Assembly: GCA_031379665.1 (NCBI GenBank)
Contig: JANNFI010000046.1
Coordinates: 33,899 to 97,898 of the forward strand
Length of the DNA stretch: 64,000 nt
Reading direction: 5' to 3'
From: Ignavibacteria bacterium
GTDB lineage: Bacteria; Bacteroidota; Ignavibacteria; UBA10030; SZUA-254
The notes beneath the pieces are model-generated. The model was given only the letters and a program-made list of their open reading frames with translations. It did no database searches and was not told the DNA's origin. The position numbers and the translations under genes were made by a program. Of this stretch, positions 1 through 64,000 are shown piece after piece; positions within the stretch are counted from its first letter, which is position 1; each line of letters opens with the position of its first letter.

Positions 1-273
1 ATCGCCAGAGATGAACCGCGCGGGATCGTCGGCGGGAATCGTCCGATCGTCGACCGTGATGAGGAGCCACCCCGACGCCACGACCGTCAGCGGTACCAGC
101 ACCGCGGCGAGGGTGTGCCGGGAACGGAAGAAGATCAGCGTGGTGAGCACCGCCAGGAAGAGGAGTGCGGCCGTCACGAACGGAATGGCCGGCGGGAGGG
201 GCGCCAACCAACCGGCAAGGATCCCCGCCGCGAGAAGGAGGGAGAATTTCAACGCCGGTCGATTGGCCATCAC
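1..273 (-). CDS. Partial (N-terminal part only) polytopic membrane protein. The reverse-strand ATG at 271-273 gives MANRPALKFSLLLAAGILAGWLAPLPP...; possibly ComEC-like N-terminus. The gene continues beyond the window start.
   Basis: Manual translation of the reverse strand; hydrophobic helices; it starts 10 nt after the stop of the upstream minus-strand gene. Absent from the ORF track because it is truncated by the window edge. Confidence 0.3.
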   Translation of the reverse strand, partial: MMANRPALKFSLLLAAGILAGWLAPLPPAIPFVTAALLFLAVLTTLIFFRSRHTLAAVLVPLTVVASGWLLITVDDRTIPADDPARFISGD

Positions 274-282
274 TCCCTCAAT

Positions 283-1254
283 TTAAACAGCATAATATTC
301 AAGTATCGCCGGGACGATGTCGGTGAGGTCGCTCACCCGGTGGACCAGCCGATCGTGCCCCCTCCCGGCGGCGACGAATGGAACAGGATTGAGCGTGTGC
401 TGTTTCGTGGAGAGGTCTTCGAAATTGCCGTGGTCGCTCGTCAGGATGAAGGTGTCGCGTGATGGATCCATCCCGTCGACGAACCCGCCGATGAACCGGT
501 CGAGCGTCGAGAGGATCTCGACAGCGTCCTTGCGGGCGCGCCCGTGCCCCGCATGGTCGGTGAGGTAGTACTCGAAGAAAACGAAATCGTGACCGGCGAG
601 AACGCCGAGAGCCACATCCGCCGCCGCCTCGGGACTGATGACGGGGACGTCGGGGTAGCCGAGATTCCCCCAACCCTCCGACGTGAAGTCCGCGGAGAGG
701 GCCTGGCCAGCGTGCAGTTCCGCCGGACCGTTGAGCGTCCTTCCTCCCGCCCTCCACGCAAGCGAAATCGCACCCGTCCGCCCGGGGTGTTTCTCCGCGT
801 GTCCGATGTATTGCCGGGGAAACGCGTTGATGTACATCGGCCGAAGACCTCGTTCGGTGAGGAGCGTGAAAATATTTTTCCGGGAGAGGAGCGTCCGCAG
901 GGCGGAGTGCGGGTAGGGACCGAAATGGCGGCCGAGCATCCGCGCCGCATTCTCGCCGGTGAGGATCGCGGTCTGCCCGGTGCCGCTTTGCGGAAGACCC
1001 CCGATGCCGAGCGTCGCGTCGACAGCGCGGACGGAGGAACGTCCATTGTCGCGACCAGCGCTCCCGAGAGAGGACGTCCCGTTCCCTAATGACGGGATCG
1101 GGCCACCCAGGAGCGCCTCAAAACCGGGTAGGGGGAGTGAAAAAAATGGATTCACAGCGGCGTCCCGCCGGCCGATCCCGACCCCGTCGAGGAAGAGGAA
1201 AAAGATCCTCCCGTGACGGCCGGGGGGGCGCGTGATGGTTCCCGGTGTATTCAT
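283..1254 (-). CDS. Metalloenzyme (alkaline-phosphatase superfamily) protein, cofactor-independent phosphoglycerate mutase / phosphopentomutase-like.
   Basis: N-terminal RIFFLFLDGVGIG and C-terminal FILTSDHGN motifs, typical of the iPGM/phosphopentomutase metalloenzyme domain; 323 aa. Confidence 0.55.
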   Translation of the reverse strand: MNTPGTITRPPGRHGRIFFLFLDGVGIGRRDAAVNPFFSLPLPGFEALLGGPIPSLGNGTSSLGSAGRDNGRSSVRAVDATLGIGGLPQSGTGQTAILTGENAARMLGRHFGPYPHSALRTLLSRKNIFTLLTERGLRPMYINAFPRQYIGHAEKHPGRTGAISLAWRAGGRTLNGPAELHAGQALSADFTSEGWGNLGYPDVPVISPEAAADVALGVLAGHDFVFFEYYLTDHAGHGRARKDAVEILSTLDRFIGGFVDGMDPSRDTFILTSDHGNFEDLSTKQHTLNPVPFVAAGRGHDRLVHRVSDLTDIVPAILEYYAV

Positions 1255-1270
1255 TCCATCGGCCGGAGAC

Positions 1271-1722
<452 letters not shown>

Positions 1723-1726
<4 letters not shown>

Positions 1727-2619
1727 CTCCTCGCCGACACCACCCGTTCGATGCCCGAGAGGTCGCGCACCACCCCCGTTGCGCGGAGGGAACACCCTTG
1801 AAAAATCCGTTCGACCGCCCTCGCCTGGTTGTAGGCGGTCTCGACCATCAGGATGCCCCCTTCAACCAGAAGGACGCCCGCCAGCTCCCCGAGTCGCCTG
1901 AAGAATGAGAGCCCGTCGCCTCCGTCGGTGGTTGCGAGCTCCGGTTCGAAGAGTCGCACCTCGGGGTCGAGACCCGGCATATCGGCTGACGGTATGTAGG
2001 GAGGGTTGGATACGATCGCGTCGAAGGAATCCGTGTGGAACGGCAGCTCGTCCCTGAGAATATCGGCCCGCACCAACGAGATCCTCCCCTCCAGACCGTG
2101 TTCCCGGGCGTTGGTCCGTGCGACATCGAGGGCATCAGCGCTGACGTCGACGCCGACCACGGCCGCCTGCGGGTGGTATCGTGCGATCGCCACGGCGATA
2201 TTGCCGGAGCCAACGCCGACATCCAGGACCCGCACCGGAGATGTGCCCCGACTGCGGCAGTATCCGAGCATCTCCTCCGCGAGGACCTCGGTCTCCTGAC
2301 GCGGTATCAGCACCCGCCGGTCCACGGTCAGGTCGAGGCCCATGAAATTGGCACGGCCGGTGATGAACTGGAGCGGCTCGTGGGTGAGCCGTCGCCTGAT
2401 GAGCCCGACGAAGAGGTCGACCTCGGTCCCGGTCATCATTTTTTCGAATTCGACGTAGAGGCCGATTCGACCGCAACCGAGGAGATGGCACATCAGCAGT
2501 TCCGCGGTGAGCCTGGCTTCGTCGATCCTCCCCTTCCTCAGGACGTCTTCCGCCCAGCGAACCGCCGGGAGAATCGTGGCGGGAGGCGCAAAGGGTCCGA
2601 CAGGTTCATTCGATTCCAT
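1723..2619 (-). CDS. prmC: Release-factor glutamine N5-methyltransferase (HemK/PrmC).
   Basis: NPPYI catalytic motif, [15 protein letters not shown]-binding motif; its stop overlaps the dtd start (ATGA). Confidence 0.85.
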
Positions 2620-2638
2620 CGCGCGGCCTCCGTCGCCC

Positions 2639-4393
2639 TCAGACCGTCCTGCGGAGCAGGACGAGTGTGATGTCGTCCGTCTGAACGCCGGTGACGCTCC
2701 AGCCGGTCACGGCATCCACGATCGACCGTCTGAGTGCGTCCAGCGGCACTGTCCGCGAGTCGCGTACGATCGCGTCGAGCCTGTCCTCGCCGAACTCCTC
2801 CCCCGCGGGGTTCATCGCCTCGGTGACGCCATCGGTGTAGAGGCAGATGGTGTCGCCGTGTTCCAGCGTTACCGTCCCCTGCTCATAGGGGCGCATCGTG
2901 GGCATCACCCCCAGAATCAGGCCTCCGTCGTCGAGCCGTTCGAGGCTCCCGTTGTTGCGGCAGAGGATCGGCGGGTTGTGTCCGGCGTTCACGTAGGTGA
3001 AGCTCCCCGTCCCGGGCTCGAGGATCCCCCAGAAGAAGGTGATGAACCTCCCCTGGGTGGTATTCTGCGTCATCAGGTCGTTGACCCTGCCGGTGAGCTC
3101 GGAGAGGGTCAACCCGAGCGGCACGAGCGCCCTGATCGATGCCTGCAGGCTGGCCATCAGCAGTGATGCCGGCGTGCCTTTGCCCGAGACATCCCCGATG
3201 GCGATGACCCACCTGGTCACACCCAGCGGAATAACGTCGTAGTAATCCCCACCCACCTGCCGGGAGGAGATGTTGACGGCCGAGATCGCGTAGCCGGGGA
3301 GGTCCGGCAGGTCGGCCGGGAGCAACCCTTTCTGGATCTCCTTGGCGATCAGCAGCTCATCCTCCATTTTCTGTTTCTCGAGCGCCTCCCGGAAGAGCCG
3401 GGTGTTCTCGAGAGCGATGACGGCGAGATTGCCGAGGGAGGAGAGGAAATCGAGGTCCGCCTGGGCGTACGGTATGTCGTTCATCCTCCCCCCGACCCCA
3501 AACACACCCTTCAGTTCGTTCTGGGCCCTGAGGGGGATCACCGCCTGGATGCCGAGACCCTCGAGGTGTCGCCGCGTCGCGCGATCGGATGATCGCTCCA
3601 GGGTTTCCACCGTCCGGGACTCCTTCATCCCCATGAGGTAGGGGACGAGGTCCTCAGGTACATCCGCGTCGATCCGTTTGAGCACGTGCACGAACCGTCC
3701 CTCGCGCACGAGGGAGAGAAAGCACTTATGGGCGCCGATCTGGCCCATCACCGAGAACATCAACAACTTCACCATCCGCTCCGGGTCGAGGACCGCGTTC
3801 AGCTCCTTGCTCAACTCAAACAGGGTGTTGAGTTCCTGGATTTTCCGGCTGAGCTTCCTGTTCGCGGCGTCCACATCGGACCAGGCGGTGGCCCTCACGA
3901 TCGAAGTGGCGGCGATGTTCGCAAGGGACATCAGGTACTCTTCCTGTTGCGCGGTGAGCTCCCGCCCAAGCGCGCTCGACGAGAACCCCAGCAGGCCCAC
4001 GATGCGGACCCCCTCCGTCATCGGGATGAGGGTCTGGATCCCGTGTGAGCGAAACGCCCTGACCCAGGGGTATTTCCTCGCGTCGGTGTCCCCGCACCGG
4101 ATGATTCGCCTGGGGATGCGCTTCATTTTCATCGCCGTGCCGACGAGGTCGGGCTTGAGCCCGCGGACGTTCTGGATCCTGAATCCCTCCTCCTCGCTAC
4201 CGAGCAGTACGATGCCGCGCAAGGCCAGGAGTTTGCCCATCACCGTCAGGAGCAGGTGCCCCAGGATGAACGTGAGGTCGGTGGACGAGTTGATGATGGA
4301 GCTGAATTCGAAGAGCGAGCGGAAGTCGAACCGTCGCTCCATCTCCTGGGAAGACGACGACGGAGGCGGGATTGTCGCGGAGGTTCGTTTCAT
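2639..4393 (-). CDS. Soluble GAF-GAF-PP2C (SpoIIE/RsbU-type) serine phosphatase.
   Basis: Two GAF-like regions followed by a PP2C signature (GDVSGKG, GGDYYD, YTDGVTEA). Confidence 0.8.
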   Translation of the reverse strand: MKRTSATIPPPSSSSQEMERRFDFRSLFEFSSIINSSTDLTFILGHLLLTVMGKLLALRGIVLLGSEEEGFRIQNVRGLKPDLVGTAMKMKRIPRRIIRCGDTDARKYPWVRAFRSHGIQTLIPMTEGVRIVGLLGFSSSALGRELTAQQEEYLMSLANIAATSIVRATAWSDVDAANRKLSRKIQELNTLFELSKELNAVLDPERMVKLLMFSVMGQIGAHKCFLSLVREGRFVHVLKRIDADVPEDLVPYLMGMKESRTVETLERSSDRATRRHLEGLGIQAVIPLRAQNELKGVFGVGGRMNDIPYAQADLDFLSSLGNLAVIALENTRLFREALEKQKMEDELLIAKEIQKGLLPADLPDLPGYAISAVNISSRQVGGDYYDVIPLGVTRWVIAIGDVSGKGTPASLLMASLQASIRALVPLGLTLSELTGRVNDLMTQNTTQGRFITFFWGILEPGTGSFTYVNAGHNPPILCRNNGSLERLDDGGLILGVMPTMRPYEQGTVTLEHGDTICLYTDGVTEAMNPAGEEFGEDRLDAIVRDSRTVPLDALRRSIVDAVTGWSVTGVQTDDITLVLLRRTV

Positions 4394-4411
4394 CGTCCGG
4401 GGGGGGCTGTC

Positions 4412-4852
4412 TCAGCCCTTGGGGAGCAGTTTCACGAGGTGCACCTCGTATGTCGCGCCGTCCCCCTGGCGGTAGTACACCCTGTCCATCAGTGAACGAA
4501 TGAGGTGCAGGCCGAGGCCTCCCTTCCGATAGTGCGCGAGGTACTCCTTCATGTCGGGCGCCTTGATGTTGTCCGGATCGAACGATTTTCCGTCGTGCGT
4601 GATTACGATCTCGATTTCCTTCTCTCCCGGTATGACCCTGATGTCGATCTCCCGGTCGGGGGAATTGGCATAGGCGTGCTTGATCACGTTCGTGCAGGCC
4701 TCGTCGCAGCAGAGGGCGATCTTGTGCACCGCGTCGTCGCGGAACCCGAGATCGCGGGCGCAAGCGGAGACGAAGTCCCTCACCTCCCGGAGCCGGTCGG
4801 TGCGGCTCTTGATCTTCAGGTGGGTGCTGGCCGGTTTTTGTCTGGCGTTCAT
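4412..4852 (-). CDS. RsbW/SpoIIAB-like anti-sigma factor serine kinase (HATPase_c_2).
   Basis: ALCCDEACTNVIKHAY and GGLGLHLIRSLMD motifs. Start taken at the internal Met (MNARQ...); the track ORF extends further 5'. Confidence 0.7.
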   Translation of the reverse strand: MNARQKPASTHLKIKSRTDRLREVRDFVSACARDLGFRDDAVHKIALCCDEACTNVIKHAYANSPDREIDIRVIPGEKEIEIVITHDGKSFDPDNIKAPDMKEYLAHYRKGGLGLHLIRSLMDRVYYRQGDGATYEVHLVKLLPKG

Positions 4853-4880
4853 GCGTTCGCCTGGATGATCGATGATCGTC

Positions 4881-5237
4881 CTACTTCGCGCCGGCCTGGA
4901 ACTTGCGAATCGCCTCGGCTTCGTCGTTCGTGATTTCATACAAAAGCGGGAATCCGAGGAGGTCGAAGACGTTGAAGACCTTCGGGGACATGTTCGACAG
5001 CTTGATATCCCCCTTGTTCCTCCTGACGTCTTCGATGTACGCCATAAAAACCCCGAGGCCGGCGCTGCTGATGTAGGTCAGATCGGCGCAGTTCACCACG
5101 ATCCGGTACCTGTTCCTGTCGATCAGCGACTGGAACGATTTTTCCAGTTCGGGCGCGGTGTGGGCGTCGAGGTACCCCTTCAGGTCGAGGACGTTCACGT
5201 CGTTCGTTTCCCGCAGTTCAATTTTAAATGAGCTCAT
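4881..5237 (-). CDS. STAS-domain anti-sigma factor antagonist (RsbV/SpoIIAA-like).
   Basis: LDLKGYLD...LTYISSAGLGVF STAS core with a conserved phosphorylatable Ser context; start at MSSFKIEL. Confidence 0.8.
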   Translation of the reverse strand: MSSFKIELRETNDVNVLDLKGYLDAHTAPELEKSFQSLIDRNRYRIVVNCADLTYISSAGLGVFMAYIEDVRRNKGDIKLSNMSPKVFNVFDLLGFPLLYEITNDEAEAIRKFQAGAK

Positions 5238-5267
5238 ACCGGGTCCTTTGGTTGATGGTGCCATGTA

Positions 5268-7407
5268 TCAGGTTGCGTTGCCGTCTATTTTTTTCCATTT
5301 CAGGACGACGATCGTGAGGTCGTCCTCGGGGGGCCTGTGGTGCATGTGGATGTCGACGGCGCGCACGATGTCATCGCGCATGTCGAGGGCGCTCTTTCGT
5401 CCCGATCGGGCGATGACCTCCTCGAGTCGCTCATATCCGAACTCCTCACCGCCCTCGGGCCGGGCCTCGGTGATGCCGTCGGTGTAGTACACGGCGATGT
5501 CGCCGTCGCAGAGCCGGATTTCGTCCTCGGTGATCGTGCGGGCAAAGAATTCCTTCGAACCCATCCCCACGCCGAGGCCCGTCGGCTTGATGAGCCGCGT
5601 CCCGTCCTTGGAGAGGAGGATCATCGGGCAGTGGCCGGCGCGGGCCACGCGCATCGTTCCCGTCCTGATGTTGATGATCGAGTAGATCAGGCTGATGAAG
5701 GTCCGTTTGTCCATCGTCCCGAGAAGCGCGGCATGGGCCTGGGAGAGGAACTCCCTCGGGGACCGGTGGAGCTTGCTGAGCGCCTGGAAGATCCCCTTCA
5801 TCTCTGCCATGAACAACGCGGCCGAAACGCCCTTCCCTGAGACGTCGCCGACGATCACCCCCAGGTGGTCGTCGTCGAGCATCGTGAAATCGTAGTAATC
5901 GCCCCCTACTTCGAAAGCCGGGGTGGACAGCGCCTCGATCTCGATCTCCGGGAGGGACGGCAGCTCCTGCGGCAGGAGTTTCCGCTGCATTTCCTGCGCG
6001 AGGAGCATCTCGCGCATCAACCTTTCGCGCTCGAGCGATTTTTCGATGAGCCTCGAATTTTCCAGCGCGATGGTCACCTGGTCGGCGAAGGCCGAGATGA
6101 CGTCGGCGTCCTCGCGGTCGAACCCGAAATCCATGGTTTTCGTCGCGTAGAGCACGCCGATCACGTCGTCGTGCGACACCAGGGGCACGATCACCATCGA
6201 GTGGATCTTCTTGCCGATGTTCCTGATGTGCCTGGTCCGCCCATCCTCCCTCACCTGGTCGATCACCACCGGCTTCCGGCCGTCGATCACGAGGCGCCTC
6301 AGTGAGCCGTCGTTCATCCCGGTGATCTCCTCGATCTCCCCGATCGAGATGTTCTGCAACGCCACAGTCCGGAACGCCGGCGGCGCGGGGGCCGCCCGGT
6401 CGTGTCCGCGGGCCTGGGCCGCGTCCCGGGGGATCACCTCGAGCCACGCGCTCTCCGCCTCGCAAACCTCGAGGGTCATCTTCGTCACCAGGTCGACCAG
6501 CTCGTTGAAGTCGAAGACCCTCGTCACCAGTTTGCCGAGGTTGTGGAGCGAGAGGACCTCGATGCTCTTCCGGTCGTATGCCTCGGCTGTCGGCAGGTGG
6601 AACAGCGTGCTGACGAAGGTCATACCGAAATAGATCGCCGCGAACAGGTCCATGGCCGCCACCGCGGTGGAGAGCTGGCGGGAGTAGTAGGTGAGCGACT
6701 GCGCGATCACCGAACTGTCATCAACGGATGCCACGTAGATCGGAACGTAGAGCGCGAAGAGGATGAAGCTGAACGCCATCGTGAGCAGCTTCTCCCGCTT
6801 CGACAGGTAGACGATCCAGGAGAGCCGGAAGGAATTCAGGAGGATCGCCCCGACGGTGAGGCCGAAGCTAACGGCGATGAGCAGATCCGATTCGAACGGC
6901 CGGTAGGGAACTGTGATGGCGATGGTCGTCAGCAGGAGGACGAGGAAGAACCTGAAGTTCCGCTTGGTCTCCTTCTTCCGCTTGGACATGATGATGTCGC
7001 GCAGCGTGAGGAGGATGAAGAGCGACGTCGTCCCGAAGACCACGGCGTAGATGTTCGCGAACACCACCGATTCGAACCCCTCGGGGAGGGCGACTTCGTT
7101 CTTGATTACAAAGCCCGTCGAGGACACGCCGTACAGCGCCAACCCCGCCAGCCCCACCACGAGCGTCAGCACCAGCGCGAACCCGAGCTTCCGCACGACG
7201 TTCTGGTCGCGGCGCCAGACGGTCTCGATGTAAAAATAGAGTGAGAGGAAGGCCCCGACGACGAGCAGCGCCTGCAGGATCGTGAGGGCGCCAAGCTCGA
7301 CGTCCAGCTTCGAGGCCACGACGTCGACCACGAACTTCGCGATGAACAGGAACCCGCTCACCGAGAGGAGGAGTGCCTTCTTCAGCCTGATTCTACGATC
7401 GGTCATG
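5268..7407 (-). CDS. Membrane-anchored (multi-TM N-terminal sensor) GAF-PP2C serine phosphatase, RsbU-like.
   Basis: About 300 aa of hydrophobic helices, then a GAF-like region, then PP2C motifs (GGDYYD, GDVSGKG, YYTDGITEA). Start at Met 7405-7407; the track ORF is N-terminally over-extended. Confidence 0.75.
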
Positions 7408-7417
7408 GCGGCCCGCG

Positions 7418-8764
7418 TCAGAGTTTGACCCTGATCCAGCTGGTAGACCTGAATTTCAGGAAGTTCATCGTCGAGTAGGCGACAATGTACACCGGGAGGG
7501 CGAGCCACGAGCCCGTTACCCCCCATCCCAGCACGATACCGAAGACGTACGTCAGGGGAAGGAAGATGATCCAGTGGGTCAGGATTTCCACCCACATCAC
7601 ATAGACTGTCGCGCCGCCGGCTTGCAGGGCGTTCGCAAAAATGATGCCCGACGAGTAGAACACCTGGGCGATCCCGGCGATCCGGAGGATCGGTCTGGCG
7701 ACGTCGATGACTTCAGCGTTTGTCGTGATGATGATCAGGATGAGGTCCGGCACGAGGCAGAAGATCAGGCCAACCGCGAGGGTGAAGATTGTCCCCAGCT
7801 TCGCCGTCTCGAAGCCGTACGCGTGGGCGCCCTCCACGTCGCCCTTTCCGAGCGACTGACCGACCAGCGTCTGCGCGGCGATGCCGAAACCGAACGACGG
7901 CATCAGGGATATGAAAATCGCCGATGTCACGACGTTGGTGGCCGCCTGTTCCACCGTGCCGATCCAGCCGGTGATTGCCACGAACGAGAGGAACCCAAGA
8001 AGGATCAGGATGTTCTGGAGCGACACAGGAATGGATATTTTGACTATCTGGGCGATCGTCTCCCTCGAGATGCGGAAATGAGAGTAATACTGATATTTCT
8101 TTCGATAATCCCCGAGAAATGTTACACCGACGAAAAAAAGCCATCCCAGGGCCATACTGAGCGAATATCCGAGCCCGGCGCCCGCGAGCTCCATCCGGGG
8201 AAAGCCGAAGGCCCCGAAGATGAGCACATAATTAAACAGGATGTTGAAGACGTTGACGATGATGGCCGAGAACATGAAAATCTTCGTATGGCCGATCCCG
8301 AAGAAGAAGCCACGGTATGACACGATCAGGAGGAAAAACGGGAGTCCGATGAACTGGTACTTCATATACTCCGACCCTGCGACCGCGACGGCCTGGTCGG
8401 CAGAGAAAAAATTGAGGATGTCGTAGGAAAACATGAAACCGAGGATGCCGGACACGATGCCCAGGAAGAGGCAAACGACGAGCGAATTGTTGAGGACTTC
8501 TCCGACCCCCCTGTGGTCTCCCTCTCCGTGCCGCCGGGCGACGTACACGTGGGTGCCGGTGCTCAGGCTCGAAAAGAGGCTTGCGATCGCCCAGGAACCG
8601 AGGAACCCCAGGCCCATCGCCGCGAGCTGGACTTCGGTATTCTCGAGCCGCCCGACCATGGCTGTATTCACCACGGAGACGACCATCTGTGACGAGAGGC
8701 CGGCGATCGCGGGAGTCGCGATCTGGAGAATGTCCCGGACCAGATTTTTCCGCAGTGTCAGCAT
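7418..8764 (-). CDS. MATE family efflux transporter.
   Basis: 12-TM profile, 448 aa, typical MATE N-terminal LxxIAxPxI and repeated halves. Confidence 0.85.
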   Translation of the reverse strand: MLTLRKNLVRDILQIATPAIAGLSSQMVVSVVNTAMVGRLENTEVQLAAMGLGFLGSWAIASLFSSLSTGTHVYVARRHGEGDHRGVGEVLNNSLVVCLFLGIVSGILGFMFSYDILNFFSADQAVAVAGSEYMKYQFIGLPFFLLIVSYRGFFFGIGHTKIFMFSAIIVNVFNILFNYVLIFGAFGFPRMELAGAGLGYSLSMALGWLFFVGVTFLGDYRKKYQYYSHFRISRETIAQIVKISIPVSLQNILILLGFLSFVAITGWIGTVEQAATNVVTSAIFISLMPSFGFGIAAQTLVGQSLGKGDVEGAHAYGFETAKLGTIFTLAVGLIFCLVPDLILIIITTNAEVIDVARPILRIAGIAQVFYSSGIIFANALQAGGATVYVMWVEILTHWIIFLPLTYVFGIVLGWGVTGSWLALPVYIVAYSTMNFLKFRSTSWIRVKL

Positions 8765-8819
8765 TGTTCGGTCCGGGTCGCCCGCGGGTCAGGCTTCCGG
8801 GTCGCTGCGACGGCCGGGT

Positions 8820-9524
8820 CTAGAGCGAATACCGTGTGATCAGCCTGTCGGCCTCCCGCGCGTATGTCGATTTCGGGTACTCTTCCTTAAGCTTTTTCAT
8901 CAGTTTCACGGCCTCCTCCCGCTCTCCGGCCGCGCCGTAACACCTCGCCGCGGAGTTGAGGTGTTCCGGGGCCGACACACCGTCAGGATAGATCCTGGCC
9001 GCGTCTTCGTAGAGGTCCGCCGCTTCGGAGTATTGCTTCATCGCCTCGTGACAGGCCGCCTCTCCGGCCCTGGCGCCGGCGTCGAGGAGTTTATCCCCGG
9101 CGGAATAGCTGTCGTACTGATCGAGAGCGTTCGCATAGTCACCGAGGCGATAGTAGGCGCCCCCCAGGTAATACCGTGCAAGGTCGCCGGCGTCGGTACC
9201 GCCATAATTGTCCACGATCGACTTCAGCCCCATCAGCCCCTGCTCGGGCCTCCCGTCGATCGCGACCCTCACGGTCCCCTGATCGGCCGGGGCGCCGTCC
9301 ATCACGGTAATGACGCGTGAGAGTTGAGCGCCGGCCATCTCGTTGTTGGAGCGCCGGTTGTTGATGAAGATGACCGTCGCCGCGATGACGATGACCATCG
9401 CCGTCAGGGCGTAGTTGACATATTTCTTGTTATCGTAGTAAAATCCGGTGGTCTTGACGTACGTCGTCAGGAGTGTGTCCTGCTTGATCTCTTTCTTGGC
9501 GAGCTTCTTTTTCGGTGTCAACAC
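8820..9524 (-). CDS. Membrane-anchored tetratricopeptide-repeat protein (YfgM-like).
   Basis: Single N-terminal TM (ALTAMVIVIAATVIFI) followed by TPR-like helical repeats (YYLGGAYYRLGDYANAL...). Confidence 0.55.
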   Translation of the reverse strand: MLTPKKKLAKKEIKQDTLLTTYVKTTGFYYDNKKYVNYALTAMVIVIAATVIFINNRRSNNEMAGAQLSRVITVMDGAPADQGTVRVAIDGRPEQGLMGLKSIVDNYGGTDAGDLARYYLGGAYYRLGDYANALDQYDSYSAGDKLLDAGARAGEAACHEAMKQYSEAADLYEDAARIYPDGVSAPEHLNSAARCYGAAGEREEAVKLMKKLKEEYPKSTYAREADRLITRYSL

Positions 9525-9551
9525 GGCGATTTTTCCTTTAATTGGTTGAAG

Positions 9552-9625
9552 TGCGCCCGGCGCGATTCGAACGCGCGACCTACAGCTCCGGAGGCTGTCG
9601 CTCTATCCATCTGAGCTACGGGCGC
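9552..9625 (-). tRNA. tRNA-Arg (anticodon CCG).
   Basis: Manual cloverleaf fold of the reverse complement: acceptor GCGCCCG/CGGGCGC, anticodon stem ACAGC/GCTGT, loop CTCCGGA, T-loop TTCGAAT; no encoded CCA. Confidence 0.85.
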
Positions 9626-9674
9626 AGTTTTTTATGGAAATAGACATGTAATTTACACTTTTTCATCCCTATTA

Positions 9675-10325
9675 TCAAGGTCTGCCGGAGATCGCCCTGG
9701 TCAATTCGAGCGCAGAAACGGCCCCCTCCCTCACGATGGTGAGTGTACCGTCCGAGACATCCGCGATCGTCGAAGGCGCGGATCTCCGTACTCCTCCATC
9801 CACGGCCAGGTCCACTTCCCCCCCGAACTCCCGCAGGAGCGAAGGATAATCGCCTTCCGGCTGAACGCCGGACCGGTTGGCTGAAGTCGACACCAGCGGC
9901 GAGGCGCAACGGGTCGAAAGCCGCCGACAGAATTCGTCCGCCGGTAACCGGACACCCAGCTTCCCTGTTCCGGCCGTCAGGAGACCCTCGACTCCCGGCG
10001 CTGCCCTCAGGATGAGAGTCAGGGGGCCGGGCCAGAAGATATCCATCAGGTGACGAGCGAGGGGCGAGACCCCGTCGGACATTCCGATCGCCATCTCCAC
10101 AGAATCCACCAGGACGAGACTGGGTTTCGATTCCGGTTTCCCCTTGATGGCATAGATCCTTCTCACGGCGGCCACGTCTCCGGCAAGGCAACCGAATCCG
10201 TAGAGCGTGTCCGTCGGATAGAGGAGCACCCCGCCTTCGCCGAGAACGACTGCTGCCCGGTGTACCGCGGAATTCAAGTCTCCAGGGGCGCCGATCCGGA
10301 TCTGCTCGCAAACCCGCTTTTCCAT
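9675..10325 (-). CDS. tsaC: L-threonylcarbamoyladenylate synthase (YrdC/TsaC family).
   Basis: LLYPTDTLYGFG motif and SANRSG motif characteristic of YrdC/Sua5. Confidence 0.8.
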   Translation of the reverse strand: MEKRVCEQIRIGAPGDLNSAVHRAAVVLGEGGVLLYPTDTLYGFGCLAGDVAAVRRIYAIKGKPESKPSLVLVDSVEMAIGMSDGVSPLARHLMDIFWPGPLTLILRAAPGVEGLLTAGTGKLGVRLPADEFCRRLSTRCASPLVSTSANRSGVQPEGDYPSLLREFGGEVDLAVDGGVRRSAPSTIADVSDGTLTIVREGAVSALELTRAISGRP

Positions 10326-10329
10326 CCCT

Positions 10330-11373
10330 TCACTCCCCCCCGGTCATCGAGGCAACCTCGTCCAGGACCATCTGAGGGGTGATCCGTAGCATGCACTCAA
10401 AGGTCCCGATGGGGCAACGGTCACCGCCGTGGATGCTGCAGGGGCGGCACGACAGACCGCCGGTCTCCATCACGGTGTCGCGCACTCCGATCGGACCGAA
10501 ACCGAACCCAGGGATCGTGGCCCCGAAGATGGCGAGAACCGGCGTACCCACCGCCGTCGCGAGATGGAGCGGCGCACTGTCGTTGCAGATGAGAAGCACC
10601 GACTGACGGATCAGTTCGGCGGATCCGCGAACGTCGAACCTGCCGCAGGCGTTGAGGATGCCGGCGCCCCCGACCGCCCCCCCGGCGATGCTCCCGCACA
10701 ATGCCAGATCCTCTGGCCCGCCGATGAGCACGACCAGGTAGCCGAGTTTCACCAACCCGTCCGCCACTGCCGCGTATCGCTCCCCCGGCCACCGCTTCGT
10801 GTTCCAGAGGGTACCGGGGGCGATCGCGACGATCCTTCGCCCCCGCGCGCCGCCGCTCCCGGAGAGAAATCCGGCGACCGCGGTTTTCGACGCTTCTCCT
10901 GGCGCGATCAGGGGGGCTACCCTTGCGGAACGCCCGAGTCCGATCCCTTCAAGCAACCGGAGGTTCCTGTCGATCTCGTGAATGTCTTTTTCATATGACA
11001 CGGTCCGGGTGAACAGCATCCTCCCGGCGCTGGCATCGAAACCGACACGGACGGGGATCCCGGCCGCCCTGGCGAGGAGCGCGCTGCGTAACGAGCGGTG
11101 CGGAATGATGGCACAGCCGTAGCCGCCCCGCTTCACCTCCCGGACGATCCGGAGGAAGCCCCCCACTCCGGAGTCGGCTCCACGCTTGTCGTAGACGAGC
11201 GTCCGACGGAGGTCCGGGTGCCCGGTGATTGCTCCGGCTGTCCGGGGAACCACCATCATATCGATCCTCAGGTCCGGTTCGTTTCTTCGAAGGACCTGTG
11301 CCACCGGCAGCGTGAGGATCACATCCCCGAGGAACGCCGTCTGGACGATCAGGACGGGGTCAGGGACCGTCAT
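10330..11373 (-). CDS. Glycosyltransferase family 9 (LPS heptosyltransferase-like).
   Basis: N-terminal ILIVQTAFLGDVILTLPVAQVLR and C-terminal LICNDSAPLHLATAVGTPVLAIFG motifs, typical of RfaF/RfaC GT9; start at the second Met. Confidence 0.7.
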   Translation of the reverse strand: MTVPDPVLIVQTAFLGDVILTLPVAQVLRRNEPDLRIDMMVVPRTAGAITGHPDLRRTLVYDKRGADSGVGGFLRIVREVKRGGYGCAIIPHRSLRSALLARAAGIPVRVGFDASAGRMLFTRTVSYEKDIHEIDRNLRLLEGIGLGRSARVAPLIAPGEASKTAVAGFLSGSGGARGRRIVAIAPGTLWNTKRWPGERYAAVADGLVKLGYLVVLIGGPEDLALCGSIAGGAVGGAGILNACGRFDVRGSAELIRQSVLLICNDSAPLHLATAVGTPVLAIFGATIPGFGFGPIGVRDTVMETGGLSCRPCSIHGGDRCPIGTFECMLRITPQMVLDEVASMTGGE

Positions 11374-12283
11374 GACCGCTCCCCTCAACACCCTCCGGCG
11401 GAACGATGTGCTTCCAGCGCCGGTGCATCCAGAGCCAGTGATCCGGGTGCAACCGCACGTACCGTTCGAGGACGTTGACGTGACGACGCGTCAGCTCTCT
11501 CACGTTTTCATCGGTGGCGCCAACCAGATCGGCGCCGGGTACCTGCTCGAGGACGAAATCGTATGTGTAGTCGGGTCGGCGGATGACGAATCCCATCATC
11601 ACCGGCACCCCGGCCTTCAGGGCGAACGCCGCCGGACCACGGAAGGTGGCCACTTCCCGGCCAAAAAATGGGATGAAATCGCTCTCCCTCGACGCGCTCT
11701 GGTCGGGGGCAAGCGCCACGACGCCCCCGCTCTTCAGGGTCGTCAGGCACTCCCGGATCGCCCGGTCCATCGGCACCACATTGTTTCCGAAACTACATCG
11801 CAGCGAAGTGACGACCCGGTCGACCAGCCTGTTCGACTGGGTCTTTACGATGACGAGGTAGGGAACGCCCGACAGGGCCGCGCTCCCGACACCCGAGAGC
11901 TCCCAGTTTCCGAAATGTCCGGTGAGGTAAATGAGCGCTCCTCCGCGGGCGATCGCCTCGAAGTGCGGGCGGTTTTCGTTGAAATGCAGGAGGGTCTCCA
12001 ACCCGGGTCGATCGAGTTTTGAAAAACAGAGAAACTCCGACATCGCAATTCCGAAGTTCTCGAAGGCCCCCTTCGCAATGGTTTTCAGGCCGGCCTCGGT
12101 CGACCCGGGGAAGGCGTGCCGCAGGTTGTCCAGCGTGATCGCCCTGCGAGCGGGCATCACGCGGTAGAAGGCGCCCCCCAGGAACCGCCCGGTCCGCTGG
12201 ATCCATGGGAAGGGCATCAGGAGCAGAGCGCCCCTGAATAGCCAGAAGAAGAAATACTCGACACGGTGTGAGATCCGGTTCAC
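11360..12283 (-). CDS. Lipid A biosynthesis late (LpxL/HtrB-type) acyltransferase.
   Basis: LPLAT family pattern (HFGNWE catalytic motif, 307 aa); overlaps the heptosyltransferase gene, suggesting an LPS operon. Confidence 0.7.
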   Translation of the reverse strand: MNRISHRVEYFFFWLFRGALLLMPFPWIQRTGRFLGGAFYRVMPARRAITLDNLRHAFPGSTEAGLKTIAKGAFENFGIAMSEFLCFSKLDRPGLETLLHFNENRPHFEAIARGGALIYLTGHFGNWELSGVGSAALSGVPYLVIVKTQSNRLVDRVVTSLRCSFGNNVVPMDRAIRECLTTLKSGGVVALAPDQSASRESDFIPFFGREVATFRGPAAFALKAGVPVMMGFVIRRPDYTYDFVLEQVPGADLVGATDENVRELTRRHVNVLERYVRLHPDHWLWMHRRWKHIVPPEGVEGSGHDGP

Positions 12284-13671
12284 CGTATCGCTGCCTCCGA
12301 TTCGAACCAGTTTTCGTTCCGCAATTCGTCCAGGTGCGTGGAATGGACGAGGCGGTACGAGCCGAAACCGAGATTGTCGACGAAAATGAAGACGGCTCCC
12401 GCCTGGAGCGATCGATATTCCCAGATCTCGTATGGATGGGCCTCGGTTTCGCTGGGGTGACGTTCGACGTCATCCGGTTCGCCGTAGACGACCGACACCC
12501 TCCCCCTGTCTGAGAGCCATCCCGCCCGGTTCCTCTCCGCGTATTTTCCGTCTGCCTCGCGGATCCTGGAGAGGTACATCTCCCGGGCTCCCGCCGGACC
12601 CGCAACCGGCTCAGATTCCCTCCCGGACCAGAACGTCCTGAGGAAATTTCGCTTCGCGCCGAGGTCGGCGAGCTTCTCGATCTGAGCGCGTTCCGGTTCC
12701 GTGGTCAGGTACCTGATCTTGCGGATTTCGTCGTCGGCCTCCGGTTCGGTCATGAAGGCAAAGATCCTATCCTGCCGATCCGCCGCGGAAGGAGCCGCCT
12801 GTTCCCCGATACCGGGGTTATAGACGAAGAATTTCTTCTCCGAGCTCGCAAGCAGGCGTGGCGGGACCGAGGAGGAGTCGAGCAGTGAGATGAAGAAACG
12901 GTAACTCCCCCCGGGGAGCGAGGCGATGTTCATCGACCCGTATTCCGCGCTCGACTGGAAGGTCCTGGGTTTGCTCTTCGCCTGGGAGACTACCTCCGTA
13001 CCGTGGTTATCGAGGATGGCCGCACGTAGCACAACGTTCGGCCCCGGCGTCAGGTTCAAGTTGTACACTTCAGCGTAAAAATAAACGACCGGCAGCCCCT
13101 GCCCGAACAGCCTGGATGGGTTCGGGATGACCTCAAGCGTGTTCCGGTAGAACGGCGAGCTCTTGTCGCCGGACGGCGTGATCCGGGAGCAGAGTTCGAT
13201 GTCGCTGAGCCCCTCCACCTGCGGCGCGAAACCCCGTACACTCACGGGCATCGACACCGTGTCGGCCCTCGAGAGATCGAGCGAGTCAGCGCCCACCAGG
13301 GACAGCCGGTATTCGCCCCGGCGGAGGGTCAGGGTTTCGAAGCTGAGGATATTCCTGGGTGTCGCGAACTCCGCGCTGTCGCGGATCACCCTCGGAAGGA
13401 CCCACTGCCTCGAATCCACGACCCCGGTGGAGTCGACTACCTGAAGGCTCATCGTCAACGCGCCGATGAATCCGGTCGAGTCCCCCCTGTACGTGAGGCT
13501 GGCCTCGGAGACCCCGTAATACACCTCAAGGTGCGTCAACGAGTCAGGGCCAGCGAACCGGGCGATGTCGACGGCGATTCTGAAGGCGGAACGCACAGGG
13601 ACGGTCTGCGATTGCGCAACCCCAGCGAGGGAGAGAAGGGCGATCAGGACGGATGTTTTTGGAGCGGGCAC
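12280..13671 (-). CDS. GWxTD-domain secreted protein.
   Basis: Signal peptide plus a C-terminal RAGWLSDRGRVSVVYGEPD motif matching the GWxTD domain signature. Confidence 0.65.
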   Translation of the reverse strand: MPAPKTSVLIALLSLAGVAQSQTVPVRSAFRIAVDIARFAGPDSLTHLEVYYGVSEASLTYRGDSTGFIGALTMSLQVVDSTGVVDSRQWVLPRVIRDSAEFATPRNILSFETLTLRRGEYRLSLVGADSLDLSRADTVSMPVSVRGFAPQVEGLSDIELCSRITPSGDKSSPFYRNTLEVIPNPSRLFGQGLPVVYFYAEVYNLNLTPGPNVVLRAAILDNHGTEVVSQAKSKPRTFQSSAEYGSMNIASLPGGSYRFFISLLDSSSVPPRLLASSEKKFFVYNPGIGEQAAPSAADRQDRIFAFMTEPEADDEIRKIRYLTTEPERAQIEKLADLGAKRNFLRTFWSGRESEPVAGPAGAREMYLSRIREADGKYAERNRAGWLSDRGRVSVVYGEPDDVERHPSETEAHPYEIWEYRSLQAGAVFIFVDNLGFGSYRLVHSTHLDELRNENWFESEAAIR

Positions 13672-13767
13672 TGTTCAATCCCCGGGTGCGTAGGTGAGGT
13701 CTGCCGTAAACATATTAAAATCACCAGCGAAAGGCAACCTGAGGGGGCCGGGGACGGTGTTCCCACC

Positions 13768-13809
13768 CGGAAAAATGAAACGGCCCGGGACGAAGGATGG
13801 TCCCGGGCC
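13768..13809 (-). terminator. Rho-independent terminator downstream of the 13837-16176 gene.
   Basis: Perfect 10-bp inverted repeat GGCCCGGGAC/GTCCCGGGCC (13782-13809) followed on the minus strand by a T-rich run. Confidence 0.5.
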
Positions 13810-13836
13810 GCTGTCGCCGCAGCGACTGGTGATTTG

Positions 13837-16176
13837 TCACTTGATGAGCAGCATCCTCTTCGATTGCCGGAAGCCTCCGTCCCCGGCGGAGAGGACATAA
13901 TAGTAGATCCCGGACGAAAAACCGAGGGCATCGAACTCCACTTCCGAGACGCCCTGCTCCAACGGTTCGGCGTCGAGCAGCCTGGCCACTTCACGCCCGA
14001 GCATATCGTAGACGGTGAGGCTCACAAGGGCGTCGGTCCTGAGGGCGAATTCGATCGTCGTGGAAGGGTTGAACGGGTTCGGGTAATTCTGGTAAAGCTC
14101 ATAGTCCAACGGCACGGCCGCGACCGGTTCACGCGGGAAATTCAGCGGTTCCAACAGCGGCGCAACGGCAGCCTGGAGGAAATCAACGCTGTCGATGCTG
14201 ATGACGCCTGTCGTGATCAACGGCACCTTCGAGATGACGGTCAGTGACCCGTAGAAGGCTCCGTTGATCTTCTCGAGCGTCGTGTCGAGGGTCGTCCAGT
14301 TGATCGGTTCATACCGGCCACCGTACGTGAGATAATTGTCCGCCGCCGCGGCGATCCCCCGGAGGGTCATGCCGTTGTAGGGATTGGCGGTATCCGCGTC
14401 GTCGTACGTGAGGTCGCCGAACATCGGGGGCGTCACTTCGGCATCGCTGGCGCCGATGTTGATCTTCAGTGCGATCAGCTCGCCGAGCGTCTTGTTGTTG
14501 TATTTGTCGAGCTTCGGATTCTTCTTTTCGCCGATGAACGGATTGCCGCCAAACGTGGTGTAATAGTCCGAAGGTCCGGTCTGGGGAATGAACTTGGATA
14601 TGTTCACGCCCTTGCTCATCCTGATCCACCCGAACGTCTCGTCGCTGTCCGGTCTGGCCTGGCCGAGGACCATCCCTCCCGGCGCCCCGGGGAAACCCTT
14701 CTTGATCTTGGGATAGGCGGCGGCGAACGCCTCATCACGGAGGTTGGCAAAGTTAGGGACGGACACCTCCGACTTGAGGCTCACGCCCTTTCCGATGATA
14801 TCGGCCTGACGGATCGTCCTGTATTTCAATTCGTCAGGATCAACGTGCTTGATCACGACGAAATCGGTACCCTTGCCCTTCGGTTTGACGCTCGAGGCTG
14901 CCACGTACACGGCGCCGTCGAGCTGGTGCATCCTGTACGGAATATCCTCGCTGTTCGCCGGTCCGTTGTACCGGATGTTCCACTGTTCGTTGCCGCCGTT
15001 GTTGAACCTGATGAGCTTCACGTCGTGTCCGGTGCCGGACCCGACGCTCGAGGCGAGCACCGTGGAGTTATTCCCTCCGACGACGGCAACGCCGGCGTCG
15101 TCGTCGTTGGCGACGCCGCTATGCACTGCGACCCAGTTCTCCGCCCCGTTGCTCTGGTTGTAGCGGATCGTCGTCACGTCGGTGAACGCGCCGGGCCGGA
15201 CGCTCTTCCCGGTGACGAACACGCGCGTATTCGACTGGAGGGCGATGCCGACGCCGTCGTCATCCAGGTGATCAGGACCGTCATAGCGGTTTTCCCAGCC
15301 CGTCGCACCGGTCACCGCGTCGTACTGCAGGGTGAGCATGTCGTATCCGGACGAATCGGTCGCGCTCGAGCCGGTGACGTACAGTTCCGTCGAAGCCCGC
15401 AACACCATGGCCCTCGCGACGCTCGAACCCGTCGTGGACATATACCGCGCACCCCAGAGCGAATCGCCGGTGCCGGGATTATAGCTGATCGTCTGGTACC
15501 CGTTGATCGTGTCCTGGCTCGTACCGGTCACGAAGAGGCCATCGAACCCATCGAGGACCATCGCCGTCACGCTATCGAGGCCGTTCGTCGGTCCGTCGTA
15601 TCGTTTCACCCACTGCTGGACACCGGCGGAATTGTACTTGAGCGTGGCGTAATCCAACCCGCCCGATAGACCGGCGCTCCATCCTGAAACGAAAACGTTC
15701 ATCGAATCGTCGACTGCAATTCCCGACGGGCCGTCGTCCCCGTTTCCCGTGCCGTTGTACCGTACGTTCCAGATCTCGTTGCCGAGGTCATCGTACTTCA
15801 CCGTGGCGATGTCGTAGCCCGATCCTGCGCCGGCGCTCATCCCGGTTACATAGACGTTCCCGGCCGTATCGATCGCAAGAGCGGCGCCTCGGTCCTCGCC
15901 GACGCCATTCTGATAATTCCTGACCCAGAGTCGGATGCCGTCGGAGTTGTATTTCGCGACGGCAAAATCAATGCCGGATGGCTTGTTGTCCATCCAGCCG
16001 GCGGCGTAGACATACCCTGAATCGTCGACGATCACCGAAACGGCGGCATTACTGCCCGTCTTGTTTGTCCCTGTGGTCCTGGAAACCCATTGCCGGGCCA
16101 GCTGCGCCTGGGCGGTGTCCGCGAGGAACGCGCACGACACAATGGCGATGAGAGAAATGGATCTCCCAGGTCTCAT
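13837..16176 (-). CDS. Secreted beta-propeller (SBBP-type repeats) protein with T9SS C-terminal sorting domain.
   Basis: Signal peptide; repeated GYD(I/M)ATVKY / YATLKYN units; C-terminal YQNYPNPFNPSTTIEF...LTVYDMLGREV Por-secretion tail. Confidence 0.75.
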   Translation of the reverse strand: MRPGRSISLIAIVSCAFLADTAQAQLARQWVSRTTGTNKTGSNAAVSVIVDDSGYVYAAGWMDNKPSGIDFAVAKYNSDGIRLWVRNYQNGVGEDRGAALAIDTAGNVYVTGMSAGAGSGYDIATVKYDDLGNEIWNVRYNGTGNGDDGPSGIAVDDSMNVFVSGWSAGLSGGLDYATLKYNSAGVQQWVKRYDGPTNGLDSVTAMVLDGFDGLFVTGTSQDTINGYQTISYNPGTGDSLWGARYMSTTGSSVARAMVLRASTELYVTGSSATDSSGYDMLTLQYDAVTGATGWENRYDGPDHLDDDGVGIALQSNTRVFVTGKSVRPGAFTDVTTIRYNQSNGAENWVAVHSGVANDDDAGVAVVGGNNSTVLASSVGSGTGHDVKLIRFNNGGNEQWNIRYNGPANSEDIPYRMHQLDGAVYVAASSVKPKGKGTDFVVIKHVDPDELKYRTIRQADIIGKGVSLKSEVSVPNFANLRDEAFAAAYPKIKKGFPGAPGGMVLGQARPDSDETFGWIRMSKGVNISKFIPQTGPSDYYTTFGGNPFIGEKKNPKLDKYNNKTLGELIALKINIGASDAEVTPPMFGDLTYDDADTANPYNGMTLRGIAAAADNYLTYGGRYEPINWTTLDTTLEKINGAFYGSLTVISKVPLITTGVISIDSVDFLQAAVAPLLEPLNFPREPVAAVPLDYELYQNYPNPFNPSTTIEFALRTDALVSLTVYDMLGREVARLLDAEPLEQGVSEVEFDALGFSSGIYYYVLSAGDGGFRQSKRMLLIK

Positions 16177-16207
16177 GATGACTCCTGTTTAGGGGGGGAG
16201 AAGCTGA

Positions 16208-18622
<2,415 letters not shown>

Positions 18623-18716
18623 GTCATCTACCGAACGGTGGTAGTATTGAAGCGCGCGTCGAAAATACTCATTGTCGTCAAAGACACTGCGAATCGTCTG
18701 CGGGGAGTTGCAACAA

Positions 18717-18782
18717 GTTACAATTGAATCTCGATTGAATTTCGGTAGAGTTACAGTTGAGTTACAATTGAGTTACAGTCGA
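18717..18782. promoter_or_regulatory. Helically phased 11-bp direct repeats GTTACA(A/G)TTGA in the upstream region of the 16208-18622 gene. Copies start at 18717, 18750, 18761 and 18772.
   Basis: Directly visible; the copy spacing is 33, 11 and 11 bp. Confidence 0.5.
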
Positions 18783-18795
18783 GCGACAGCCTTGT

Positions 18796-21700
18796 TCAGC
18801 GTATCAGTGCCGCTTTTCGAACAGTGCTGAACGTCCTTTGAATCTGCTCGCCTGCCCCCGGCTCCGGTACCGCGGTCAGCGCGATGAAGTACACCCCCGA
18901 ACCGAGAGGCATGCCGTCATCTCCCCGCGCCGACCACTCAAAGACATGATCACCGGCGGAATATTGCCGAACCGTCCCTTTCGAAACGACCTCTCCGAGA
19001 ACGTTGTAGACGGTCACTGAAACGATTGATTCGGAAGGCAGCGCAATCGCAACCCGGGTTGATGGATTGAAGGGGTTCGGATAACACTGACCCATCGAAA
19101 ACCCGGCAGGTATTCCGCCGTTACCGATTCCACGGGGCTGGACTCTGAGGAAAAATTTCGAGTAGGATGTGTGCGAATATCCAGCCTTCCCTCCGCCTTT
19201 CAGGGGGACCTTCGAAACTTCCTGGGTGCCGACCCTCTCAATAAGAATATAATCGAAAAAATCCTGAATTTCTACATTCCATGAAAAATTTATTTCACTT
19301 TCGCCGTTTTTAAGGACGATTTCATACTCGACCGGGTAATTCAGGGAGTCACTATGAAACACCCCAATTTTCGCATTTTTAAAGGAATGGCCGCCCTCCT
19401 GGCCGGGCGGTGCCGGCGGGGCATCGAGTGTCCCAACCTCCCCCCTGGCCCCAAAGTAGAGGGTCGACACACCGGACCCAATTCCGACATTGAGTGAGTG
19501 TGAAATACTTCCCCTCGAACCGTGTGCGGCAGCTTCGCTCCGGGCGACAACGGCCTGCGTGATGATCAACGATCCGCTGTCCAGGCACTTCACCCAGTAT
19601 CCTCCGCCGGGCGCCAGGGAATCGGATATTTGGTATCCCGACGGAGTGTATCCGTAATACGGCGAGGTGACGAGGCTCTCCGGAACGCTCAGGATGGTGG
19701 CGACCGGTGTGGCCGCCGTGAGGGCGCCAATGATGTTCCAGCCCTTCTGTACGGCGATCGTTTCGGCTGTGACGGGGCAGCCGGTCAGGGTGGCCTGTTC
19801 GGTCCGGATCCAGTACCCTTCCCCGTGCCTGAGCGTGTCCCGTCGGAGGTACCCGTTGCGGTAACCGTATGCGCCACCCGGCGAGAAAGGAAAGAGCCTG
19901 TCCGCCCGCCGGTCGCCGGTTTCCACCGGCAGCGACATCAGGACCCACGCCCCGTTCCCCGGGATCGTGACGACGGAGCCGGGACACTGGAGGACTTCCA
20001 GATCGCCGACTGACTGGTCTGGTACAAGGAGGGTGCTGTCCCGTCGCATGTTGGCGTTCAGGCGGTCTCCGCCGGTGGCGAGGTCCCGGATGACGATCGT
20101 CCCGGCCCTGAGACTCTCCGGATCCCACGAGAGGGTGAGAGGGTAACCGTCCGGGCCTGGTTGCGCTCGCGCGCGGTACCGGTGTTCGTCCGCCGGACCC
20201 GCAAGTGTGTCACGGTAGTCCCGCCGGACGCCGTTCGTGCCGGCCAGATCCCAGCGGGCGTCGAAGGTCCCGCCCGGGGGCACTGCGGGGAGCTCGGATT
20301 CGCCGAGCCCGACATCGATCGAGTCGGTGGCGGCGGCGAGGTTCCCGAAGGAGAGCGTGTCGGCGCCGGATCCGCCGTCCGTGACGAGAAGCCATCCGGT
20401 GAATTCCGCCGGAGATAGGATCGAAAAGGTCGAGTCGCTCACGTCGACGATGGAGGTATCGTCGACGCCCCGTATCCTGACCAAACCCGTCTGTGTTGTC
20501 ACGTCGGGCACGGTCCAGTCGAAAGCCCCCGCGTCCGCCGGGGCTTCGGTAACGTACGTCCATCCGGCGCCCCCGTCGGTCGAATATTCAATTGTCACGC
20601 TGTCGAGGCTGAAGGCGATCCAGAAGATCGTCGCGCCGGAGCCTGCGTCGAGGGCCTCGCCCCCGTCGGGCGATTTCACGGTGAGGTACGCGTCGGTGAG
20701 TGTGAACAACGATTCGCTCGTCCCCGCGGTGGAAGTGAACAGGGCGTCGGAGATCCGGACCAGGCACGACTCCGAGATGGTCGGCGGGGTCGCCCAGAGG
20801 TACGACGCCTGCGAGGCGGGCACGCTGTCCGCGATGACGTTCCACGAAGCGCCGTTGTCGGTCGAATACTCCAGTCGCACGCGATAGAGGCCGGTCGAGG
20901 ACCACGTGATGGCATACTGGGAATCGCCCAGCCAGACCTCGCCTCCGTCGGGCTGGAGGACGTCGATGCCCGTCGGGTACTGGTATTTATGGATGCCGTT
21001 CGACTGGAGCGCCAGGAGGGTGAGGGAGTCGAGCGTGAGGAGGCCATAGTTGAAGTGAGAGCCCGGCATAAGGCCGTCGTTGATCTTCGACCAGTTGTCA
21101 CCGGAATCCCTTGAGAAATAAATTCCGAGCTTTGACGTGTCGCCGAAATAGGTTCCATAGTACACATACCCGGGGTGGACCGGGGAACAGGTCACCCACC
21201 AGGTATCGAGGTTGCCAGAGGGAACCGTGATATTATGCCAGGTCTCGCCCCAGTCCGTCGACTTGACCATCCCCCCTCCCCCTCCGAACTTGCTCGCATA
21301 GGCCACCCTCGGGTTGAGCGGATCGATCGCGATACTCGGGATCTCACCGAGGGTCGCATAGACCTTGCGCCATGACGAGCCGTGGTCTGCGGTCTTCCAG
21401 ATGCCGGAGAGATTGTCGCCGGCGTACATCACCGCGGCGCTGTCCGGCCGGAGCGACGCGTCACACCAGGCGTTGAACCCACGCCCGGTGCAGACGGTGT
21501 CCCAGGTCAATCCGAAATCGATCGACCGATAGACCGTATCGAGGCCCATGGTGTAGACGGTGTCGGGATGGGAAGCGGAGAATTCGACAGGCTGGCCGTA
21601 GTACGAGAAGCTCCCGGACCAGGTCTCGGTCCAGGTCAGGCCCCCGTCAGAGGATCGCATGATGCGGTCGGGGAACCCGACGCTCGACTCCATACCCACG

Positions 21701-21975
21701 AGCATCTGCAGGGTGTCGGCAGGATTGACGGAGACAGATTTCACGATGCCCCCGCCGGTGACGAGCGCGCCGTAGTTCGCCCAGTTGTACCCGCGATCCC
21801 GGCTGACGAAGACGCGGTTGCCGCCGGCCGCCGCGTAAAGCACGTCCTGGTTCAGCGGGTTGACTGCAAGGGGATTACCCAGCCCCGGTCCCGAGATTTT
21901 CTTCACCCAGGCCTGGGCGGAGAGTCCCGCGGCCAGGATCGCGGTCAGGCACAACAGTGCGATCCCGATACGCAT
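18796..21975 (-). CDS. Secreted BNR/sortilin-type beta-propeller multi-domain protein with T9SS C-terminal domain.
   Basis: Signal peptide; SxDxGxTW BNR-like motifs (SSDGGLTW, STDWGETW, STDNGASW); C-terminal QCYPNPFNPSTRVAI...VTVYNVLGEVV. Confidence 0.7.
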   Translation of the reverse strand: MRIGIALLCLTAILAAGLSAQAWVKKISGPGLGNPLAVNPLNQDVLYAAAGGNRVFVSRDRGYNWANYGALVTGGGIVKSVSVNPADTLQMLVGMESSVGFPDRIMRSSDGGLTWTETWSGSFSYYGQPVEFSASHPDTVYTMGLDTVYRSIDFGLTWDTVCTGRGFNAWCDASLRPDSAAVMYAGDNLSGIWKTADHGSSWRKVYATLGEIPSIAIDPLNPRVAYASKFGGGGGMVKSTDWGETWHNITVPSGNLDTWWVTCSPVHPGYVYYGTYFGDTSKLGIYFSRDSGDNWSKINDGLMPGSHFNYGLLTLDSLTLLALQSNGIHKYQYPTGIDVLQPDGGEVWLGDSQYAITWSSTGLYRVRLEYSTDNGASWNVIADSVPASQASYLWATPPTISESCLVRISDALFTSTAGTSESLFTLTDAYLTVKSPDGGEALDAGSGATIFWIAFSLDSVTIEYSTDGGAGWTYVTEAPADAGAFDWTVPDVTTQTGLVRIRGVDDTSIVDVSDSTFSILSPAEFTGWLLVTDGGSGADTLSFGNLAAATDSIDVGLGESELPAVPPGGTFDARWDLAGTNGVRRDYRDTLAGPADEHRYRARAQPGPDGYPLTLSWDPESLRAGTIVIRDLATGGDRLNANMRRDSTLLVPDQSVGDLEVLQCPGSVVTIPGNGAWVLMSLPVETGDRRADRLFPFSPGGAYGYRNGYLRRDTLRHGEGYWIRTEQATLTGCPVTAETIAVQKGWNIIGALTAATPVATILSVPESLVTSPYYGYTPSGYQISDSLAPGGGYWVKCLDSGSLIITQAVVARSEAAAHGSRGSISHSLNVGIGSGVSTLYFGARGEVGTLDAPPAPPGQEGGHSFKNAKIGVFHSDSLNYPVEYEIVLKNGESEINFSWNVEIQDFFDYILIERVGTQEVSKVPLKGGGKAGYSHTSYSKFFLRVQPRGIGNGGIPAGFSMGQCYPNPFNPSTRVAIALPSESIVSVTVYNVLGEVVSKGTVRQYSAGDHVFEWSARGDDGMPLGSGVYFIALTAVPEPGAGEQIQRTFSTVRKAALIR

Positions 21976-22011
21976 ATCAGCGCCAGGTGGCGGACATCGC
22001 GTTCTCCGGGG

Positions 22012-25000
22012 TCAGCGGATCAATAACATCTTCCGGACGGCGTTGAACTCTCCGGCCGTCAGGCGATAGAAGTATACCCCGGATGCGAGGTTTTCGGCGG
22101 AGATCGTCGTTGTATAATGCCCGGCGTCCTGCGAAGCGTCAAGGACTGTGGACACCTCTTCGCCGAGCGCGTCATACACCACGAGCCGCACCCTGCCGGC
22201 GCGCGGGAGGGTGTACGCGACGGTGGTCGTCGGGTTGAAGGGGTTCGGATAGTTCTGCAACAACGAGAACTCCTTCGGCACCCCGCGCGACCCCGCCACG
22301 AGGGTCAGGTTCTGCGCCTGCACCCGGCCGAGCGTGCGGCTGCCGCTCCCCTCGATTTCGGCGACCCATTCGCGGGCGTCTTCACCGGCGATTGAGGCCA
22401 GAGTGTAGACTGTGCCGGGGTCCCCCTTGATATCCCATCGTATGGTCACCGGGTACCGGGCCGACAGGATCCTCACCGGGTAGGACGATGCGGCGGCGTC
22501 CGGGGGATCGTGGAATTCAACCATCGAACCGGAGCCGAACCGCGCGTCGAAGCCGGCATCGGGCGGGACCGGCGGAAGTTCGAAGAGCTCCGGTGACGGA
22601 CTTCCGTCACTACGCCTTCCGAAGTAGAGTGTTTGCGATCTCCCCGCGCCATCCTCGATGCGGATGGAGCTCAAGTCCGCGAGAAGGTCCTTCGCCGAGG
22701 CCTTCGGCAATCCGCCGGGGACGTTCGACGGGACGTTCAGGTGGAGCGTGCCCGCCGCGTTGGACTTTATCCAGTACCCCCTTCCGGGGATGAGCGAATC
22801 GGCGGTGACGTACCCCGTGTCGTCGTAGGCGTAGAAGTTCGTCACAAGGATGGACCCGGGGTCGGTGGTGATCGATGAGACCGGCGTGATGAATGAGTTG
22901 GGGCCGATGATGTTCCACCGCTGCGCCACGGCGATCGAATCGGTGGAATCCGGAGTCCCGATGATGCTGTGGGCCGAGGCGGAGACGATTTTCGCCCAGT
23001 AGCCGGTCCTGTTCTCCATCGTGTCCGTCGGGACGAAACCCCCGTCGTATCCGTAGGCGCGGGAGTCGAGGAGCGACGACGGGAACACCCCGCTGATCGA
23101 CCGGTCGGGCACGTTCACCGGGAGCGACATCAGGTTCCACTTCTCGAAGAAATGATACGCAAAGGCGAAATTCGCGACATCGGGATGGAATGCGATTCCC
23201 TGAACGCTCGCGGTCCCCATCGGACCGATTTTCGTGCCGCCCCCGGTAAGCGTATCGATCAGGACCAGTTCATTTTGTGTCACTCCGGTACCGACCAGGC
23301 CGAAGAGGGTGCCGTTCGCGTCGAAGGCGATGTCGACCGTCTGGACGCCGAATCCAGTGGTCCCGACGAGGGTCAACGTCCCGGACGGAAGGCTTACCTT
23401 GTAGATTCCGTCTACAGGCACGCCGCTCTTTACGCTGGCCCAGAGTTCCCCCGTGACGGGGTTGAAGTCGATGCCGGCGAGTTGTTTTCCCGTCGAGGCG
23501 ACAAGGGTCGGAGTCCCCGTGGCCAGATCGACGGAGTAGATGCCACCGGTGATCCTCCCGACATAGAGCGTGTCGTCCCTGAAGGTCATCCCCTTCAGAA
23601 AATTGAGCGGGATCGTCGTAATTGTGTGCGCGTCGCCGAGGGAACTGTTGACCCTGACCACGTCGTACTCCGCGGCAGTCGTCGGCGAGTTGGTGGCGAG
23701 GCCCATCAGCTCACCCGTCGATGTCCTGACCCGGATGTTGACCAGCTGGTTGAACCCTGAGGTGCCGACCGGCGTCGTGGAGGCGTCGATCGGATCGACC
23801 GTCCGAATCCTGCCGAGGTCGATGACGCCTGAGCCGGAGTACATCGTCCCCGACGCGGCCGCGTCGATGATGAAACCGTTGCCGGAAACGGCGACCTTCA
23901 ACGCCGGCTGCACCGTGTCGTTGCTGTTCACCAGCACCGAATCGGTGAAGGAGCCGCGGTCAACCGGGACGAACCGCACCCAGAGCGTTTCCACCTCGAA
24001 CGTCGCGATCTTCAGCGGGTAGGCCGGTGTGTTGATGATGTGGAAATTGGAGTCCGGAAGGTCGATCGAGGCGACTTCGAGGGTGTCGATCCCGTTGTTC
24101 GTGAGCGTGAACGAGAGGCTGTCACTCGAATCGGTGACCTCCACTGTCCCGAATGACATCGAGTTGAGGTTCGAATAGATGTAGGCGCCCGGGAGCGGAC
24201 CCATCTTCACCATCGCGATCCTCGTGGCCCAGTCGTTCGTCGTGACGGCGTACTCGGTGTTCACCCAGATAGCCATCGAATCGGCGGGGTCGAGCGCGAT
24301 CCCCATGTAATCACCCCAGCGGTTGCGCCCGCCGCCGACGACGTTGTAGTTTCCAACCCCTTGCGCCAACGGGATACTCGGAGAAAGTCCGGGAGGGTCG
24401 GTATCCTTATGTCCCGCCACGAAGGCTCCGGGGTACTCGGTGAGCCCCGACCGGGAGTACGTGATGATGATGTTCTTGTCTGCGTCCACCATCAGTGCCG
24501 GATAGGCGTGCCAGAACCCCTCGGCCCCCATCGCGACGTCTTCGAGGTTCGTCGAGGTGTGGGGATTGATCCGGACATAACGGACGGCTGCGTAAGCGCT
24601 GTCGGTGCCGCTGGCAATGGAATGAACCATCCAGAGTGAACTGTCGCGGTAAACCGCCTTGTGCCGGATCGCGGCGCCACCCGTTTCGAGGGCAGTTCCG
24701 CCGCCCAGCTGGCTCGCGTTTCCCGGCGAGAGGTATCCCACAACGGAGATGTTTTCGCCCGTCATACTCGGGCTCCCGACCGGATCCAGGATCTTCCAGA
24801 CGCTAAAAAAGGTGCCCGGAGAGTAGGGGGACGCGTTCACCAGGTAGTGTTCGCCCGGAGAACCGTAGATGATGGAAGGCCGGACACCGTCGATCTTGAT
24901 CAAGGGATGGTCCGGTTCCCCGATGTTCCAGATGTCATCCCAGGAGACAGGGCCCGCGTCGTTGTTATAGAGCTGGGTTTTTTCGATGATCCGGACCCTT

Positions 25001-26202
25001 GAGTAGAGGAAACCCGGGTTGAATTCGCGGGAGGTTATGTAGATCGCCAGCGAGTCATAACCGATCTGAGGATAATCGGGCAGGTTACCGGTGAGGGAAT
25101 CTCCCAGACCGGCCGGCAGCGACCAGTTGTACCACGTCCCCATGGGGTCGGAATCGTCGGATACCGAGATCAGGAAACTGTACGGGGAGGCGAAATTCCC
25201 CCCCGCCATAATCCAGCGGTCGGTGAAATGATCGTAGAGGATCTGCGGGTCGCTGAAGCCGACCGGTGCGGCGACATTCGAAAACCAGGTGTTGAGGCTC
25301 CTTGTCTCGAGCAGGTTTCCGTCCTTGTCCCACACGTTGAAGTTTGAATTCACCATCCCGATGACGTGTCCGGGACCGACCGCGACGATCGGGTCGGGAG
25401 GGATGGCCCCGGTGCTGGTGTTCCCTATATGGTTTTTGAGCACAACCGGTTGCGCCGTTGCCACGGACTTCGAGCTGAGGCTCGGGTCCTTGAAGAAATT
25501 CGAGCCGATGGGGCCAGCGGCCGGGTGGACGTCGGCGGGAGCGGGGAAAAGGATCTGTGCCGGATTCAAAGACCCAACAGCGGGTTCGACGCCGATCGGT
25601 GAGGGGACGTTCTGCCCTCCGAGCACGCTCAGAACGATGGATGCCCCGCCCACGACCGATCCCGATTTTGGACCCGCGTACAGCGGATCGGGTACCGATT
25701 GGTAGACGTCCAACACGAGGTTCCCGCCCGTCGGAACGCCGCCGCTGGGCCCCCCTCCGTTCCACTCCGCGACGTGAACGTAGTAGGTCACCCCCGACTG
25801 AACCGTATATCCGATGATCGCCTGGCGGACGGTGCCGGGAACGATGTCATCGGCGCAATCCACTTCGACGAGGGCGCCGCACGACCCCGTGTACAGGCCG
25901 AGAGCGACGTCGTACGCGGCGGGTGTGCTGTTCGCGGTGCTGAATTTCACGTATTCCGTCACAAGCGGCGTGAAGGTGAACCACACGGTTTTCCCTCCGC
26001 CGGAATCAGCGCAGGCGAGGATCGGGTCGTTTGGATTCGGGGTCGCCAGAGCGGTGTTCTGCGAGTGGGTGAACGGAAGGCCGGTGACGAGCACCGCGCC
26101 CGCGCACGAATCGTTCGCCGGAATCTGGGCGAATGAACCGGTCGCGCCCCACAGGAGGAGCAGCACGACAGCGATCGAAAAATGGTAGAAGTGGATTATC
26201 AT
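22012..26202 (-). CDS. Very large (1396 aa) secreted multi-domain protein with T9SS C-terminal domain.
   Basis: Signal peptide; Cys-containing N-terminal domain (NDSCAGAVLV...CADSGGGKTVWFTF); internal WNLMSLPV / YAYDDTGY / PGRGYWIK and ELPPVPPDAGFDARF modules; C-terminal LQNYPNPFNPTTTVAY...LVVYDALGEEV. Confidence 0.7.
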   Translation of the reverse strand: MIIHFYHFSIAVVLLLLWGATGSFAQIPANDSCAGAVLVTGLPFTHSQNTALATPNPNDPILACADSGGGKTVWFTFTPLVTEYVKFSTANSTPAAYDVALGLYTGSCGALVEVDCADDIVPGTVRQAIIGYTVQSGVTYYVHVAEWNGGGPSGGVPTGGNLVLDVYQSVPDPLYAGPKSGSVVGGASIVLSVLGGQNVPSPIGVEPAVGSLNPAQILFPAPADVHPAAGPIGSNFFKDPSLSSKSVATAQPVVLKNHIGNTSTGAIPPDPIVAVGPGHVIGMVNSNFNVWDKDGNLLETRSLNTWFSNVAAPVGFSDPQILYDHFTDRWIMAGGNFASPYSFLISVSDDSDPMGTWYNWSLPAGLGDSLTGNLPDYPQIGYDSLAIYITSREFNPGFLYSRVRIIEKTQLYNNDAGPVSWDDIWNIGEPDHPLIKIDGVRPSIIYGSPGEHYLVNASPYSPGTFFSVWKILDPVGSPSMTGENISVVGYLSPGNASQLGGGTALETGGAAIRHKAVYRDSSLWMVHSIASGTDSAYAAVRYVRINPHTSTNLEDVAMGAEGFWHAYPALMVDADKNIIITYSRSGLTEYPGAFVAGHKDTDPPGLSPSIPLAQGVGNYNVVGGGRNRWGDYMGIALDPADSMAIWVNTEYAVTTNDWATRIAMVKMGPLPGAYIYSNLNSMSFGTVEVTDSSDSLSFTLTNNGIDTLEVASIDLPDSNFHIINTPAYPLKIATFEVETLWVRFVPVDRGSFTDSVLVNSNDTVQPALKVAVSGNGFIIDAAASGTMYSGSGVIDLGRIRTVDPIDASTTPVGTSGFNQLVNIRVRTSTGELMGLATNSPTTAAEYDVVRVNSSLGDAHTITTIPLNFLKGMTFRDDTLYVGRITGGIYSVDLATGTPTLVASTGKQLAGIDFNPVTGELWASVKSGVPVDGIYKVSLPSGTLTLVGTTGFGVQTVDIAFDANGTLFGLVGTGVTQNELVLIDTLTGGGTKIGPMGTASVQGIAFHPDVANFAFAYHFFEKWNLMSLPVNVPDRSISGVFPSSLLDSRAYGYDGGFVPTDTMENRTGYWAKIVSASAHSIIGTPDSTDSIAVAQRWNIIGPNSFITPVSSITTDPGSILVTNFYAYDDTGYVTADSLIPGRGYWIKSNAAGTLHLNVPSNVPGGLPKASAKDLLADLSSIRIEDGAGRSQTLYFGRRSDGSPSPELFELPPVPPDAGFDARFGSGSMVEFHDPPDAAASSYPVRILSARYPVTIRWDIKGDPGTVYTLASIAGEDAREWVAEIEGSGSRTLGRVQAQNLTLVAGSRGVPKEFSLLQNYPNPFNPTTTVAYTLPRAGRVRLVVYDALGEEVSTVLDASQDAGHYTTTISAENLASGVYFYRLTAGEFNAVRKMLLIR

Positions 26203-26438
26203 CGGGAATATCCTTAGTTGACAACGGTGGAAGCGACAGCACCGTGGCGGCGGGCACCGGGTGTCGGGGGAAAAGATATACCTTGAGTATACTCATTTGG
26301 GCGAAAAAGGTCAATATCCCCCGTCGACTATTTCAGGATTACAGACGGTTCCCGGCTCCGGATGCGGGCGGCCTCTTGGCACCCGGCTCACCTCGCATCG
26401 GATAATTCAGGTCATTGCGGTGCATCGAGGGACCAGCG

Positions 26439-27662
26439 TTATTTGCGTAAATCATCCCTGCGCCCTGGCCTGCGACCTTCGGGACTGGCCGGCGACGGCT
26501 CCCACGTGGCGGCCGGCAACGCGGCCGACCCGGTCGGGGCGAGGACGATCGAACCTCCGCTGCCCGACCGCACCCAGTAGGCCTTCCCCGGGCGAATCGT
26601 GTCTGCCGCCTGATAACCGTCGTCGTACCCGAAGATCATCCCGGTGATGTGACCGTCCGGAATTTGCACGATCCCATCGACCGGCACCGGCTCGGCGATT
26701 GATCCGAACAGATTCCATCCCGGCTGGAGTTCGATGGTGTCCGGGTGCGTCGCCTGTCCCGTAAACGCCACTGTGTCCATCCCATCGAACCGGATCCAGT
26801 AGCCGGCCCCCGGCACCGCCACCGTCTCGGCGAGGTATCCGCCATCGTACGCGTAGAGCGGCGTCGCGGCGTCCGGGAACAACGCTGTCGCAGATGGTTC
26901 CGCGACGCTGACCGGAAGCGAGACGAGGTTCCATCTTACGTCGTAGGCGACCATCACCACGACGTCTCCTCCCGGGCCTTCCGTTCCGGACGAATCGTTC
27001 TGCGGTTCCGGGTCCCTCCGGATGAAGTCCGCCCCATTCTCGTCCGAGTCCCTCCCGTTCCCTGAAAGTTCGTCAGCACCGCCCGGCGACATCGAGGCGG
27101 CGTCCGAGGCGGCGTCGGCCTTCCTCTCGACGCTCACGGTGTTGCCGGGCGCCGGGGCCGCGCCCGTTCCCTCGAAGAGATTTGCCGTGCCGTAGCCGAC
27201 AAAATCCACGACTCCCGGACCCACCGGCCCCGCGACGGGGATCGAGTCCGAACAGAGCGCGATCTTTCCCGCAGTGGCGGCCAGGGAGATCGCCGCGACG
27301 GCGTCAGGGGACGGCAACGGAGCCGCTCCCCCGCTCCCGGGGTTCGCCTGGACGAGAAAGAAACCGTTTGCGCGAATAGTCCCCGAGAATTTGGCGACGG
27401 CCGTGAACGGTCCACTCCCCCCTCCCCCCTGGTACTGGATGGACCAGCCGCCCATCACGATGTCGGATGCCGTTGGATTATACAACTCGATGAAATCGTG
27501 CGTGAACGGCGCGCCGCTGTTGCCCCCGCCGCCGTAGACCTCGCTGATCACGACGTGGGAGAGCGGCTGGGCGTTGACGGGGAACGTGACGAACAGGAGC
27601 AGCGCGAAAACGAATACACGACCTCCGATACGACGAAATGGATTGCACTGACGCATGGACAC
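26439..27662 (-). CDS. Secreted lamin-tail-domain (LTD) protein with two copies of the WN(L/I)xSLPV/YxYDxGY/PGxxYW(V/I)R module; no T9SS tail.
   Basis: Signal peptide; VISEVYGGGGNSGAPFTHDFIELYNPT matches the LTD signature; module copies at VRWNLVSLPV...YAYDGGY...PGAGYWIRF and PGWNLFGSIA...FGYDDGY...PGKAYWVRS. Confidence 0.6.
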   Translation of the reverse strand: MSMRQCNPFRRIGGRVFVFALLLFVTFPVNAQPLSHVVISEVYGGGGNSGAPFTHDFIELYNPTASDIVMGGWSIQYQGGGGSGPFTAVAKFSGTIRANGFFLVQANPGSGGAAPLPSPDAVAAISLAATAGKIALCSDSIPVAGPVGPGVVDFVGYGTANLFEGTGAAPAPGNTVSVERKADAASDAASMSPGGADELSGNGRDSDENGADFIRRDPEPQNDSSGTEGPGGDVVVMVAYDVRWNLVSLPVSVAEPSATALFPDAATPLYAYDGGYLAETVAVPGAGYWIRFDGMDTVAFTGQATHPDTIELQPGWNLFGSIAEPVPVDGIVQIPDGHITGMIFGYDDGYQAADTIRPGKAYWVRSGSGGSIVLAPTGSAALPAATWEPSPASPEGRRPGRRDDLRK

Positions 27663-27829
27663 CTCCCGGAATGATCTGTTGAACGATGCGGTCCGCGGGA
27701 GGTCCGCCGTGCGGAAAAATCGAACCAGGAATTAAGGGAGGAACAAGATAGGAGGATGACGCCGCCCGGTCAAGGGGGATTCAATGAGAACTCCGTGAGA
27801 AAACGGAAGCCCGGAGTGGGGGTAGTGCC

Positions 27830-30007
27830 CTACCTCACGAGGACGAGGTTTTGCGTCTCGATGTATTCGGTGGTGATGACCATATAGAAATAGACCCCGC
27901 TCGGAACCGGTTGGCCCCCCGAGTCCAGTCCATCCCAACCGGGCGCGCCGTTGTCGCGGCTGTAACTCCCCGCGGGAAACGTCCCTGCGATAATTACCCG
28001 GACCAGCTGCCCGAGCGCATCGTAGATCTGGACACTTACCGGAGACTCCTGGCCGAGGTTGAACGGCAGGAAGGCCACCCCGTCCCGTCGCGGGACGAAC
28101 GGGTTCGGCTGGCTCTGTCCGACGTGATCGACTTTGGCGTTCCGCGGGGGGGGTGGCGGAGGTTCCGGCGGAAGGTCGCCGCCGCCATCGGTTGTGCGCA
28201 GGATGGTGCCGCTCCCGCCGACCACCCATCCGTTAACCGAATCGGTGAAGGAAATGCTGTACATCACCCGGTCGGTCCTCGAGTCGAGTTCGAACCAGTT
28301 GCTCCCGCCGTCGAGTGTCCGCAGGATGGTCCCCGAACCGCCGGTGAGCCAGCCTCTGCGGTGGTCGGTGAAAGTGACGTCGAGGAAATGCACGCTGCCG
28401 CGGGAAGGATTGTTCTGGGACCTCCAGGTGAGGCCGCCATCGGTCGTCTTGATGATCCTGTGAAATTTACCCACGGCCCATCCCGTGTCCCGGTCGGTGA
28501 ACCAGAGGGAGAGCAGTGTGCGCGCGTCCTGGGCGACGGAGTCCCACGTGGCGCCGCGGTTGGTCGTCCGGAATATGGTCGTAAGTTCGTTCAGGTCGCC
28601 GTAGTTTCCGAGGAGCCAGCCGAGCGAGTCGGCGGCGAAGTACATCGCGACATAGGAATAATTGGTGTCGCCGGGGTCGTCGTCATTCCAGGTGTTTCCT
28701 CCGTCGGTGGTTTTCAGCCTGGTCCCCTCCTCCCCGAGCACCCAACCGGTCGAGGCGTCGAGGAAGTAGACCGACGCGAGGGCGCCGCCTGCGCCGAGCG
28801 AGTCGACCGACCAGCTGAACCCGTCGGTCGTCTGGATGACCGTGCCCGCGTCCCCGACTGCCCACCCGGCTGTGGGTGAAGTGAAGAAGACCGAACGAAG
28901 CGACGTTGCCACCGGGGCCGGGTCCTTGATCCAGTTCTGGCCGCCGTTGAGGGTCCGCATCACGGTCCCGAGCGCCCCGACGCACCAGCCGACCTGACCG
29001 TTGAGGAAATAACTGTCGTAGAGGTCGGTAGTGGCGTTGTCGGCGAGCCGTGTCCAGGTCGCGCCGTTGTCGACGGTTTGGGTGATCACGCCGTTGTTGC
29101 CGACGACCCAGCCCCTGCTGAGCGAGGGAAATGCCAGGGCGTTCAGGGTGTTCACCGAGTCGAGGATCTTCGGAATCCAGGAAAAGCCGCCGTTGGTCGT
29201 GGAGAGGAAATACTTGTCGGCCACGGCGTACCCGATCGCCGGGTTGGAAAATTGAACGTCTGATATGGTGGTCGGAACGAGCGTGAACTGCTGGTGCCAG
29301 CTTGTCCCGCCGTCCGACGTCGTCAGCATTGCGCCACCCGTCCCGCCGACCCAGCCTGTGTCCGGCGAGGTGAAGTGGACCGCATGGTAGTCGCGGCCGA
29401 TGATCGTGTCGGGGACGGGAAACCACGAAATGCCCGCGTCGATGGTCTTGATGATGACACCGCCGTCACCCACGGCGTACCCCGTCAGTCCGTTCGCGAA
29501 GGAGATGTCACGCAGAGTGTAGGCCGTACCGGAGGCGACCAGCTGCCACTGCAGGCCGGCATCGGTCGAGCGAAGGATCGCCCCGCCGTCCCCCACGATG
29601 AACCCGGTACCGGAGCCGATGGCAGTCGTCCCGTGGAACGTCCCGACGGTTACGGCCGAGTTGCGGGCGATCCAGTTGGAACCGCCGTCGGAGGTGAGGT
29701 AGATCGAGGCGTCAGATCCGACGACCCATCCCCGGGTCGCTGAGACGAACTGCAAGGCGTGCAGGCTCGTCCCGACGTCGGCGATGTTGGTGCTGGTCCA
29801 CGTCGCGCCGCCGTTCGTCGTCTTTAGGAATGTCGACGCAGAGCCGGCAATCAGGAAAGTGTTGATGTCGATCGCCTGCACGGCCCTGAGGCTGTTCCCC
29901 TGCGGGAGGGGATTCTGCCATTCCCAGCGTTCTGCCTGGGCGGGAAGCGCCGCAACACACGCGAGCGAAAGAGCGAGAATGTGGAGCGTCCGTCGGATCA
30001 TCATCAT
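27830..30007 (-). CDS. Secreted Ycf48/BNR-like beta-propeller protein with T9SS C-terminal domain.
   Basis: Signal peptide; many (T/S)xDGGxxW repeats (TTNGGATW, TSDGGSNW, STDAGLQW...); C-terminal SQPNPFVP...VQIYDALGQLV. Confidence 0.7.
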   Translation of the reverse strand: MMMIRRTLHILALSLACVAALPAQAERWEWQNPLPQGNSLRAVQAIDINTFLIAGSASTFLKTTNGGATWTSTNIADVGTSLHALQFVSATRGWVVGSDASIYLTSDGGSNWIARNSAVTVGTFHGTTAIGSGTGFIVGDGGAILRSTDAGLQWQLVASGTAYTLRDISFANGLTGYAVGDGGVIIKTIDAGISWFPVPDTIIGRDYHAVHFTSPDTGWVGGTGGAMLTTSDGGTSWHQQFTLVPTTISDVQFSNPAIGYAVADKYFLSTTNGGFSWIPKILDSVNTLNALAFPSLSRGWVVGNNGVITQTVDNGATWTRLADNATTDLYDSYFLNGQVGWCVGALGTVMRTLNGGQNWIKDPAPVATSLRSVFFTSPTAGWAVGDAGTVIQTTDGFSWSVDSLGAGGALASVYFLDASTGWVLGEEGTRLKTTDGGNTWNDDDPGDTNYSYVAMYFAADSLGWLLGNYGDLNELTTIFRTTNRGATWDSVAQDARTLLSLWFTDRDTGWAVGKFHRIIKTTDGGLTWRSQNNPSRGSVHFLDVTFTDHRRGWLTGGSGTILRTLDGGSNWFELDSRTDRVMYSISFTDSVNGWVVGGSGTILRTTDGGGDLPPEPPPPPPRNAKVDHVGQSQPNPFVPRRDGVAFLPFNLGQESPVSVQIYDALGQLVRVIIAGTFPAGSYSRDNGAPGWDGLDSGGQPVPSGVYFYMVITTEYIETQNLVLVR

Positions 30008-30008
30008 C

Positions 30009-32309
30009 CTACTTCAACAGGATCATCTTCTTCATTTCGTCCCCGGAACGGTCGCTGGTCGCGATCCGGTAGAGGTAGACGCCCGAGGACAGGTCCATGC
30101 CCCTGACGTCTCGCGAGTCGAAGACCACCGCATGGACTCCCGCCTCGAGCGGTTCGTTGTTCAGGACCGTCGCGACCTGCCTGCCCAGGACGTCAAAGAC
30201 CGTGACCGTCACCGCGGTCTGTCGAAGGAGCGTGAAACTGATCGTCGTCGCAGGGTTGAAGGGGTTCGGATAGTTTGCCGCTTCGGTGACGGAACCGGGG
30301 TGCGCCACCGGCTGCATTTCAAACGGGCCGGGAGGAGTGTTTTTCAGGATCGCGCCGTTCGAACCGACGACCCACGCGTTCTGCGCGTCGAGGACGTGCA
30401 TGCCGAAGAGGACCCTGGAAGTCCCGGACACCTGTTTCTGCCAGAGGGCACCGCCGTTGGTGCTCTTCAGGATCGTGCCCGTATAACCGGAGGCCCAGGC
30501 CGTGTTCGCGTCCACCGCGCCGACGCCCCGCAGCGAGAGGCTCACACCGGAGCTCTGGTTCGACCAGGTGAGGCCGCCGTTGGTCGTCGCGAAGATGGTC
30601 CCGCGGTCGCCGACAGCCCATCCGTGCGTCGCCGAGACGAAATCGACGGCACGGAGCGCCCGCTGGATCGGGGTGGTCTGCGTCGTCCAGGAGGAACCGC
30701 CGTCGGTCGTGGCGATCACGGCGCCCGAGGCCCCGACCGCCCAGCCGGTTTGCGTCGAGACGAAGTCGAGGCTGTATAAATTCTTACCGATGCTCGTCAG
30801 AAGCCGCGCCCAGGTCAACCCGCCGTCGGTCGACTTGAAGATCTTGCCGCGGTTACCGGCGATGAACCCGGTATCAGGATCCGCGAAACGAATCGCGTTA
30901 TACGAGAGCCGGTTCCCCGTCGCTATCGCGGTCCAGCTCGAACCGCCGTTGGTCGTCCTCAGGATCAGTCCCGACCGCCCGACGACCCAACCGAGGTTTG
31001 CATTGATGAAGTGCACGCCCGCAAGGTGTTTCGTGAACCCGGAGCTCTGCTGTGACCAGGTGGCGCCCCCGTTGCTCGTATGGAGAATAATCCCCCTCAC
31101 CCCGACGGCCCATCCGTTCATCGCATCGGGGAAGTGAATCGACGTGAGGTACGACGCGATCGGCGTTTCGTGGTAGATTTTCGTCCAGGTGGCCCCCGCG
31201 TTGGTCGTGCGGTAGATCTGCCCGAAGGTCCCGACGACCCAGCCGGTCGTGGGGGTGACGAATTTCACGGAGGAGAGCGTACGAACGGTGCCGGAGCTGA
31301 GCGGCGTCCACACCCCGCCGGCGTTTGTGGTCTTGAAAATCCGACCCGCTTCCCCGACCGCGTATCCGGTCGAGGAAGAGGTGAAATGCACGTCGGTCAG
31401 GAGACCAGAGCTCAGTGCCGGGAACGTCAGCCAGGTGGTCCCCCCGTTGGACGTCGCGATAACCGTGCCCTGCTGGCCAACAGCGAACCCGAGGAGAGAG
31501 TCCACGAACCAGACCGCGTTCAGGTGCCGGATGGTGCCGCTCGTCTGTAGGCCCCACGTGGCGCCCCCGTCGGTCGTGGCATACACCGTTCCACTGTCAC
31601 CGACGATCCAACCCCGCAATGCGGTGGCAAAGGTGACATCGTTGAACCGTCTCGTTGTCGGCAGGAGGAGCGATTGCCAGCTCGTGCCGCCGTCGAACGT
31701 GTACCTGATCGTACCCGAAGCACCGACCGCCCAACCCGTGTTGGCGTTGAGGAAATGGACGCTCATCAGGGGACGGGCAGTGAACGAATTCTGGGCGATC
31801 CAGGTGATCCCGCCATCGGTAGTCTTGACGATCGCGCCGTTCGTGCCCACCGCGAAGGCGAGATCCGGGGTCACCATGTCCATCGCGAAGAGCGCGCCGG
31901 TCACGCCTCCCGTCTGATATTCGGCGTTCCAACTGGCGCCGGCGTCTCTGGTCCGAACGAAGGTCCCGATCTGGCCCACCGCCATCATCGAATCGGCGTG
32001 GAGCGCGTCGACGCTGTAGAGATGATTGCCGGTCGGCCCGGGGTTCTGCCACTGCCAGGCGGGATTCGTCGTGTCGAAGTAGAGGCGGCTGTCGAACGTC
32101 TCGGCCGAGAATTCCCGCTCGAAATCGAACGACTCATCCTGGAGGAGGAGTTCGGCGTCCTCGGCGCTCAGGTCGTCGTCGGGATCCTCGTCCTGGGCTG
32201 CCGCCGGCAGCATCACGAGCAGCACGAGCAGCGCCGCGGTGAGCCCGCGGAAAAACCACGCACGGCGGACGGCGTCCGCTCCGTGTGAAAGAACCGTCTG
32301 GTTTTTCAT
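30009..32309 (-). CDS. Secreted Ycf48/BNR-like beta-propeller protein, tandem paralog of the previous gene, with T9SS C-terminal domain.
   Basis: Same TxDGGxTW repeat architecture; C-terminal ANYPNPFNPATTISF...VTVFDVLGRQV; its stop is 1 nt from the previous gene's start. Confidence 0.7.
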   Translation of the reverse strand: MKNQTVLSHGADAVRRAWFFRGLTAALLVLLVMLPAAAQDEDPDDDLSAEDAELLLQDESFDFEREFSAETFDSRLYFDTTNPAWQWQNPGPTGNHLYSVDALHADSMMAVGQIGTFVRTRDAGASWNAEYQTGGVTGALFAMDMVTPDLAFAVGTNGAIVKTTDGGITWIAQNSFTARPLMSVHFLNANTGWAVGASGTIRYTFDGGTSWQSLLLPTTRRFNDVTFATALRGWIVGDSGTVYATTDGGATWGLQTSGTIRHLNAVWFVDSLLGFAVGQQGTVIATSNGGTTWLTFPALSSGLLTDVHFTSSSTGYAVGEAGRIFKTTNAGGVWTPLSSGTVRTLSSVKFVTPTTGWVVGTFGQIYRTTNAGATWTKIYHETPIASYLTSIHFPDAMNGWAVGVRGIILHTSNGGATWSQQSSGFTKHLAGVHFINANLGWVVGRSGLILRTTNGGSSWTAIATGNRLSYNAIRFADPDTGFIAGNRGKIFKSTDGGLTWARLLTSIGKNLYSLDFVSTQTGWAVGASGAVIATTDGGSSWTTQTTPIQRALRAVDFVSATHGWAVGDRGTIFATTNGGLTWSNQSSGVSLSLRGVGAVDANTAWASGYTGTILKSTNGGALWQKQVSGTSRVLFGMHVLDAQNAWVVGSNGAILKNTPPGPFEMQPVAHPGSVTEAANYPNPFNPATTISFTLLRQTAVTVTVFDVLGRQVATVLNNEPLEAGVHAVVFDSRDVRGMDLSSGVYLYRIATSDRSGDEMKKMILLK

Positions 32310-32396
32310 AAGCCCTCCATCTGGTTGATACCGATGAGTACCAGATGATTATCAGATGATGATCCGATGCACCCCCCTCGGGGGGACGGGGTGCGG

Positions 32397-34976
32397 TTAA
32401 CGTTCAAGCCCGAAGTCGATGTTGTTGACCTGGTCTCCGTCGGGCAGCGCCCTGATTTCGACCGTCCGGGAGATCTCGGTCTGCCGGTAACCGAGTTGAG
32501 CCACCTGACCGGCGTTCAGGGATACGATGTAGCGCCCCGGTTGAAGGGCGAGGAATTCGAATTCCCCGGTCGAAAACGATGTCGCCGTCCTCGGGAACCC
32601 TTCGCGGTCGCCCGACTCGGCCGCTATGGTGATCGTCAGGTTTTCCGCACTGACCATCTGGTCGCCGACGGCGTAGGTCACCCGTCCGCGGATGATGCCG
32701 CCAACGATGATCGGGACTTCAATCTGACGAAAGCGGTTCGGTTCCGAGATCGCCGAAAACGTGCTGAACTTCGGTACCCAGAGCGGGTTGTCGAGGAACT
32801 GCGGTTCGAGCGTCATGAAATACTCCTCGAACGGCAGCGTGTGTTCGAGCAGGAAGCCGCCCGGTGAGTAGCGCACGTAGCTGTTGCCGAAGAGGCTCGA
32901 CGTCTTCAGGCGGCCCTTGGTGATGTATTCCTCGCCCGGGTCGTGGATGTCATTCGCGTTCGCGTCGATGAAGGGCTGGACGACGATGCCGCCGAACCCG
33001 ACTCTGCTCGCCAGGTAATCGAAGTAGAAATCACCCGTTTCCGGCGAGTAGCCCACGGAGCCGCTTACCGACTGCGACGAGCGTAATCCGCCCTCCTCGC
33101 TCGCACCGATGACGGCGCGGACAAGGGCGTATGGGAAATAAAGGACGAACTGGAGCCCGGCGAATGTGTTGTTCGTATAGAAGCTCCGTTCGTAGAAGAG
33201 CTGCAACCAGAAACCGCGGGAGAAGCGCCGGCTGAACTCGAAGCGGGCGTCCCTGAAGCCGCTGTCAAAATGATAGTAGCGCGTGCTCGCCCTGAAGAGG
33301 AACCCTCCCGGGGCCCGGATGCCGAGCGACGCGAAGGTATACGCCTGTTCACGCGTGCCGATGTTGTTGATGTTGTCCCACGTGCGCCGGTGGGAGATCC
33401 TCGGCGAAAAAATTCCGACCTGGCCGCCGAAAGCGATCAATGCCGACCGTTGCCGCCCGGAGGAGAGCAGGGATTGCCTTCCGGCGAGGTCGAGGCTGAG
33501 CCGCCGGTTTCCCGAGCGGACGGGGATGCTGACCGAGGCTGCCGATTCATTCTTGAGATTCCTCGGGTTGTAGAACGGGTTGCGCGCATACCACGAGTAA
33601 CTGGCCGAAGCGCTGGCTGATGAGGGCCAGCTCACCGAGAGGCCCGTCCGCGAGTACGCCGACGGGGCCAGGACGAAATCGCCGGTGAGGATGTCGGTGA
33701 GCCTCGACGTCGCGGTGATCATCGGGTGATACCGCTTCGAAGTCTTCTCGTAGTAATCCACCCCTGCGCCGATGGTCAATCGCGAATTGACGCCCCACTG
33801 TACAACACCGTTGCCGTATCCCTCGTCGAATCGCTGCCGGTAGATGCCCCCGGCAAGGCTGTATTCCACGGTCCCCGGCGGTATCATCTCCGGAGGAACG
33901 ATGATCCGGTACTGGGTGGTCCGCTCGAGCCCGAAGGCGTCGTACGACCTGACGTCGTACATCGAGACGCCGTACGTGACGATCGACGGGAAGGAGTATT
34001 CGTTGACCGCCGACTTGGCCTGGTAGTCGACGAGGGCGCCGCCGTAGTACAGATCGGCTGCGCCGCCTTCCGGGAGCGGACCGCTGATGTTGTCGGAAGT
34101 GAAGTAGAACCGGCGGGGCGCCGGCCGGTTCGTGATTTCTGCGCCGAAGACGGACGAGGGCATCAGCCCCGTGGTAAGGATGTCCCCGATGGTGATCTGG
34201 CGGACGTACGAATTATTGAGGAATGCCCACCGCAGGCGGCTAAGGACGTCATCCCACGTGAGGGCCCGACCAAACGTGCCGAACACCCTCGTGTCCATAT
34301 CGCCCCCCAGGATGTGGTTCCCCACCTGAACCGCGAAGGTGCGGCGCGGCTGGCCGAACTGCGTGAGCTGGGACGTGAGGGAGTAACCAATCCGTCCGAA
34401 ACCGAACGGGATGAAGGACCGGTCGATGGTGACTTCGGGATCGGGGAGCTGGCCCAGGGTGCGGCGTCGTTTTCTGGCTAACTCCCTGTCTCGCTCCTGG
34501 TAGACGGGCAGACGGTGCTTCGTTTTCAGTGAGACCTCAAGCCTACGGGGGTTATACCTGAGCGCGATGCCGAAGATCTCGTTGTACCGGTCCTCGAAGA
34601 GGAAGAGGTCGTCGGTGCCGCGGAGCAGGTCGTCCTGCGAGAGAGCGATGGATCGCCCTTCGATGATGGCGACGAGAGCAGTGCCATCGATCGAATAGGG
34701 ATTGTCGCTCCGGAGGAAGGCGCCTTCCGCCCTGCCGGTCGGGAGGTCGAGCACGACGGGAATCTTGACGAAATCGAAGAGGCTGCGGATCGGGATGTAT
34801 GCGCGTTCACCACGCAGCATGATCTGGAGATCCACCCTGAGACCGCCCTGCAGATCGAGCCCGACCGGGACGAGCATCGTGGAATCGCCGGGAGCATCGG
34901 TCTGCGCGACAACGCCTCCGGCCAGCGACAGCACCGTCGTAATCAGGAGAAAAATCCTCAGGACTCTGGCACTCAT
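32397..34976 (-). CDS. Large outer-membrane protein, candidate fimbrial usher-like pore (859 aa).
   Basis: Signal peptide; long Gly/Tyr/Ser/Arg-rich beta-strand-like middle region; C-terminal small beta-sandwich-like domain (PGRYIVSLNAG). Sits immediately downstream of a PapD-like chaperone gene. No usher motifs could be verified by eye. Confidence 0.4.
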   Translation of the reverse strand: MSARVLRIFLLITTVLSLAGGVVAQTDAPGDSTMLVPVGLDLQGGLRVDLQIMLRGERAYIPIRSLFDFVKIPVVLDLPTGRAEGAFLRSDNPYSIDGTALVAIIEGRSIALSQDDLLRGTDDLFLFEDRYNEIFGIALRYNPRRLEVSLKTKHRLPVYQERDRELARKRRRTLGQLPDPEVTIDRSFIPFGFGRIGYSLTSQLTQFGQPRRTFAVQVGNHILGGDMDTRVFGTFGRALTWDDVLSRLRWAFLNNSYVRQITIGDILTTGLMPSSVFGAEITNRPAPRRFYFTSDNISGPLPEGGAADLYYGGALVDYQAKSAVNEYSFPSIVTYGVSMYDVRSYDAFGLERTTQYRIIVPPEMIPPGTVEYSLAGGIYRQRFDEGYGNGVVQWGVNSRLTIGAGVDYYEKTSKRYHPMITATSRLTDILTGDFVLAPSAYSRTGLSVSWPSSASASASYSWYARNPFYNPRNLKNESAASVSIPVRSGNRRLSLDLAGRQSLLSSGRQRSALIAFGGQVGIFSPRISHRRTWDNINNIGTREQAYTFASLGIRAPGGFLFRASTRYYHFDSGFRDARFEFSRRFSRGFWLQLFYERSFYTNNTFAGLQFVLYFPYALVRAVIGASEEGGLRSSQSVSGSVGYSPETGDFYFDYLASRVGFGGIVVQPFIDANANDIHDPGEEYITKGRLKTSSLFGNSYVRYSPGGFLLEHTLPFEEYFMTLEPQFLDNPLWVPKFSTFSAISEPNRFRQIEVPIIVGGIIRGRVTYAVGDQMVSAENLTITIAAESGDREGFPRTATSFSTGEFEFLALQPGRYIVSLNAGQVAQLGYRQTEISRTVEIRALPDGDQVNNIDFGLER

Positions 34977-34995
34977 CGGACTTCGGACTGGGTGG

Positions 34996-35832
34996 TTATG
35001 GAATGGTCAGTTGGTATGTGAAGCGAACGGCATCCGTTTTCAGCCGGTACTGCGCAGGGACGCCTGGTCGCATATTGTCGACGTTGAGTTCCAGCACGTA
35101 CGATCCCGCGGGAATATCCTTCACGTCCATCGTGATCGGGTAGACCATGTCGCGGTAGACGGCGATGTGGTGATCGTGCGACTTCATCAACCGCCCGTCG
35201 TCGTTCCTCAGGAAACATCGGATGGTGCCCCAAAAGGAAGCGTTCCCGAGGCGGGAAAGATCGACTCCCATCTTCAGCATTCCGGTGTCCACGACCGATG
35301 TGATGCCGTGGACCTTGATGCCGGAGCTGACTGAACCTGTCCGGACCTGGAGCGGAACATCAACCTGCGACACGAATTCCATTCGCATCCGCACGTTGCC
35401 TCCCGGGGTCTGAGGGGGCGCCGCCGTGCGCTGTTTCGAACTCACGATCACCCTCGCCCAGTATTCGCCGGACACCAGACCGACCGGAGTCTGCACCATC
35501 ACCCTCACCACCTGCGATTCACGAGCGTTGAGGACAAATCGCTGGGGGTACGCCGTGAGCCAGGTGGCCGCGCTGGGATCCTGTGGGGTGGGTTCTTCGA
35601 GGTAATTGATGTAAAAATTTCCACTGTCGTTGACGAGCGGGTAGCCGTATCTGAAGTCGAGCCAGATTTCCTGCCGCGTTTCCGTCGGATTCGAGACAGT
35701 GATGGCTACGGAGCGGTTGGGGGAATTGATGAACAGCGCCTGGGGATATACGGAGACGGAAGCATCAAGTCGGGACCACGCAAGGGCCGAGAGAACGAGA
35801 AGGAACAGGATTCCCGACTTAGCTTTGGGCAT
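34996..35832 (-). CDS. Periplasmic PapD-like pilus chaperone candidate.
   Basis: Signal peptide; N-terminal VSVYPQALFINSPNRSVAITVSNPTETRQEIWLDFRY resembles the chaperone N-domain pattern (V.P.R..........V.N......W); 278 aa, typical length for two Ig-like domains. Confidence 0.45.
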   Translation of the reverse strand: MPKAKSGILFLLVLSALAWSRLDASVSVYPQALFINSPNRSVAITVSNPTETRQEIWLDFRYGYPLVNDSGNFYINYLEEPTPQDPSAATWLTAYPQRFVLNARESQVVRVMVQTPVGLVSGEYWARVIVSSKQRTAAPPQTPGGNVRMRMEFVSQVDVPLQVRTGSVSSGIKVHGITSVVDTGMLKMGVDLSRLGNASFWGTIRCFLRNDDGRLMKSHDHHIAVYRDMVYPITMDVKDIPAGSYVLELNVDNMRPGVPAQYRLKTDAVRFTYQLTIP

Positions 35833-36030
35833 TTTGCGATGAATGAAAAATATTACGAATAACTGACAGGGTAGAATAATATAAAAAGTTTTTAGTCAAT
35901 AATCTAGAGCCCGTCCGGCATTTTGGACGTTTATTCGCGGTTTTTGCTCTGTCAGAGGATGGAATTACGAAAAACGGGTAAGGCTTGAATCAGGCTGATT
36001 TCGCCAACGGGTGTGGCCCGAAAAATAAGC

Positions 36031-36071
36031 AAAAAGGCACCGAGGCCAGTGAAGGCCTTCGGTACCTTTTT
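36031..36071 (-). terminator. Rho-independent terminator downstream of the pilin-like gene.
   Basis: Imperfect hairpin GGCACCGAGGCC...GGCCTTCGGTACC flanked by A-run/T-run (reads as bidirectional). Confidence 0.5.
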
Positions 36072-36096
36072 GCCTTTGAAGCAGGATCAGTTCAGC

Positions 36097-36645
36097 TTAG
36101 TTGCCGGTGTAGACAGCCGAGCCGATGATCTGGGCAGTGTAGCCGCCCGCGAACGCCGTCGTCGGAACCGTCACCGTCGCGCCAAGGAACAGACCGCTGG
36201 CCGCGCCGCCGCCGATCGTGACCGTCACCGCGCTACCCGTCACCGGGCCCGCATCGGCAAACGCCACGCCGGGATCGTTGTCGTAGTTCCAGCCGTAGGT
36301 CCAGTTGCTCAGCGGCAGGTTGCCGTTCTCGTCGTCGGAGGTGAACGCGCCGGGAAGGATCATGGTCACCAGGACATCAGTACCCGGGTTGCCGTCCACT
36401 TCGAAACCGATCGCATCGACCACGACGCCAGCGCCTTCGCCGGGGCCGGGGGGCTCTTTGAAGCCGCTCGGGGTCACGGTATAGGTATTTCCGGGCGAGA
36501 AAAGGCCCCAGTCGCCGTCGACGTTGACGAGAACCAGTTCGCTCTCGACGGTGGCCGTCACGAGGATCTCGGCTTCGCTCTGAGCTAATGCGCTGCTCAG
36601 ACCGACAACCAACAGTAAGGCAAGTACAAACATGAAGCGTTTCAT
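36097..36645 (-). CDS. Small secreted beta-rich protein, candidate pilin-like subunit (DUF4402 / spore-coat-U-like).
   Basis: Signal peptide (MKRFMFVLALLLVVGLSSALAQS); 182 aa; Gly/Thr/Val-rich; first gene of a three-gene unit followed by a strong terminator, as expected of a major subunit. Confidence 0.35.
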   Translation of the reverse strand: MKRFMFVLALLLVVGLSSALAQSEAEILVTATVESELVLVNVDGDWGLFSPGNTYTVTPSGFKEPPGPGEGAGVVVDAIGFEVDGNPGTDVLVTMILPGAFTSDDENGNLPLSNWTYGWNYDNDPGVAFADAGPVTGSAVTVTIGGGAASGLFLGATVTVPTTAFAGGYTAQIIGSAVYTGN

Positions 36646-36796
36646 GTTAACTCCTGAAATGAATGTGTGTGAGTTGGTGGATTAGAGAAGTGTAGGTTTT
36701 AATACTGACGTTAAATTCTGCGTTAAAACACTGTTGGGACTCCCTATCCTGGTTGCCACGCACCTCGCGGTACGTGGCAACCGTCGGGGAAAAACA

Positions 36797-38749
36797 TTAC
36801 TTCATCAGGACCATCTTCTGGACTGACTGGAACTGCCCGTCGTTGACGTTGATCTGGTAGTAGTACACGCCGGTGGCCAGTCTCGCGCCGTCCAGCTCCA
36901 CCCAGTTTTCGCCCGCGCTGAATTCCTCGCGGTCGGCGAGTGTCGCCACCACCTGGCCCAGCATGTTGTAGACCCTCAGCGTCACGATCGCGTCTTCCGG
37001 GATCGTGAATTCGATGGTCGTCGTCGGGTTGAACGGGTTCGGGTAGTTCTGCGAGAGCCCGAACACCTTCGGCACTTCGTAGATCGATGAGTAGTCACCC
37101 GGTGTGGCCACTGGCGCATTGTTCGGACCCGAGGCCTCAAAGATGTCCGAGAGCGCCACCGGCCCGATACCCGTGGCTACAGTGTTGGTTCCGCCCCACG
37201 AGGCGGTATCGAAGGCGCCGGAGAATTCCATGTTCAGCGTTTCGAGGAAGTTTGCCAGACGGACGTAGGTCCACGAGTTGGTCGGGAGGATAGGAAGACC
37301 GCCGTAGCACGCAAGGGCCTTGTCCGCCGAATCCGCGATGGCATCGACCGTCTGTCCCACCCACGACGTCTCCGGTCCGACATACACCAGGTCACGGAAC
37401 CCAGTCGATGGAGTGTGGCCGAGCGAGCTGGCACCCATGTTGAACTTCAGCGCGATCAGCTGGCCGAGCAGCTTATTGCCCATCATCGGCGAATCCTTGT
37501 AACGGACCGTTTTGTCAGGACCGAGGGCCTTCAGCGTCTTGATGTTCGCCTTGCTCTTGATCGTGTCCAGGCAGTACGCCGTTCCGTTTTGCAGGATCGT
37601 CACATTCTTGAACTTATAGAGTGTCTTGGTCACGTCCTTCCACTTCGGGGCGCTGACGTGGTGGATGATCGGCTTGCCCTTCTCGTTCACCCCGATCTGG
37701 CCTGGCAGACCGACACCCCCGCCCAGACCGAGGCTCAGGTTCAGCGGCTGCAGGTACATTTCGTCGCCGATATTGTTCACGTTCGGCTTCGGCAGGCGCA
37801 GAGTGTTGACAAACACCAGCGTTCCGCCGGTGGTCTTGTCATCGTTGAACCATCCCTTGCCCTTCATCGCCTTGCCCTTATTGCCGTTGCCTTCGACGAG
37901 CACGCCCTGGCCGGCTACGAGCACCGGTCCGGGAATCGTGACGTCGTACTTTTTCAATCCCGAAATGTTGATCGGAACGTGGCCGTCCGGATCACCGGGG
38001 AAGGAGATGCTGCCTTCGACGACCTTGTCGAATTCAACGTGGATTTTTGTTCCGCCGCCGACCGGTGAGGTCATTGTCGTGGTGAAATCCACCGAAATCG
38101 GCTTCGGCTTCTCGAACTTGCCGACCTTGCCTTTTGCGTCGGACGCCATGGCGATCGAATCCGCCGTAAACGTACGCATCATCGAGCCGTCGCCGACCAC
38201 GATGTCCACGAAACTGCCCGAAAGGGTGCTGAACGTAGCGTGGGTGAACGAGGTTTGCGCGCTCATGTCAACCGTCGTGAAGAGGAAACCGCCGAAACCG
38301 TCGGTCATATAGAACCCGCCACCGCTCACCGCGCCGAGCCCGGCGGGCCAGGAGAGGGTGATCGGTATTCCGTCCGGATCAGTCCGCCGGAACTTGAGGC
38401 GGTAGACATCCTTCTGTCCGTCGCTCACCAGGTTGCGAATGTCGACCGCGACGCCCTGTCCGAAGGCGAGGCCGCCCGTCGGATCGGTGAGGCGCACATC
38501 GGGTGCCTGGTCGGCGCCGCTCGGCGGAACGGGCGGAAGCTCATTCTCGACGAGGATCGGGCTGATGCTGTCACCGATCGCGTTGGTCGCGACGATGTAC
38601 TTCCCGATGACGACCGAGTCCTTCCATCCAGTCCCGTCCTCAGCGTAAATCTTGACGCTGAAGTTGGTCTGGCTCCACGCTGATGTGGCCCCCAGAAGAA
38701 TGAGGCACACCATCACCATATAGAGCGTAAAACTTTTAGAGATATTCAT
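36797..38749 (-). CDS. Secreted protein with T9SS C-terminal domain (650 aa).
   Basis: Signal peptide; ELPPVPPSG motif; shared LGQLIALKFNMGASS module; C-terminal LSQNYPNPFNPTTTIEF...LRVYNMLGQVV. Confidence 0.7.
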   Translation of the reverse strand: MNISKSFTLYMVMVCLILLGATSAWSQTNFSVKIYAEDGTGWKDSVVIGKYIVATNAIGDSISPILVENELPPVPPSGADQAPDVRLTDPTGGLAFGQGVAVDIRNLVSDGQKDVYRLKFRRTDPDGIPITLSWPAGLGAVSGGGFYMTDGFGGFLFTTVDMSAQTSFTHATFSTLSGSFVDIVVGDGSMMRTFTADSIAMASDAKGKVGKFEKPKPISVDFTTTMTSPVGGGTKIHVEFDKVVEGSISFPGDPDGHVPINISGLKKYDVTIPGPVLVAGQGVLVEGNGNKGKAMKGKGWFNDDKTTGGTLVFVNTLRLPKPNVNNIGDEMYLQPLNLSLGLGGGVGLPGQIGVNEKGKPIIHHVSAPKWKDVTKTLYKFKNVTILQNGTAYCLDTIKSKANIKTLKALGPDKTVRYKDSPMMGNKLLGQLIALKFNMGASSLGHTPSTGFRDLVYVGPETSWVGQTVDAIADSADKALACYGGLPILPTNSWTYVRLANFLETLNMEFSGAFDTASWGGTNTVATGIGPVALSDIFEASGPNNAPVATPGDYSSIYEVPKVFGLSQNYPNPFNPTTTIEFTIPEDAIVTLRVYNMLGQVVATLADREEFSAGENWVELDGARLATGVYYYQINVNDGQFQSVQKMVLMK

Positions 38750-38805
38750 AGCTACCTCGCTTATGATGTGGGTTGTAATTAGTAGATGAAAACTTTTATA
38801 CCTGA

Positions 38806-38851
38806 AGGGAAGAAATATCCGGGGTATCCGCGATGGGTGGCGGATACCCCG
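38806..38851 (-). terminator. Rho-independent terminator downstream of the 38863-42036 gene.
   Basis: Perfect 12-bp stem CGGGGTATCCGC/GCGGATACCCCG with an 8-nt loop, T-rich on the minus strand after the stem. Confidence 0.55.
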
Positions 38852-38862
38852 AATTCAACCGT

Positions 38863-41800
38863 TTACTTCATCAGCATGATTTTCCGAGCGGTATTGAACT
38901 CGTCGGAGCTCATCCGCAGGAAGTACATACCCGTCGGGGCGACCACGCCGTTTTCGTCGCGGCCGTTCCATTCGAGCGTGTACTGGCCGGCCGCCTGGGT
39001 GCCGTTCAGCAACGAGACGATCTTGCGGCCGAGAATGTCGAACACGGCAACTTCCACCTCCGTCGCCCTCGGCAGATCCACCGTGAAGTGGGTGACCGGG
39101 TTGAACGGATTCGGATAGTTCTGGCTCAGCGCGAAAATCGCCGGGAGATTGACTCCTTCAGAGAGCTGGACCGCGAAGTTCTTCACGTTCTCGCTCTTGA
39201 TCATGTACGAACCGGAACCGTCCATGACCTGCTGAATCGATTTGCCGTCGACGAGGTCGCTCAGAACCATCTTTCGGGCGCCCCTGACCGGGGAGTTGAT
39301 CTCCCAGCGGACGATCACGGGATAGACTGCGCCCTGGATCGAGACGGGGAACGAGTAGATCTGCCCTTCCGCCGGAACCTCGGGATAGCTTTCGACCATC
39401 CTCTGGGACTGGAAGCGCACATCGAACGAACCTGCCGGCGGTGCCGGGGGCAGTTCGAAGAAGCTAAGCTCGTTCCGGAGCTGGCCTTCGTTGCCGAGAT
39501 AGATCGTCTGTGAACGACCGAGGGCGTCCTGGACCGTGACCTTGTTCAGGCCACCGAGGTCAGTTTCACCCGCGATCATCGCCTCGGCCTTGGGGGCTGC
39601 GGCGTACGACGACATCGAGAGCGTGCCGGCGCCGTTCATCTTCACCCAGTAACCTTTTCCGGGCTGGATGAGGGCTGCGGTAGAGTATCCGCTGATGCCG
39701 TACCCGAAGTAGCTGGAGACCACGGTACCACCGGTAACCCCGATGGATCCGACACCGACGTAACCCGAAGGTCCGCCGATGAGGTTCCACTTGTCGACCA
39801 CAGAAGCCGTGACGTCATGATCGAACGTGCCGGGTGAGTTTCCGACTCCGCCGTAACCGTCGAACTTCATCCAGACTCCCTGACCCTTCGTCAACGGATC
39901 CGCCACGACGTATCCGCTCGAATAGCGGTACGCCGGTGAGACGGCAGTCGGGTAAAGAGCGGCTTTGCCATAGTTCGCGTCATTCGGCGTCGCCGAAACC
40001 GCCATGATGTTCCAGCCGTCCTGGGCGCTGGAGCCGACCTTGGGGTAGAACCTGACGCAGCTGTTATCGTAGATTCTTGTCTGAATCGGATAGCCGCTCT
40101 TGTTATAGAAGAGGCTTCCCGGCGTCGGGCCGGAAATCAGGTTCGAATCGGCCTGCAGACCGACGAGGTTCACCGAATCGAGCCCGGTCGTACCGACGGA
40201 CTCATATTGATATTCGACGATGCCCGTGCAACGGTCCAGAACGACGCGGAACGTGGTAATGTCCGGTGTAATACCGGCAAGGGCGAAGGCGCCGATGGAA
40301 TCCCATTGGACGATGAACAAGCAGGTGTCACCGTCGTTGCCGTAGAGAATCCGGCCGTATTGACCCGCAGAGTCACCAATGATGTGATCGGCCCAAAACG
40401 GCGCTATCAACATCGGGGGCATCTGGCCCAGGTTAAAGGTGTCTGCGCGACCGTGCCACTGGTCATTCGGGAAGTTCCATCCGTTCGTCCACGAACCATT
40501 AGCGTTCACATCGAGCGTATCGGTCGCACTCTTGCCCAGTGTGATGGCGCCGTTGACGCCGACCCACGCGTAGCGGAAGGCATCGCCGAAGACGACATAA
40601 TCGTCGCCCATGTCGAACGGACCGGCGCTGCCGTCGTCCATCGGGGTCACGGTCACCGGATTGAAGAAGTCGGCTGTATCAATGGCCGTGCCCGACGCGG
40701 AAATGTCGTGCACCACGCAGGCGTAACCGGTGTCGATGCTGAACCAGTCGCTGCCGTACGCCACGATGCTGTAAGCGTCAGGAGCGCCCTGACCTACTGC
40801 GCCGTCGAGGTCGGTCGCAAGGACTTTCCAGGTCACCGTGTTGCCCGCAGGCTGGCCTGGGAGGGTCCCCTCGAAGTTGTCGAGGCCGAGGTCGGTCATT
40901 GGGATGTCCGACTGGACGACGTTGTTGAGCGACCAGCGGAGGATGGCCGACGCGACACCGGCATTGCCCGGGGTCTCGGGGTTGCAATCCTCGATCACGG
41001 CCGTGACGACCTGGTCGCCCGTGTCAAATGTCGTCTCGACGTCGTCCTGGGAAACGATGATCGGCGGGACGTTCGAGCTGACCGTCATGGCGTACCACCA
41101 GTTCCACATCGCAACGTTGAGCGTATCTGCGGTGAAGCCGCCGCGGGCAACCCACCCGCGACGGATGTCGTTGATCGGAGCGCCGGCGCAGTTGGACGGG
41201 CCCTTGTCGTGTTCGTAAAACTTCCAGTCACGCGCCGGATAATCCTCGTCGGCAGTGGAGACGTCGAAGCTGGCGGCGCCCCACTCGGTCCGGCCTTCGT
41301 CTGACTGTTCCGCGTGCCCCGCGGGCCACGCAGGGTTGAAGTTCACCCTTTGCGAGACGAAGAAATGATCGCCGAGCGTCACCGAAGGCGCCCCGAGCAC
41401 ACCGAGGTCATAGAAATTGAGTGATGCGGCGTGAATCCCGACGGCCACTCCGCCGAATCCCCAGATCTCAACACCGAACGGCGGGCCTGAGGGAACAGCA
41501 GAGTTGTTGATGGTCGAGACCCACGATGTGTCGGTGGCTTCCTCGATGAACGCCGCGACTCCCTGGTCGGGGTCGTTCGTGTTCGCCCAGTATCCCCAGT
41601 TCTGGCAGGGGGAATTGAACGGGCCGGGACGCACACCAGGACCGTAGTCGGGTCCGATGTTTGATTCGTGGATGCGGAGATACACCGTTGAGTCGTATGC
41701 GTTGACCGCGTTCCACTGCTCCCAGAAGAGCGTGTCGATCGTTCCTGTCGCCTTTGCAGTGAACCACTGTCCCATCACGTCTTTGTGATGGGCGCCGAAG

Positions 41801-42036
41801 TTCGACGTGAGGGGATAGATTGATTGGGGATACCCGAAGTAGAACTTATTCGAGCATACGCCGTTTCTGGATGAGACCATCCGCTGTTTCCATTCCTTGA
41901 TGGACGATGCGGCGCTCTTCCCCTGCTCTATTGGAATCACCTCGTCATTCGGTGATACCAGATACCGTTTCTGAGCGGACATCATCGTGCTCAAAATCAG
42001 CACCGAGAGAAACAACGAGAAAAATCGCATAAGCAT
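38863..42036 (-). CDS. Large secreted multi-domain protein with T9SS C-terminal domain (1057 aa).
   Basis: Signal peptide; WNIMAVSA / YRYSSGY / KGQGVWMKF and WNLIGGPS / FGYGISGY / PGKGYWVKM modules; FFELPPAPPAGSFDVRF module; C-terminal LSQNYPNPFNPVTHFTV...VAVFDILGRKI. Confidence 0.7.
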   Translation of the reverse strand: MLMRFFSLFLSVLILSTMMSAQKRYLVSPNDEVIPIEQGKSAASSIKEWKQRMVSSRNGVCSNKFYFGYPQSIYPLTSNFGAHHKDVMGQWFTAKATGTIDTLFWEQWNAVNAYDSTVYLRIHESNIGPDYGPGVRPGPFNSPCQNWGYWANTNDPDQGVAAFIEEATDTSWVSTINNSAVPSGPPFGVEIWGFGGVAVGIHAASLNFYDLGVLGAPSVTLGDHFFVSQRVNFNPAWPAGHAEQSDEGRTEWGAASFDVSTADEDYPARDWKFYEHDKGPSNCAGAPINDIRRGWVARGGFTADTLNVAMWNWWYAMTVSSNVPPIIVSQDDVETTFDTGDQVVTAVIEDCNPETPGNAGVASAILRWSLNNVVQSDIPMTDLGLDNFEGTLPGQPAGNTVTWKVLATDLDGAVGQGAPDAYSIVAYGSDWFSIDTGYACVVHDISASGTAIDTADFFNPVTVTPMDDGSAGPFDMGDDYVVFGDAFRYAWVGVNGAITLGKSATDTLDVNANGSWTNGWNFPNDQWHGRADTFNLGQMPPMLIAPFWADHIIGDSAGQYGRILYGNDGDTCLFIVQWDSIGAFALAGITPDITTFRVVLDRCTGIVEYQYESVGTTGLDSVNLVGLQADSNLISGPTPGSLFYNKSGYPIQTRIYDNSCVRFYPKVGSSAQDGWNIMAVSATPNDANYGKAALYPTAVSPAYRYSSGYVVADPLTKGQGVWMKFDGYGGVGNSPGTFDHDVTASVVDKWNLIGGPSGYVGVGSIGVTGGTVVSSYFGYGISGYSTAALIQPGKGYWVKMNGAGTLSMSSYAAAPKAEAMIAGETDLGGLNKVTVQDALGRSQTIYLGNEGQLRNELSFFELPPAPPAGSFDVRFQSQRMVESYPEVPAEGQIYSFPVSIQGAVYPVIVRWEINSPVRGARKMVLSDLVDGKSIQQVMDGSGSYMIKSENVKNFAVQLSEGVNLPAIFALSQNYPNPFNPVTHFTVDLPRATEVEVAVFDILGRKIVSLLNGTQAAGQYTLEWNGRDENGVVAPTGMYFLRMSSDEFNTARKIMLMK

Positions 42037-42327
42037 TTCTCCTTTTGGAAGCTATGAAGTGTTAGTTAGTTAAAGTAGAGATGTTTTACAAAAAGGTGCT
42101 CGACCACTGCAACAAATGTGTCGGGACAACTTTTACAATTCATCCAGTCTTGAACTGGCTGTCAGGATAATTGCTTCGAGAGCCGGCGTGTAGAGGTTAT
42201 TCTCAATATATTCCATTTAAAAAATATTGTCAAGTCATTTCTTAAAATAACTCACAAATTCGCCGATTGCGGGTAAACCCTCCGCAGGCCCATCTTACCT
42301 GATTTTCGTAGTTTTTCATAGGGCTGA

Positions 42328-43407
42328 TCAGAACCCCACCAAGAGGGTAATGACGTGATTCCCCCCAAAAAAATCCGCCGGACGATACGCATAATCAACC
42401 TGAATTATCAGGTTTTGAACGGTTTCGTGGACTCCCACGCCGAACGCCGGACCGAAGATTGATTGGTTTCCTTCTGACTCGGTGGAATAATCGTACCCTC
42501 CCCTGACGAAAAATCGCTCCCGGTACCCGAATTCGGCACCAAATTTGTATTGGTCGTCGGCGAAATTATTATTCCGGAAAAGGGTCGACACCCCGATGTC
42601 GATCGGTTCGCTCAGGTGGTGGAGATATCCCAGGCCCACTTCGATGGTCGACGGCAGGTCGGCCGATGCCGCCTCAACCTTGTAGTTCGTTTCCGGCCGG
42701 TCTGCACTGACGACGACGCCCGTGCGGTCGAGCCCCTCCCCCTCGTAGACGAGTTTCGGTCCGATGTTCCTGATGACCACGCCCACACTCAGGCCTTCAA
42801 TCCCGCCGAGGCGGGCGTACTGCACCCCCCCGGTGAACGCGATGCCGGTCGCGGAGACCTCGGCCATTTTTTCATAGATGAAGTTTGCGGAGATGCCGAC
42901 GGCGATCTGGTCCGACATTCGGCGCGAAAACGTCCCGCCGACGACGAGGAATGTCGGCGAGATCACCTCGCCGGTTCCGTCGGGGAACAGTTCCGTCGTC
43001 ACCGGGATCTCCCCCACCGAGAGCGCCTGGATGGTGACGCCGAGATACGCCCCTCCGGAAAGGCTGGTGCCCGCCGCAAAATAATCGACGCCGATGTCGG
43101 CGAGGTAGGTCATGTGCGAGAACAGGAGTTCCGACGACCGGTCGGTCGTGACGAGGCCCGCCGGATTCCAGGAGATGGCCTCGATCCCCGAGATCGAGGA
43201 AAGGATCGAGCCCCCGAGCGAGATCGAGCGGGCGCCCAGCGGTATGGAGAGCTGCATCGCCGAAGCCGAGCCGACCTTGTCCCCGCGCCCTGCGAGCGTG
43301 GTCGACTGGAAAGCGAGCGACCCCACGATCGACCAAACGAGCATCCAGGCCGCTGCCATCGCCAGCCCGGCGCCGGCCCTTCGGCGGTATCGACAGGTCG
43401 TGGTCAT
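42328..43407 (-). CDS. porV: T9SS outer-membrane channel protein PorV (PorV/PorQ family, FadL-like).
   Basis: N-terminal GARSISLGGSILSSISGIEAISWNPAGL matches the conserved PorV N-terminal motif; about 360 aa, beta-barrel-like; its start overlaps the stop of the upstream large gene, as in known porU-porV operons. Confidence 0.65.
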   Translation of the reverse strand: MTTTCRYRRRAGAGLAMAAAWMLVWSIVGSLAFQSTTLAGRGDKVGSASAMQLSIPLGARSISLGGSILSSISGIEAISWNPAGLVTTDRSSELLFSHMTYLADIGVDYFAAGTSLSGGAYLGVTIQALSVGEIPVTTELFPDGTGEVISPTFLVVGGTFSRRMSDQIAVGISANFIYEKMAEVSATGIAFTGGVQYARLGGIEGLSVGVVIRNIGPKLVYEGEGLDRTGVVVSADRPETNYKVEAASADLPSTIEVGLGYLHHLSEPIDIGVSTLFRNNNFADDQYKFGAEFGYRERFFVRGGYDYSTESEGNQSIFGPAFGVGVHETVQNLIIQVDYAYRPADFFGGNHVITLLVGF

Positions 43408-46400
43408 CGGAGTTGCAGGGTTTGTTGTTCCGGCACGATCATCAGCTTCAACGTCTTTGAGCCGAGGTCGACGCCCGTCTCGTCCTTCATCTCGATGTGC
43501 GCCACGAACAGGCCCCCCCCGACAGGCAACCCGTTGTGGTTGTTCAGGTCCCAGGTCGTGAACTGCGAGGCGTCGTCCTTCTCGATCGTGCGGACCAGGT
43601 CCCCCCCGAGGTTGAAGATTCGGATGACAGCGCGCACCGGTAGATGGCTGAACGTGATGTAGTGCTCGAAGCGGTCCGTCTCAGCCGAGTTGAATCCGTA
43701 GTACGGGTTCGGGAAAACGTTCACCTTCTCGACGGCCTGCCGGGCCGCGCTTACGTCGTTGGTGCTGACCGACGCGGGAGTGAAGACTTTCTCGTCGCCG
43801 TTGCGGACGAGCTTATACCGCTCGAACCTGACGACGGTCCCGGGCGGCGCGGGAACGTCGTCCAGGTCGAGGTCGACGAAGTACACCTTCCATACGGCGT
43901 TCTTGACGGAGTAGGTCCCGCCGTTGACCCAGAGGAACCCCTTCACCCTGGGACCCTCCACCGGCTCCCAGGGGATGTTGTCGTTGTAGGTGCCGGCGAT
44001 GGAACCGGTACCGAGCCTCTGGCTGTCCGATACAATGGTGAGCGGATAGAACTCTTCGAGCGTCTGGCCGTTGTATTCCCTGTCGAGCAGGACGCTCGCC
44101 CTCCAGAGGCTGTCGGAACCACTCCCGGTGATCACCGTGTAGATCTGCCGGAGGATGGTGTCCCCGCTCACCACGCCGGTCTGCCAGGCCGTGAACGGCA
44201 CGCGGGTCCACCGCGAAGAGGGCGCGGTGGGGGCGAGCATCAGCGACCAGCTGGAGTCACCGAACCGGAGCTCCACGTCGACGTCGAGGGGGTTGCCCCC
44301 GAGGATCGTGTCCAGATACGAGGACCCGGCCCCCACCGTCATATAATTGAGTCCGGGGTTCGGCTGGTTGAAGACGGGGCTACGGAGCGAATCGCCCCCC
44401 GAGACCGTTTCGTAGACGCCCTTCAGACCGTAAGGGGGTGAATGACACTCGACCGTGAACCCCCTCTCCACCACCCTGGCCGCGGCGCTGTCCATCGAAA
44501 TGCCCCGCAGCAGCGTATCGCCGGCCGTCGAATCGACCAGGTCCCACCAGGGCTTGGTGAACAGGTCGATCAGCTGGCTGGGGCTCCTGTGGTAGAGGAT
44601 TTTATAAATATGCCCGTCAGGCCGTGTCGGGTCGTAGTACGTGACGTCGACCGTCGCCCCGTTGGTACCAACGATGTCATAGGCATCGGAAACCACCTCG
44701 CCGGCGGAATACGGATATACCACGCCCGGGTTCGGCGAGTGTGGTGTGACCGGGAGGATGACCGGCGCGGAATAGATCCTCTGGTCGAAGAAGGCGACGT
44801 TTGGGTTGAAGGCGCGCGAACGGAGCGCGAAGTAATATTTCTGCCCGTTGACCAGGGGCCGGTCCCTGACGTAATCGTGGGTGATGTCGAGGAACCGCGG
44901 CCAGAGGACGTTGAACGCCGGGAGCGGCACCCAATCCTCGAAAGGCGAGTCGGCCAGGGGAAGCTGGAAGAGTTCGAAGTTCTCGAAACGGAACCCTCTT
45001 GAGGAGTACGATTCGACGGCGGCGAGCGCCGCGGCGTCCGATTCCCAGTCCAGTATGATTTTATCGTCGAGCTCGATCGGCCGCACCGTCGGCGATGGGA
45101 TGGTGGCCGGCGCGGTGAAATTGACGAGGAAGAGGTCCCTCGCGGCACCGACGCTCTCACGGACCCGGGGAATCCCCGAACGATTATCGGTCCCCACCCC
45201 CCCGCCGAGGGCGAACACTACCTCCTGCGTATCCCCTCGCGCGAGCGAGAACGGGCTGGTGGAGAGGAGGAGCCGCCTGTCCCCCTTGGGGATCTCCGTC
45301 CCGTCGACCCAGCCGGCGAAGGTTTCCGGATCCCCGGTCAGCTCGAACTTCGTGCACGACTGCGTCAGCGGATCGATGAAACACTCGGGGAATTCGGAGA
45401 AGACCCCCTCATACCCGTTCATCAGGTACCACATCGTGATGAGTCCCCGAAAATCGCCGAGTCTGGCATCACCGTTCCTCACATCCCCGTCGAGGTAGGT
45501 AAACGAGCCCACCGGCTGGTTCGCATACCCGTCGACCATTCCGCCGTCCCAGTACGCCGTCGATCCGGGGCTCTCCACCCTGGGACCCTGGAGGAGACCG
45601 TATCCGACCACGGAAGGCACCGTCCCGACCTTGTCGAACTCGAAGTCCGACACTTCAGCGTTATACGCGTAGCCGAGCTGGTGAGGGGCATCGTAACCGG
45701 CGTAGTCGTCTGAATAGTTGCCGATGTCGGCGTCGACCCACTTCGAAATCACCATCGCGTCGATTCGCGCGTTCGCCGGGGTCCGCGCGTTCCCCTTGTA
45801 GATGAGCCGGTATTTCTGATAGACGACGTCACCAAGTCTCCCCGGACGGTTGTACGCCCAGCAGGTGACCTGCATCTCGAGGCCGATCGGGAGGGATCCG
45901 TACAGGTTCCGGACGGCCGCGCTGTCTAGGTCGTTGGCGACGAACCAGAGGACCTGGTCGGCGCCGGCGAGTCCCGGTTCGTCGCTGACGGAGTCGTTCA
46001 GCGCGCCGGGGTTCGGCTGATAGCCGGGCGTCCCGTTCCGTTCGTAGTACGGCGCGCCCTTGTCCCAGGGCCATTCGAGCCAGTCCCGCTTGTACTGATC
46101 GCGCAGCCTCGCCAGGTCGGCGTCTGTGACCAGGACGTCGGGGATGCCGTAGGTGTCCGACGCGTCGCGGCGGAGGTCTCCGGTCGCCCAGTCGGAACGG
46201 ATCCTGAAAATCCTCACGTCGGGACTCGAGGGGTTCTCCCTCACACCCGGCTGGACGATCCGTCCCGGGACGGTCGCGGACTGAAACGATTGCCCGCCGA
46301 TCCTGAGAAACTCCTCCTCGCCGTCGTTGACGAAACCACCCCAGAGAATCCCCTCCCTCGACACCACTGTCGAGCTCCCCCGAGGGAAGACGACGCCGGG

Positions 46401-46634
46401 CCCGTCCTTCGCCGGGTTGTAACCGATGACGCCGTTCGAATTCGCCCACATCGTCATCCGGTTGATCGTCAGGGCGGCGGAGGTCGGGGCGCCGGACGCC
46501 GCTTTCGCGGGCGTAGACGTCGGCGCGCCGACTGGTCGCGCGGAAGCGCCGACCGGTTGCGCCGGAGCCCCGCAGTACGCCAGGACGACGAGCAGGATGA
46601 GGGACACCCTCCGTAAGGCCGATTTCGGAATCAT
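43404..46634 (-). CDS. Large secreted protein, candidate PorU-like T9SS component (C-terminal-signal peptidase position).
   Basis: About 1077 aa from the internal Met with a good signal peptide (MIPKSALRRVSLILLVVLAYCGAPAQ); divergent CTD-like C-terminus (VFPNPYYG...VIRIFNLGGDLV); translationally coupled to porV. The catalytic C25-like domain was not verified. Confidence 0.4.
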   Translation of the reverse strand: MIPKSALRRVSLILLVVLAYCGAPAQPVGASARPVGAPTSTPAKAASGAPTSAALTINRMTMWANSNGVIGYNPAKDGPGVVFPRGSSTVVSREGILWGGFVNDGEEEFLRIGGQSFQSATVPGRIVQPGVRENPSSPDVRIFRIRSDWATGDLRRDASDTYGIPDVLVTDADLARLRDQYKRDWLEWPWDKGAPYYERNGTPGYQPNPGALNDSVSDEPGLAGADQVLWFVANDLDSAAVRNLYGSLPIGLEMQVTCWAYNRPGRLGDVVYQKYRLIYKGNARTPANARIDAMVISKWVDADIGNYSDDYAGYDAPHQLGYAYNAEVSDFEFDKVGTVPSVVGYGLLQGPRVESPGSTAYWDGGMVDGYANQPVGSFTYLDGDVRNGDARLGDFRGLITMWYLMNGYEGVFSEFPECFIDPLTQSCTKFELTGDPETFAGWVDGTEIPKGDRRLLLSTSPFSLARGDTQEVVFALGGGVGTDNRSGIPRVRESVGAARDLFLVNFTAPATIPSPTVRPIELDDKIILDWESDAAALAAVESYSSRGFRFENFELFQLPLADSPFEDWVPLPAFNVLWPRFLDITHDYVRDRPLVNGQKYYFALRSRAFNPNVAFFDQRIYSAPVILPVTPHSPNPGVVYPYSAGEVVSDAYDIVGTNGATVDVTYYDPTRPDGHIYKILYHRSPSQLIDLFTKPWWDLVDSTAGDTLLRGISMDSAAARVVERGFTVECHSPPYGLKGVYETVSGGDSLRSPVFNQPNPGLNYMTVGAGSSYLDTILGGNPLDVDVELRFGDSSWSLMLAPTAPSSRWTRVPFTAWQTGVVSGDTILRQIYTVITGSGSDSLWRASVLLDREYNGQTLEEFYPLTIVSDSQRLGTGSIAGTYNDNIPWEPVEGPRVKGFLWVNGGTYSVKNAVWKVYFVDLDLDDVPAPPGTVVRFERYKLVRNGDEKVFTPASVSTNDVSAARQAVEKVNVFPNPYYGFNSAETDRFEHYITFSHLPVRAVIRIFNLGGDLVRTIEKDDASQFTTWDLNNHNGLPVGGGLFVAHIEMKDETGVDLGSKTLKLMIVPEQQTLQLR

Positions 46635-46727
46635 TTGCAGCGGGACCGTACCGACGATGAGTAGTGCAAGGGGAGAAACGTTGTACAATGTACGGAAAAC
46701 GGGGACTGATTTCAAGCGTTCAGGGCA

Positions 46728-46760
46728 GGGTTGAATAAAGGGTTGAATAAAGGGTTGAGC
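46728..46760. repeat. Tandem 12-bp direct repeat GGGTTGAATAAA x2.6 in the upstream region of the PorU-like gene.
   Basis: Directly visible: gggttgaataaagggttgaataaagggttgagc. Confidence 0.6.
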
Positions 46761-46808
46761 ACGAGCGGCGCAGAGGGTCGAAGCGTCGGGGGGGGCGGTG
46801 GTCGAACG

Positions 46809-49800
46809 CTATTTCAGGAGCAGCATCTTTCGCGTTTCGATGAACGATCCCCGGCCGCCGGTTTCCAGCCCGGATGAAGTCGCGGCCATCCGGACATAGT
46901 ACGCGCCGCTCGGCATTGGGGACCCGGACGAATTCTGGCCGTCCCAGGTGACGGAATAGACGCCCGGGGAATAATCGCCATCGGCAAGAACAGCAACTTC
47001 CCTGCCGAGAAGGTCGTAGACTGTGACCCGGACCCTCGAGTCGGTTTCGGCCGAGAAGGCGATCTGCGTCGTCGGATTGAACGGGTTGGGGTAATTCTGC
47101 GAAAGCTGGTAGCCGGTCGGGGTCGACGGCCGGGGCGGCTGTACGTCATTGATGAGCGGGTACGCGCCGTACCGGATCAGGAGCACGCTCGTGACGCTCG
47201 AATTGGCAACCGAGACGGTGCCGGTCTGGTCCATCCGCGCATACACCGATGATCCGCCGAATTCGTCCCTGACGATCATGCTATCGCAGACCGAGGTGAT
47301 GAAATTCCTCTCCCACGAGAGTACGATCGGATAGCTCCCGGTCCCCGGCTGGAACCGTACGCGGTACGTATCAACCTGGGAATAGGTCACGAACGGGAGC
47401 AGGTTGACCCTGAGCCCCTCGCCGAGGTCGCACGAAGGCCCGCCGGGAGAAACGAATCGGGCGTCGAATGTGCCGGGGAATGGCGGGGGCGGCAGTTCGA
47501 ACTCTCCGAGCCATGCTTCGATTCCGCACGATGCGTCGGGATGGAGGCCGAGGTAGACCGTGTCCCTGGCCTGGCCGGTCTCACGGATCGCGAGCGGCAT
47601 CAGCCAGTTGGCAACCCCAATGAAGGTCGTCCTGAAGTTGAAGATCGGCGACCACGAACCCGTCCCCACTGAATTCTTCCCCTGGACGCGCCAGAAATAC
47701 CGTATGTGGCTCTGCAACGGGCCGGTCTGCCAGCTTGTATTCACGATGTTCGAATCGTCCGAGAAGATGCTCGTGAACGCGGAGTCCCGCGCGACCTGGA
47801 GCCGGTACGACACGGCGTTTTCCGGTACGCTCCAAGAAAAGACCGGCGCCGATGTGACCCCCTCGGCATTGTACAATGGTGAAATCAGCGTCGGTGCGGC
47901 CGGCGGAGAGAGCGTGGTGAATCGGTAGAAATTCGAATACGGACTGGTACCGGCGGAATTGTTCGCGCTCACCCTCCAGTAGTAGGTGGTGCTGTTGAGT
48001 AAAAAGGTAAATGTCTTGCAGCGGTTCGACCCCGACGACGTGTCGTTGTAGGTGAGGGTCGAAAAATTGGAATCGATGGCGACCTGAAGGCGGTACGACG
48101 TAGCCCTTGCGGCCGAATCCCAGCACAGGTTGACCGGAAGCGGCAGGCTCCCCGAGCCGTTGGCCGGTGAGGCCAGCAGGGGCGCCGACGGTGTCGTAAG
48201 CGCCGTCGTCCTGAACCTGAAGTAGGCCGAGGGCGTCCCCTGCCCGAGATTATTCACCCCGCGGACCCTCCAGAAGTGGTCGGTGTTCCCGTCGAGGGGA
48301 CCGACAAGCAGCGAGGTTGCGCCCACCGTCTGGTCTGTGACGATCAATGTAAAGAGTGAATCCCTCGCCAGTTCGAGGCGGTACTGGAACGCGCAGGCTT
48401 CGCCCTGCCAGCTCAGCGTGGTGATTTCGTCAACGTTCAGCGTGCCGTTGGCCGGAAGAAGAAGTCCCGGGGCCGAGGAAAGGGCCCGGACGACGCGGAA
48501 GTTCCTCGAGGCATAGGGCCCTGCGCCGGTGCCGTTCTTTGCCCGGACGCGCCAGTAATACGTCCGGCAGTTCTCGAGCGGGAGTGTCACGAAGGTTGTA
48601 TCGGTGATGGTATCGTCGCTCACGAGCGATGCGAACACGGCGTCGGTGGCGACCTGGACCTGGTAGGAATCGACCTGTGTTGCGCTCAACCACCGTAGCG
48701 GCGCGGACGGGGGCACCGCGGTATCGCCGGGCGCCGGCGCGAGGATTGACGGGGCAGCGGGTGCATTGAGGAGCGTCGTGAACCTCCTGGCCGGACCGTA
48801 GGCGCCGGTGTCGGTCCCCTGGTTCTTCGCCCGCACCCTCCAGAAATAGATCGTGAGCTCCTGGAGCGGACCGACCGAGCGGGACAAGGTCGTGAGGTTG
48901 TCGAAAACGAGCGGCGATGAGAAGAGCGAATCGGCAGAAACTTCCAGCTTGTACGTTTTTGAACAACTGTCGGCGCCGCTCCAGGAGAGCGTCAGGGTGG
49001 TCGGCTGTGCGGCCGCGTTGTCGGCCGGGGAGACCGGCGCCGGAGCGCCGGGGGCGGCAAGGGCGACGGTGAACGAGCGGACCAGCGACCAAGGGCTGCT
49101 GCCCGTGGCGTTCTTCGCACGCACCCTCCAGTACCGGGTCACGCAATTCGGGAACGGACCCACCGCCTGGGATGTGAGCGTGATTGTCGAGTCGACGAAC
49201 ACGAGCTGTGTGAAATTCTGGTTGGGCGAGACCTCGAGCCGGTAACTCGTCGCGGTCGCGGCCGCGTTCCAGCTGAGTGTCGGCGAGACGGCGACGCCCG
49301 AGGCCCCGTTCGCCGGCGCGGCGAGCGTCGGCGCCGGGGGGCCGGTCGTAATGGTCTGGAATGAGGCCGTCGACGAGAAGCAACCGGTCAGGAACGGATG
49401 CACCGCGCTTACCCTCCAGTAAATCGTATCGTTGGGCCCGACCGTGAAGGCCCGGGTCGTAGTCGAGAGAGTATCCCTGAGGACGAACGTCGCGAACGTG
49501 GGGACCGTCGAGACATGGAGGATATATTCCGTAGCGTTGGCCACCGGCGGCCACGTGAAAGTCACGTTCGTGTCGACGTCGATCGCGCCGCTCGCGGGGG
49601 TGGTGGTCGTCGGCACGCCCGGGTAGCTCTGCGCCTTCGGGTGATAGAGGAAGATATAGAGGGAATTGAACGAGGTGTTCGTCAGCACGAAAGAGTCAAC
49701 CGCCAGCATATTGACGCTGACGCCGCCGAACTGCGGCGGCAGGCCGATCGGGTCGCGCAGCCTGATGCTGTCGGCGAACACAGACAACCCCTGGGGCCAG

Positions 49801-50207
49801 CGAAACTTGAACGGGTACCCCCCCGCCCCGGGCTGGAACTGGATCTTGAACGTGTCGACATCGGACCCTCCGGTGAAACCGGTGATGTTCTCAGCCATCC
49901 CCACGCCCAGGCACGCGCCCGTGTTCCTGACTTCGACGAAACGTGCGTCGAACACCCCGCCCGGCGGAATCGGGGGAAGCTCCGACTCCACGATCGTGTC
50001 GCAGTTCCCGAATTTCAGTGTGACGCCGTCGATGCAGTAGGAGGCCTGCGGGTGAACGCCAAAGATCAGCGTGTCGCGCTTGACCGTGTTGTCACTGACG
50101 TAGAAGGGAATCCTGAACTGCGTCTGGGAAACAAGGGAGCCGACCGCGGAAAGCAGCACAATGAGGATGGAGACCGCCGCCCGATATGTCGATGGTCGTG
50201 GTAGCAT
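46809..50207 (-). CDS. Secreted protein with about 9 tandem Fn3-like repeats (PxxPxLxxPANG...SYRLxV...YYWRVRAKN) and T9SS C-terminal domain (1132 aa).
   Basis: Repeated ~90-aa units each ending in YYWRV(R/S)AxN; two ELPPxPPxGxFDARF modules; C-terminal LSQNYPNPFNPTTQIAF...VTVYDLLGREV. Confidence 0.7.
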   Translation of the reverse strand: MLPRPSTYRAAVSILIVLLSAVGSLVSQTQFRIPFYVSDNTVKRDTLIFGVHPQASYCIDGVTLKFGNCDTIVESELPPIPPGGVFDARFVEVRNTGACLGVGMAENITGFTGGSDVDTFKIQFQPGAGGYPFKFRWPQGLSVFADSIRLRDPIGLPPQFGGVSVNMLAVDSFVLTNTSFNSLYIFLYHPKAQSYPGVPTTTTPASGAIDVDTNVTFTWPPVANATEYILHVSTVPTFATFVLRDTLSTTTRAFTVGPNDTIYWRVSAVHPFLTGCFSSTASFQTITTGPPAPTLAAPANGASGVAVSPTLSWNAAATATSYRLEVSPNQNFTQLVFVDSTITLTSQAVGPFPNCVTRYWRVRAKNATGSSPWSLVRSFTVALAAPGAPAPVSPADNAAAQPTTLTLSWSGADSCSKTYKLEVSADSLFSSPLVFDNLTTLSRSVGPLQELTIYFWRVRAKNQGTDTGAYGPARRFTTLLNAPAAPSILAPAPGDTAVPPSAPLRWLSATQVDSYQVQVATDAVFASLVSDDTITDTTFVTLPLENCRTYYWRVRAKNGTGAGPYASRNFRVVRALSSAPGLLLPANGTLNVDEITTLSWQGEACAFQYRLELARDSLFTLIVTDQTVGATSLLVGPLDGNTDHFWRVRGVNNLGQGTPSAYFRFRTTALTTPSAPLLASPANGSGSLPLPVNLCWDSAARATSYRLQVAIDSNFSTLTYNDTSSGSNRCKTFTFLLNSTTYYWRVSANNSAGTSPYSNFYRFTTLSPPAAPTLISPLYNAEGVTSAPVFSWSVPENAVSYRLQVARDSAFTSIFSDDSNIVNTSWQTGPLQSHIRYFWRVQGKNSVGTGSWSPIFNFRTTFIGVANWLMPLAIRETGQARDTVYLGLHPDASCGIEAWLGEFELPPPPFPGTFDARFVSPGGPSCDLGEGLRVNLLPFVTYSQVDTYRVRFQPGTGSYPIVLSWERNFITSVCDSMIVRDEFGGSSVYARMDQTGTVSVANSSVTSVLLIRYGAYPLINDVQPPRPSTPTGYQLSQNYPNPFNPTTQIAFSAETDSRVRVTVYDLLGREVAVLADGDYSPGVYSVTWDGQNSSGSPMPSGAYYVRMAATSSGLETGGRGSFIETRKMLLLK

Positions 50208-50285
50208 ACCTGAGAGTAAGGAAATGCGGAAGCTCTCCGTGGGGAGAACTTCCGCATCTCGGAATTAATCCGGGTAGAATGAGTA

Positions 50286-51176
50286 TTACTTGAGGAGCAG
50301 GAGCTTGCGCAGCCCGCTGAACCCGGCGTCGTCGCCGGTCGCGACCATCCGGACGAAGTAGACGCCCGTCGTGACGCTCTGGCCATTGTCGTCGGTGCCG
50401 TTCCAGGTCGTGGTGTAGAAACCCGGTGTCATTGTTTCCGCGGCGAGAGTCTTCACCCTCTGCCCGATGACGTTGTACACCGCCACATCCGTGAACGCCG
50501 TCTTCTCAACCGCGAACCTGATGGTGGTCGAAGGATTGAAGGGATTGGGATAATTCTGCTGGAGTTCGAATTGCTCGGGAATCAGCTCGCCTTCGCGGTC
50601 GATTTCGAGAAGGCCCGCACCCTTGGAGCGTCCGATGATGATCAGCGACGTGAACGCCGAATTAGTGACGATGAGCTGCGTATCGACCAACATGTTGACT
50701 CTGAAGCCGAACGGCGGACCCGCGCCAAACGGGTCTTCGATCTTCAGGCTGTCCCAGTCGGATGCGATCCACGCGGCCCAGGTCCCCCACGAGAAGGTGA
50801 ACGGGTATCCGCCGTCGCTCGGCTGGAATTCCATTTTGAAGGTGTCGAGTTTGGCGACTTCCTGAATGTGGAGCCGCTGGCCGGTGCCGAGGCACGGACC
50901 GCTGGTGCGATGGTCCGTGAAACGGAAGTCGAAGACGCCTGTCGGCGGCTTGGGAGGAAGTTCCTCTTCGAAATATCCGCCGGGCGAGAGCGTCGCGTCC
51001 TTGCAATATGTTGCGTTGATGTGAACCCCGAACGTGTCCGTGCCGACACCTATGCCGTTGTCACGGGCTGTGATCGGCACGACGCCGTAATCATTCTGCG
51101 CGAATGAGCTGGAGACCGCGAGGGCCAGAACCGCGAGCGCCACAACAAGGGTGAGCCGAAATGTTTGCAGGTTCAT
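50286..51176 (-). CDS. Small secreted protein with ELPPKPPTGVFDFRF module and T9SS C-terminal domain.
   Basis: Signal peptide from Met at 51176; C-terminal LQQNYPNPFNPSTTIRF...VAVYNVIGQRV. Confidence 0.65.
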   Translation of the reverse strand: MNLQTFRLTLVVALAVLALAVSSSFAQNDYGVVPITARDNGIGVGTDTFGVHINATYCKDATLSPGGYFEEELPPKPPTGVFDFRFTDHRTSGPCLGTGQRLHIQEVAKLDTFKMEFQPSDGGYPFTFSWGTWAAWIASDWDSLKIEDPFGAGPPFGFRVNMLVDTQLIVTNSAFTSLIIIGRSKGAGLLEIDREGELIPEQFELQQNYPNPFNPSTTIRFAVEKTAFTDVAVYNVIGQRVKTLAAETMTPGFYTTTWNGTDDNGQSVTTGVYFVRMVATGDDAGFSGLRKLLLLK

Positions 51177-51292
51177 CTGATGTAGCCTTCCTCTGATAAG
51201 TGTAAAATTGTCCGGTGATTTAGTGTCAGGTGCCTCGCACCGACCGCCAAGGGGAATATACAAACTGATTTTGTCTAATTCAACAGATCAAT

Positions 51293-51335
51293 CGGGTAAA
51301 AACAGTTCCTCCGCATCCCGCTAAGGATGCGGAGG
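51293..51335 (-). terminator. Rho-independent terminator downstream of the 51351-56741 gene.
   Basis: Perfect 11-bp stem CCTCCGCATCC/GGATGCGGAGG with a 6-nt loop, followed on the minus strand by a T-run. Confidence 0.55.
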
Positions 51336-51350
51336 AAAGGAGCCTGACTC

Positions 51351-54300
51351 TTACTTCACCAACACCATCTTCTTCACCTGCGTGAACGTCTCCGATCCGA
51401 TGCCGGCGTCAACGTCGGCGATCGTTTCAGCAACGATTCGGTACAGGTAAACGCCCGAAGGCAGCGAGCTTGCGTCGAATTCGACGGTCTCACTCAGCTC
51501 GATCTCTTCACGGTCGAACAGCGTCGCGACTTCCTGGCCCAGGAGGTTATAGACCTTGAGCGTCACGATCGATGTCTGTGGGAGTTCGAACTCGATGGTC
51601 GTCGTCGGGTTGAACGGGTTCGGATAGTTCTGCGACAGAGCGAACTCGGTCGGGACCTGATCCACCGTCTCTCCGGCGTGTCGGTTCTTTGGCGCCACAC
51701 CCGGGTTCGGTTTCAGGTACGAAACCTGATACACGGACGTATACGCCTTCCACGTGAGTTTCGGCGAGGCCCACCCTTGCAGGGTGTCGTCCGTCGCCGG
51801 ATTGTCAAACGCGCCGTTGATCTTCGCGACGACCGTATCGAGCCCGGCGTAGATGCTGAGCGGCATGAATTCGAAGTTGGTCATCACGGTGTCAGCGTAG
51901 TCCGCGATCTCGTCGATGGTCATCCCATCGAAATCAGAGAGCGGGTCGCTGTAGATCAACGAGCCAAGTCCCGCGGGGGTCTTCAGGCCGCTGGCAACCA
52001 GGTTCAGTTGCAGGGCAAGGAGCTCACCGAAGAGCTTGTTGTTCTGTTTCTTGTTCGGGGCGAAGGCCTTCTGAAGCTTCAGGAACGGCTTGCCCTTGAG
52101 GTCCTGATCGAAGCCACGGGCCATTCCGGTGTGCTGCGCGCTCTTGTTGTTGAGCGATTTCCAGAAAGCGCTCTGCTTGTTCGGGATCACGTGGGCCTTC
52201 ACCTTCCCGCCGGCGTTGAACTGGCCGGTGAGACCTACCTTGATCGCTCCGATCGCCTGACCGGTTTTCCCGATCAGCTGGTCGACAAGGTTGGCCGTGT
52301 TCGGCTTGTTCTTGATCGGATCGTACGGCTTGCCGGCTTTCGGCGTCTTGCCCGGTTTCTTTTCGGCGTCGGCGCCCAGCTGTGCCGCGGTGAACGTGCG
52401 GTACTTGGTTGAGCTGTCCGTTGTCTGGAAGAGACCGAAGTTAAGGGCCGTCGCCGCCCCGCCGCTCAGAAGAGCGACCGGGTATTTCCCTGCCAACGGC
52501 TGGCTGATGACAAAGCCGACTGGTACGGTGATGCGCACCGTATCCACGTCGATCTGGCCGTTGAACGAATAGCCCGATCCGTCGGAGACGTCGATGCCGC
52601 CGTTGACCGCGAGGTCAACAGACACACCCGACATCGCCGCATCCGGTCCGTCCATGATGCCGTTACCGTTGTAGTCACGGTAGACGATACCACTGACGTC
52701 GGTGTTGTCGAAGTTACCGAAGTCCTTGCCGGTGGTGACGACGAAGTTACCGCTGATGCCACTGATGGCATACGTGCCAGGGCCGCTCGGCATCGTCCTC
52801 GTCCATCCGGATTGGACCACTTCTCCGACCACGTGGGAACCGGTGAACACGCTGTCGATGGAGTAGTTGCCGCTTCCATCGGTCACCGTGCTGAAGTTAC
52901 CGAAGTACACGCCGCCGGCCACTGCGATCGTCCAGCCTGAGAGACCCGGCTCTCCGCCTTCCTTCACGCCGTTGCCGTTGAGGTCGTTGAACTTCGTGCC
53001 GCTGATCACCAGATACTTGAAGTCGAGGTAGTCGGCAGTGTCGATCTGGCCGCTGGTCGCGACGATCATACCCTGGAGACCACTCTTCGTCCTGCGCCAT
53101 CCGGCGATCGAGTCGAGTTCCTGCACGACATAGGTGCCGAGATCGAGCTCGGTAAACGAAGCCGCGATCACACCGTTGCCGAGCGTGAACACGCTGTCTG
53201 CCGTGTAACCGACTCCGTTCTTCGTCAGCTTGAAGCTTGAGCTGGATCCGGACGGGACGGCAATGATGTCGCCGACGTCCCTGATGCCGTTGCCGTTCTG
53301 GTCAACAGTCAGCTGAACGCGCAGCTTGCCGTACACGAAGTTGCCGAAGTCCTTGTTGACCGCCGTCGGCGTACCGCCGGTGATGTTGGCGGTGTGGAAC
53401 CCGCCGACAGGACCGGTCTGACGCGCGATAGTGGTATCCAAGACTTCAGTGACATAGAACACGCCGCCGTAGGCGGGAGCGAGAATCGAGTAGAGACCGC
53501 TCCCGTCCGTGACGTCCGAACCAACGAACGCGCCGGCGGTCGAATCGCGATGGACTTCGATCGTCCAGCCGGAGAGTCCGGGTTCGGCGTCATTGACGCC
53601 GTTGTCGTTGATGTCTGAATACTTCTTGCCACTGATCGACCCGGCAAACGTGCCGAAGTTCTGGGTGATCGTGCTGCCGTTCGAGGGGTGATTGATCGTG
53701 GCGGCATTAGAAGTGCCAAACGGAACGGTGAACGCGAAACCCGTGACATTGAGTTTGACCTCATAGCCCGCGGGCAGCGAGACGCCGCTCCAGGTGTAAT
53801 TGCCGGTACCGCTGGTCACCACTGAATCGATGAGCGAACCGAACAACGAGATATACACCTTCGTGGCCGTGATGTCGGCTTCGCCGTCATCGACGCCGTT
53901 GCCGTTCACGTCGTTCCAGGCGTGGCCGGCGATCGTGCCTCCCGTGAAGACCGGGGCGGTGGCGCCGAGGCTGAAGTTATCGAACGCCCATCCGCCGAAC
54001 GCCGCTGATGCATCGGAGAATGCGACGTAACGGAACTTGACGGCTGATGCGCCGACCAGTGCCGCGTGGCTGGTTTCCGTGACCTTCAGCTGGACATAGA
54101 CGTAACCGGTCGGGCCGACAGGCAACCCATTTCCAGGTGTGCCGGTGACGCCGTTGTCGTTGCTCGTCCACGACGCCGGGGGATCAGCAAGACCGTACAA
54201 GGCGGCCGTCGCGTCGTCCCAATTAGCCAAATCCAGGGCGGCATGCTCGTAGAGAGCTTCGTCGTACCAGTTGATGCCGTTCGCATCGTTCAGGACGCCG

Positions 54301-56741
54301 AGGGTGCTCCAGTTGGTGCCGTCAACCGTGTATTGGAGCCAGCTGCGGTCCCACAGGGGTTCGAGCTCTATGCTGTGCTGGAACGAGATGAAGAGGTTGG
54401 TTCCGGCGAAGCCCGAGATGTCGAGCCAGGGGCTCTCCAGGTGGTTCGCGCCGGGATACGTCGTGGCATAACCGTGTGCGGAGGCGTTAGAGCCCTCCGT
54501 GTAGGTCGATGCGTTGTCGGGACGTTCAGTGACCCACGACGCGCCCGAGCCGCCGTTCACGCCGCCGAGCTTCGTGAACGTCGACGAGCGTTTCCAGTCG
54601 ATCGCACCCGTCCAGCCTTCAGCGCTTGCGTTGAAGGTGTACGTGGCGGGAGGAACGACGGGAGCACTGACAGGCTGCGCAGCCCTGATGAGCGTGTTGT
54701 TGGGGATGTTCGCATCGGCGAGGGCCGTCACTGCGGTGATCACCCTGGGGCCTGCGCCAACCGGGGTCCACGAAGCGAATGTGATGCTCTTCGACTCGCC
54801 GGCCGCGAGGACCACGGGTTTCGAATCGCTGTACCCTTCAACGGAAATGGTCAGCAGGATGCTGCTCACCACCGGGGTCTGCGAGTTGTTCTTCACAACA
54901 ACCACCGGGATCTGCGGAACGCCCGCGGGAACGCCACCTGCCGGAGGACTCGTGATGGTCGTCGGCAAGATGTCGCTGGCGAGGAACGCGCTCAACGGGC
55001 TGAACTCGTCAGCTCCCGCATCGCGTTTTCCGGCCACCGTCGTGTCCCTGGGGTCTCCGTCGATGTCGTCGGCGAGGAGGAGCAGGGATTTCCCGATTTG
55101 CTTCGCGCTCGACACCGTCGCGGTATCGATATGCAGGTCCGCGCTGAAATTCACCGGACCGTACAGACCGTTGTTATTCACGCCGGCCGCGAGGGCGGCG
55201 GTAATCGTCGTCAGGCCGGAGACATACCGGCCGCTGCCGGAATGGATGGCGTTATAATTCGCCGCGCCCGCCGCCACCACGTTGATGCCGCGCGTGCTCG
55301 CGACGGTACCGCCCGTGATGTTGTTGGAGAAGGCGTTGTTGGTGATCGCCGTTCCACCGCTCTGATTGAGGCAGGTGGAAGTCATGCCGAGGCCGGTGGC
55401 ACCGACGAGACCCACCGAGTTGTGATAGATCCTCGTCGACTGGGTCCTCATACCCGTGATAGAGCCCCCAGACGGATCGAAGTTCGTGATGTTCGTGACC
55501 CGGTTGTTGTACACAAGCCAGGTCCCGGCGAACGTCACCCTCGCGGTGATACCGAGGATGATGCCGCCGCCACCAAAGCCCGCGGCTGCGGGAAGGGTGA
55601 CTCCGTTGATGTAGTTATTGGAAATTTCGGAGTTCCCATCGCCGTAGTACGCTTGAATGGCACCGTACTGACCGAAATTGAAAAGGAACGACTGGGGCGC
55701 TCCGGCGAACACCCAATCGATGTCCCATTCGGTCGTTCCATTGTTCCAGTAGTAGGCGTTGACTTCGATTCCCTTGAAGTTGTTACCGGTGATATCGAGG
55801 TTAGTGCCGAATTCCGAGTAAATACCCAGGAGGAGCTTGCCGCCGTAGGTACCACCGAAATTGTTGTTGCTGACGGTAATGCCGTTCTGTTCGATCTGTC
55901 CGATGTCCGCATCCTCGGCGAGGATCTTGACGCCGAAGGTGCCGTCGATGATCGTATTGCCGCTGATCGTGATGTCGGAATTTCCGATGGCATCCGCCAC
56001 GCCGACAAACAGGAAGATCGCGCATCGACCATCGGTCTGGGCTTCGAACGTGCCGTCAAGATTCCCGTGGATCGTCGAATTGAGAATCGAGATGTCCGAG
56101 CTGCCGTTGGTCATATAGACCGTCGAGGCAAGCGCATCGCCCGCCGGGAACGGATCGGAGTTGCGCCAGCCGAGTGCCAGGCTCGCGCCGCCGGTGTTCA
56201 AACCGTCGATGGTGACGCCCGAAGCTCCGTCGAAGGCGAAACCCTTTCCTTCGGTGGCCGTTGAAATGAAGCTCACCGTGACCGCAGTGGCGGCCGCGGG
56301 CTGTATCGTGAGGGTATACGTGCCTGCGCCCGTGTAAGCGCCGAACGTCACAGGCGCCAACTCGAGGTAGCTCGCGCTGGCGAGCTCGAACGTGGTGTTA
56401 CCCGAGAGACCGACGAAATTCAACACCGCGACAGCGGCGCCGATGTTCGCAAAGTCTCCGGGAATGGAATACGTCCCGCTCAACCCGAGTGCGTACTGGG
56501 TCTTTGCCGCGGACTTGTCGATCGGGAGTCTCATCGTCGGCCGGGTCATCCCCGAGACTGCCTGTCGGTCGAAACGGCTTGCGCCATTCTTTCCGATGCT
56601 CTGCAGGTCTTCGTCGATGATCCGGGTCGGCCTGTTCGATTGCTGGCCCGAGTTGACTCCATCCCCTCGCCCGGCGATCGCCTGGGTGAAGGTCATCACC
56701 AATATTACGGTGAGGACAAAAAGGAGTTTAGCTTGTTTCAT
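51351..56741 (-). CDS. Giant (1796 aa) secreted protein with parallel beta-helix-like repeats, several SdrD-B/Cna-B-like domains and T9SS C-terminal domain.
   Basis: Signal peptide; repeated NDxNGNGxxDxGExGLSGWTI units (SdrD B-like); NNxITGG beta-helix-like repeats; shared FGELLALQLNLVASG module; C-terminal LSQNYPNPFNPTTTIEF...LKVYNLLGQEV. Confidence 0.7.
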   Translation of the reverse strand: MKQAKLLFVLTVILVMTFTQAIAGRGDGVNSGQQSNRPTRIIDEDLQSIGKNGASRFDRQAVSGMTRPTMRLPIDKSAAKTQYALGLSGTYSIPGDFANIGAAVAVLNFVGLSGNTTFELASASYLELAPVTFGAYTGAGTYTLTIQPAAATAVTVSFISTATEGKGFAFDGASGVTIDGLNTGGASLALGWRNSDPFPAGDALASTVYMTNGSSDISILNSTIHGNLDGTFEAQTDGRCAIFLFVGVADAIGNSDITISGNTIIDGTFGVKILAEDADIGQIEQNGITVSNNNFGGTYGGKLLLGIYSEFGTNLDITGNNFKGIEVNAYYWNNGTTEWDIDWVFAGAPQSFLFNFGQYGAIQAYYGDGNSEISNNYINGVTLPAAAGFGGGGIILGITARVTFAGTWLVYNNRVTNITNFDPSGGSITGMRTQSTRIYHNSVGLVGATGLGMTSTCLNQSGGTAITNNAFSNNITGGTVASTRGINVVAAGAANYNAIHSGSGRYVSGLTTITAALAAGVNNNGLYGPVNFSADLHIDTATVSSAKQIGKSLLLLADDIDGDPRDTTVAGKRDAGADEFSPLSAFLASDILPTTITSPPAGGVPAGVPQIPVVVVKNNSQTPVVSSILLTISVEGYSDSKPVVLAAGESKSITFASWTPVGAGPRVITAVTALADANIPNNTLIRAAQPVSAPVVPPATYTFNASAEGWTGAIDWKRSSTFTKLGGVNGGSGASWVTERPDNASTYTEGSNASAHGYATTYPGANHLESPWLDISGFAGTNLFISFQHSIELEPLWDRSWLQYTVDGTNWSTLGVLNDANGINWYDEALYEHAALDLANWDDATAALYGLADPPASWTSNDNGVTGTPGNGLPVGPTGYVYVQLKVTETSHAALVGASAVKFRYVAFSDASAAFGGWAFDNFSLGATAPVFTGGTIAGHAWNDVNGNGVDDGEADITATKVYISLFGSLIDSVVTSGTGNYTWSGVSLPAGYEVKLNVTGFAFTVPFGTSNAATINHPSNGSTITQNFGTFAGSISGKKYSDINDNGVNDAEPGLSGWTIEVHRDSTAGAFVGSDVTDGSGLYSILAPAYGGVFYVTEVLDTTIARQTGPVGGFHTANITGGTPTAVNKDFGNFVYGKLRVQLTVDQNGNGIRDVGDIIAVPSGSSSSFKLTKNGVGYTADSVFTLGNGVIAASFTELDLGTYVVQELDSIAGWRRTKSGLQGMIVATSGQIDTADYLDFKYLVISGTKFNDLNGNGVKEGGEPGLSGWTIAVAGGVYFGNFSTVTDGSGNYSIDSVFTGSHVVGEVVQSGWTRTMPSGPGTYAISGISGNFVVTTGKDFGNFDNTDVSGIVYRDYNGNGIMDGPDAAMSGVSVDLAVNGGIDVSDGSGYSFNGQIDVDTVRITVPVGFVISQPLAGKYPVALLSGGAATALNFGLFQTTDSSTKYRTFTAAQLGADAEKKPGKTPKAGKPYDPIKNKPNTANLVDQLIGKTGQAIGAIKVGLTGQFNAGGKVKAHVIPNKQSAFWKSLNNKSAQHTGMARGFDQDLKGKPFLKLQKAFAPNKKQNNKLFGELLALQLNLVASGLKTPAGLGSLIYSDPLSDFDGMTIDEIADYADTVMTNFEFMPLSIYAGLDTVVAKINGAFDNPATDDTLQGWASPKLTWKAYTSVYQVSYLKPNPGVAPKNRHAGETVDQVPTEFALSQNYPNPFNPTTTIEFELPQTSIVTLKVYNLLGQEVATLFDREEIELSETVEFDASSLPSGVYLYRIVAETIADVDAGIGSETFTQVKKMVLVK

Positions 56742-57476
56742 ACATCCTCCTACAAGGATTGAGATGAATTGTGGATTAGTGAATTTAGTGGATGGTTGGT
56801 TTTAATTTTCGAATGGACAAACAGATCCGACCGGGTCGAGGTGACCCGTGAACTTGATTCGGGGAAGGAACTGGGATGGAGGAACGGATAAAACTTTTTC
56901 ACAAGGATTATCGTGTTGTTCTCCAACGGACGTTGATTGCTGACATGGATTACTAAAAGTATTGTACAAAGCCGGTGTTAGGAGCCGGCAAGCCGACGAA
57001 GTAGAACTCTCGTTAGTACTGGTATGAGGATAAATTAATCAGCGGTGAACCTGTCCGAGAAAAAAATCGATCGTGAACGCTTAAAAGGTGTGGAGTGAAG
57101 GGACGCATGCTGTCCCGAATACAGACGAATTGTAACAAATCTCTCCCTCAGTGTCAAGTAATTTGTAATAAATTAAGCCATTAGGCATTATTTTTCTGGA
57201 AATTGGTCGGGAACGAATTTCCCGTTCTGCGCCTATCCCCTTCTCCGGGGCCGGTCCCAGGAGGGAGCTGAAAAAAATCGCGAACCACCGGACGTACATC
57301 GCCCGTATCGGACGAACGACGAATATTCGGCATTCTGGTCCGGATTCCTCATTTCATCAAAAAATTGGGGGGGAAGGTACCTATCTATAGTATGTTCATC
57401 CACGACCGGTGTCCCGATGCGTGAATGAATGTGGCAGCAGGCTCCGCCACGGACAACCCGGCGATCGAGGGAAAAT

Positions 57477-57506
57477 AAAAAAACCCGCGCTTTGGCGGGT
57501 TTTCGT
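57477..57506 (-). terminator. Rho-independent, bidirectional-looking terminator immediately 3' of tRNA-Asp.
   Basis: AAAAAAA-CCCGC-gctttg-GCGGG-TTTT. Confidence 0.5.
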
Positions 57507-57511
57507 GAAGT

Positions 57512-57586
57512 GCGGGGTCGACGGGACTCGAACCCGCGACCTCCTGCGTGACAGGCAGGCGTTCTAACCAAACTGAACTACGACCC
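57512..57586 (-). tRNA. tRNA-Asp (anticodon GTC).
   Basis: Manual fold: acceptor GGGGTCG/CGACCCC, anticodon stem CCTGC/GCAGG, loop CTGTCAC, T-loop TTCGAGT. Confidence 0.85.
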
Positions 57587-57699
57587 CGGAGGAAACGCTG
57601 AAAAATGATTCAGGTGTGAACGATTGCGGATCAATATAGTGAAACTGGATTTACTTTCCAATAGGATTCGTCGCCTGAGAGCGGCACCGTGGGGCCCCT

Positions 57700-59091
57700 T
57701 TAGGAATCGGACAGGCGTATGAACGCGCTGGGGTTGATCACCCTGACCATCAGGTCGTAGTCCTTGTAGGTCTCATAGACCGCGTTGAGACCCTCGCAGA
57801 ATTTCCGCCGTTTGTCCTTCTGAACGGTATAGCGGCAGACGAGGATCGATTTCCAATCGTTCATCAGCGCGCTGTCGAGCCGGATCATATGGTCCAGCTT
57901 CCCGCGTTGGGCATAGTACAGAAGGCTGCTGTGGATCTCCTGTGCAATGGTCTTCTCGCGGAAAATAAGACGCTCGACGTGCCTGACGTCCCGCCCCTTG
58001 GCCTGAACGTGTTTCGATTCCCGCTCCGAGGTGCGGACCTTCCCCTCCTGGGTGATCGCCGGCAGTTTGATAATGTGCTCGTCGAAGACGAACACCTCGA
58101 CCTCCCACTCCGTCGCGTCGTGGGCGTCGATGAGCGTCCTCAGCAGGTCGACGTAGCGGTCTTCGATCATCCGGCTTACGTCCCCGATCCCCCTGAAAAT
58201 CGACCAGGCGTTGATCGGCACGACCACCTCGGCGGTCCTGAGGAGATTGATGATTTTTTCGTGGTCGTACTTGAACCAGACGGACTTCTGCGGTTCCAGG
58301 GTGGGTTTCCCCCCCTTGTCGGCGATGTAGTCGGATGCGGTCAGCTTGCTGACATAGAATCGTATGTCGCCGTAATCGAGGAGGAATATCTCGTTCTTCC
58401 GATCGAACCCCTTGAGCGTGAGCTTCTTCGTCGGAACGCCCTTCCCCGAGGTCTCGGGGGCGTAGCAGAATCCGTAGAGATACACCCAGTCGTCCGTCCC
58501 GAGCTGAATGTCCATCGGCTCGGTGGGAAACAATTCGCGGGTCCCGAAATGCTCCATGATCGAGGCGGCCGCCGGTTTGCCCGCATGGGGAATTTCGTAT
58601 GTGGAGGGGACCTCCGGGGGGGTGAGGATGCGTGGGGCTTTTTCCGGGTCGACCGACTTCGCATGAATCTTCTTCCGGGAATCTTCGGCCTTGCGGGCCT
58701 CATCCCTGCGTGCTTCCTCGGCCTTCTTCTTCTCCCCTTCCTTTCGTGCTTCCTCCGCCTTCCGCAGTTCCCCGGCCGTCCTCACCGCTTCCGCCTCCCT
58801 CACCTCGCGGACCTGCTTCTCGTGGAGCATCCTGCGGTCCTCCTGCTCCTTCATCGCAGTGGCGATTTCCTTCTCGGCCCTGATGTCCTGTTCCATGAGA
58901 TTGATGAGGAGGTCGCGCATCTGCGCCGAAAGGAGGCTTTCGAACTGCTTCACAAGCCGTTCGGCCACCCTTCCAGGGGGGAGGTTGGAGAATCCTTCGA
59001 GCTGCCTCCTGAACGTCTCGTTTGCGCCGAGACGCTCGAGGAGCTCTCGCAGAAGGGTATCTGAAAATTTATGTCGTTCTTCGTTTGTCAT
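57700..59091 (-). CDS. GvpL/GvpF-family-like protein with a long Lys/Glu/Arg-rich coiled-coil N-terminal extension.
   Basis: Central DDWVYLYGFCYA...LLDYGDIRFYVSKLTASDY...EVVVPINAWSIF resembles the GvpL/GvpF core (YLYG..., GDLAAVVSxVP, VLPMRFG.VF). Start moved to MTNEERHKF because the longer ORF would overlap tRNA-Ser. Confidence 0.45.
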   Translation of the reverse strand: MTNEERHKFSDTLLRELLERLGANETFRRQLEGFSNLPPGRVAERLVKQFESLLSAQMRDLLINLMEQDIRAEKEIATAMKEQEDRRMLHEKQVREVREAEAVRTAGELRKAEEARKEGEKKKAEEARRDEARKAEDSRKKIHAKSVDPEKAPRILTPPEVPSTYEIPHAGKPAAASIMEHFGTRELFPTEPMDIQLGTDDWVYLYGFCYAPETSGKGVPTKKLTLKGFDRKNEIFLLDYGDIRFYVSKLTASDYIADKGGKPTLEPQKSVWFKYDHEKIINLLRTAEVVVPINAWSIFRGIGDVSRMIEDRYVDLLRTLIDAHDATEWEVEVFVFDEHIIKLPAITQEGKVRTSERESKHVQAKGRDVRHVERLIFREKTIAQEIHSSLLYYAQRGKLDHMIRLDSALMNDWKSILVCRYTVQKDKRRKFCEGLNAVYETYKDYDLMVRVINPSAFIRLSDS

Positions 59092-59106
59092 CGTTCGGTC
59101 CGGTTG

Positions 59107-59188
59107 CGGAGGGTGAGGGATTTGAACCCCCACGTCCCGAAGGACGGCAGTTTTCAAGACTGCTGCCATACCATTAGGCGAACCCTCC
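59107..59188 (-). tRNA. tRNA-Ser (anticodon TGA), type II with a long variable arm.
   Basis: Manual fold: acceptor GGAGGGT/ACCCTCC, anticodon stem GCAGT/ACTGC, loop CTTGAAA, variable hairpin CGTCCTTCGGGACG, T-loop TTCAAAT. Confidence 0.85.
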
Positions 59189-59277
59189 GGGTCTTCCCCG
59201 CGCACGCGGGAGCGACAGGGTAATCCTAAACTGGAGGGTCAATATAGAGAAAAGGGTGTGCGAAATCAATACGCGGT

Positions 59278-60183
59278 TCAGCCGATTTCGGTCATCAGGA
59301 CCCCCGCCAGCGTGATCCCGGCGCCAAGCAGGAACCGGGTGGTGAGCGCGTCGCCCAGGAAGAGCCAGGCGAGAACCATCGTGAGGATCGGCTGGATGTT
59401 CGCGAAAACGGCAACCTTACTGGGCGGAAGCTTGCCGAGCGCGTAATACCAGATGAGGTACGCCACGATCGACGTCGCCACGGCGAGGTAGACAATCCCC
59501 CCCACGTCCGCCGTCGTGAGGGCGGAGTAGTCGAAACCGGCGGCCTGGACGATACCGAACGGGAGAAACATCGCCATCCCCCAGACGAGGGTCACGGATG
59601 TGGCGTGGAGCGGACCGTATTTCACGATCATCTCCTTCCCCAATACCGAATAGAATGTCCACGCGACGACGGCGGCGAGGAGGAGCGAATCGCCGTAGAG
59701 CGTCTCAGCCCCCAGATCGAGGCCGCGTTCGAACACCACCAGGAGGATGCCGGCGAAGGCGACGAGGACCCCGCCGAGTCGCAGCACCGAGGGCTCCTCT
59801 TTTTTCATCAGAACGGAAAGGAGGAGGACGAGCGCCGGCGTGGCGCCGTAGAAAAGCGCGGCGTTCGTGGGCTTCGACGCGTGGAGCCCCGTGATGAACA
59901 GGAACTGGTTCAGTGGAACGCCGAGCGCGCTCAAGAGCAGAAACCGGTTCCTGTCCCCGCGATCGACGGTGAGGGCGCGCCCCCTCGCCAATGCCATCCC
60001 GATGAGGATCGTGCCCGCCAGTAGCGACCGCAGGAACGTGAGCGTCACCGGGTCGACGGCGGTGAGTGTCGCCTTTGCGACGATGTGGGTGCCGCTCGCA
60101 AGGAGCGACTGGAAGAGCATAATGAGGTAGATGAGCATCGTCAGCGTCCCCAAGATACCGAGTTCTCCGATGGGAACAAACAT
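59278..60183 (-). CDS. EamA/DMT-family transporter (10 TM).
   Basis: Two EamA-like halves, hydrophobic throughout; the true start may be the Met at 60138. Confidence 0.75.
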   Translation of the reverse strand: MFVPIGELGILGTLTMLIYLIMLFQSLLASGTHIVAKATLTAVDPVTLTFLRSLLAGTILIGMALARGRALTVDRGDRNRFLLLSALGVPLNQFLFITGLHASKPTNAALFYGATPALVLLLSVLMKKEEPSVLRLGGVLVAFAGILLVVFERGLDLGAETLYGDSLLLAAVVAWTFYSVLGKEMIVKYGPLHATSVTLVWGMAMFLPFGIVQAAGFDYSALTTADVGGIVYLAVATSIVAYLIWYYALGKLPPSKVAVFANIQPILTMVLAWLFLGDALTTRFLLGAGITLAGVLMTEIG

Positions 60184-60200
60184 CTCGCGGCATTTTTGAA

Positions 60201-61523
60201 ATGGCTGTTGAATATGGTATGTTCACCCCGAGCCGAATGGAGTCTTGGAAGAAAAATCTTTACGTCCTCTGGGGCACGCAGTTCCTGGCCATGGTGGGCG
60301 TCAACCTCATTGTCCCCTTCCTCCCCTTTTACATCCGCCAGCTCGGCGTCACCAACGACCAGGAGCTGGCGCGCTGGAGCGGCGTGATTTTCGCCGCCCC
60401 GTTCCTCACCGCTTTCATCGCGACGCCGGTCTGGGGGGCCCTCGGTGACCGGTACGGCCGCAAGCTGATGGTCGTACGGGCGATTTTCGGGCTGGGTCTC
60501 TCCCAGATCCTGATCGGACTCTCAGGTGACGTCTACCAGCTCCTGGCGTTCCGTCTCCTCCAGGGTCTCATCAGCGGATACATCGCCGCTTCGCTGGCGC
60601 TCGTCTCGATCAGCACGCCGACCGAAAAGATCGGCTACGCGCTCGGCCTGCTCCAGACGGCGACGGCCGGCGGGACGGTGCTCGGCCCCGCCATCGGGGG
60701 TATCCTCGCCGACTTCATGTCGTACCACGACATCTTCTTCATCATCGCGGCGATCTGCGGCCTCGGCGGCCTGCTCATCATGAAAATGGTGCGCGAGGAA
60801 GTACGCCCGACCCCGGAGGGCCCCCAGCCGACCGTGCTGGAGAACATCCGCTTCGTCGCGACGAACAGGAAACTGCGGACGATCGGGATCCTCATCCTCC
60901 TCGCGCAGGCCGGCGCCCTGATGATCGAGCCGATCTTCGCCCTCTTCATCGAGCAGTTCAAGACTTCGACCAAATACCTCTCGACCCTCGTGGGCGTCAT
61001 CTTCTCGATTGCCGGGATCTTCATGGTGATCTCGGCGCCCTGGTGGGGAAAGCGGAACGACCGCATCGGGTACAGAAAAAACCTGACCATAGCCGCGTCG
61101 GGCACCGGGCTGGCCTACGCCGCCCATATGCTCGTCCCCGGGCTCATCTCGCTCGGGTTCCTGAGGGCCGGCCTCGGATTCTTCCGTGGCGGCATTCTCC
61201 ACTCGCTTTTTTCCTTGACGAGCCGCCACGTCCCTGCCGCGCGCAGGGGCGGGATCATCGGCATCGTGTCGAGCCTGGCGATTCTGGGAAATTCACTCGG
61301 ACCGCTCGCCGGCGGGTTCATCGCGGAACGCTTCGGGATCATCCCGGTCTTCAGCGTCAACAGCGTGATCTTCCTCCTGATCGCGGTGACCGTCTGGCGA
61401 TCGGATATCGACCGGGTGGTGAACGGATCAGCGATGGGGGGCTCCCAAACCGAACCGGTCGTACCCGGCCAGCCCACCCAGCCGACATCCCCGATCGCCC
61501 GCGACGCTGACGGCCCGGCCTGA
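60201..61523 (+). CDS. MFS transporter.
   Basis: 12-TM profile, GDRYGRK motif in loop 2-3 typical of MFS; the start may be a downstream Met (60219 or 60237). Confidence 0.8.
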   Translation: MAVEYGMFTPSRMESWKKNLYVLWGTQFLAMVGVNLIVPFLPFYIRQLGVTNDQELARWSGVIFAAPFLTAFIATPVWGALGDRYGRKLMVVRAIFGLGLSQILIGLSGDVYQLLAFRLLQGLISGYIAASLALVSISTPTEKIGYALGLLQTATAGGTVLGPAIGGILADFMSYHDIFFIIAAICGLGGLLIMKMVREEVRPTPEGPQPTVLENIRFVATNRKLRTIGILILLAQAGALMIEPIFALFIEQFKTSTKYLSTLVGVIFSIAGIFMVISAPWWGKRNDRIGYRKNLTIAASGTGLAYAAHMLVPGLISLGFLRAGLGFFRGGILHSLFSLTSRHVPAARRGGIIGIVSSLAILGNSLGPLAGGFIAERFGIIPVFSVNSVIFLLIAVTVWRSDIDRVVNGSAMGGSQTEPVVPGQPTQPTSPIARDADGPA

Positions 61524-61619
61524 GGGAACGGCGTGAGGGAACGGCCCGGCGGGTTGTTGTCTGCCGGAGGGAAAATCCCTATGTTGTGAAATTCAGATCC
61601 CCGGACTCCCCTTCACCCC

Positions 61620-64000
61620 ATGGCAACGAAAAAATCCTCAGCAACGCCCACCGGCCGGCTGTTTCTCCTCGACGGGATGGCCCTCGTCTATCGCGCCTAC
61701 TTCTCGTTCATCAGCAGGCCCCTCATCAATTCGCGTGGCGAGAACACCAGCGCGATTTTCGGCTTCGTCAACACCCTGATGAAGATCCTGAACGTCGACC
61801 GCCCCGAGCACATCGCCGTGGTCTACGACACGAAGGAACCGACGTTCCGGCACAAGATGTTCGAACCGTACAAGGCGACGAGGGAGAAAATGCCCGAGGA
61901 CCTGGCCGGACAGCTCGACAAGCTCAAGGAGGTGGTGAGGGCCTTCAACGTCCCCGGCCTGGAGCTCCCGGGCTTCGAGGCAGACGACGTGATGGGAACG
62001 CTGGCCCGGATGGCCGAGCGCAACGGCATCGAAACCTACCTCGTCACCGGGGACAAGGATTTCATGCAGCTGATCTCCCCGCTCATCAAGATGTACAGGC
62101 CCGGCAAACAGGGGGACGACTGGGAAGTCCTCGACGAACGTGCCGTGACCGCGAAATTCGGTGTGAGACCGGCCCTGGTGACCGAAGTCCTCGCGATCGT
62201 GGGAGACAAGTCGGACAATGTACCCGGAGTGCGAGGCATCGGCGACAAGACCGCGATCCCGCTCGTGCAGGAATTCGAGACCCTTGAAAACATTTACCGC
62301 AACCTCGACCGTATTCCCCAGAAGGGGGTGAGGCAAAAACTCGCCGACGGCGAGTCGTCGGCCTACCTCTCGAGGAAGCTCGTCACGATCGACACCTCGG
62401 CGCCAGTGAGCGCGGCGATCGACGACCTCGTCGCCCGTCCACCCGACGTCCCGAAGCTCCTCCGGCTCTTTGCGGAACTCGAATTCCGGGCGCTCCTGAA
62501 AAAATTCGGGGCAGCTGAAGGCGGGATTCCCCCCACGACAGGCGCCGGAGCCGTGGGGACGCCCGCGGGCCCTCCGCTGACGACCGACTCCCCGGAAGCC
62601 GCACCGCATCCCTCCCCCCTGGATGACATCGCCTCGGTCCCCCACCGGTACGTCACGCTGACGACCGAGAAGGAGTGCCGCGAGGTGGCCGCTAAACTCC
62701 GGAAGGCGAAAATCTTCGCCGTCGACACCGAGACGACCTCGACCGACGCGTTGCGCGCCGAGCTCGTCGGGATTTCGCTCGCGACCGAGCCCGGGCACGC
62801 GTGGTATGTGCCGGTCCTGGACGACCGGCCTCCCGCAGGGTCGGAGCCTGCGGGAACCCAGGGTGAACTCGGCGGGGGCAGAACCCGTACCGGAATTCCC
62901 TGGAGCCGTATCTCGGAAATCCTCGGGCCACTCCTTGAAGACCCCGCGCTGAAGAAGGTCGGCCAGAACATCAAGTTCGATATGCTCGTGTTCGGCGCGC
63001 ACGGCGTGACGATGGCGGGGATCCACTTCGATACCATGGTGGCGAGCTACATCCTCAGGCCGGACGGCGCGCACAACATGGACGCCCTCGCCGAAGAGCA
63101 CCTGCGGTACAGGACCATCACCTACGACGACCTCACCGGCACCGGCAGGAACAGGAAGGACATCCGCGATATCGACCCCGCAAAGCTCGCGGAGTACGCC
63201 GCCGAGGACGCCGACGTCACGCTCCGGCTCTATCAGGCGATCGGCGCGAAGCTCGACCCCGGGAAGACCGCCATCTGCCGCGACCTCGAGTTTCCGCTCA
63301 TCGAGGTGCTCGCGCGAATGGAGGCGAACGGCGTCGCGCTCGACACCGCCTATCTCGCGGACCTGTCGAAGGAGCTCGAGCGGAACATCGACAACCTGAC
63401 CCGTAGCATCCACGGCCACGCCGGGTGCGACTTCAACGTCAACTCGACGCAACAGCTCGGCAAGGTCCTCTTCGAAACGCTCGGCCTCCCCACGGCGAAG
63501 AAAACCAAGACCGGCTTCTCCACCGACGTAAGCGTGCTTGAATCGCTCCGGCACGGACATCCCATCGTCGAAGCGCTGCTCGAATACCGGCAGCTCCAGA
63601 AGCTGAAGTCGACCTACGTCGACGCGCTCCCCACACTCGTGAACCCGGCGACCGGGAGGCTGCACACGTCGTACAACCAGACGGTGGCCCTGACCGGGCG
63701 GCTCTCGAGCAGCGACCCGAACCTCCAGAACATTCCGATCCGAACCGAACTCGGCGGAAGCATCAGGAGGGCGTTCGTCCCGGGAGCGAAGGGGCGCAGG
63801 ATCCTCTCGGCCGACTATTCACAGATCGAACTACGCATCATGGCGCACGTCTGCGGTGACGCCGGACTCACCACCGCCTTCCGCAACGGCGAGGACATCC
63901 ACACCACGACCGCCTCGGGGGTGTTCGGGGTCGGAGCGACAGAAGTCACGAAGGAAATGCGGAGAAAGGCCAAGGAGGTGAATTTCGGGATTATGTACGG
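61620..64000 (+). CDS. polA: DNA polymerase I, 3'-truncated at the window end.
   Basis: Manual translation from ATG 61620: LFLLDGMALVYRAYF (5'-3' exonuclease), FAVDTETTS (3'-5' exonuclease), DYSQIELRIMAH (motif A), KEVNFGIMY (motif B). Not in the ORF track because it has no stop inside the window. Confidence 0.9.
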   Translation, partial: MATKKSSATPTGRLFLLDGMALVYRAYFSFISRPLINSRGENTSAIFGFVNTLMKILNVDRPEHIAVVYDTKEPTFRHKMFEPYKATREKMPEDLAGQLDKLKEVVRAFNVPGLELPGFEADDVMGTLARMAERNGIETYLVTGDKDFMQLISPLIKMYRPGKQGDDWEVLDERAVTAKFGVRPALVTEVLAIVGDKSDNVPGVRGIGDKTAIPLVQEFETLENIYRNLDRIPQKGVRQKLADGESSAYLSRKLVTIDTSAPVSAAIDDLVARPPDVPKLLRLFAELEFRALLKKFGAAEGGIPPTTGAGAVGTPAGPPLTTDSPEAAPHPSPLDDIASVPHRYVTLTTEKECREVAAKLRKAKIFAVDTETTSTDALRAELVGISLATEPGHAWYVPVLDDRPPAGSEPAGTQGELGGGRTRTGIPWSRISEILGPLLEDPALKKVGQNIKFDMLVFGAHGVTMAGIHFDTMVASYILRPDGAHNMDALAEEHLRYRTITYDDLTGTGRNRKDIRDIDPAKLAEYAAEDADVTLRLYQAIGAKLDPGKTAICRDLEFPLIEVLARMEANGVALDTAYLADLSKELERNIDNLTRSIHGHAGCDFNVNSTQQLGKVLFETLGLPTAKKTKTGFSTDVSVLESLRHGHPIVEALLEYRQLQKLKSTYVDALPTLVNPATGRLHTSYNQTVALTGRLSSSDPNLQNIPIRTELGGSIRRAFVPGAKGRRILSADYSQIELRIMAHVCGDAGLTTAFRNGEDIHTTTASGVFGVGATEVTKEMRRKAKEVNFGIMY

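Follow-up and report, generated by a model that had tools for sequence, protein, structure and literature searches.

Chaperone-usher (CU) pili have been studied almost exclusively in Proteobacteria. Single-subunit CU systems in which the chaperone has a long F1-G1 loop (Saf, Caf1) form polymers, the pap and fim operons contain a terminator after the major subunit gene, and in Myxococcus the Mcu chaperone-usher system handles spore-coat protein U. The type V pili of Bacteroidia (FimA/Mfa) are a pilus of the same superphylum as the bacterium studied here and are built by strand exchange; their pilins are protease-processed lipoprotein precursors, and their assembly is not known to involve a chaperone or usher.

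Here we analyzed a 64,000-nucleotide stretch of DNA from an Ignavibacteria bacterium (GCA_031379665.1 JANNFI010000046.1:33899-97898), referred to throughout as the window. We propose that three of its genes encode a complete, minimal and divergent non-classical (archaic/alternative-like) CU pilus-assembly system, and we place the probability of this reading at roughly 0.85.

Organization of the locus

The three genes are all located on the minus strand, with the subunit gene (182 aa, 36097..36645) followed by the chaperone gene (278 aa, 34996..35832) and the usher gene (859 aa, 32397..34976). The first-pass annotation of this DNA placed three co-directional open reading frames at exactly these coordinates, and read them as a chaperone-usher-like fimbrial operon that formed one transcription unit and was embedded in an array of T9SS cargo genes. 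The fimbrial reading agrees with the folds and homology of the usher and the chaperone, with a DUF4402-related subunit and with a conserved gene order, and the flanking genes do carry Por_Secre_tail, as expected of a cargo array. The transcription unit is upheld in part: the genes are co-directional, and those encoding the chaperone and the usher are separated by a gap of 19 nt, but a 264-nt spacer containing a strong terminator-like hairpin splits off the subunit gene. All three proteins have a hydrophobic, signal-peptide-like N-terminus, and this segment forms a helix in both proteins that were modelled, i.e., the chaperone and the usher.

The hairpin resembles an intrinsic terminator with a U-tract (36021..36075, minus strand), is located directly 3′ of the subunit gene, and is bigger than the element originally placed at 36036-36066, with a 21-bp stem at 36027-36075 followed by AUUUUU. 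It folds with an energy of -39.8 kcal/mol (z = -6.95), a value matched by none of 200 shuffled sequences. No Rfam family was found for this hairpin. Twelve other loci were folded, and 11 of them have a long hairpin predicted just 3′ of the subunit gene, with sequences that differ; the twelfth, L002, has only a short stem at this position. The probable role of the hairpin is that of an attenuator keeping subunit levels high relative to the machinery, with expression past it arising either from attenuated read-through or from a second promoter.

Gene order and distribution among relatives

The order subunit(s)-chaperone-usher is present in the window and in 16 of 16 distinct related loci with a contig extending upstream of the chaperone gene, at usher identities of 25-90%. 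These loci are from Ignavibacteria MAGs, other Bacteroidota MAGs and Gemmatimonadaceae (L025). The distant relatives contain 2-6 paralogous subunits, like typical CU operons, and DUF4402 proteins and window-type subunits hold the same place upstream of homologous chaperone and usher genes. The usher family comprises approximately 2,000 clusters (50% identity) at E ≤ 1e-30, some of its members are from Kryptonia and Balneolaceae, and SPOR-tailed ushers exist within it. In the 20 family representatives sampled, the source names were 'hypothetical', 'SPOR domain-containing' or 'FtsN'. The carriers that the genome scan identified are uncultured MAGs without exception; a species that has been cultured, Fodinibius saliphilus, has one homolog (WP_138430346.1), which makes the prediction testable.

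The usher and the chaperone

The 859-aa protein had been proposed to be an usher, and both structure and profile comparison bear this out: each of the top 18 Foldseek matches of its model is to FimD/PapC, the best at E 1.4e-25, and a 64-sequence profile of its family aligns with four E. coli ushers over 509 columns (Prob 98%, E 2.8e-13), spanning the barrel, the plug and the beginning of CTD1. The model has the architecture of an usher, with all of the following encoded on the minus strand: a periplasmic N-terminal domain (NTD; aa 33-152, 34521-34880); a 24-strand barrel (aa 191-644, 33045-34406), which DSSP resolves into 6 + 18 strands with a 6-strand insert at the position of the FimD plug; this plug (about aa 285-360, 33897-34124), located between strands 6 and 7; and two periplasmic C-terminal domains, CTD1 (aa 661-758, 32703-32996) and the transthyretin-like, CarboxypepD_reg-like CTD2 (aa 760-858, 32403-32699). 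The NTD of homologs is Cu_amine_oxidN1-like and does not resemble PapC_N, so recruitment of the chaperone-subunit complex may differ from that of known ushers.

The CarboxypepD_reg-like domain is the sole Pfam match of the 859-aa protein and is common in SusC-like receptors, as might be expected if this protein were a different outer-membrane protein (a TonB-dependent/SusC-like receptor, a porin, LptD or Omp85) and the three genes were unrelated neighbours. We consider this to be exceedingly improbable. The structural matches and the alignment with E. coli ushers rule out another outer-membrane protein family, the best matches being FimD/PapC and not the TonB-dependent receptors or OMP85 proteins named by the first-pass annotation as competing assignments, and the protein does not show the combination of an N-terminal Plug (PF07715) and a 22-strand TonB_dep_Rec barrel that characterizes TonB-dependent/SusC-like receptors.

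The model of the 278-aa protein (pLDDT 86) shows the two-domain PapD-like fold that had been claimed for it, with Ig-like domains (domain 1, about aa 26-165; domain 2, about aa 170-277) in a boomerang arrangement and with a long, low-confidence F1-G1 loop (aa 135-153). SafB is the first of its structural matches, and CsuC, YadV, EcpB and FimC are also at the top of the list. Comparison using hhalign gave E 1.7e-5 against E. coli chaperones and E 4.6e-5 against EcpB, at profile-profile probabilities of just 69-78% and with the EcpB alignment covering domain 1 only.

In CU chaperones, an invariant proline kinks a strand of domain 1, and in non-classical chaperones a 'super-conserved' strand-F arginine (CsuC/EcpB Arg89) binds the C-terminal carboxylate of the subunit (PMC4654587). 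The key residues in the window chaperone are P96, R127 and R164. P96 shows no variation in sets of 30 and 22 homologs, and aligns with the proline of FimC 'TPPLF' and EcpB 'TPASL'. R127 is located within a strand of the model (122-134); 20 of 22 homologs have Arg at this position and the other 2 have Lys, and R127 aligns with R109 of the EcpB precursor (mature Arg89). The positions aligned by hhalign with the Arg8/Lys112 pair of classical chaperones (A32 and V159-L161, in a register uncertain by 1-2 residues) are non-basic and non-conserved. An earlier guess that this system is archaic or non-classical is therefore supported by the chaperone, where Arg127 is present and the Arg8/Lys112 pair is absent. 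A motif comparison, made without tool alignment, puts the invariant Trp201 ('GNASFW') at the position of EcpB Arg148 ('GNATLR'), and the domain-2 anchor tyrosine may correspond to either Y226 or Y245, which are both nearly invariant.

No curated Pfam/NCBIfam usher, PapD chaperone or pilin model matches the three window proteins at threshold, including Pfam Usher (PF00577), PapD_N (PF00345) and Fimbrial (PF00419). Among homologs, PapD_N matches 8 of 30 chaperones (best E 0.007), and Usher matches 1 of 10 ushers (E 0.01).

The subunit and a predicted assembly pathway

The subunit comprises a signal peptide (aa 1-21, 36583-36645), a putative N-terminal donor strand, QSEAEILVTATVES (aa 22-35, 36541-36582), and, at its C-terminus, the F-strand motif AGGYTAQIIGSAVYTGN (aa 166-182, 36100-36150), all encoded on the minus strand. 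Against Pfam DUF4402 (PF14352) it scores 15.8 bits (E 0.023), below the gathering threshold of 25.2 bits. Matches to DUF4402 are present in 19 of 29 subunit family members (best E 4.3e-5), subunits from homologous loci reach the threshold (34.9 bits in L025; 26.9 and 25.2 bits in L002), and hhalign of the window subunit family with DUF4402 subunits encoded at a distant homologous locus gives E 2e-13. Since the window protein is below the Pfam threshold, with homologous-locus subunits above it and linked by this alignment, the relation is one at the superfamily level: on sequence comparison, the window subunit is a divergent relative of DUF4402, in line with the DUF4402-like subunit originally guessed. 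SCPU (PF05229) matched none of the 29 + 10 subunits scanned, and we found no mention of DUF4402 in the literature searched.

The Gly-x11-Tyr motif with alternating hydrophobics found at the C-terminus of pilins is present in AGGYTAQIIGSAVYTGN. [quoted passage not shown] Y169 is invariant throughout the subunit family, and the L025 subunit ends in ...GRYEGTFTMSAVYQ. The N-terminal segment ILVTATVES is conserved and also shows alternating hydrophobics. In addition, the window subunit contains a clade-specific insertion (FKEPPGPGEG), ends in YTGN and, as it is devoid of Cys, lacks a lipobox.

The locus has a single subunit gene and no tip-adhesin-like gene, and these features, together with the clade-specific PPGPGEG insertion, would suit a system in which the chaperone and the usher-like barrel serve to export the 182-aa protein in monomeric form or as a non-fibrous surface coat rather than as a pilus, resembling the Mcu case. 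We think this unlikely, as the subunit retains the pilin C-terminal motif and has a conserved alternating-hydrophobic N-terminal segment typical of donor strands, and as the top match of the chaperone is SafB, from the Saf/Caf1 group of single-subunit systems that do polymerise.

[quoted passage not shown] The chaperone-subunit complex would dock on the 859-aa usher with its plug-gated 24-strand barrel, where each following subunit would insert its N-terminal strand in place of the chaperone strand, leading to polymerisation and to extrusion of a thin homopolymeric fibre via the usher pore, without ATP. The hairpin 3′ of the subunit gene would cause the subunit to be made in large excess over the machinery.

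Association with T9SS cargo genes

Downstream of the usher gene, and also on the minus strand, are three genes encoding a 766-aa tandem BNR/Ycf48-like propeller with a T9SS C-terminal sorting domain (30009..32309; Pfam/NCBIfam), which starts 87 nt past the usher gene; a conserved 725-aa BNR propeller with a T9SS sorting domain (27830..30007), 1 nt further on; and a conserved 407-aa lamin-tail-domain (LTD) protein (26439..27662; Pfam LTD). In all Ignavibacteria-type loci of sufficient length (usher identity 30-90%), the usher gene is immediately followed by a homolog of the first propeller. The propeller pair is followed in turn by an LTD-containing homolog in L009, L011, L012, L016, L017, L019, L020, L021 and L028. 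In Ignavibacteria-type loci the trio, the two T9SS BNR propellers and the LTD protein form a conserved block. The gene upstream of the subunit encodes a 650-aa T9SS cargo protein and has its own terminator-like hairpin (36797..38749, minus strand); it is conserved in many, not all, loci, being present in L010, L011, L013, L015, L016 and L018 and replaced in L009, a relative with 90% identity.

This setting within a T9SS cargo array, the retention of the block with both CTD-bearing propellers and the LTD protein over usher identities of 30-90%, and the fusion of some subunit homologs to a T9SS CTD could all be taken to mean that the trio serves T9SS as accessory or cargo-handling proteins, for example as an outer-membrane shuttle for the neighbouring propellers, and is no independent pilus pathway. 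We regard this as very unlikely. The T9SS sorting domain (Por_Secre_tail/TIGR04183) found in the neighbours is absent from the subunit, chaperone and usher, none of which matches a T9SS component model; locus L027 contains a subunit-chaperone-usher module without propeller genes; a homologous module is also present in Gemmatimonadaceae (L025); and the fold matches are specifically to FimD/PapC and to CU chaperones.

Returning to a CU pilus, we infer from the conserved block that the fibre probably cooperates with the T9SS propeller and LTD proteins at the surface. A more speculative proposal, which we hold only tentatively and think has perhaps one chance in a few, is that the fibre, the two BNR double propellers and the LTD protein are one surface apparatus in which two outer-membrane export pathways cooperate; for example, the fibre might be bound or decorated by T9SS-anchored propellers, or might display their substrate. 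The T9SS-fused subunit homologs do not have the N-terminal segment and contain an extra beta-like segment past the domain, and DUF4402 would occur in two export forms, one G-strand-less and usher-polymerised, the other self-complemented and fused to a T9SS sorting domain.

Comparison with known systems

These findings place a complete predicted CU system in Ignavibacteria, other Bacteroidota and Gemmatimonadota, with an usher family that standard annotation misses. For DUF4402, a concrete function can now be predicted, that of pilin in these CU systems, and the non-classical CU type is widened to include a different usher NTD, a transthyretin-like CTD2 and SPOR-tailed ushers. The conserved linkage to T9SS cargo suggests an unexplored interplay of two surface-assembly pathways of the FCB group.

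Unlike type V pili, the window system has a subunit without a lipobox, and both a chaperone and an usher. Compared with the archaic (sigma) Csu system of A. baumannii (CsuA/B-CsuC-CsuD), it has one subunit rather than four, and this subunit is DUF4402-like, not SCPU, and contains no Cys; its usher differs from archaic ushers in the Cu_amine_oxidN1-like NTD and the transthyretin-like CTD2, and where archaic chaperones have a domain-2 Tyr/Arg anchor, the 'GNAS-F-W' motif puts an invariant Trp at the EcpB Arg148 position by motif comparison. With E. coli ECP (EcpA-EcpB-EcpC), the chaperone aligns over domain 1 only, and the match between the usher and EcpC is weak (E 1.2e-3). The classical systems (Fim, Pap, and the FGL systems Saf/Caf1) belong to a different phylum, identity is about 12%, and the window proteins have no Usher, PapD_N, PapD_C or Fimbrial Pfam match at threshold; the chaperone has no conserved counterpart of Arg8/Lys112, and the disulfide-forming C44 and C84, invariant in E. 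coli pilins, have no equivalent in the Cys-less subunit. Nevertheless, the classical systems provide the best structural templates, FimD/PapC for the usher and SafB for the chaperone, and share with the window the barrel and plug topology, the pilin Gly-x11-Tyr motif, the long chaperone F1-G1 loop of Saf/Caf1 and, as in pap and fim, a terminator-like hairpin after the subunit gene.

Structure and profile comparisons support a chaperone-usher trio

The window contains three co-directional open reading frames on the minus strand, encoding a 182-aa subunit (36097-36645), a 278-aa chaperone (34996-35832) and an 859-aa usher (32397-34976), at exactly the coordinates reported in the first-pass annotation, which had proposed a chaperone-usher (CU)-like operon inside an array of type IX secretion system (T9SS) cargo genes. 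All three proteins have signal-peptide-like hydrophobic N-termini, and the genes around the trio lie on the same strand and encode T9SS cargo with Por_Secre_tail/TIGR04183 domains. Curated libraries and PDB sequences were nearly empty for this system: the chaperone matched nothing in Pfam or NCBIfam; the usher matched nothing in NCBIfam and showed only a C-terminal CarboxypepD_reg-like domain in the curated libraries; and the subunit scored 15.8 bits against Pfam DUF4402, below the cutoff of 25.2. Comparison of PDB sequences with all three proteins, as single sequences and as first-round profiles, returned nothing relevant, and a diverse usher profile produced matches through C-terminal Ig-like or transthyretin-like domains only. 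We therefore tested the three proteins by structure and by profile-profile comparison.

A model of the usher built from a 19-sequence alignment (pLDDT 85.4) was searched with Foldseek against all PDB chains, and the first 18 matches were FimD or PapC (E 1.4e-25 to 1e-12, approximately 900 columns), with non-usher barrels appearing only at E values of at least 7e-6. The alternatives that the 859-aa protein is a TonB-dependent receptor, a porin, Omp85 or LptD are excluded. The secondary structure of the model comprises 6 long strands, a 6-strand insert (approximately aa 285-360) and 18 long strands, the predicted layout of a 24-strand barrel whose plug sits between strands 6 and 7, and two beta-sandwich domains follow the barrel. 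A narrow profile of the usher family gave no significant hhalign match to FimD alone. A profile broadened to 64 sequences, including distant representatives, aligned with the E. coli ushers FimD, HtrE, SfmD and YraJ over 509 columns (Prob 98%, E 2.8e-13), covering query positions 189-737 and placing the insert on the FimD plug. The proposal that this protein is an usher is supported.

The chaperone model, built from 30 sequences (pLDDT 85.6), contains two beta-sandwich domains, with a low-confidence loop (135-153) between strands 122-134 and 154-165, in agreement with the two-Ig-domain, PapD-like fold suggested previously. The values listed for its comparison with known chaperones were 14.5 and 177 for SafB, 14.1 and 141 for CsuC, 14.1 and 178 for YadV, 13.8 and 129 for EcpB, 13.1 and 172 for FimC, 12.8 and 184 for CfaA, and 11.6 and 175 for PapD. 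A narrow family profile was again insignificant in hhalign against FimC alone, and significance required profiles of greater diversity. The alignment to four chaperones of E. coli spanned 204 columns (E 1.7e-5, Prob 78%), with the motif YPQRFVL...ESQVVRV on TPPLF...LRI and GEYWARV on ESLFWMNV. Against EcpB alone (E 4.6e-5), the invariant residue P96 fell on the proline that is invariant across chaperones. Residue R127 is Arg in 20 of 22 sequences and Lys in the other 2, and aligns with R109 of the EcpB precursor (mature Arg89). In the window chaperone alignments, no conserved basic residues correspond to the classical Arg/Lys pair, which agrees with the pattern of non-classical chaperones, described in PMC4654587 as having no analogue of this pair. 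One chaperone homolog carries the IMG label 'P pilus assembly chaperone PapD'.

For the subunit we found 82 homologs, and 19 of the 29 sampled matched DUF4402 (best E 4.3e-5). The subunits beside distant usher homologs score as bona fide DUF4402 proteins (34.9 bits at locus L025; 26.9 and 25.2 bits at locus L002), and subunits of this type align with the window subunit family at E 2e-13. The DUF4402-like part of the original subunit claim is supported at superfamily level. The C-terminus ...AG-x-Y-x-x-x-I-x-x-A-x-Y-(T/N)-G-(N/S/T) is kept across the window family and the distant subunits; compared with a profile built from 11 pilins of E. coli, it aligns end-to-end on the pilin F strand (E 3.3e-4, Prob 38%), with its Gly and Tyr on the invariant Gly169 and Tyr181 of the pilins. 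Conservation also extends to the mature N-terminus, QSEAEILVTATVES, which alternates in the manner of a donor strand. The subunit is predicted to be missing its G strand. The subunit has no Cys, and therefore neither a pilin disulfide nor a lipobox, and the lack of a lipobox led to rejection of a type V pilin identity. Identities as T9SS cargo and as an SCPU-type subunit were also rejected, the latter by the SCPU-subunit test of the sigma clade, in which 29 + 10 subunits were scanned without a match.

Two subunit homologs, P0157 (L026:8001-8906) and P0161, have a T9SS C-terminal sorting domain (CTD) as fusion partner. Both are without the N-terminal 'ALVTATVE' strand, and an additional beta-like stretch, MVAIFDTVVYRTLDVVEI, separates their pilin-like domain from the CTD. 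No chaperone or usher gene adjoins P0157. These fusions may represent a natural, self-complemented version that leaves the cell through the T9SS.

Distribution and conservation of the system

Scanning species-representative genomes yielded 17 loci, all in MAGs and the closest 90% identical, with carriers labelled Ignavibacteria, Ignavibacteriae, Bacteroidota, Bacteroidetes, 'Chlorobiaceae', 'Chitinophagales' and Gemmatimonadaceae. In HMM searches of all ORFs, each locus whose contig was long enough gave the order subunit-chaperone-usher. In distant loci (usher approximately 25-27% identical), 2-6 paralogous subunits precede the chaperone and usher, and each of the three proteins is homologous to its window counterpart. 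An exhaustive search with the usher profile matched 7,510 cluster representatives at an E cutoff of 1e-3, of which 2,022 also passed 1e-30; the best 150 matches were all full-length, and the weakest may reflect the shared C-terminal domain alone. Source names among 20 sampled representatives are 'hypothetical', 'SPOR domain-containing' and 'FtsN', and the named sources are Ignavibacteriota, Bacteroidota, Candidatus Kryptonia, Balneolaceae and the cultured Fodinibius saliphilus. A tblastn search of PLSDB plasmids with a bona fide DUF4402 subunit and with the usher found nothing except one CarboxypepD_reg domain match.

Many usher homologs, 1000-1488 aa in length, have C-terminal extensions carrying a SPOR (peptidoglycan-binding) domain (P0077, at L027:2690-7090, P0204, P0256, P0286, P0300 and others). 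Their annotations read 'SPOR domain-containing protein' or 'cell division protein FtsN', and WP_138430346.1 of F. saliphilus is one of them. Among the 21 contigs read, those of L002, L003 and L004, which carry the distant usher P0076, each stop 314 nt past the usher gene, suggesting a repeat or assembly break point directly downstream. Frameshifts, pseudogenes or assembly errors account for two split genes: the usher of L019 (1015-3872), present as two overlapping ORFs, and the first propeller gene of the 90%-identical relative L009 (10647-12949), also present as two ORFs.

Putative transcription signals and the adjoining T9SS cargo genes

Directly 3' of the subunit gene is a terminator-like hairpin with a U-tract (36027-36075; 21-bp stem, -39.8 kcal/mol, z = -6.95), which none of 200 shuffles equalled in folding and which contains the shorter hairpin originally noted at 36036-36066. 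A 264-nt spacer lies between the subunit and chaperone genes, and the gap between chaperone and usher is 19 nt. Of 12 further loci folded, 11 are predicted to carry a long hairpin of differing sequence 3' of the subunit gene, and L002 has only a short stem; no Rfam families were found in the operon. A GC-rich hairpin with a perfect 10-bp stem (36755-36790; GGTTGCCACG...CGTGGCAACC) sits immediately 3' of the 650-aa cargo gene upstream and suggests that the subunit gene starts its own transcript.

In Ignavibacteria-type loci, the trio is followed closely and co-directionally by genes for two BNR/Ycf48-like propellers (approximately 720-790 aa) with T9SS sorting domains, and then for a lamin-tail domain (LTD) protein; in the window these three genes occupy 26439-32309, the propellers measuring 766 and 725 aa and the LTD protein 407 aa. 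The resulting six-gene block is common to the window and to L001, L009-L012, L016-L022 and L028, over usher identities from 90% to approximately 30%. In L018 the usher gene shares 4 nt with the first propeller gene, and in the window no terminator-like site was found between the two. Conservation of the upstream 650-aa and 1057-aa cargo genes is less consistent, and they are replaced in L009. Since the block is conserved in Ignavibacteria-type loci and propellers are absent from the distant multi-subunit locus L027, the CU core is an autonomous module that has become fixed beside particular T9SS cargo in this lineage. Synteny makes a functional link between the trio and the cargo plausible.

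Further upstream are two minus-strand ORFs without a Pfam match (42328-43407, 359 aa; 43404-46715, 1103 aa) that overlap by 4 nt. In L009, L015 and L016, the region upstream of the cluster likewise encodes homologs of the 359-aa protein.

Comparison with known chaperone-usher systems

The fold and homology of both usher and chaperone are shown, as is the organisation of the genes. The assembly steps would, by analogy with established CU biology (PMC4654587, PMC9452303), begin with export of the subunit by Sec. The chaperone would capture it via donor-strand complementation, R127 anchoring the carboxylate, and hand it over to the usher, where donor-strand exchange with the N-terminal strand of the next subunit would lead to extrusion of a thin homopolymer. 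Attenuation at the hairpin could provide the subunit in excess.

Archaic CU systems are found in a wide range of phyla (PMC9452303), and a CU system outside Proteobacteria is therefore not in itself revolutionary. In the library searched, we found no paper mentioning DUF4402, and no relevant paper on chaperone-usher systems with Ignavibacteria, Bacteroidota or Bacteroidetes. What appears to be new is a large FCB/Gemmatimonadota CU clade that is invisible to curated models and has DUF4402 as its pilin, together with the altered end domains of its usher and the conserved coupling of the trio to T9SS cargo.

The system fails tests for the classical families (Pfam thresholds, the Arg/Lys pair and the pilin disulfide). 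Unlike classical ushers, the window usher has an N-terminal domain (aa 33-152; 34521-34880) that does not align by hhalign with the N-domains of E. coli ushers; in several homologs this domain matches Pfam Cu_amine_oxidN1 rather than PapC_N (25.2 bits in homolog P0170, cutoff 24.2), and the second C-terminal domain in this usher family is CarboxypepD_reg/SdrD_B-like. The first-pass annotation had suggested an archaic/sigma-type system. The chaperone supports a non-classical type, with R127 on EcpB Arg89 and no conserved basic counterpart of the classical pair in the alignments; an SCPU-type subunit is rejected. Of the general CU features, those examined are all present in the trio, as is the key non-classical feature of the chaperone, and the layout of the distant multi-subunit loci is that of a classic CU operon. 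By analogy, the trio would work like a non-classical CU pathway.

Follow-up and report, generated by a model that had tools for sequence, protein, structure and literature searches.

A solitary long GvpL/GvpF-like protein encoded directly downstream of a tRNA-Ser gene in Ignavibacteria

The window analysed here is a stretch of 64,000 nucleotides from an Ignavibacteria bacterium. The locus under study contains a protein gene located between a tRNA-Ser(UGA) gene and a tRNA-Asp(GUC) gene on the same strand (Table 1), and both tRNA genes, already recognized in the preliminary description, were confirmed by ARAGORN and Rfam. In the ORF list, the protein gene appears as an ORF of 501 aa (57700-59205, minus strand) with a GTG start codon overlapping tRNA-Ser. 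This start was rejected because of the overlap and because 17 of 17 homologues in our alignment (A1) begin at the MTNEER position. The ATG at 59091 (MTNEER...) corresponds to the start in all of these homologues and gives a protein of 463 aa, and the distance from the 3' end of tRNA-Ser to this ATG is 14 nt in the window. The peptides VYLYGF, GDIRFYVSKLTASDY and VVVPINAWSIF, which had been quoted for this protein, are all present in the translation.

Table 1. Positions of the genes, protein regions and predicted signals at the locus (window coordinates)
Feature	Position	Strand	Basis and remarks
Promoter-like site P1, TTGATT-17-TATATT, upstream of tRNA-Ser	59241..59269	-	Promoter scan
tRNA-Ser(UGA), type II, no encoded CCA	59106..59188	-	ARAGORN; Rfam RF00005, 57.6 bits
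Long GvpF/L-like protein gene	57700..59091	-	463 aa + stop; ORF list, start from alignment A1
Conserved helical N-terminal domain, family-defining	58867..59091	-	Residues 1-75; kept in both clades
Low-complexity spacer	58564..58866	-	Residues 76-176; composition, AF2
GvpL/GvpF-homologous two-lobed alpha+beta core	57730..58485	-	Residues 203-454
Deletion scar of small partner ORF	57662..57687	-	Start codon (now GTG) joined to its last ~24 nt
Promoter-like site P2, TTGGAA-17-TATATT, upstream of tRNA-Asp	57633..57661	-	Promoter scan; conserved in loci L017, L013, L010
tRNA-Asp(GUC)	57512..57587	-	ARAGORN; Rfam, 72.6 bits
Intrinsic-terminator-like hairpin and T-run after tRNA-Asp	57479..57504	-	Terminator scan; conserved in loci L017, L014, L013

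The C-terminal part of the protein had been proposed to be GvpL/GvpF-like, and a check of the HHpred type against PF06386 was positive. The Pfam match reached 50.9 bits (E = 2.8e-13, cutoff 23.6), and residues 203-454 were aligned with profile positions 2-237 of 245. When A1 was compared by hhalign with 27 canonical GvpF/L proteins, each confirmed as PF06386, a probability of 99.6% was obtained (E = 2e-24, 248 columns). The best Foldseek matches were the GvpF structures 4qsg and 6l5d (E = 7e-9). These three matches are far above chance, and the core has the two-lobed alpha+beta fold of the GvpF crystal structures. Since a search of the PDB sequences with the family profile recovered no GvpF at E ≤ 1, the homology is shown by Pfam, hhalign and the fold search. 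The C-terminal ~260 residues are thus homologous over the whole domain to GvpF/GvpL (PF06386; 4QSG from Microcystis, 6L5D from Anabaena), and the mid-domain EW-V-V motif is retained. On the other hand, the global structural superposition on GvpF is poor (TM 0.40), the canonical C-terminal SGPWPPYxF is absent and the protein ends in VINPSAFIRL. The family has motifs of its own, SIMEHFGTRE just upstream of the core and MxDWKSIL within it, and the protein is nearly double the canonical size (~250-290 aa), the extra length consisting of a conserved 75-aa domain at the N-terminus and a long spacer. The homology of the core to GvpF/GvpL is genuine, but the sequences are very diverged.

The N-terminal domain alone gave no significant Pfam match (RecC_C at E = 0.012, below the cutoff) and no meaningful PDB match, and a homologue search with its profile returned only four short fragments. 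The preliminary description had assigned a K/E/R-rich coiled coil to the N-terminus. A K/E/R/A-rich helical stretch does exist, but it occupies residues ~76-145, behind the 75-aa helical domain, and the coiled coil itself was not upheld. The spacer is predicted to form a single E/A/K/R-rich helix up to residue ~137 and to continue as a P-rich, disordered segment; the AF2 model has a helix at 39-137 and pLDDT below 50 at 140-176. Residues 104-140 contain one Leu among E, A, K and R, and, judged from composition rather than by a dedicated predictor, hydrophobic residues are almost absent from the heptad positions; conserved hydrophobic a/d heptads were not found. The DNA coding for the spacer carries 36/18-nt repeats (repeat D1), and in A1 the spacers of the orthologues vary in length and composition, with P/E-rich sequence in this place. 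Because heptad hydrophobics are scarce and the segment is replaced in orthologues, the K/E/R-rich segment is, as far as composition and alignment tell, an ER/K single-helix-type spacer rather than a conserved coiled coil. Several weak database matches were rejected: Pfam CIS_TMP and DUF6739 were below the cutoff and located on the spacer, and a PADLOC match to TmtA (E = 0.005) falls on the same low-complexity region.

A profile search of 1.84 billion representative sequences yielded 70 clusters (50% identity) at E ≤ 1e-30, the complete members of which are mostly 400-600 aa long. The same N-terminal domain, linker and core were found in 15 of 15 distant cluster members that were read. Lower-ranked matches were short (about 250-290 aa) and scored 36-58 bits, and 27 of 27 sampled among them are canonical PF06386 proteins. 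The approximately 70 clusters of the long architecture are all from MAGs of Ignavibacteria/Bacteroidota, and in the loci examined their genes are always solitary. Relatives are named "GvpL/GvpF family gas vesicle protein" at NCBI. From the comparison with the closely related locus L017, dN/dS values of 0.08 overall, 0.05 for the core, 0.06 for the N-terminal domain and 0.15 for the spacer were calculated, and the long GvpF/L-like gene is therefore under purifying selection.

To follow the gene through its relatives, 23 species-representative loci were compared, with protein identities going down to about 40%. In 22 of the 23 loci, the gene is immediately preceded by tRNA-Ser(UGA) on its own strand; this count describes relatives carrying the gene and is silent on those without it, since the gene itself served to retrieve the loci. 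The order MFS, EamA, tRNA-Ser and the gene is kept down to about 45% protein identity. Identities of the core, EamA and MFS proteins, in this order, are 90/85/87% for L017, 80/72/72% for L012 and about 45-57/42-49/60-67% for distant loci, so that the divergence of the gene is in step with that of its EamA and MFS neighbours. In a second clade of the long subfamily, no tRNA gene occurs within 8 kb. Because of the tRNA-Ser linkage in 22 of 23 species and the divergence tracking EamA and MFS, the gene is, from these sequence comparisons, a vertically inherited core gene and not a recent insertion.

These observations bear on the earlier suggestion that the gene was acquired horizontally as an islet integrated at a tRNA gene. 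The position between two tRNA genes agrees with it, and so does the presence, in some lineages, of SRAP, DUF72 and TPR genes between the gene and tRNA-Asp, which indicates that this interval accepts insertions. However, no direct repeat of either tRNA end was found over 57200-59500, where the only repeat common to both ends is a 17-nt promoter box. Pfam scans of the window detected no integrase, transposase or other mobile-element gene, and the tRNA-tRNA interval holds one gene. The composition is native-like, with a GC3 of 0.78 against 0.75-0.86 in the neighbours and a GC content that is also neighbour-like. Searches of the phage (INPHARED), plasmid (PLSDB) and IMG/VR collections returned no homologues, PHROGs gave no match for the protein, and PADLOC gave no meaningful one. 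An empty site, with tRNA-Ser and tRNA-Asp separated by 6-127 nt, was likewise not seen in two exact-pattern scans of metagenome contigs, a weak negative. Neither patchy presence nor foreign composition nor discordant divergence, the marks of a genomic island, was seen among the gene-retrieved loci. Conservation of the gene between these tRNAs in relatives had been named beforehand as evidence against acquisition, and it was observed for the tRNA-Ser linkage in 22 of the 23 gene-retrieved loci. Horizontal acquisition of the gene by integration at a tRNA is, on this evidence, extremely improbable.

The arrangement of the tRNA-Ser gene and the protein gene suggests that they form a tRNA-mRNA co-transcript. 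The gap between the two is 12-14 nt in the window and in all seven close loci examined, and the promoter scan detected no promoter-like site between tRNA-Ser and the ATG. Promoter-like boxes, P1 and P2, are present upstream of the two tRNAs and share a 17-nt repeat (repeat D4). The -10 region of P1, TTTTCTCTATATT, is conserved in many related loci, and in 14 of 22 junctions (the window and 13 loci) the box precedes tRNA-Ser by about 45-55 nt. The terminator-like site after tRNA-Asp is the only one on the minus strand between P1 and that point. The co-transcript is suggested because of this 12-14-nt gap, the promoter-like boxes upstream of the tRNAs and the single terminator after tRNA-Asp; the two genes lie on the same strand with a minimal gap and no promoter or terminator between them, and the arrangement is conserved. 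More distant loci have wider gaps, of 25-208 nt and once of 576 nt, which would accommodate separate promoters. The unit would read P1, tRNA-Ser(UGA), the gene, a small ORF (deleted here), P2, tRNA-Asp(GUC) and the terminator. The gene would most likely be transcribed from the tRNA-Ser promoter and its mRNA freed by tRNA processing, so that a leader as short as about 14 nt would remain. The thrU-tyrU-glyT-thrT-tufB operon of E. coli is a mixed tRNA-mRNA operon, in which, as here, a protein gene is located directly 3' of a tRNA on the same strand, the promoter lies upstream of the tRNA, and no promoter or terminator intervenes. In contrast to that operon, the unit described here is predicted from sequence, its product is no translation factor, and the gene is followed by another tRNA that has a promoter of its own.

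In relatives, a conserved ORF of 60-75 aa was found by tblastn 10-50 nt downstream of the gene in 16 of the 23 species loci. It matches no Pfam family. The same search did not find it in the window, where the DNA alignment with L017, L013 and L010 has a clean gap of about 190 nt at the scar. Since this partner ORF is missing here and in six other species, it cannot be an essential client of the long protein.

The preliminary description had reported no other gas-vesicle genes nearby, and this holds for the 64-kb window: Pfam scans of 30 ORFs detected no Gvp family, and tblastn with three GvpA/B sequences returned nothing. Nor were gvp genes found within 6-10 kb in some 30 related loci representing two clades. 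The gvp genes are normally clustered, as in Halobacterium, Anabaena, Bacillus and Serratia. The protein might nevertheless be a genuine gas-vesicle assembly factor whose partner genes (gvpA, N, G, J, K etc.) are located in parts of the genome beyond the window, since it passes the PF06386 threshold, its relatives bear a gas-vesicle name at NCBI, and the accessible text of the literature mentions green sulfur bacteria (Chlorobiaceae) that form gas vesicles. We consider this unlikely. The normally clustered partners were not found in the 64 kb or in the related loci, and in none of the loci examined does the gene stand beside gvpA or another gvp gene. The PF06386 score is 50.9 bits as compared with 195 for the first canonical member scanned, and canonical E values go down to 1.8e-64. 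The conserved SGPWPPYxF end has been lost, the N-terminal domain and spacer are absent from canonical GvpF/L, and no report of gas vesicles in Ignavibacteria appeared in the accessible text of the literature searched.

A function unrelated to gas vesicles had also been put forward for a solitary homologue. The gene is solitary in the window and in every related locus examined, and for this reason a role outside gas vesicles, as a scaffold or chaperone by analogy, is plausible; the first part of that proposal stands as observed and the second at this strength. The precedent offered for it, GvpF-like proteins in carboxysome and phage contexts, found no support in PHROGs or in a literature search, which returned no relevant GvpF-like protein outside gas vesicles. 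In gas-vesicle systems, GvpF and GvpL are chaperone-like and scaffold binders of small helix-forming partners, and they bind GvpA and GvpG/J/S/K (PMC11445434). By analogy with them, the core would have a small helical protein as its client, in the ancestor the 60-75-aa product of the ORF just behind the gene. Docking or oligomerisation elsewhere would fall to the N-terminal domain, with the spacer keeping the two ends apart, and the protein would work as a tethering or chaperoning adaptor outside gas-vesicle formation. Tether proteins with spacers, such as TolA and TonB, and ER/K single-alpha-helix spacers are known. The likeness to these is one of design: two conserved end domains are joined by a long, extended low-complexity linker, which is either E/K/R/A-rich and helical or P-rich, and which is retained even as its composition drifts. 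Unlike TolA and TonB, the protein has no transmembrane segment or signal peptide, and there is no sequence or structural homology to them.

The linkage to tRNA-Ser(UGA) could instead reflect an RNA- or tRNA-related role, with the ferredoxin-like lobes binding RNA. The S6-like matches that would point in this direction are generic for beta-alpha-beta folds, and neither the core nor the N-terminal domain is basic (pI 6.7 and 5.5). The Ser and Asp codon usage of the gene revealed no tie to the flanking tRNAs; UCA accounts for only 1 of its 23 Ser codons. The clade without a tRNA within 8 kb also argues against such a role, and a borrowed tRNA promoter is the simpler account of the linkage. An RNA-related function is accordingly very unlikely. 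Our preferred reading is that the gene belongs to a previously undescribed long GvpL/GvpF-fold subfamily, confined to uncultured Ignavibacteria/Bacteroidota, vertically inherited, embedded in a tRNA unit and encoding a protein with an adaptor role, and to this reading as a whole we give an even chance.

A broader possibility, rather doubtful at present, is that the GvpF/L fold is not gas-vesicle-specific and that the long Ignavibacteria branch, with its spacer serving as a kind of ruler between N-terminal domain and core, acts on its own in tethering or chaperoning small helical proteins or an intracellular assembly of another sort. Its genes would then be tied to a tRNA promoter and thereby expressed constitutively and in step with growth. 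Current understanding stays as it is unless experiments follow. The conserved tRNA-Ser-gene junction, with its gap of 12-14 nt, makes an attractive candidate case of an mRNA released by tRNA processing, in a phylum that has been little studied. Gas vesicles cannot form without GvpF and GvpL, yet the biochemical role of these proteins has been described only as "chaperone-like" or "scaffold". A core dN/dS of about 0.05 in a protein that lacks gvp neighbours and has acquired a docking domain together with a spacer suggests a more general partner-binding function of the fold. The long subfamily offers a simpler one- or two-gene system for studying partner binding by the GvpF/L fold, and if its members do act as stand-alone tethers, their study could reveal how GvpF and GvpL act biochemically.

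The interval 57477-59188 holds one protein gene between two tRNA genes, everything on the minus strand (see table). In A1, an alignment of 18 members of the long family, the 17 homologues beside the window protein all begin at the ATG at 59091 (MTNEER...), and the gene was therefore set from this codon. A mechanical ORF call had started at a GTG inside tRNA-Ser, and was rejected because of these homologues.

Features of the interval, its surroundings and related loci
Feature	Position	Strand	Remark
Partner-switching module	2639-7595	-	
Run of same-strand genes	13837-56741	-	
Conserved non-coding stretch	56742-57226	-	upstream of 1796-aa T9SS protein gene
Near-consensus promoter TTGACA-17-TACAAT	57128-57159	-	in conserved non-coding stretch
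Hairpin AACGGGAAATTCGTTCCCG	57208-57226	-	in conserved non-coding stretch
Terminator-like hairpin	57479-57504	-	
tRNA-Asp(GUC)	57512-57587	-	
Promoter-like site TTGGAA-17-TATATT	57661-57633	-	upstream of tRNA-Asp; also an overlapping 16-nt-spacer register
Remnant of small ORF	57662-57687		start codon and last ~24 nt
Long GvpF/L-like protein gene	57700-59091	-	463 aa; start set by homologue alignment
tRNA-Ser(UGA)	59106-59188	-	
Promoter-like site TTGATT-17-TATATT	59269-59241	-	upstream of tRNA-Ser
EamA transporter	59278-60183		flank of gene
MFS transporter	60201-61523		same flank as EamA
PolA gene			predicted by synteny with related loci beyond MFS; would run off window end
Small ORF copies	L017:7410-7625; L010:7392-7595; L012:9399-9602		related loci

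PF06386 matched residues 203-454 with 50.9 bits (cutoff 23.6; E 2.8e-13), covering profile positions 2-237 of 245. When A1 was compared by hhalign with A2, which comprises 27 canonical GvpF/L proteins of 250-290 aa (27/27 confirmed as PF06386), the match spanned the whole canonical domain with a probability of 99.6% (E 2e-24). The AlphaFold2 model showed a mean pLDDT of 73, mostly 80-90 in the core except for two loops of low confidence (351-366 and 401-406), and its sole significant Foldseek matches were the GvpF crystal structures 4qsg and 6l5d (E 7e-9 to 1e-7). By these three comparisons, the protein is GvpL/GvpF-like. No Gvp family was found among the 30 window ORFs scanned, and GvpA-type queries had no match in the window; the preliminary description of a solitary homologue with no other gas-vesicle genes nearby was thus borne out. 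The relation to canonical GvpL/GvpF is distant, because GvpF was missed when PDB sequences were searched with a profile, the global TM-score of the model against GvpF structures was only 0.40, and the C-terminus reads VINPSAFIRL where canonical proteins have SGPWPPYxF. Against PF06386, the first canonical member of A2 scored 195 bits, and the best E-values went down to 1.8e-64.

Three parts were visible in the alignment. Residues 1-75 form a conserved helical domain (N-domain) for which neither Pfam nor PDB gave a significant match, and residues 177-463 comprise the GvpF/L core together with a conserved SIMEHFGTRE motif. The residues between them, ~76-176, are E/A/K/R-rich in the window protein and its close relatives, and were predicted by AlphaFold2 as a single long helix that ends near residue 137 and gives way to a disordered stretch. 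Since this part lacks heptad hydrophobics and is P/E-rich and of other length in more distant orthologues, its sequence reads as a conserved spacer and not as a conserved coiled coil, and the N-terminal coiled coil proposed earlier is not supported. Against L017, the closest species representative (86% identity), dN/dS was 0.08 overall, with 0.06 for the N-domain, 0.15 for the spacer and 0.05 for the core.

A filter-only HMMER search against 1.84 billion representatives yielded 160 clusters at E<=1e-3, 70 of them at E<=1e-30. Complete clusters were mostly 400-600 aa, and the N-domain, a long (often P-rich) linker and the core were present in 15/15 distant clusters read. Short proteins (about 250-290 aa) lower in the list scored 36-58 bits only, and those sampled were canonical PF06386 (27/27). 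Two clades can be seen in the family, that of the window with 46 proteins at 90% clustering and a larger one with >150; the named sources of both are Ignavibacteria/Bacteroidota MAGs. NCBI already names some members "GvpL/GvpF family gas vesicle protein".

A scan with a single genome for each GTDB species gave 23 loci, retrieved through the gene itself; their sources are exclusively MAGs of uncultured Ignavibacteria, Bacteroidota or "Chlorobiaceae". In 22 of these loci, the gene directly follows a tRNA-Ser(UGA) gene of the same strand, and in 17, tRNA-Asp(GUC) lies 0.1-5.7 kb downstream. The recurring order in relatives is PolA, MFS, EamA, tRNA-Ser, the gene, tRNA-Asp and a giant T9SS protein; in the window, the flank opposite the transporters starts with the gene of a 1796-aa T9SS-sorted protein, the first in a long row of such genes. 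Core identity varies in step with the identity of the neighbouring EamA and MFS genes (core/EamA/MFS: 90/85/87% in L017, 80/72/72% in the related locus L012, about 45-57/42-49/60-67% in distant loci). The composition of the gene is native-like, no repeat of either tRNA end was found around it, none of the 30 ORFs scanned matches an integrase or transposase family, and phage, plasmid and IMG/VR collections contained no homologue. From this synteny, matched divergence and lack of mobile signatures, the hypothesis of a horizontally acquired tRNA integration islet fails, with the supporting loci all retrieved through the gene. Two pattern scans, both insensitive, found no empty tRNA-Ser/tRNA-Asp site.

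The linkage to tRNA is specific to the window's clade, as the three second-clade loci that were examined (L036-L038) have no tRNA within 8 kb. All three carry a convergent Zn_ribbon_21 (PF14255) gene of 61-76 aa, 4 nt beyond the stop, and two have a divergent upstream trio of an ECF sigma, a zf-HC2 anti-sigma and a YgaP-like TM protein.

Between the 3' end of tRNA-Ser and the ATG lie 14 nt in the window; the seven close loci that were compared have 12-14 nt. Both promoter-like sites share a 17-nt box, TTTC[A/T]CTATATTGA[T/C]CC on the minus strand (57628-57644 and 59236-59252), which is probably the -10 region of the lineage's tRNA promoters. Its tRNA-Ser version is kept across many species, and the TTTTCTCTATATT element upstream of tRNA-Ser was found again in many loci. 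The sole terminator-like site on this strand here follows tRNA-Asp. The simplest reading of this arrangement is that tRNA-Ser and the mRNA would be co-transcribed, and tRNA processing enzymes would then cut the mRNA free. The 3' CCA of tRNA-Ser(UGA) is encoded in L012, L016, L022 and L027, not in the window (59106) or most other loci, and therefore the maturation route of this mRNA-abutting tRNA may differ between close relatives. In L010 (Logan contig; 78% protein identity), tRNA-Asp ends right after the anticodon and is followed by unrelated sequence (7654-7694); possible causes are a chimeric assembly and an insertion within the tRNA gene.

A conserved ORF of 60-75 aa, a putative partner, was found 10-50 nt past the gene in 16/23 species loci (consensus ...DTFEWY.ST......F....R.Y..TLRSEDERQRFVE...); it matched no Pfam family. 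Every close relative carries it, and six species besides the window are without it. In the window, a clean ~190-nt deletion took it out, leaving only its two ends.

Beyond tRNA-Asp, strong conservation was also seen in the non-coding stretch that precedes the gene of the 1796-aa T9SS protein. The conserved leader of this gene, ~370 nt, holds GAAAATTAAAACCAAC.ATCCACTAAATTCACTAATCCACA (56770-56810) and a GGAGGA Shine-Dalgarno, and may be a regulatory 5' UTR. The almost unbroken run that follows has about 15 genes of 278-1796 aa; eleven encode T9SS sorting domains (Por_Secre_tail or FlgD_ig), BNR/Sortilin/PSII_BNR propellers are present in several, and four are without any Pfam match. The partner-switching module consists of two GAF-SpoIIE (PP2C) phosphatases, a HATPase_c_2 anti-sigma-type kinase and a STAS protein.

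For gas vesicles, GvpF has been described as the primary, chaperone-like GvpA binder, and GvpL as a scaffold contacting GvpJ/S/K (PMC11445434). By analogy, the core of the present protein probably binds small helical proteins, and the N-domain and ruler-like spacer, as additions to it, would point to a tethering adaptor. As about 30 loci all lack a gvp neighbour, a role in gas vesicles is disfavoured, and a gvp set dispersed elsewhere in these genomes seems improbable. The tRNA linkage would suggest an RNA-related role; this has little support, as both end domains have an acidic to neutral character and no such linkage was seen in the second clade, and we favor the adaptor. Overall, we see in the protein a new variant of the known GvpL/GvpF family with a distinct architecture, encoded within a tidy putative tRNA operon.
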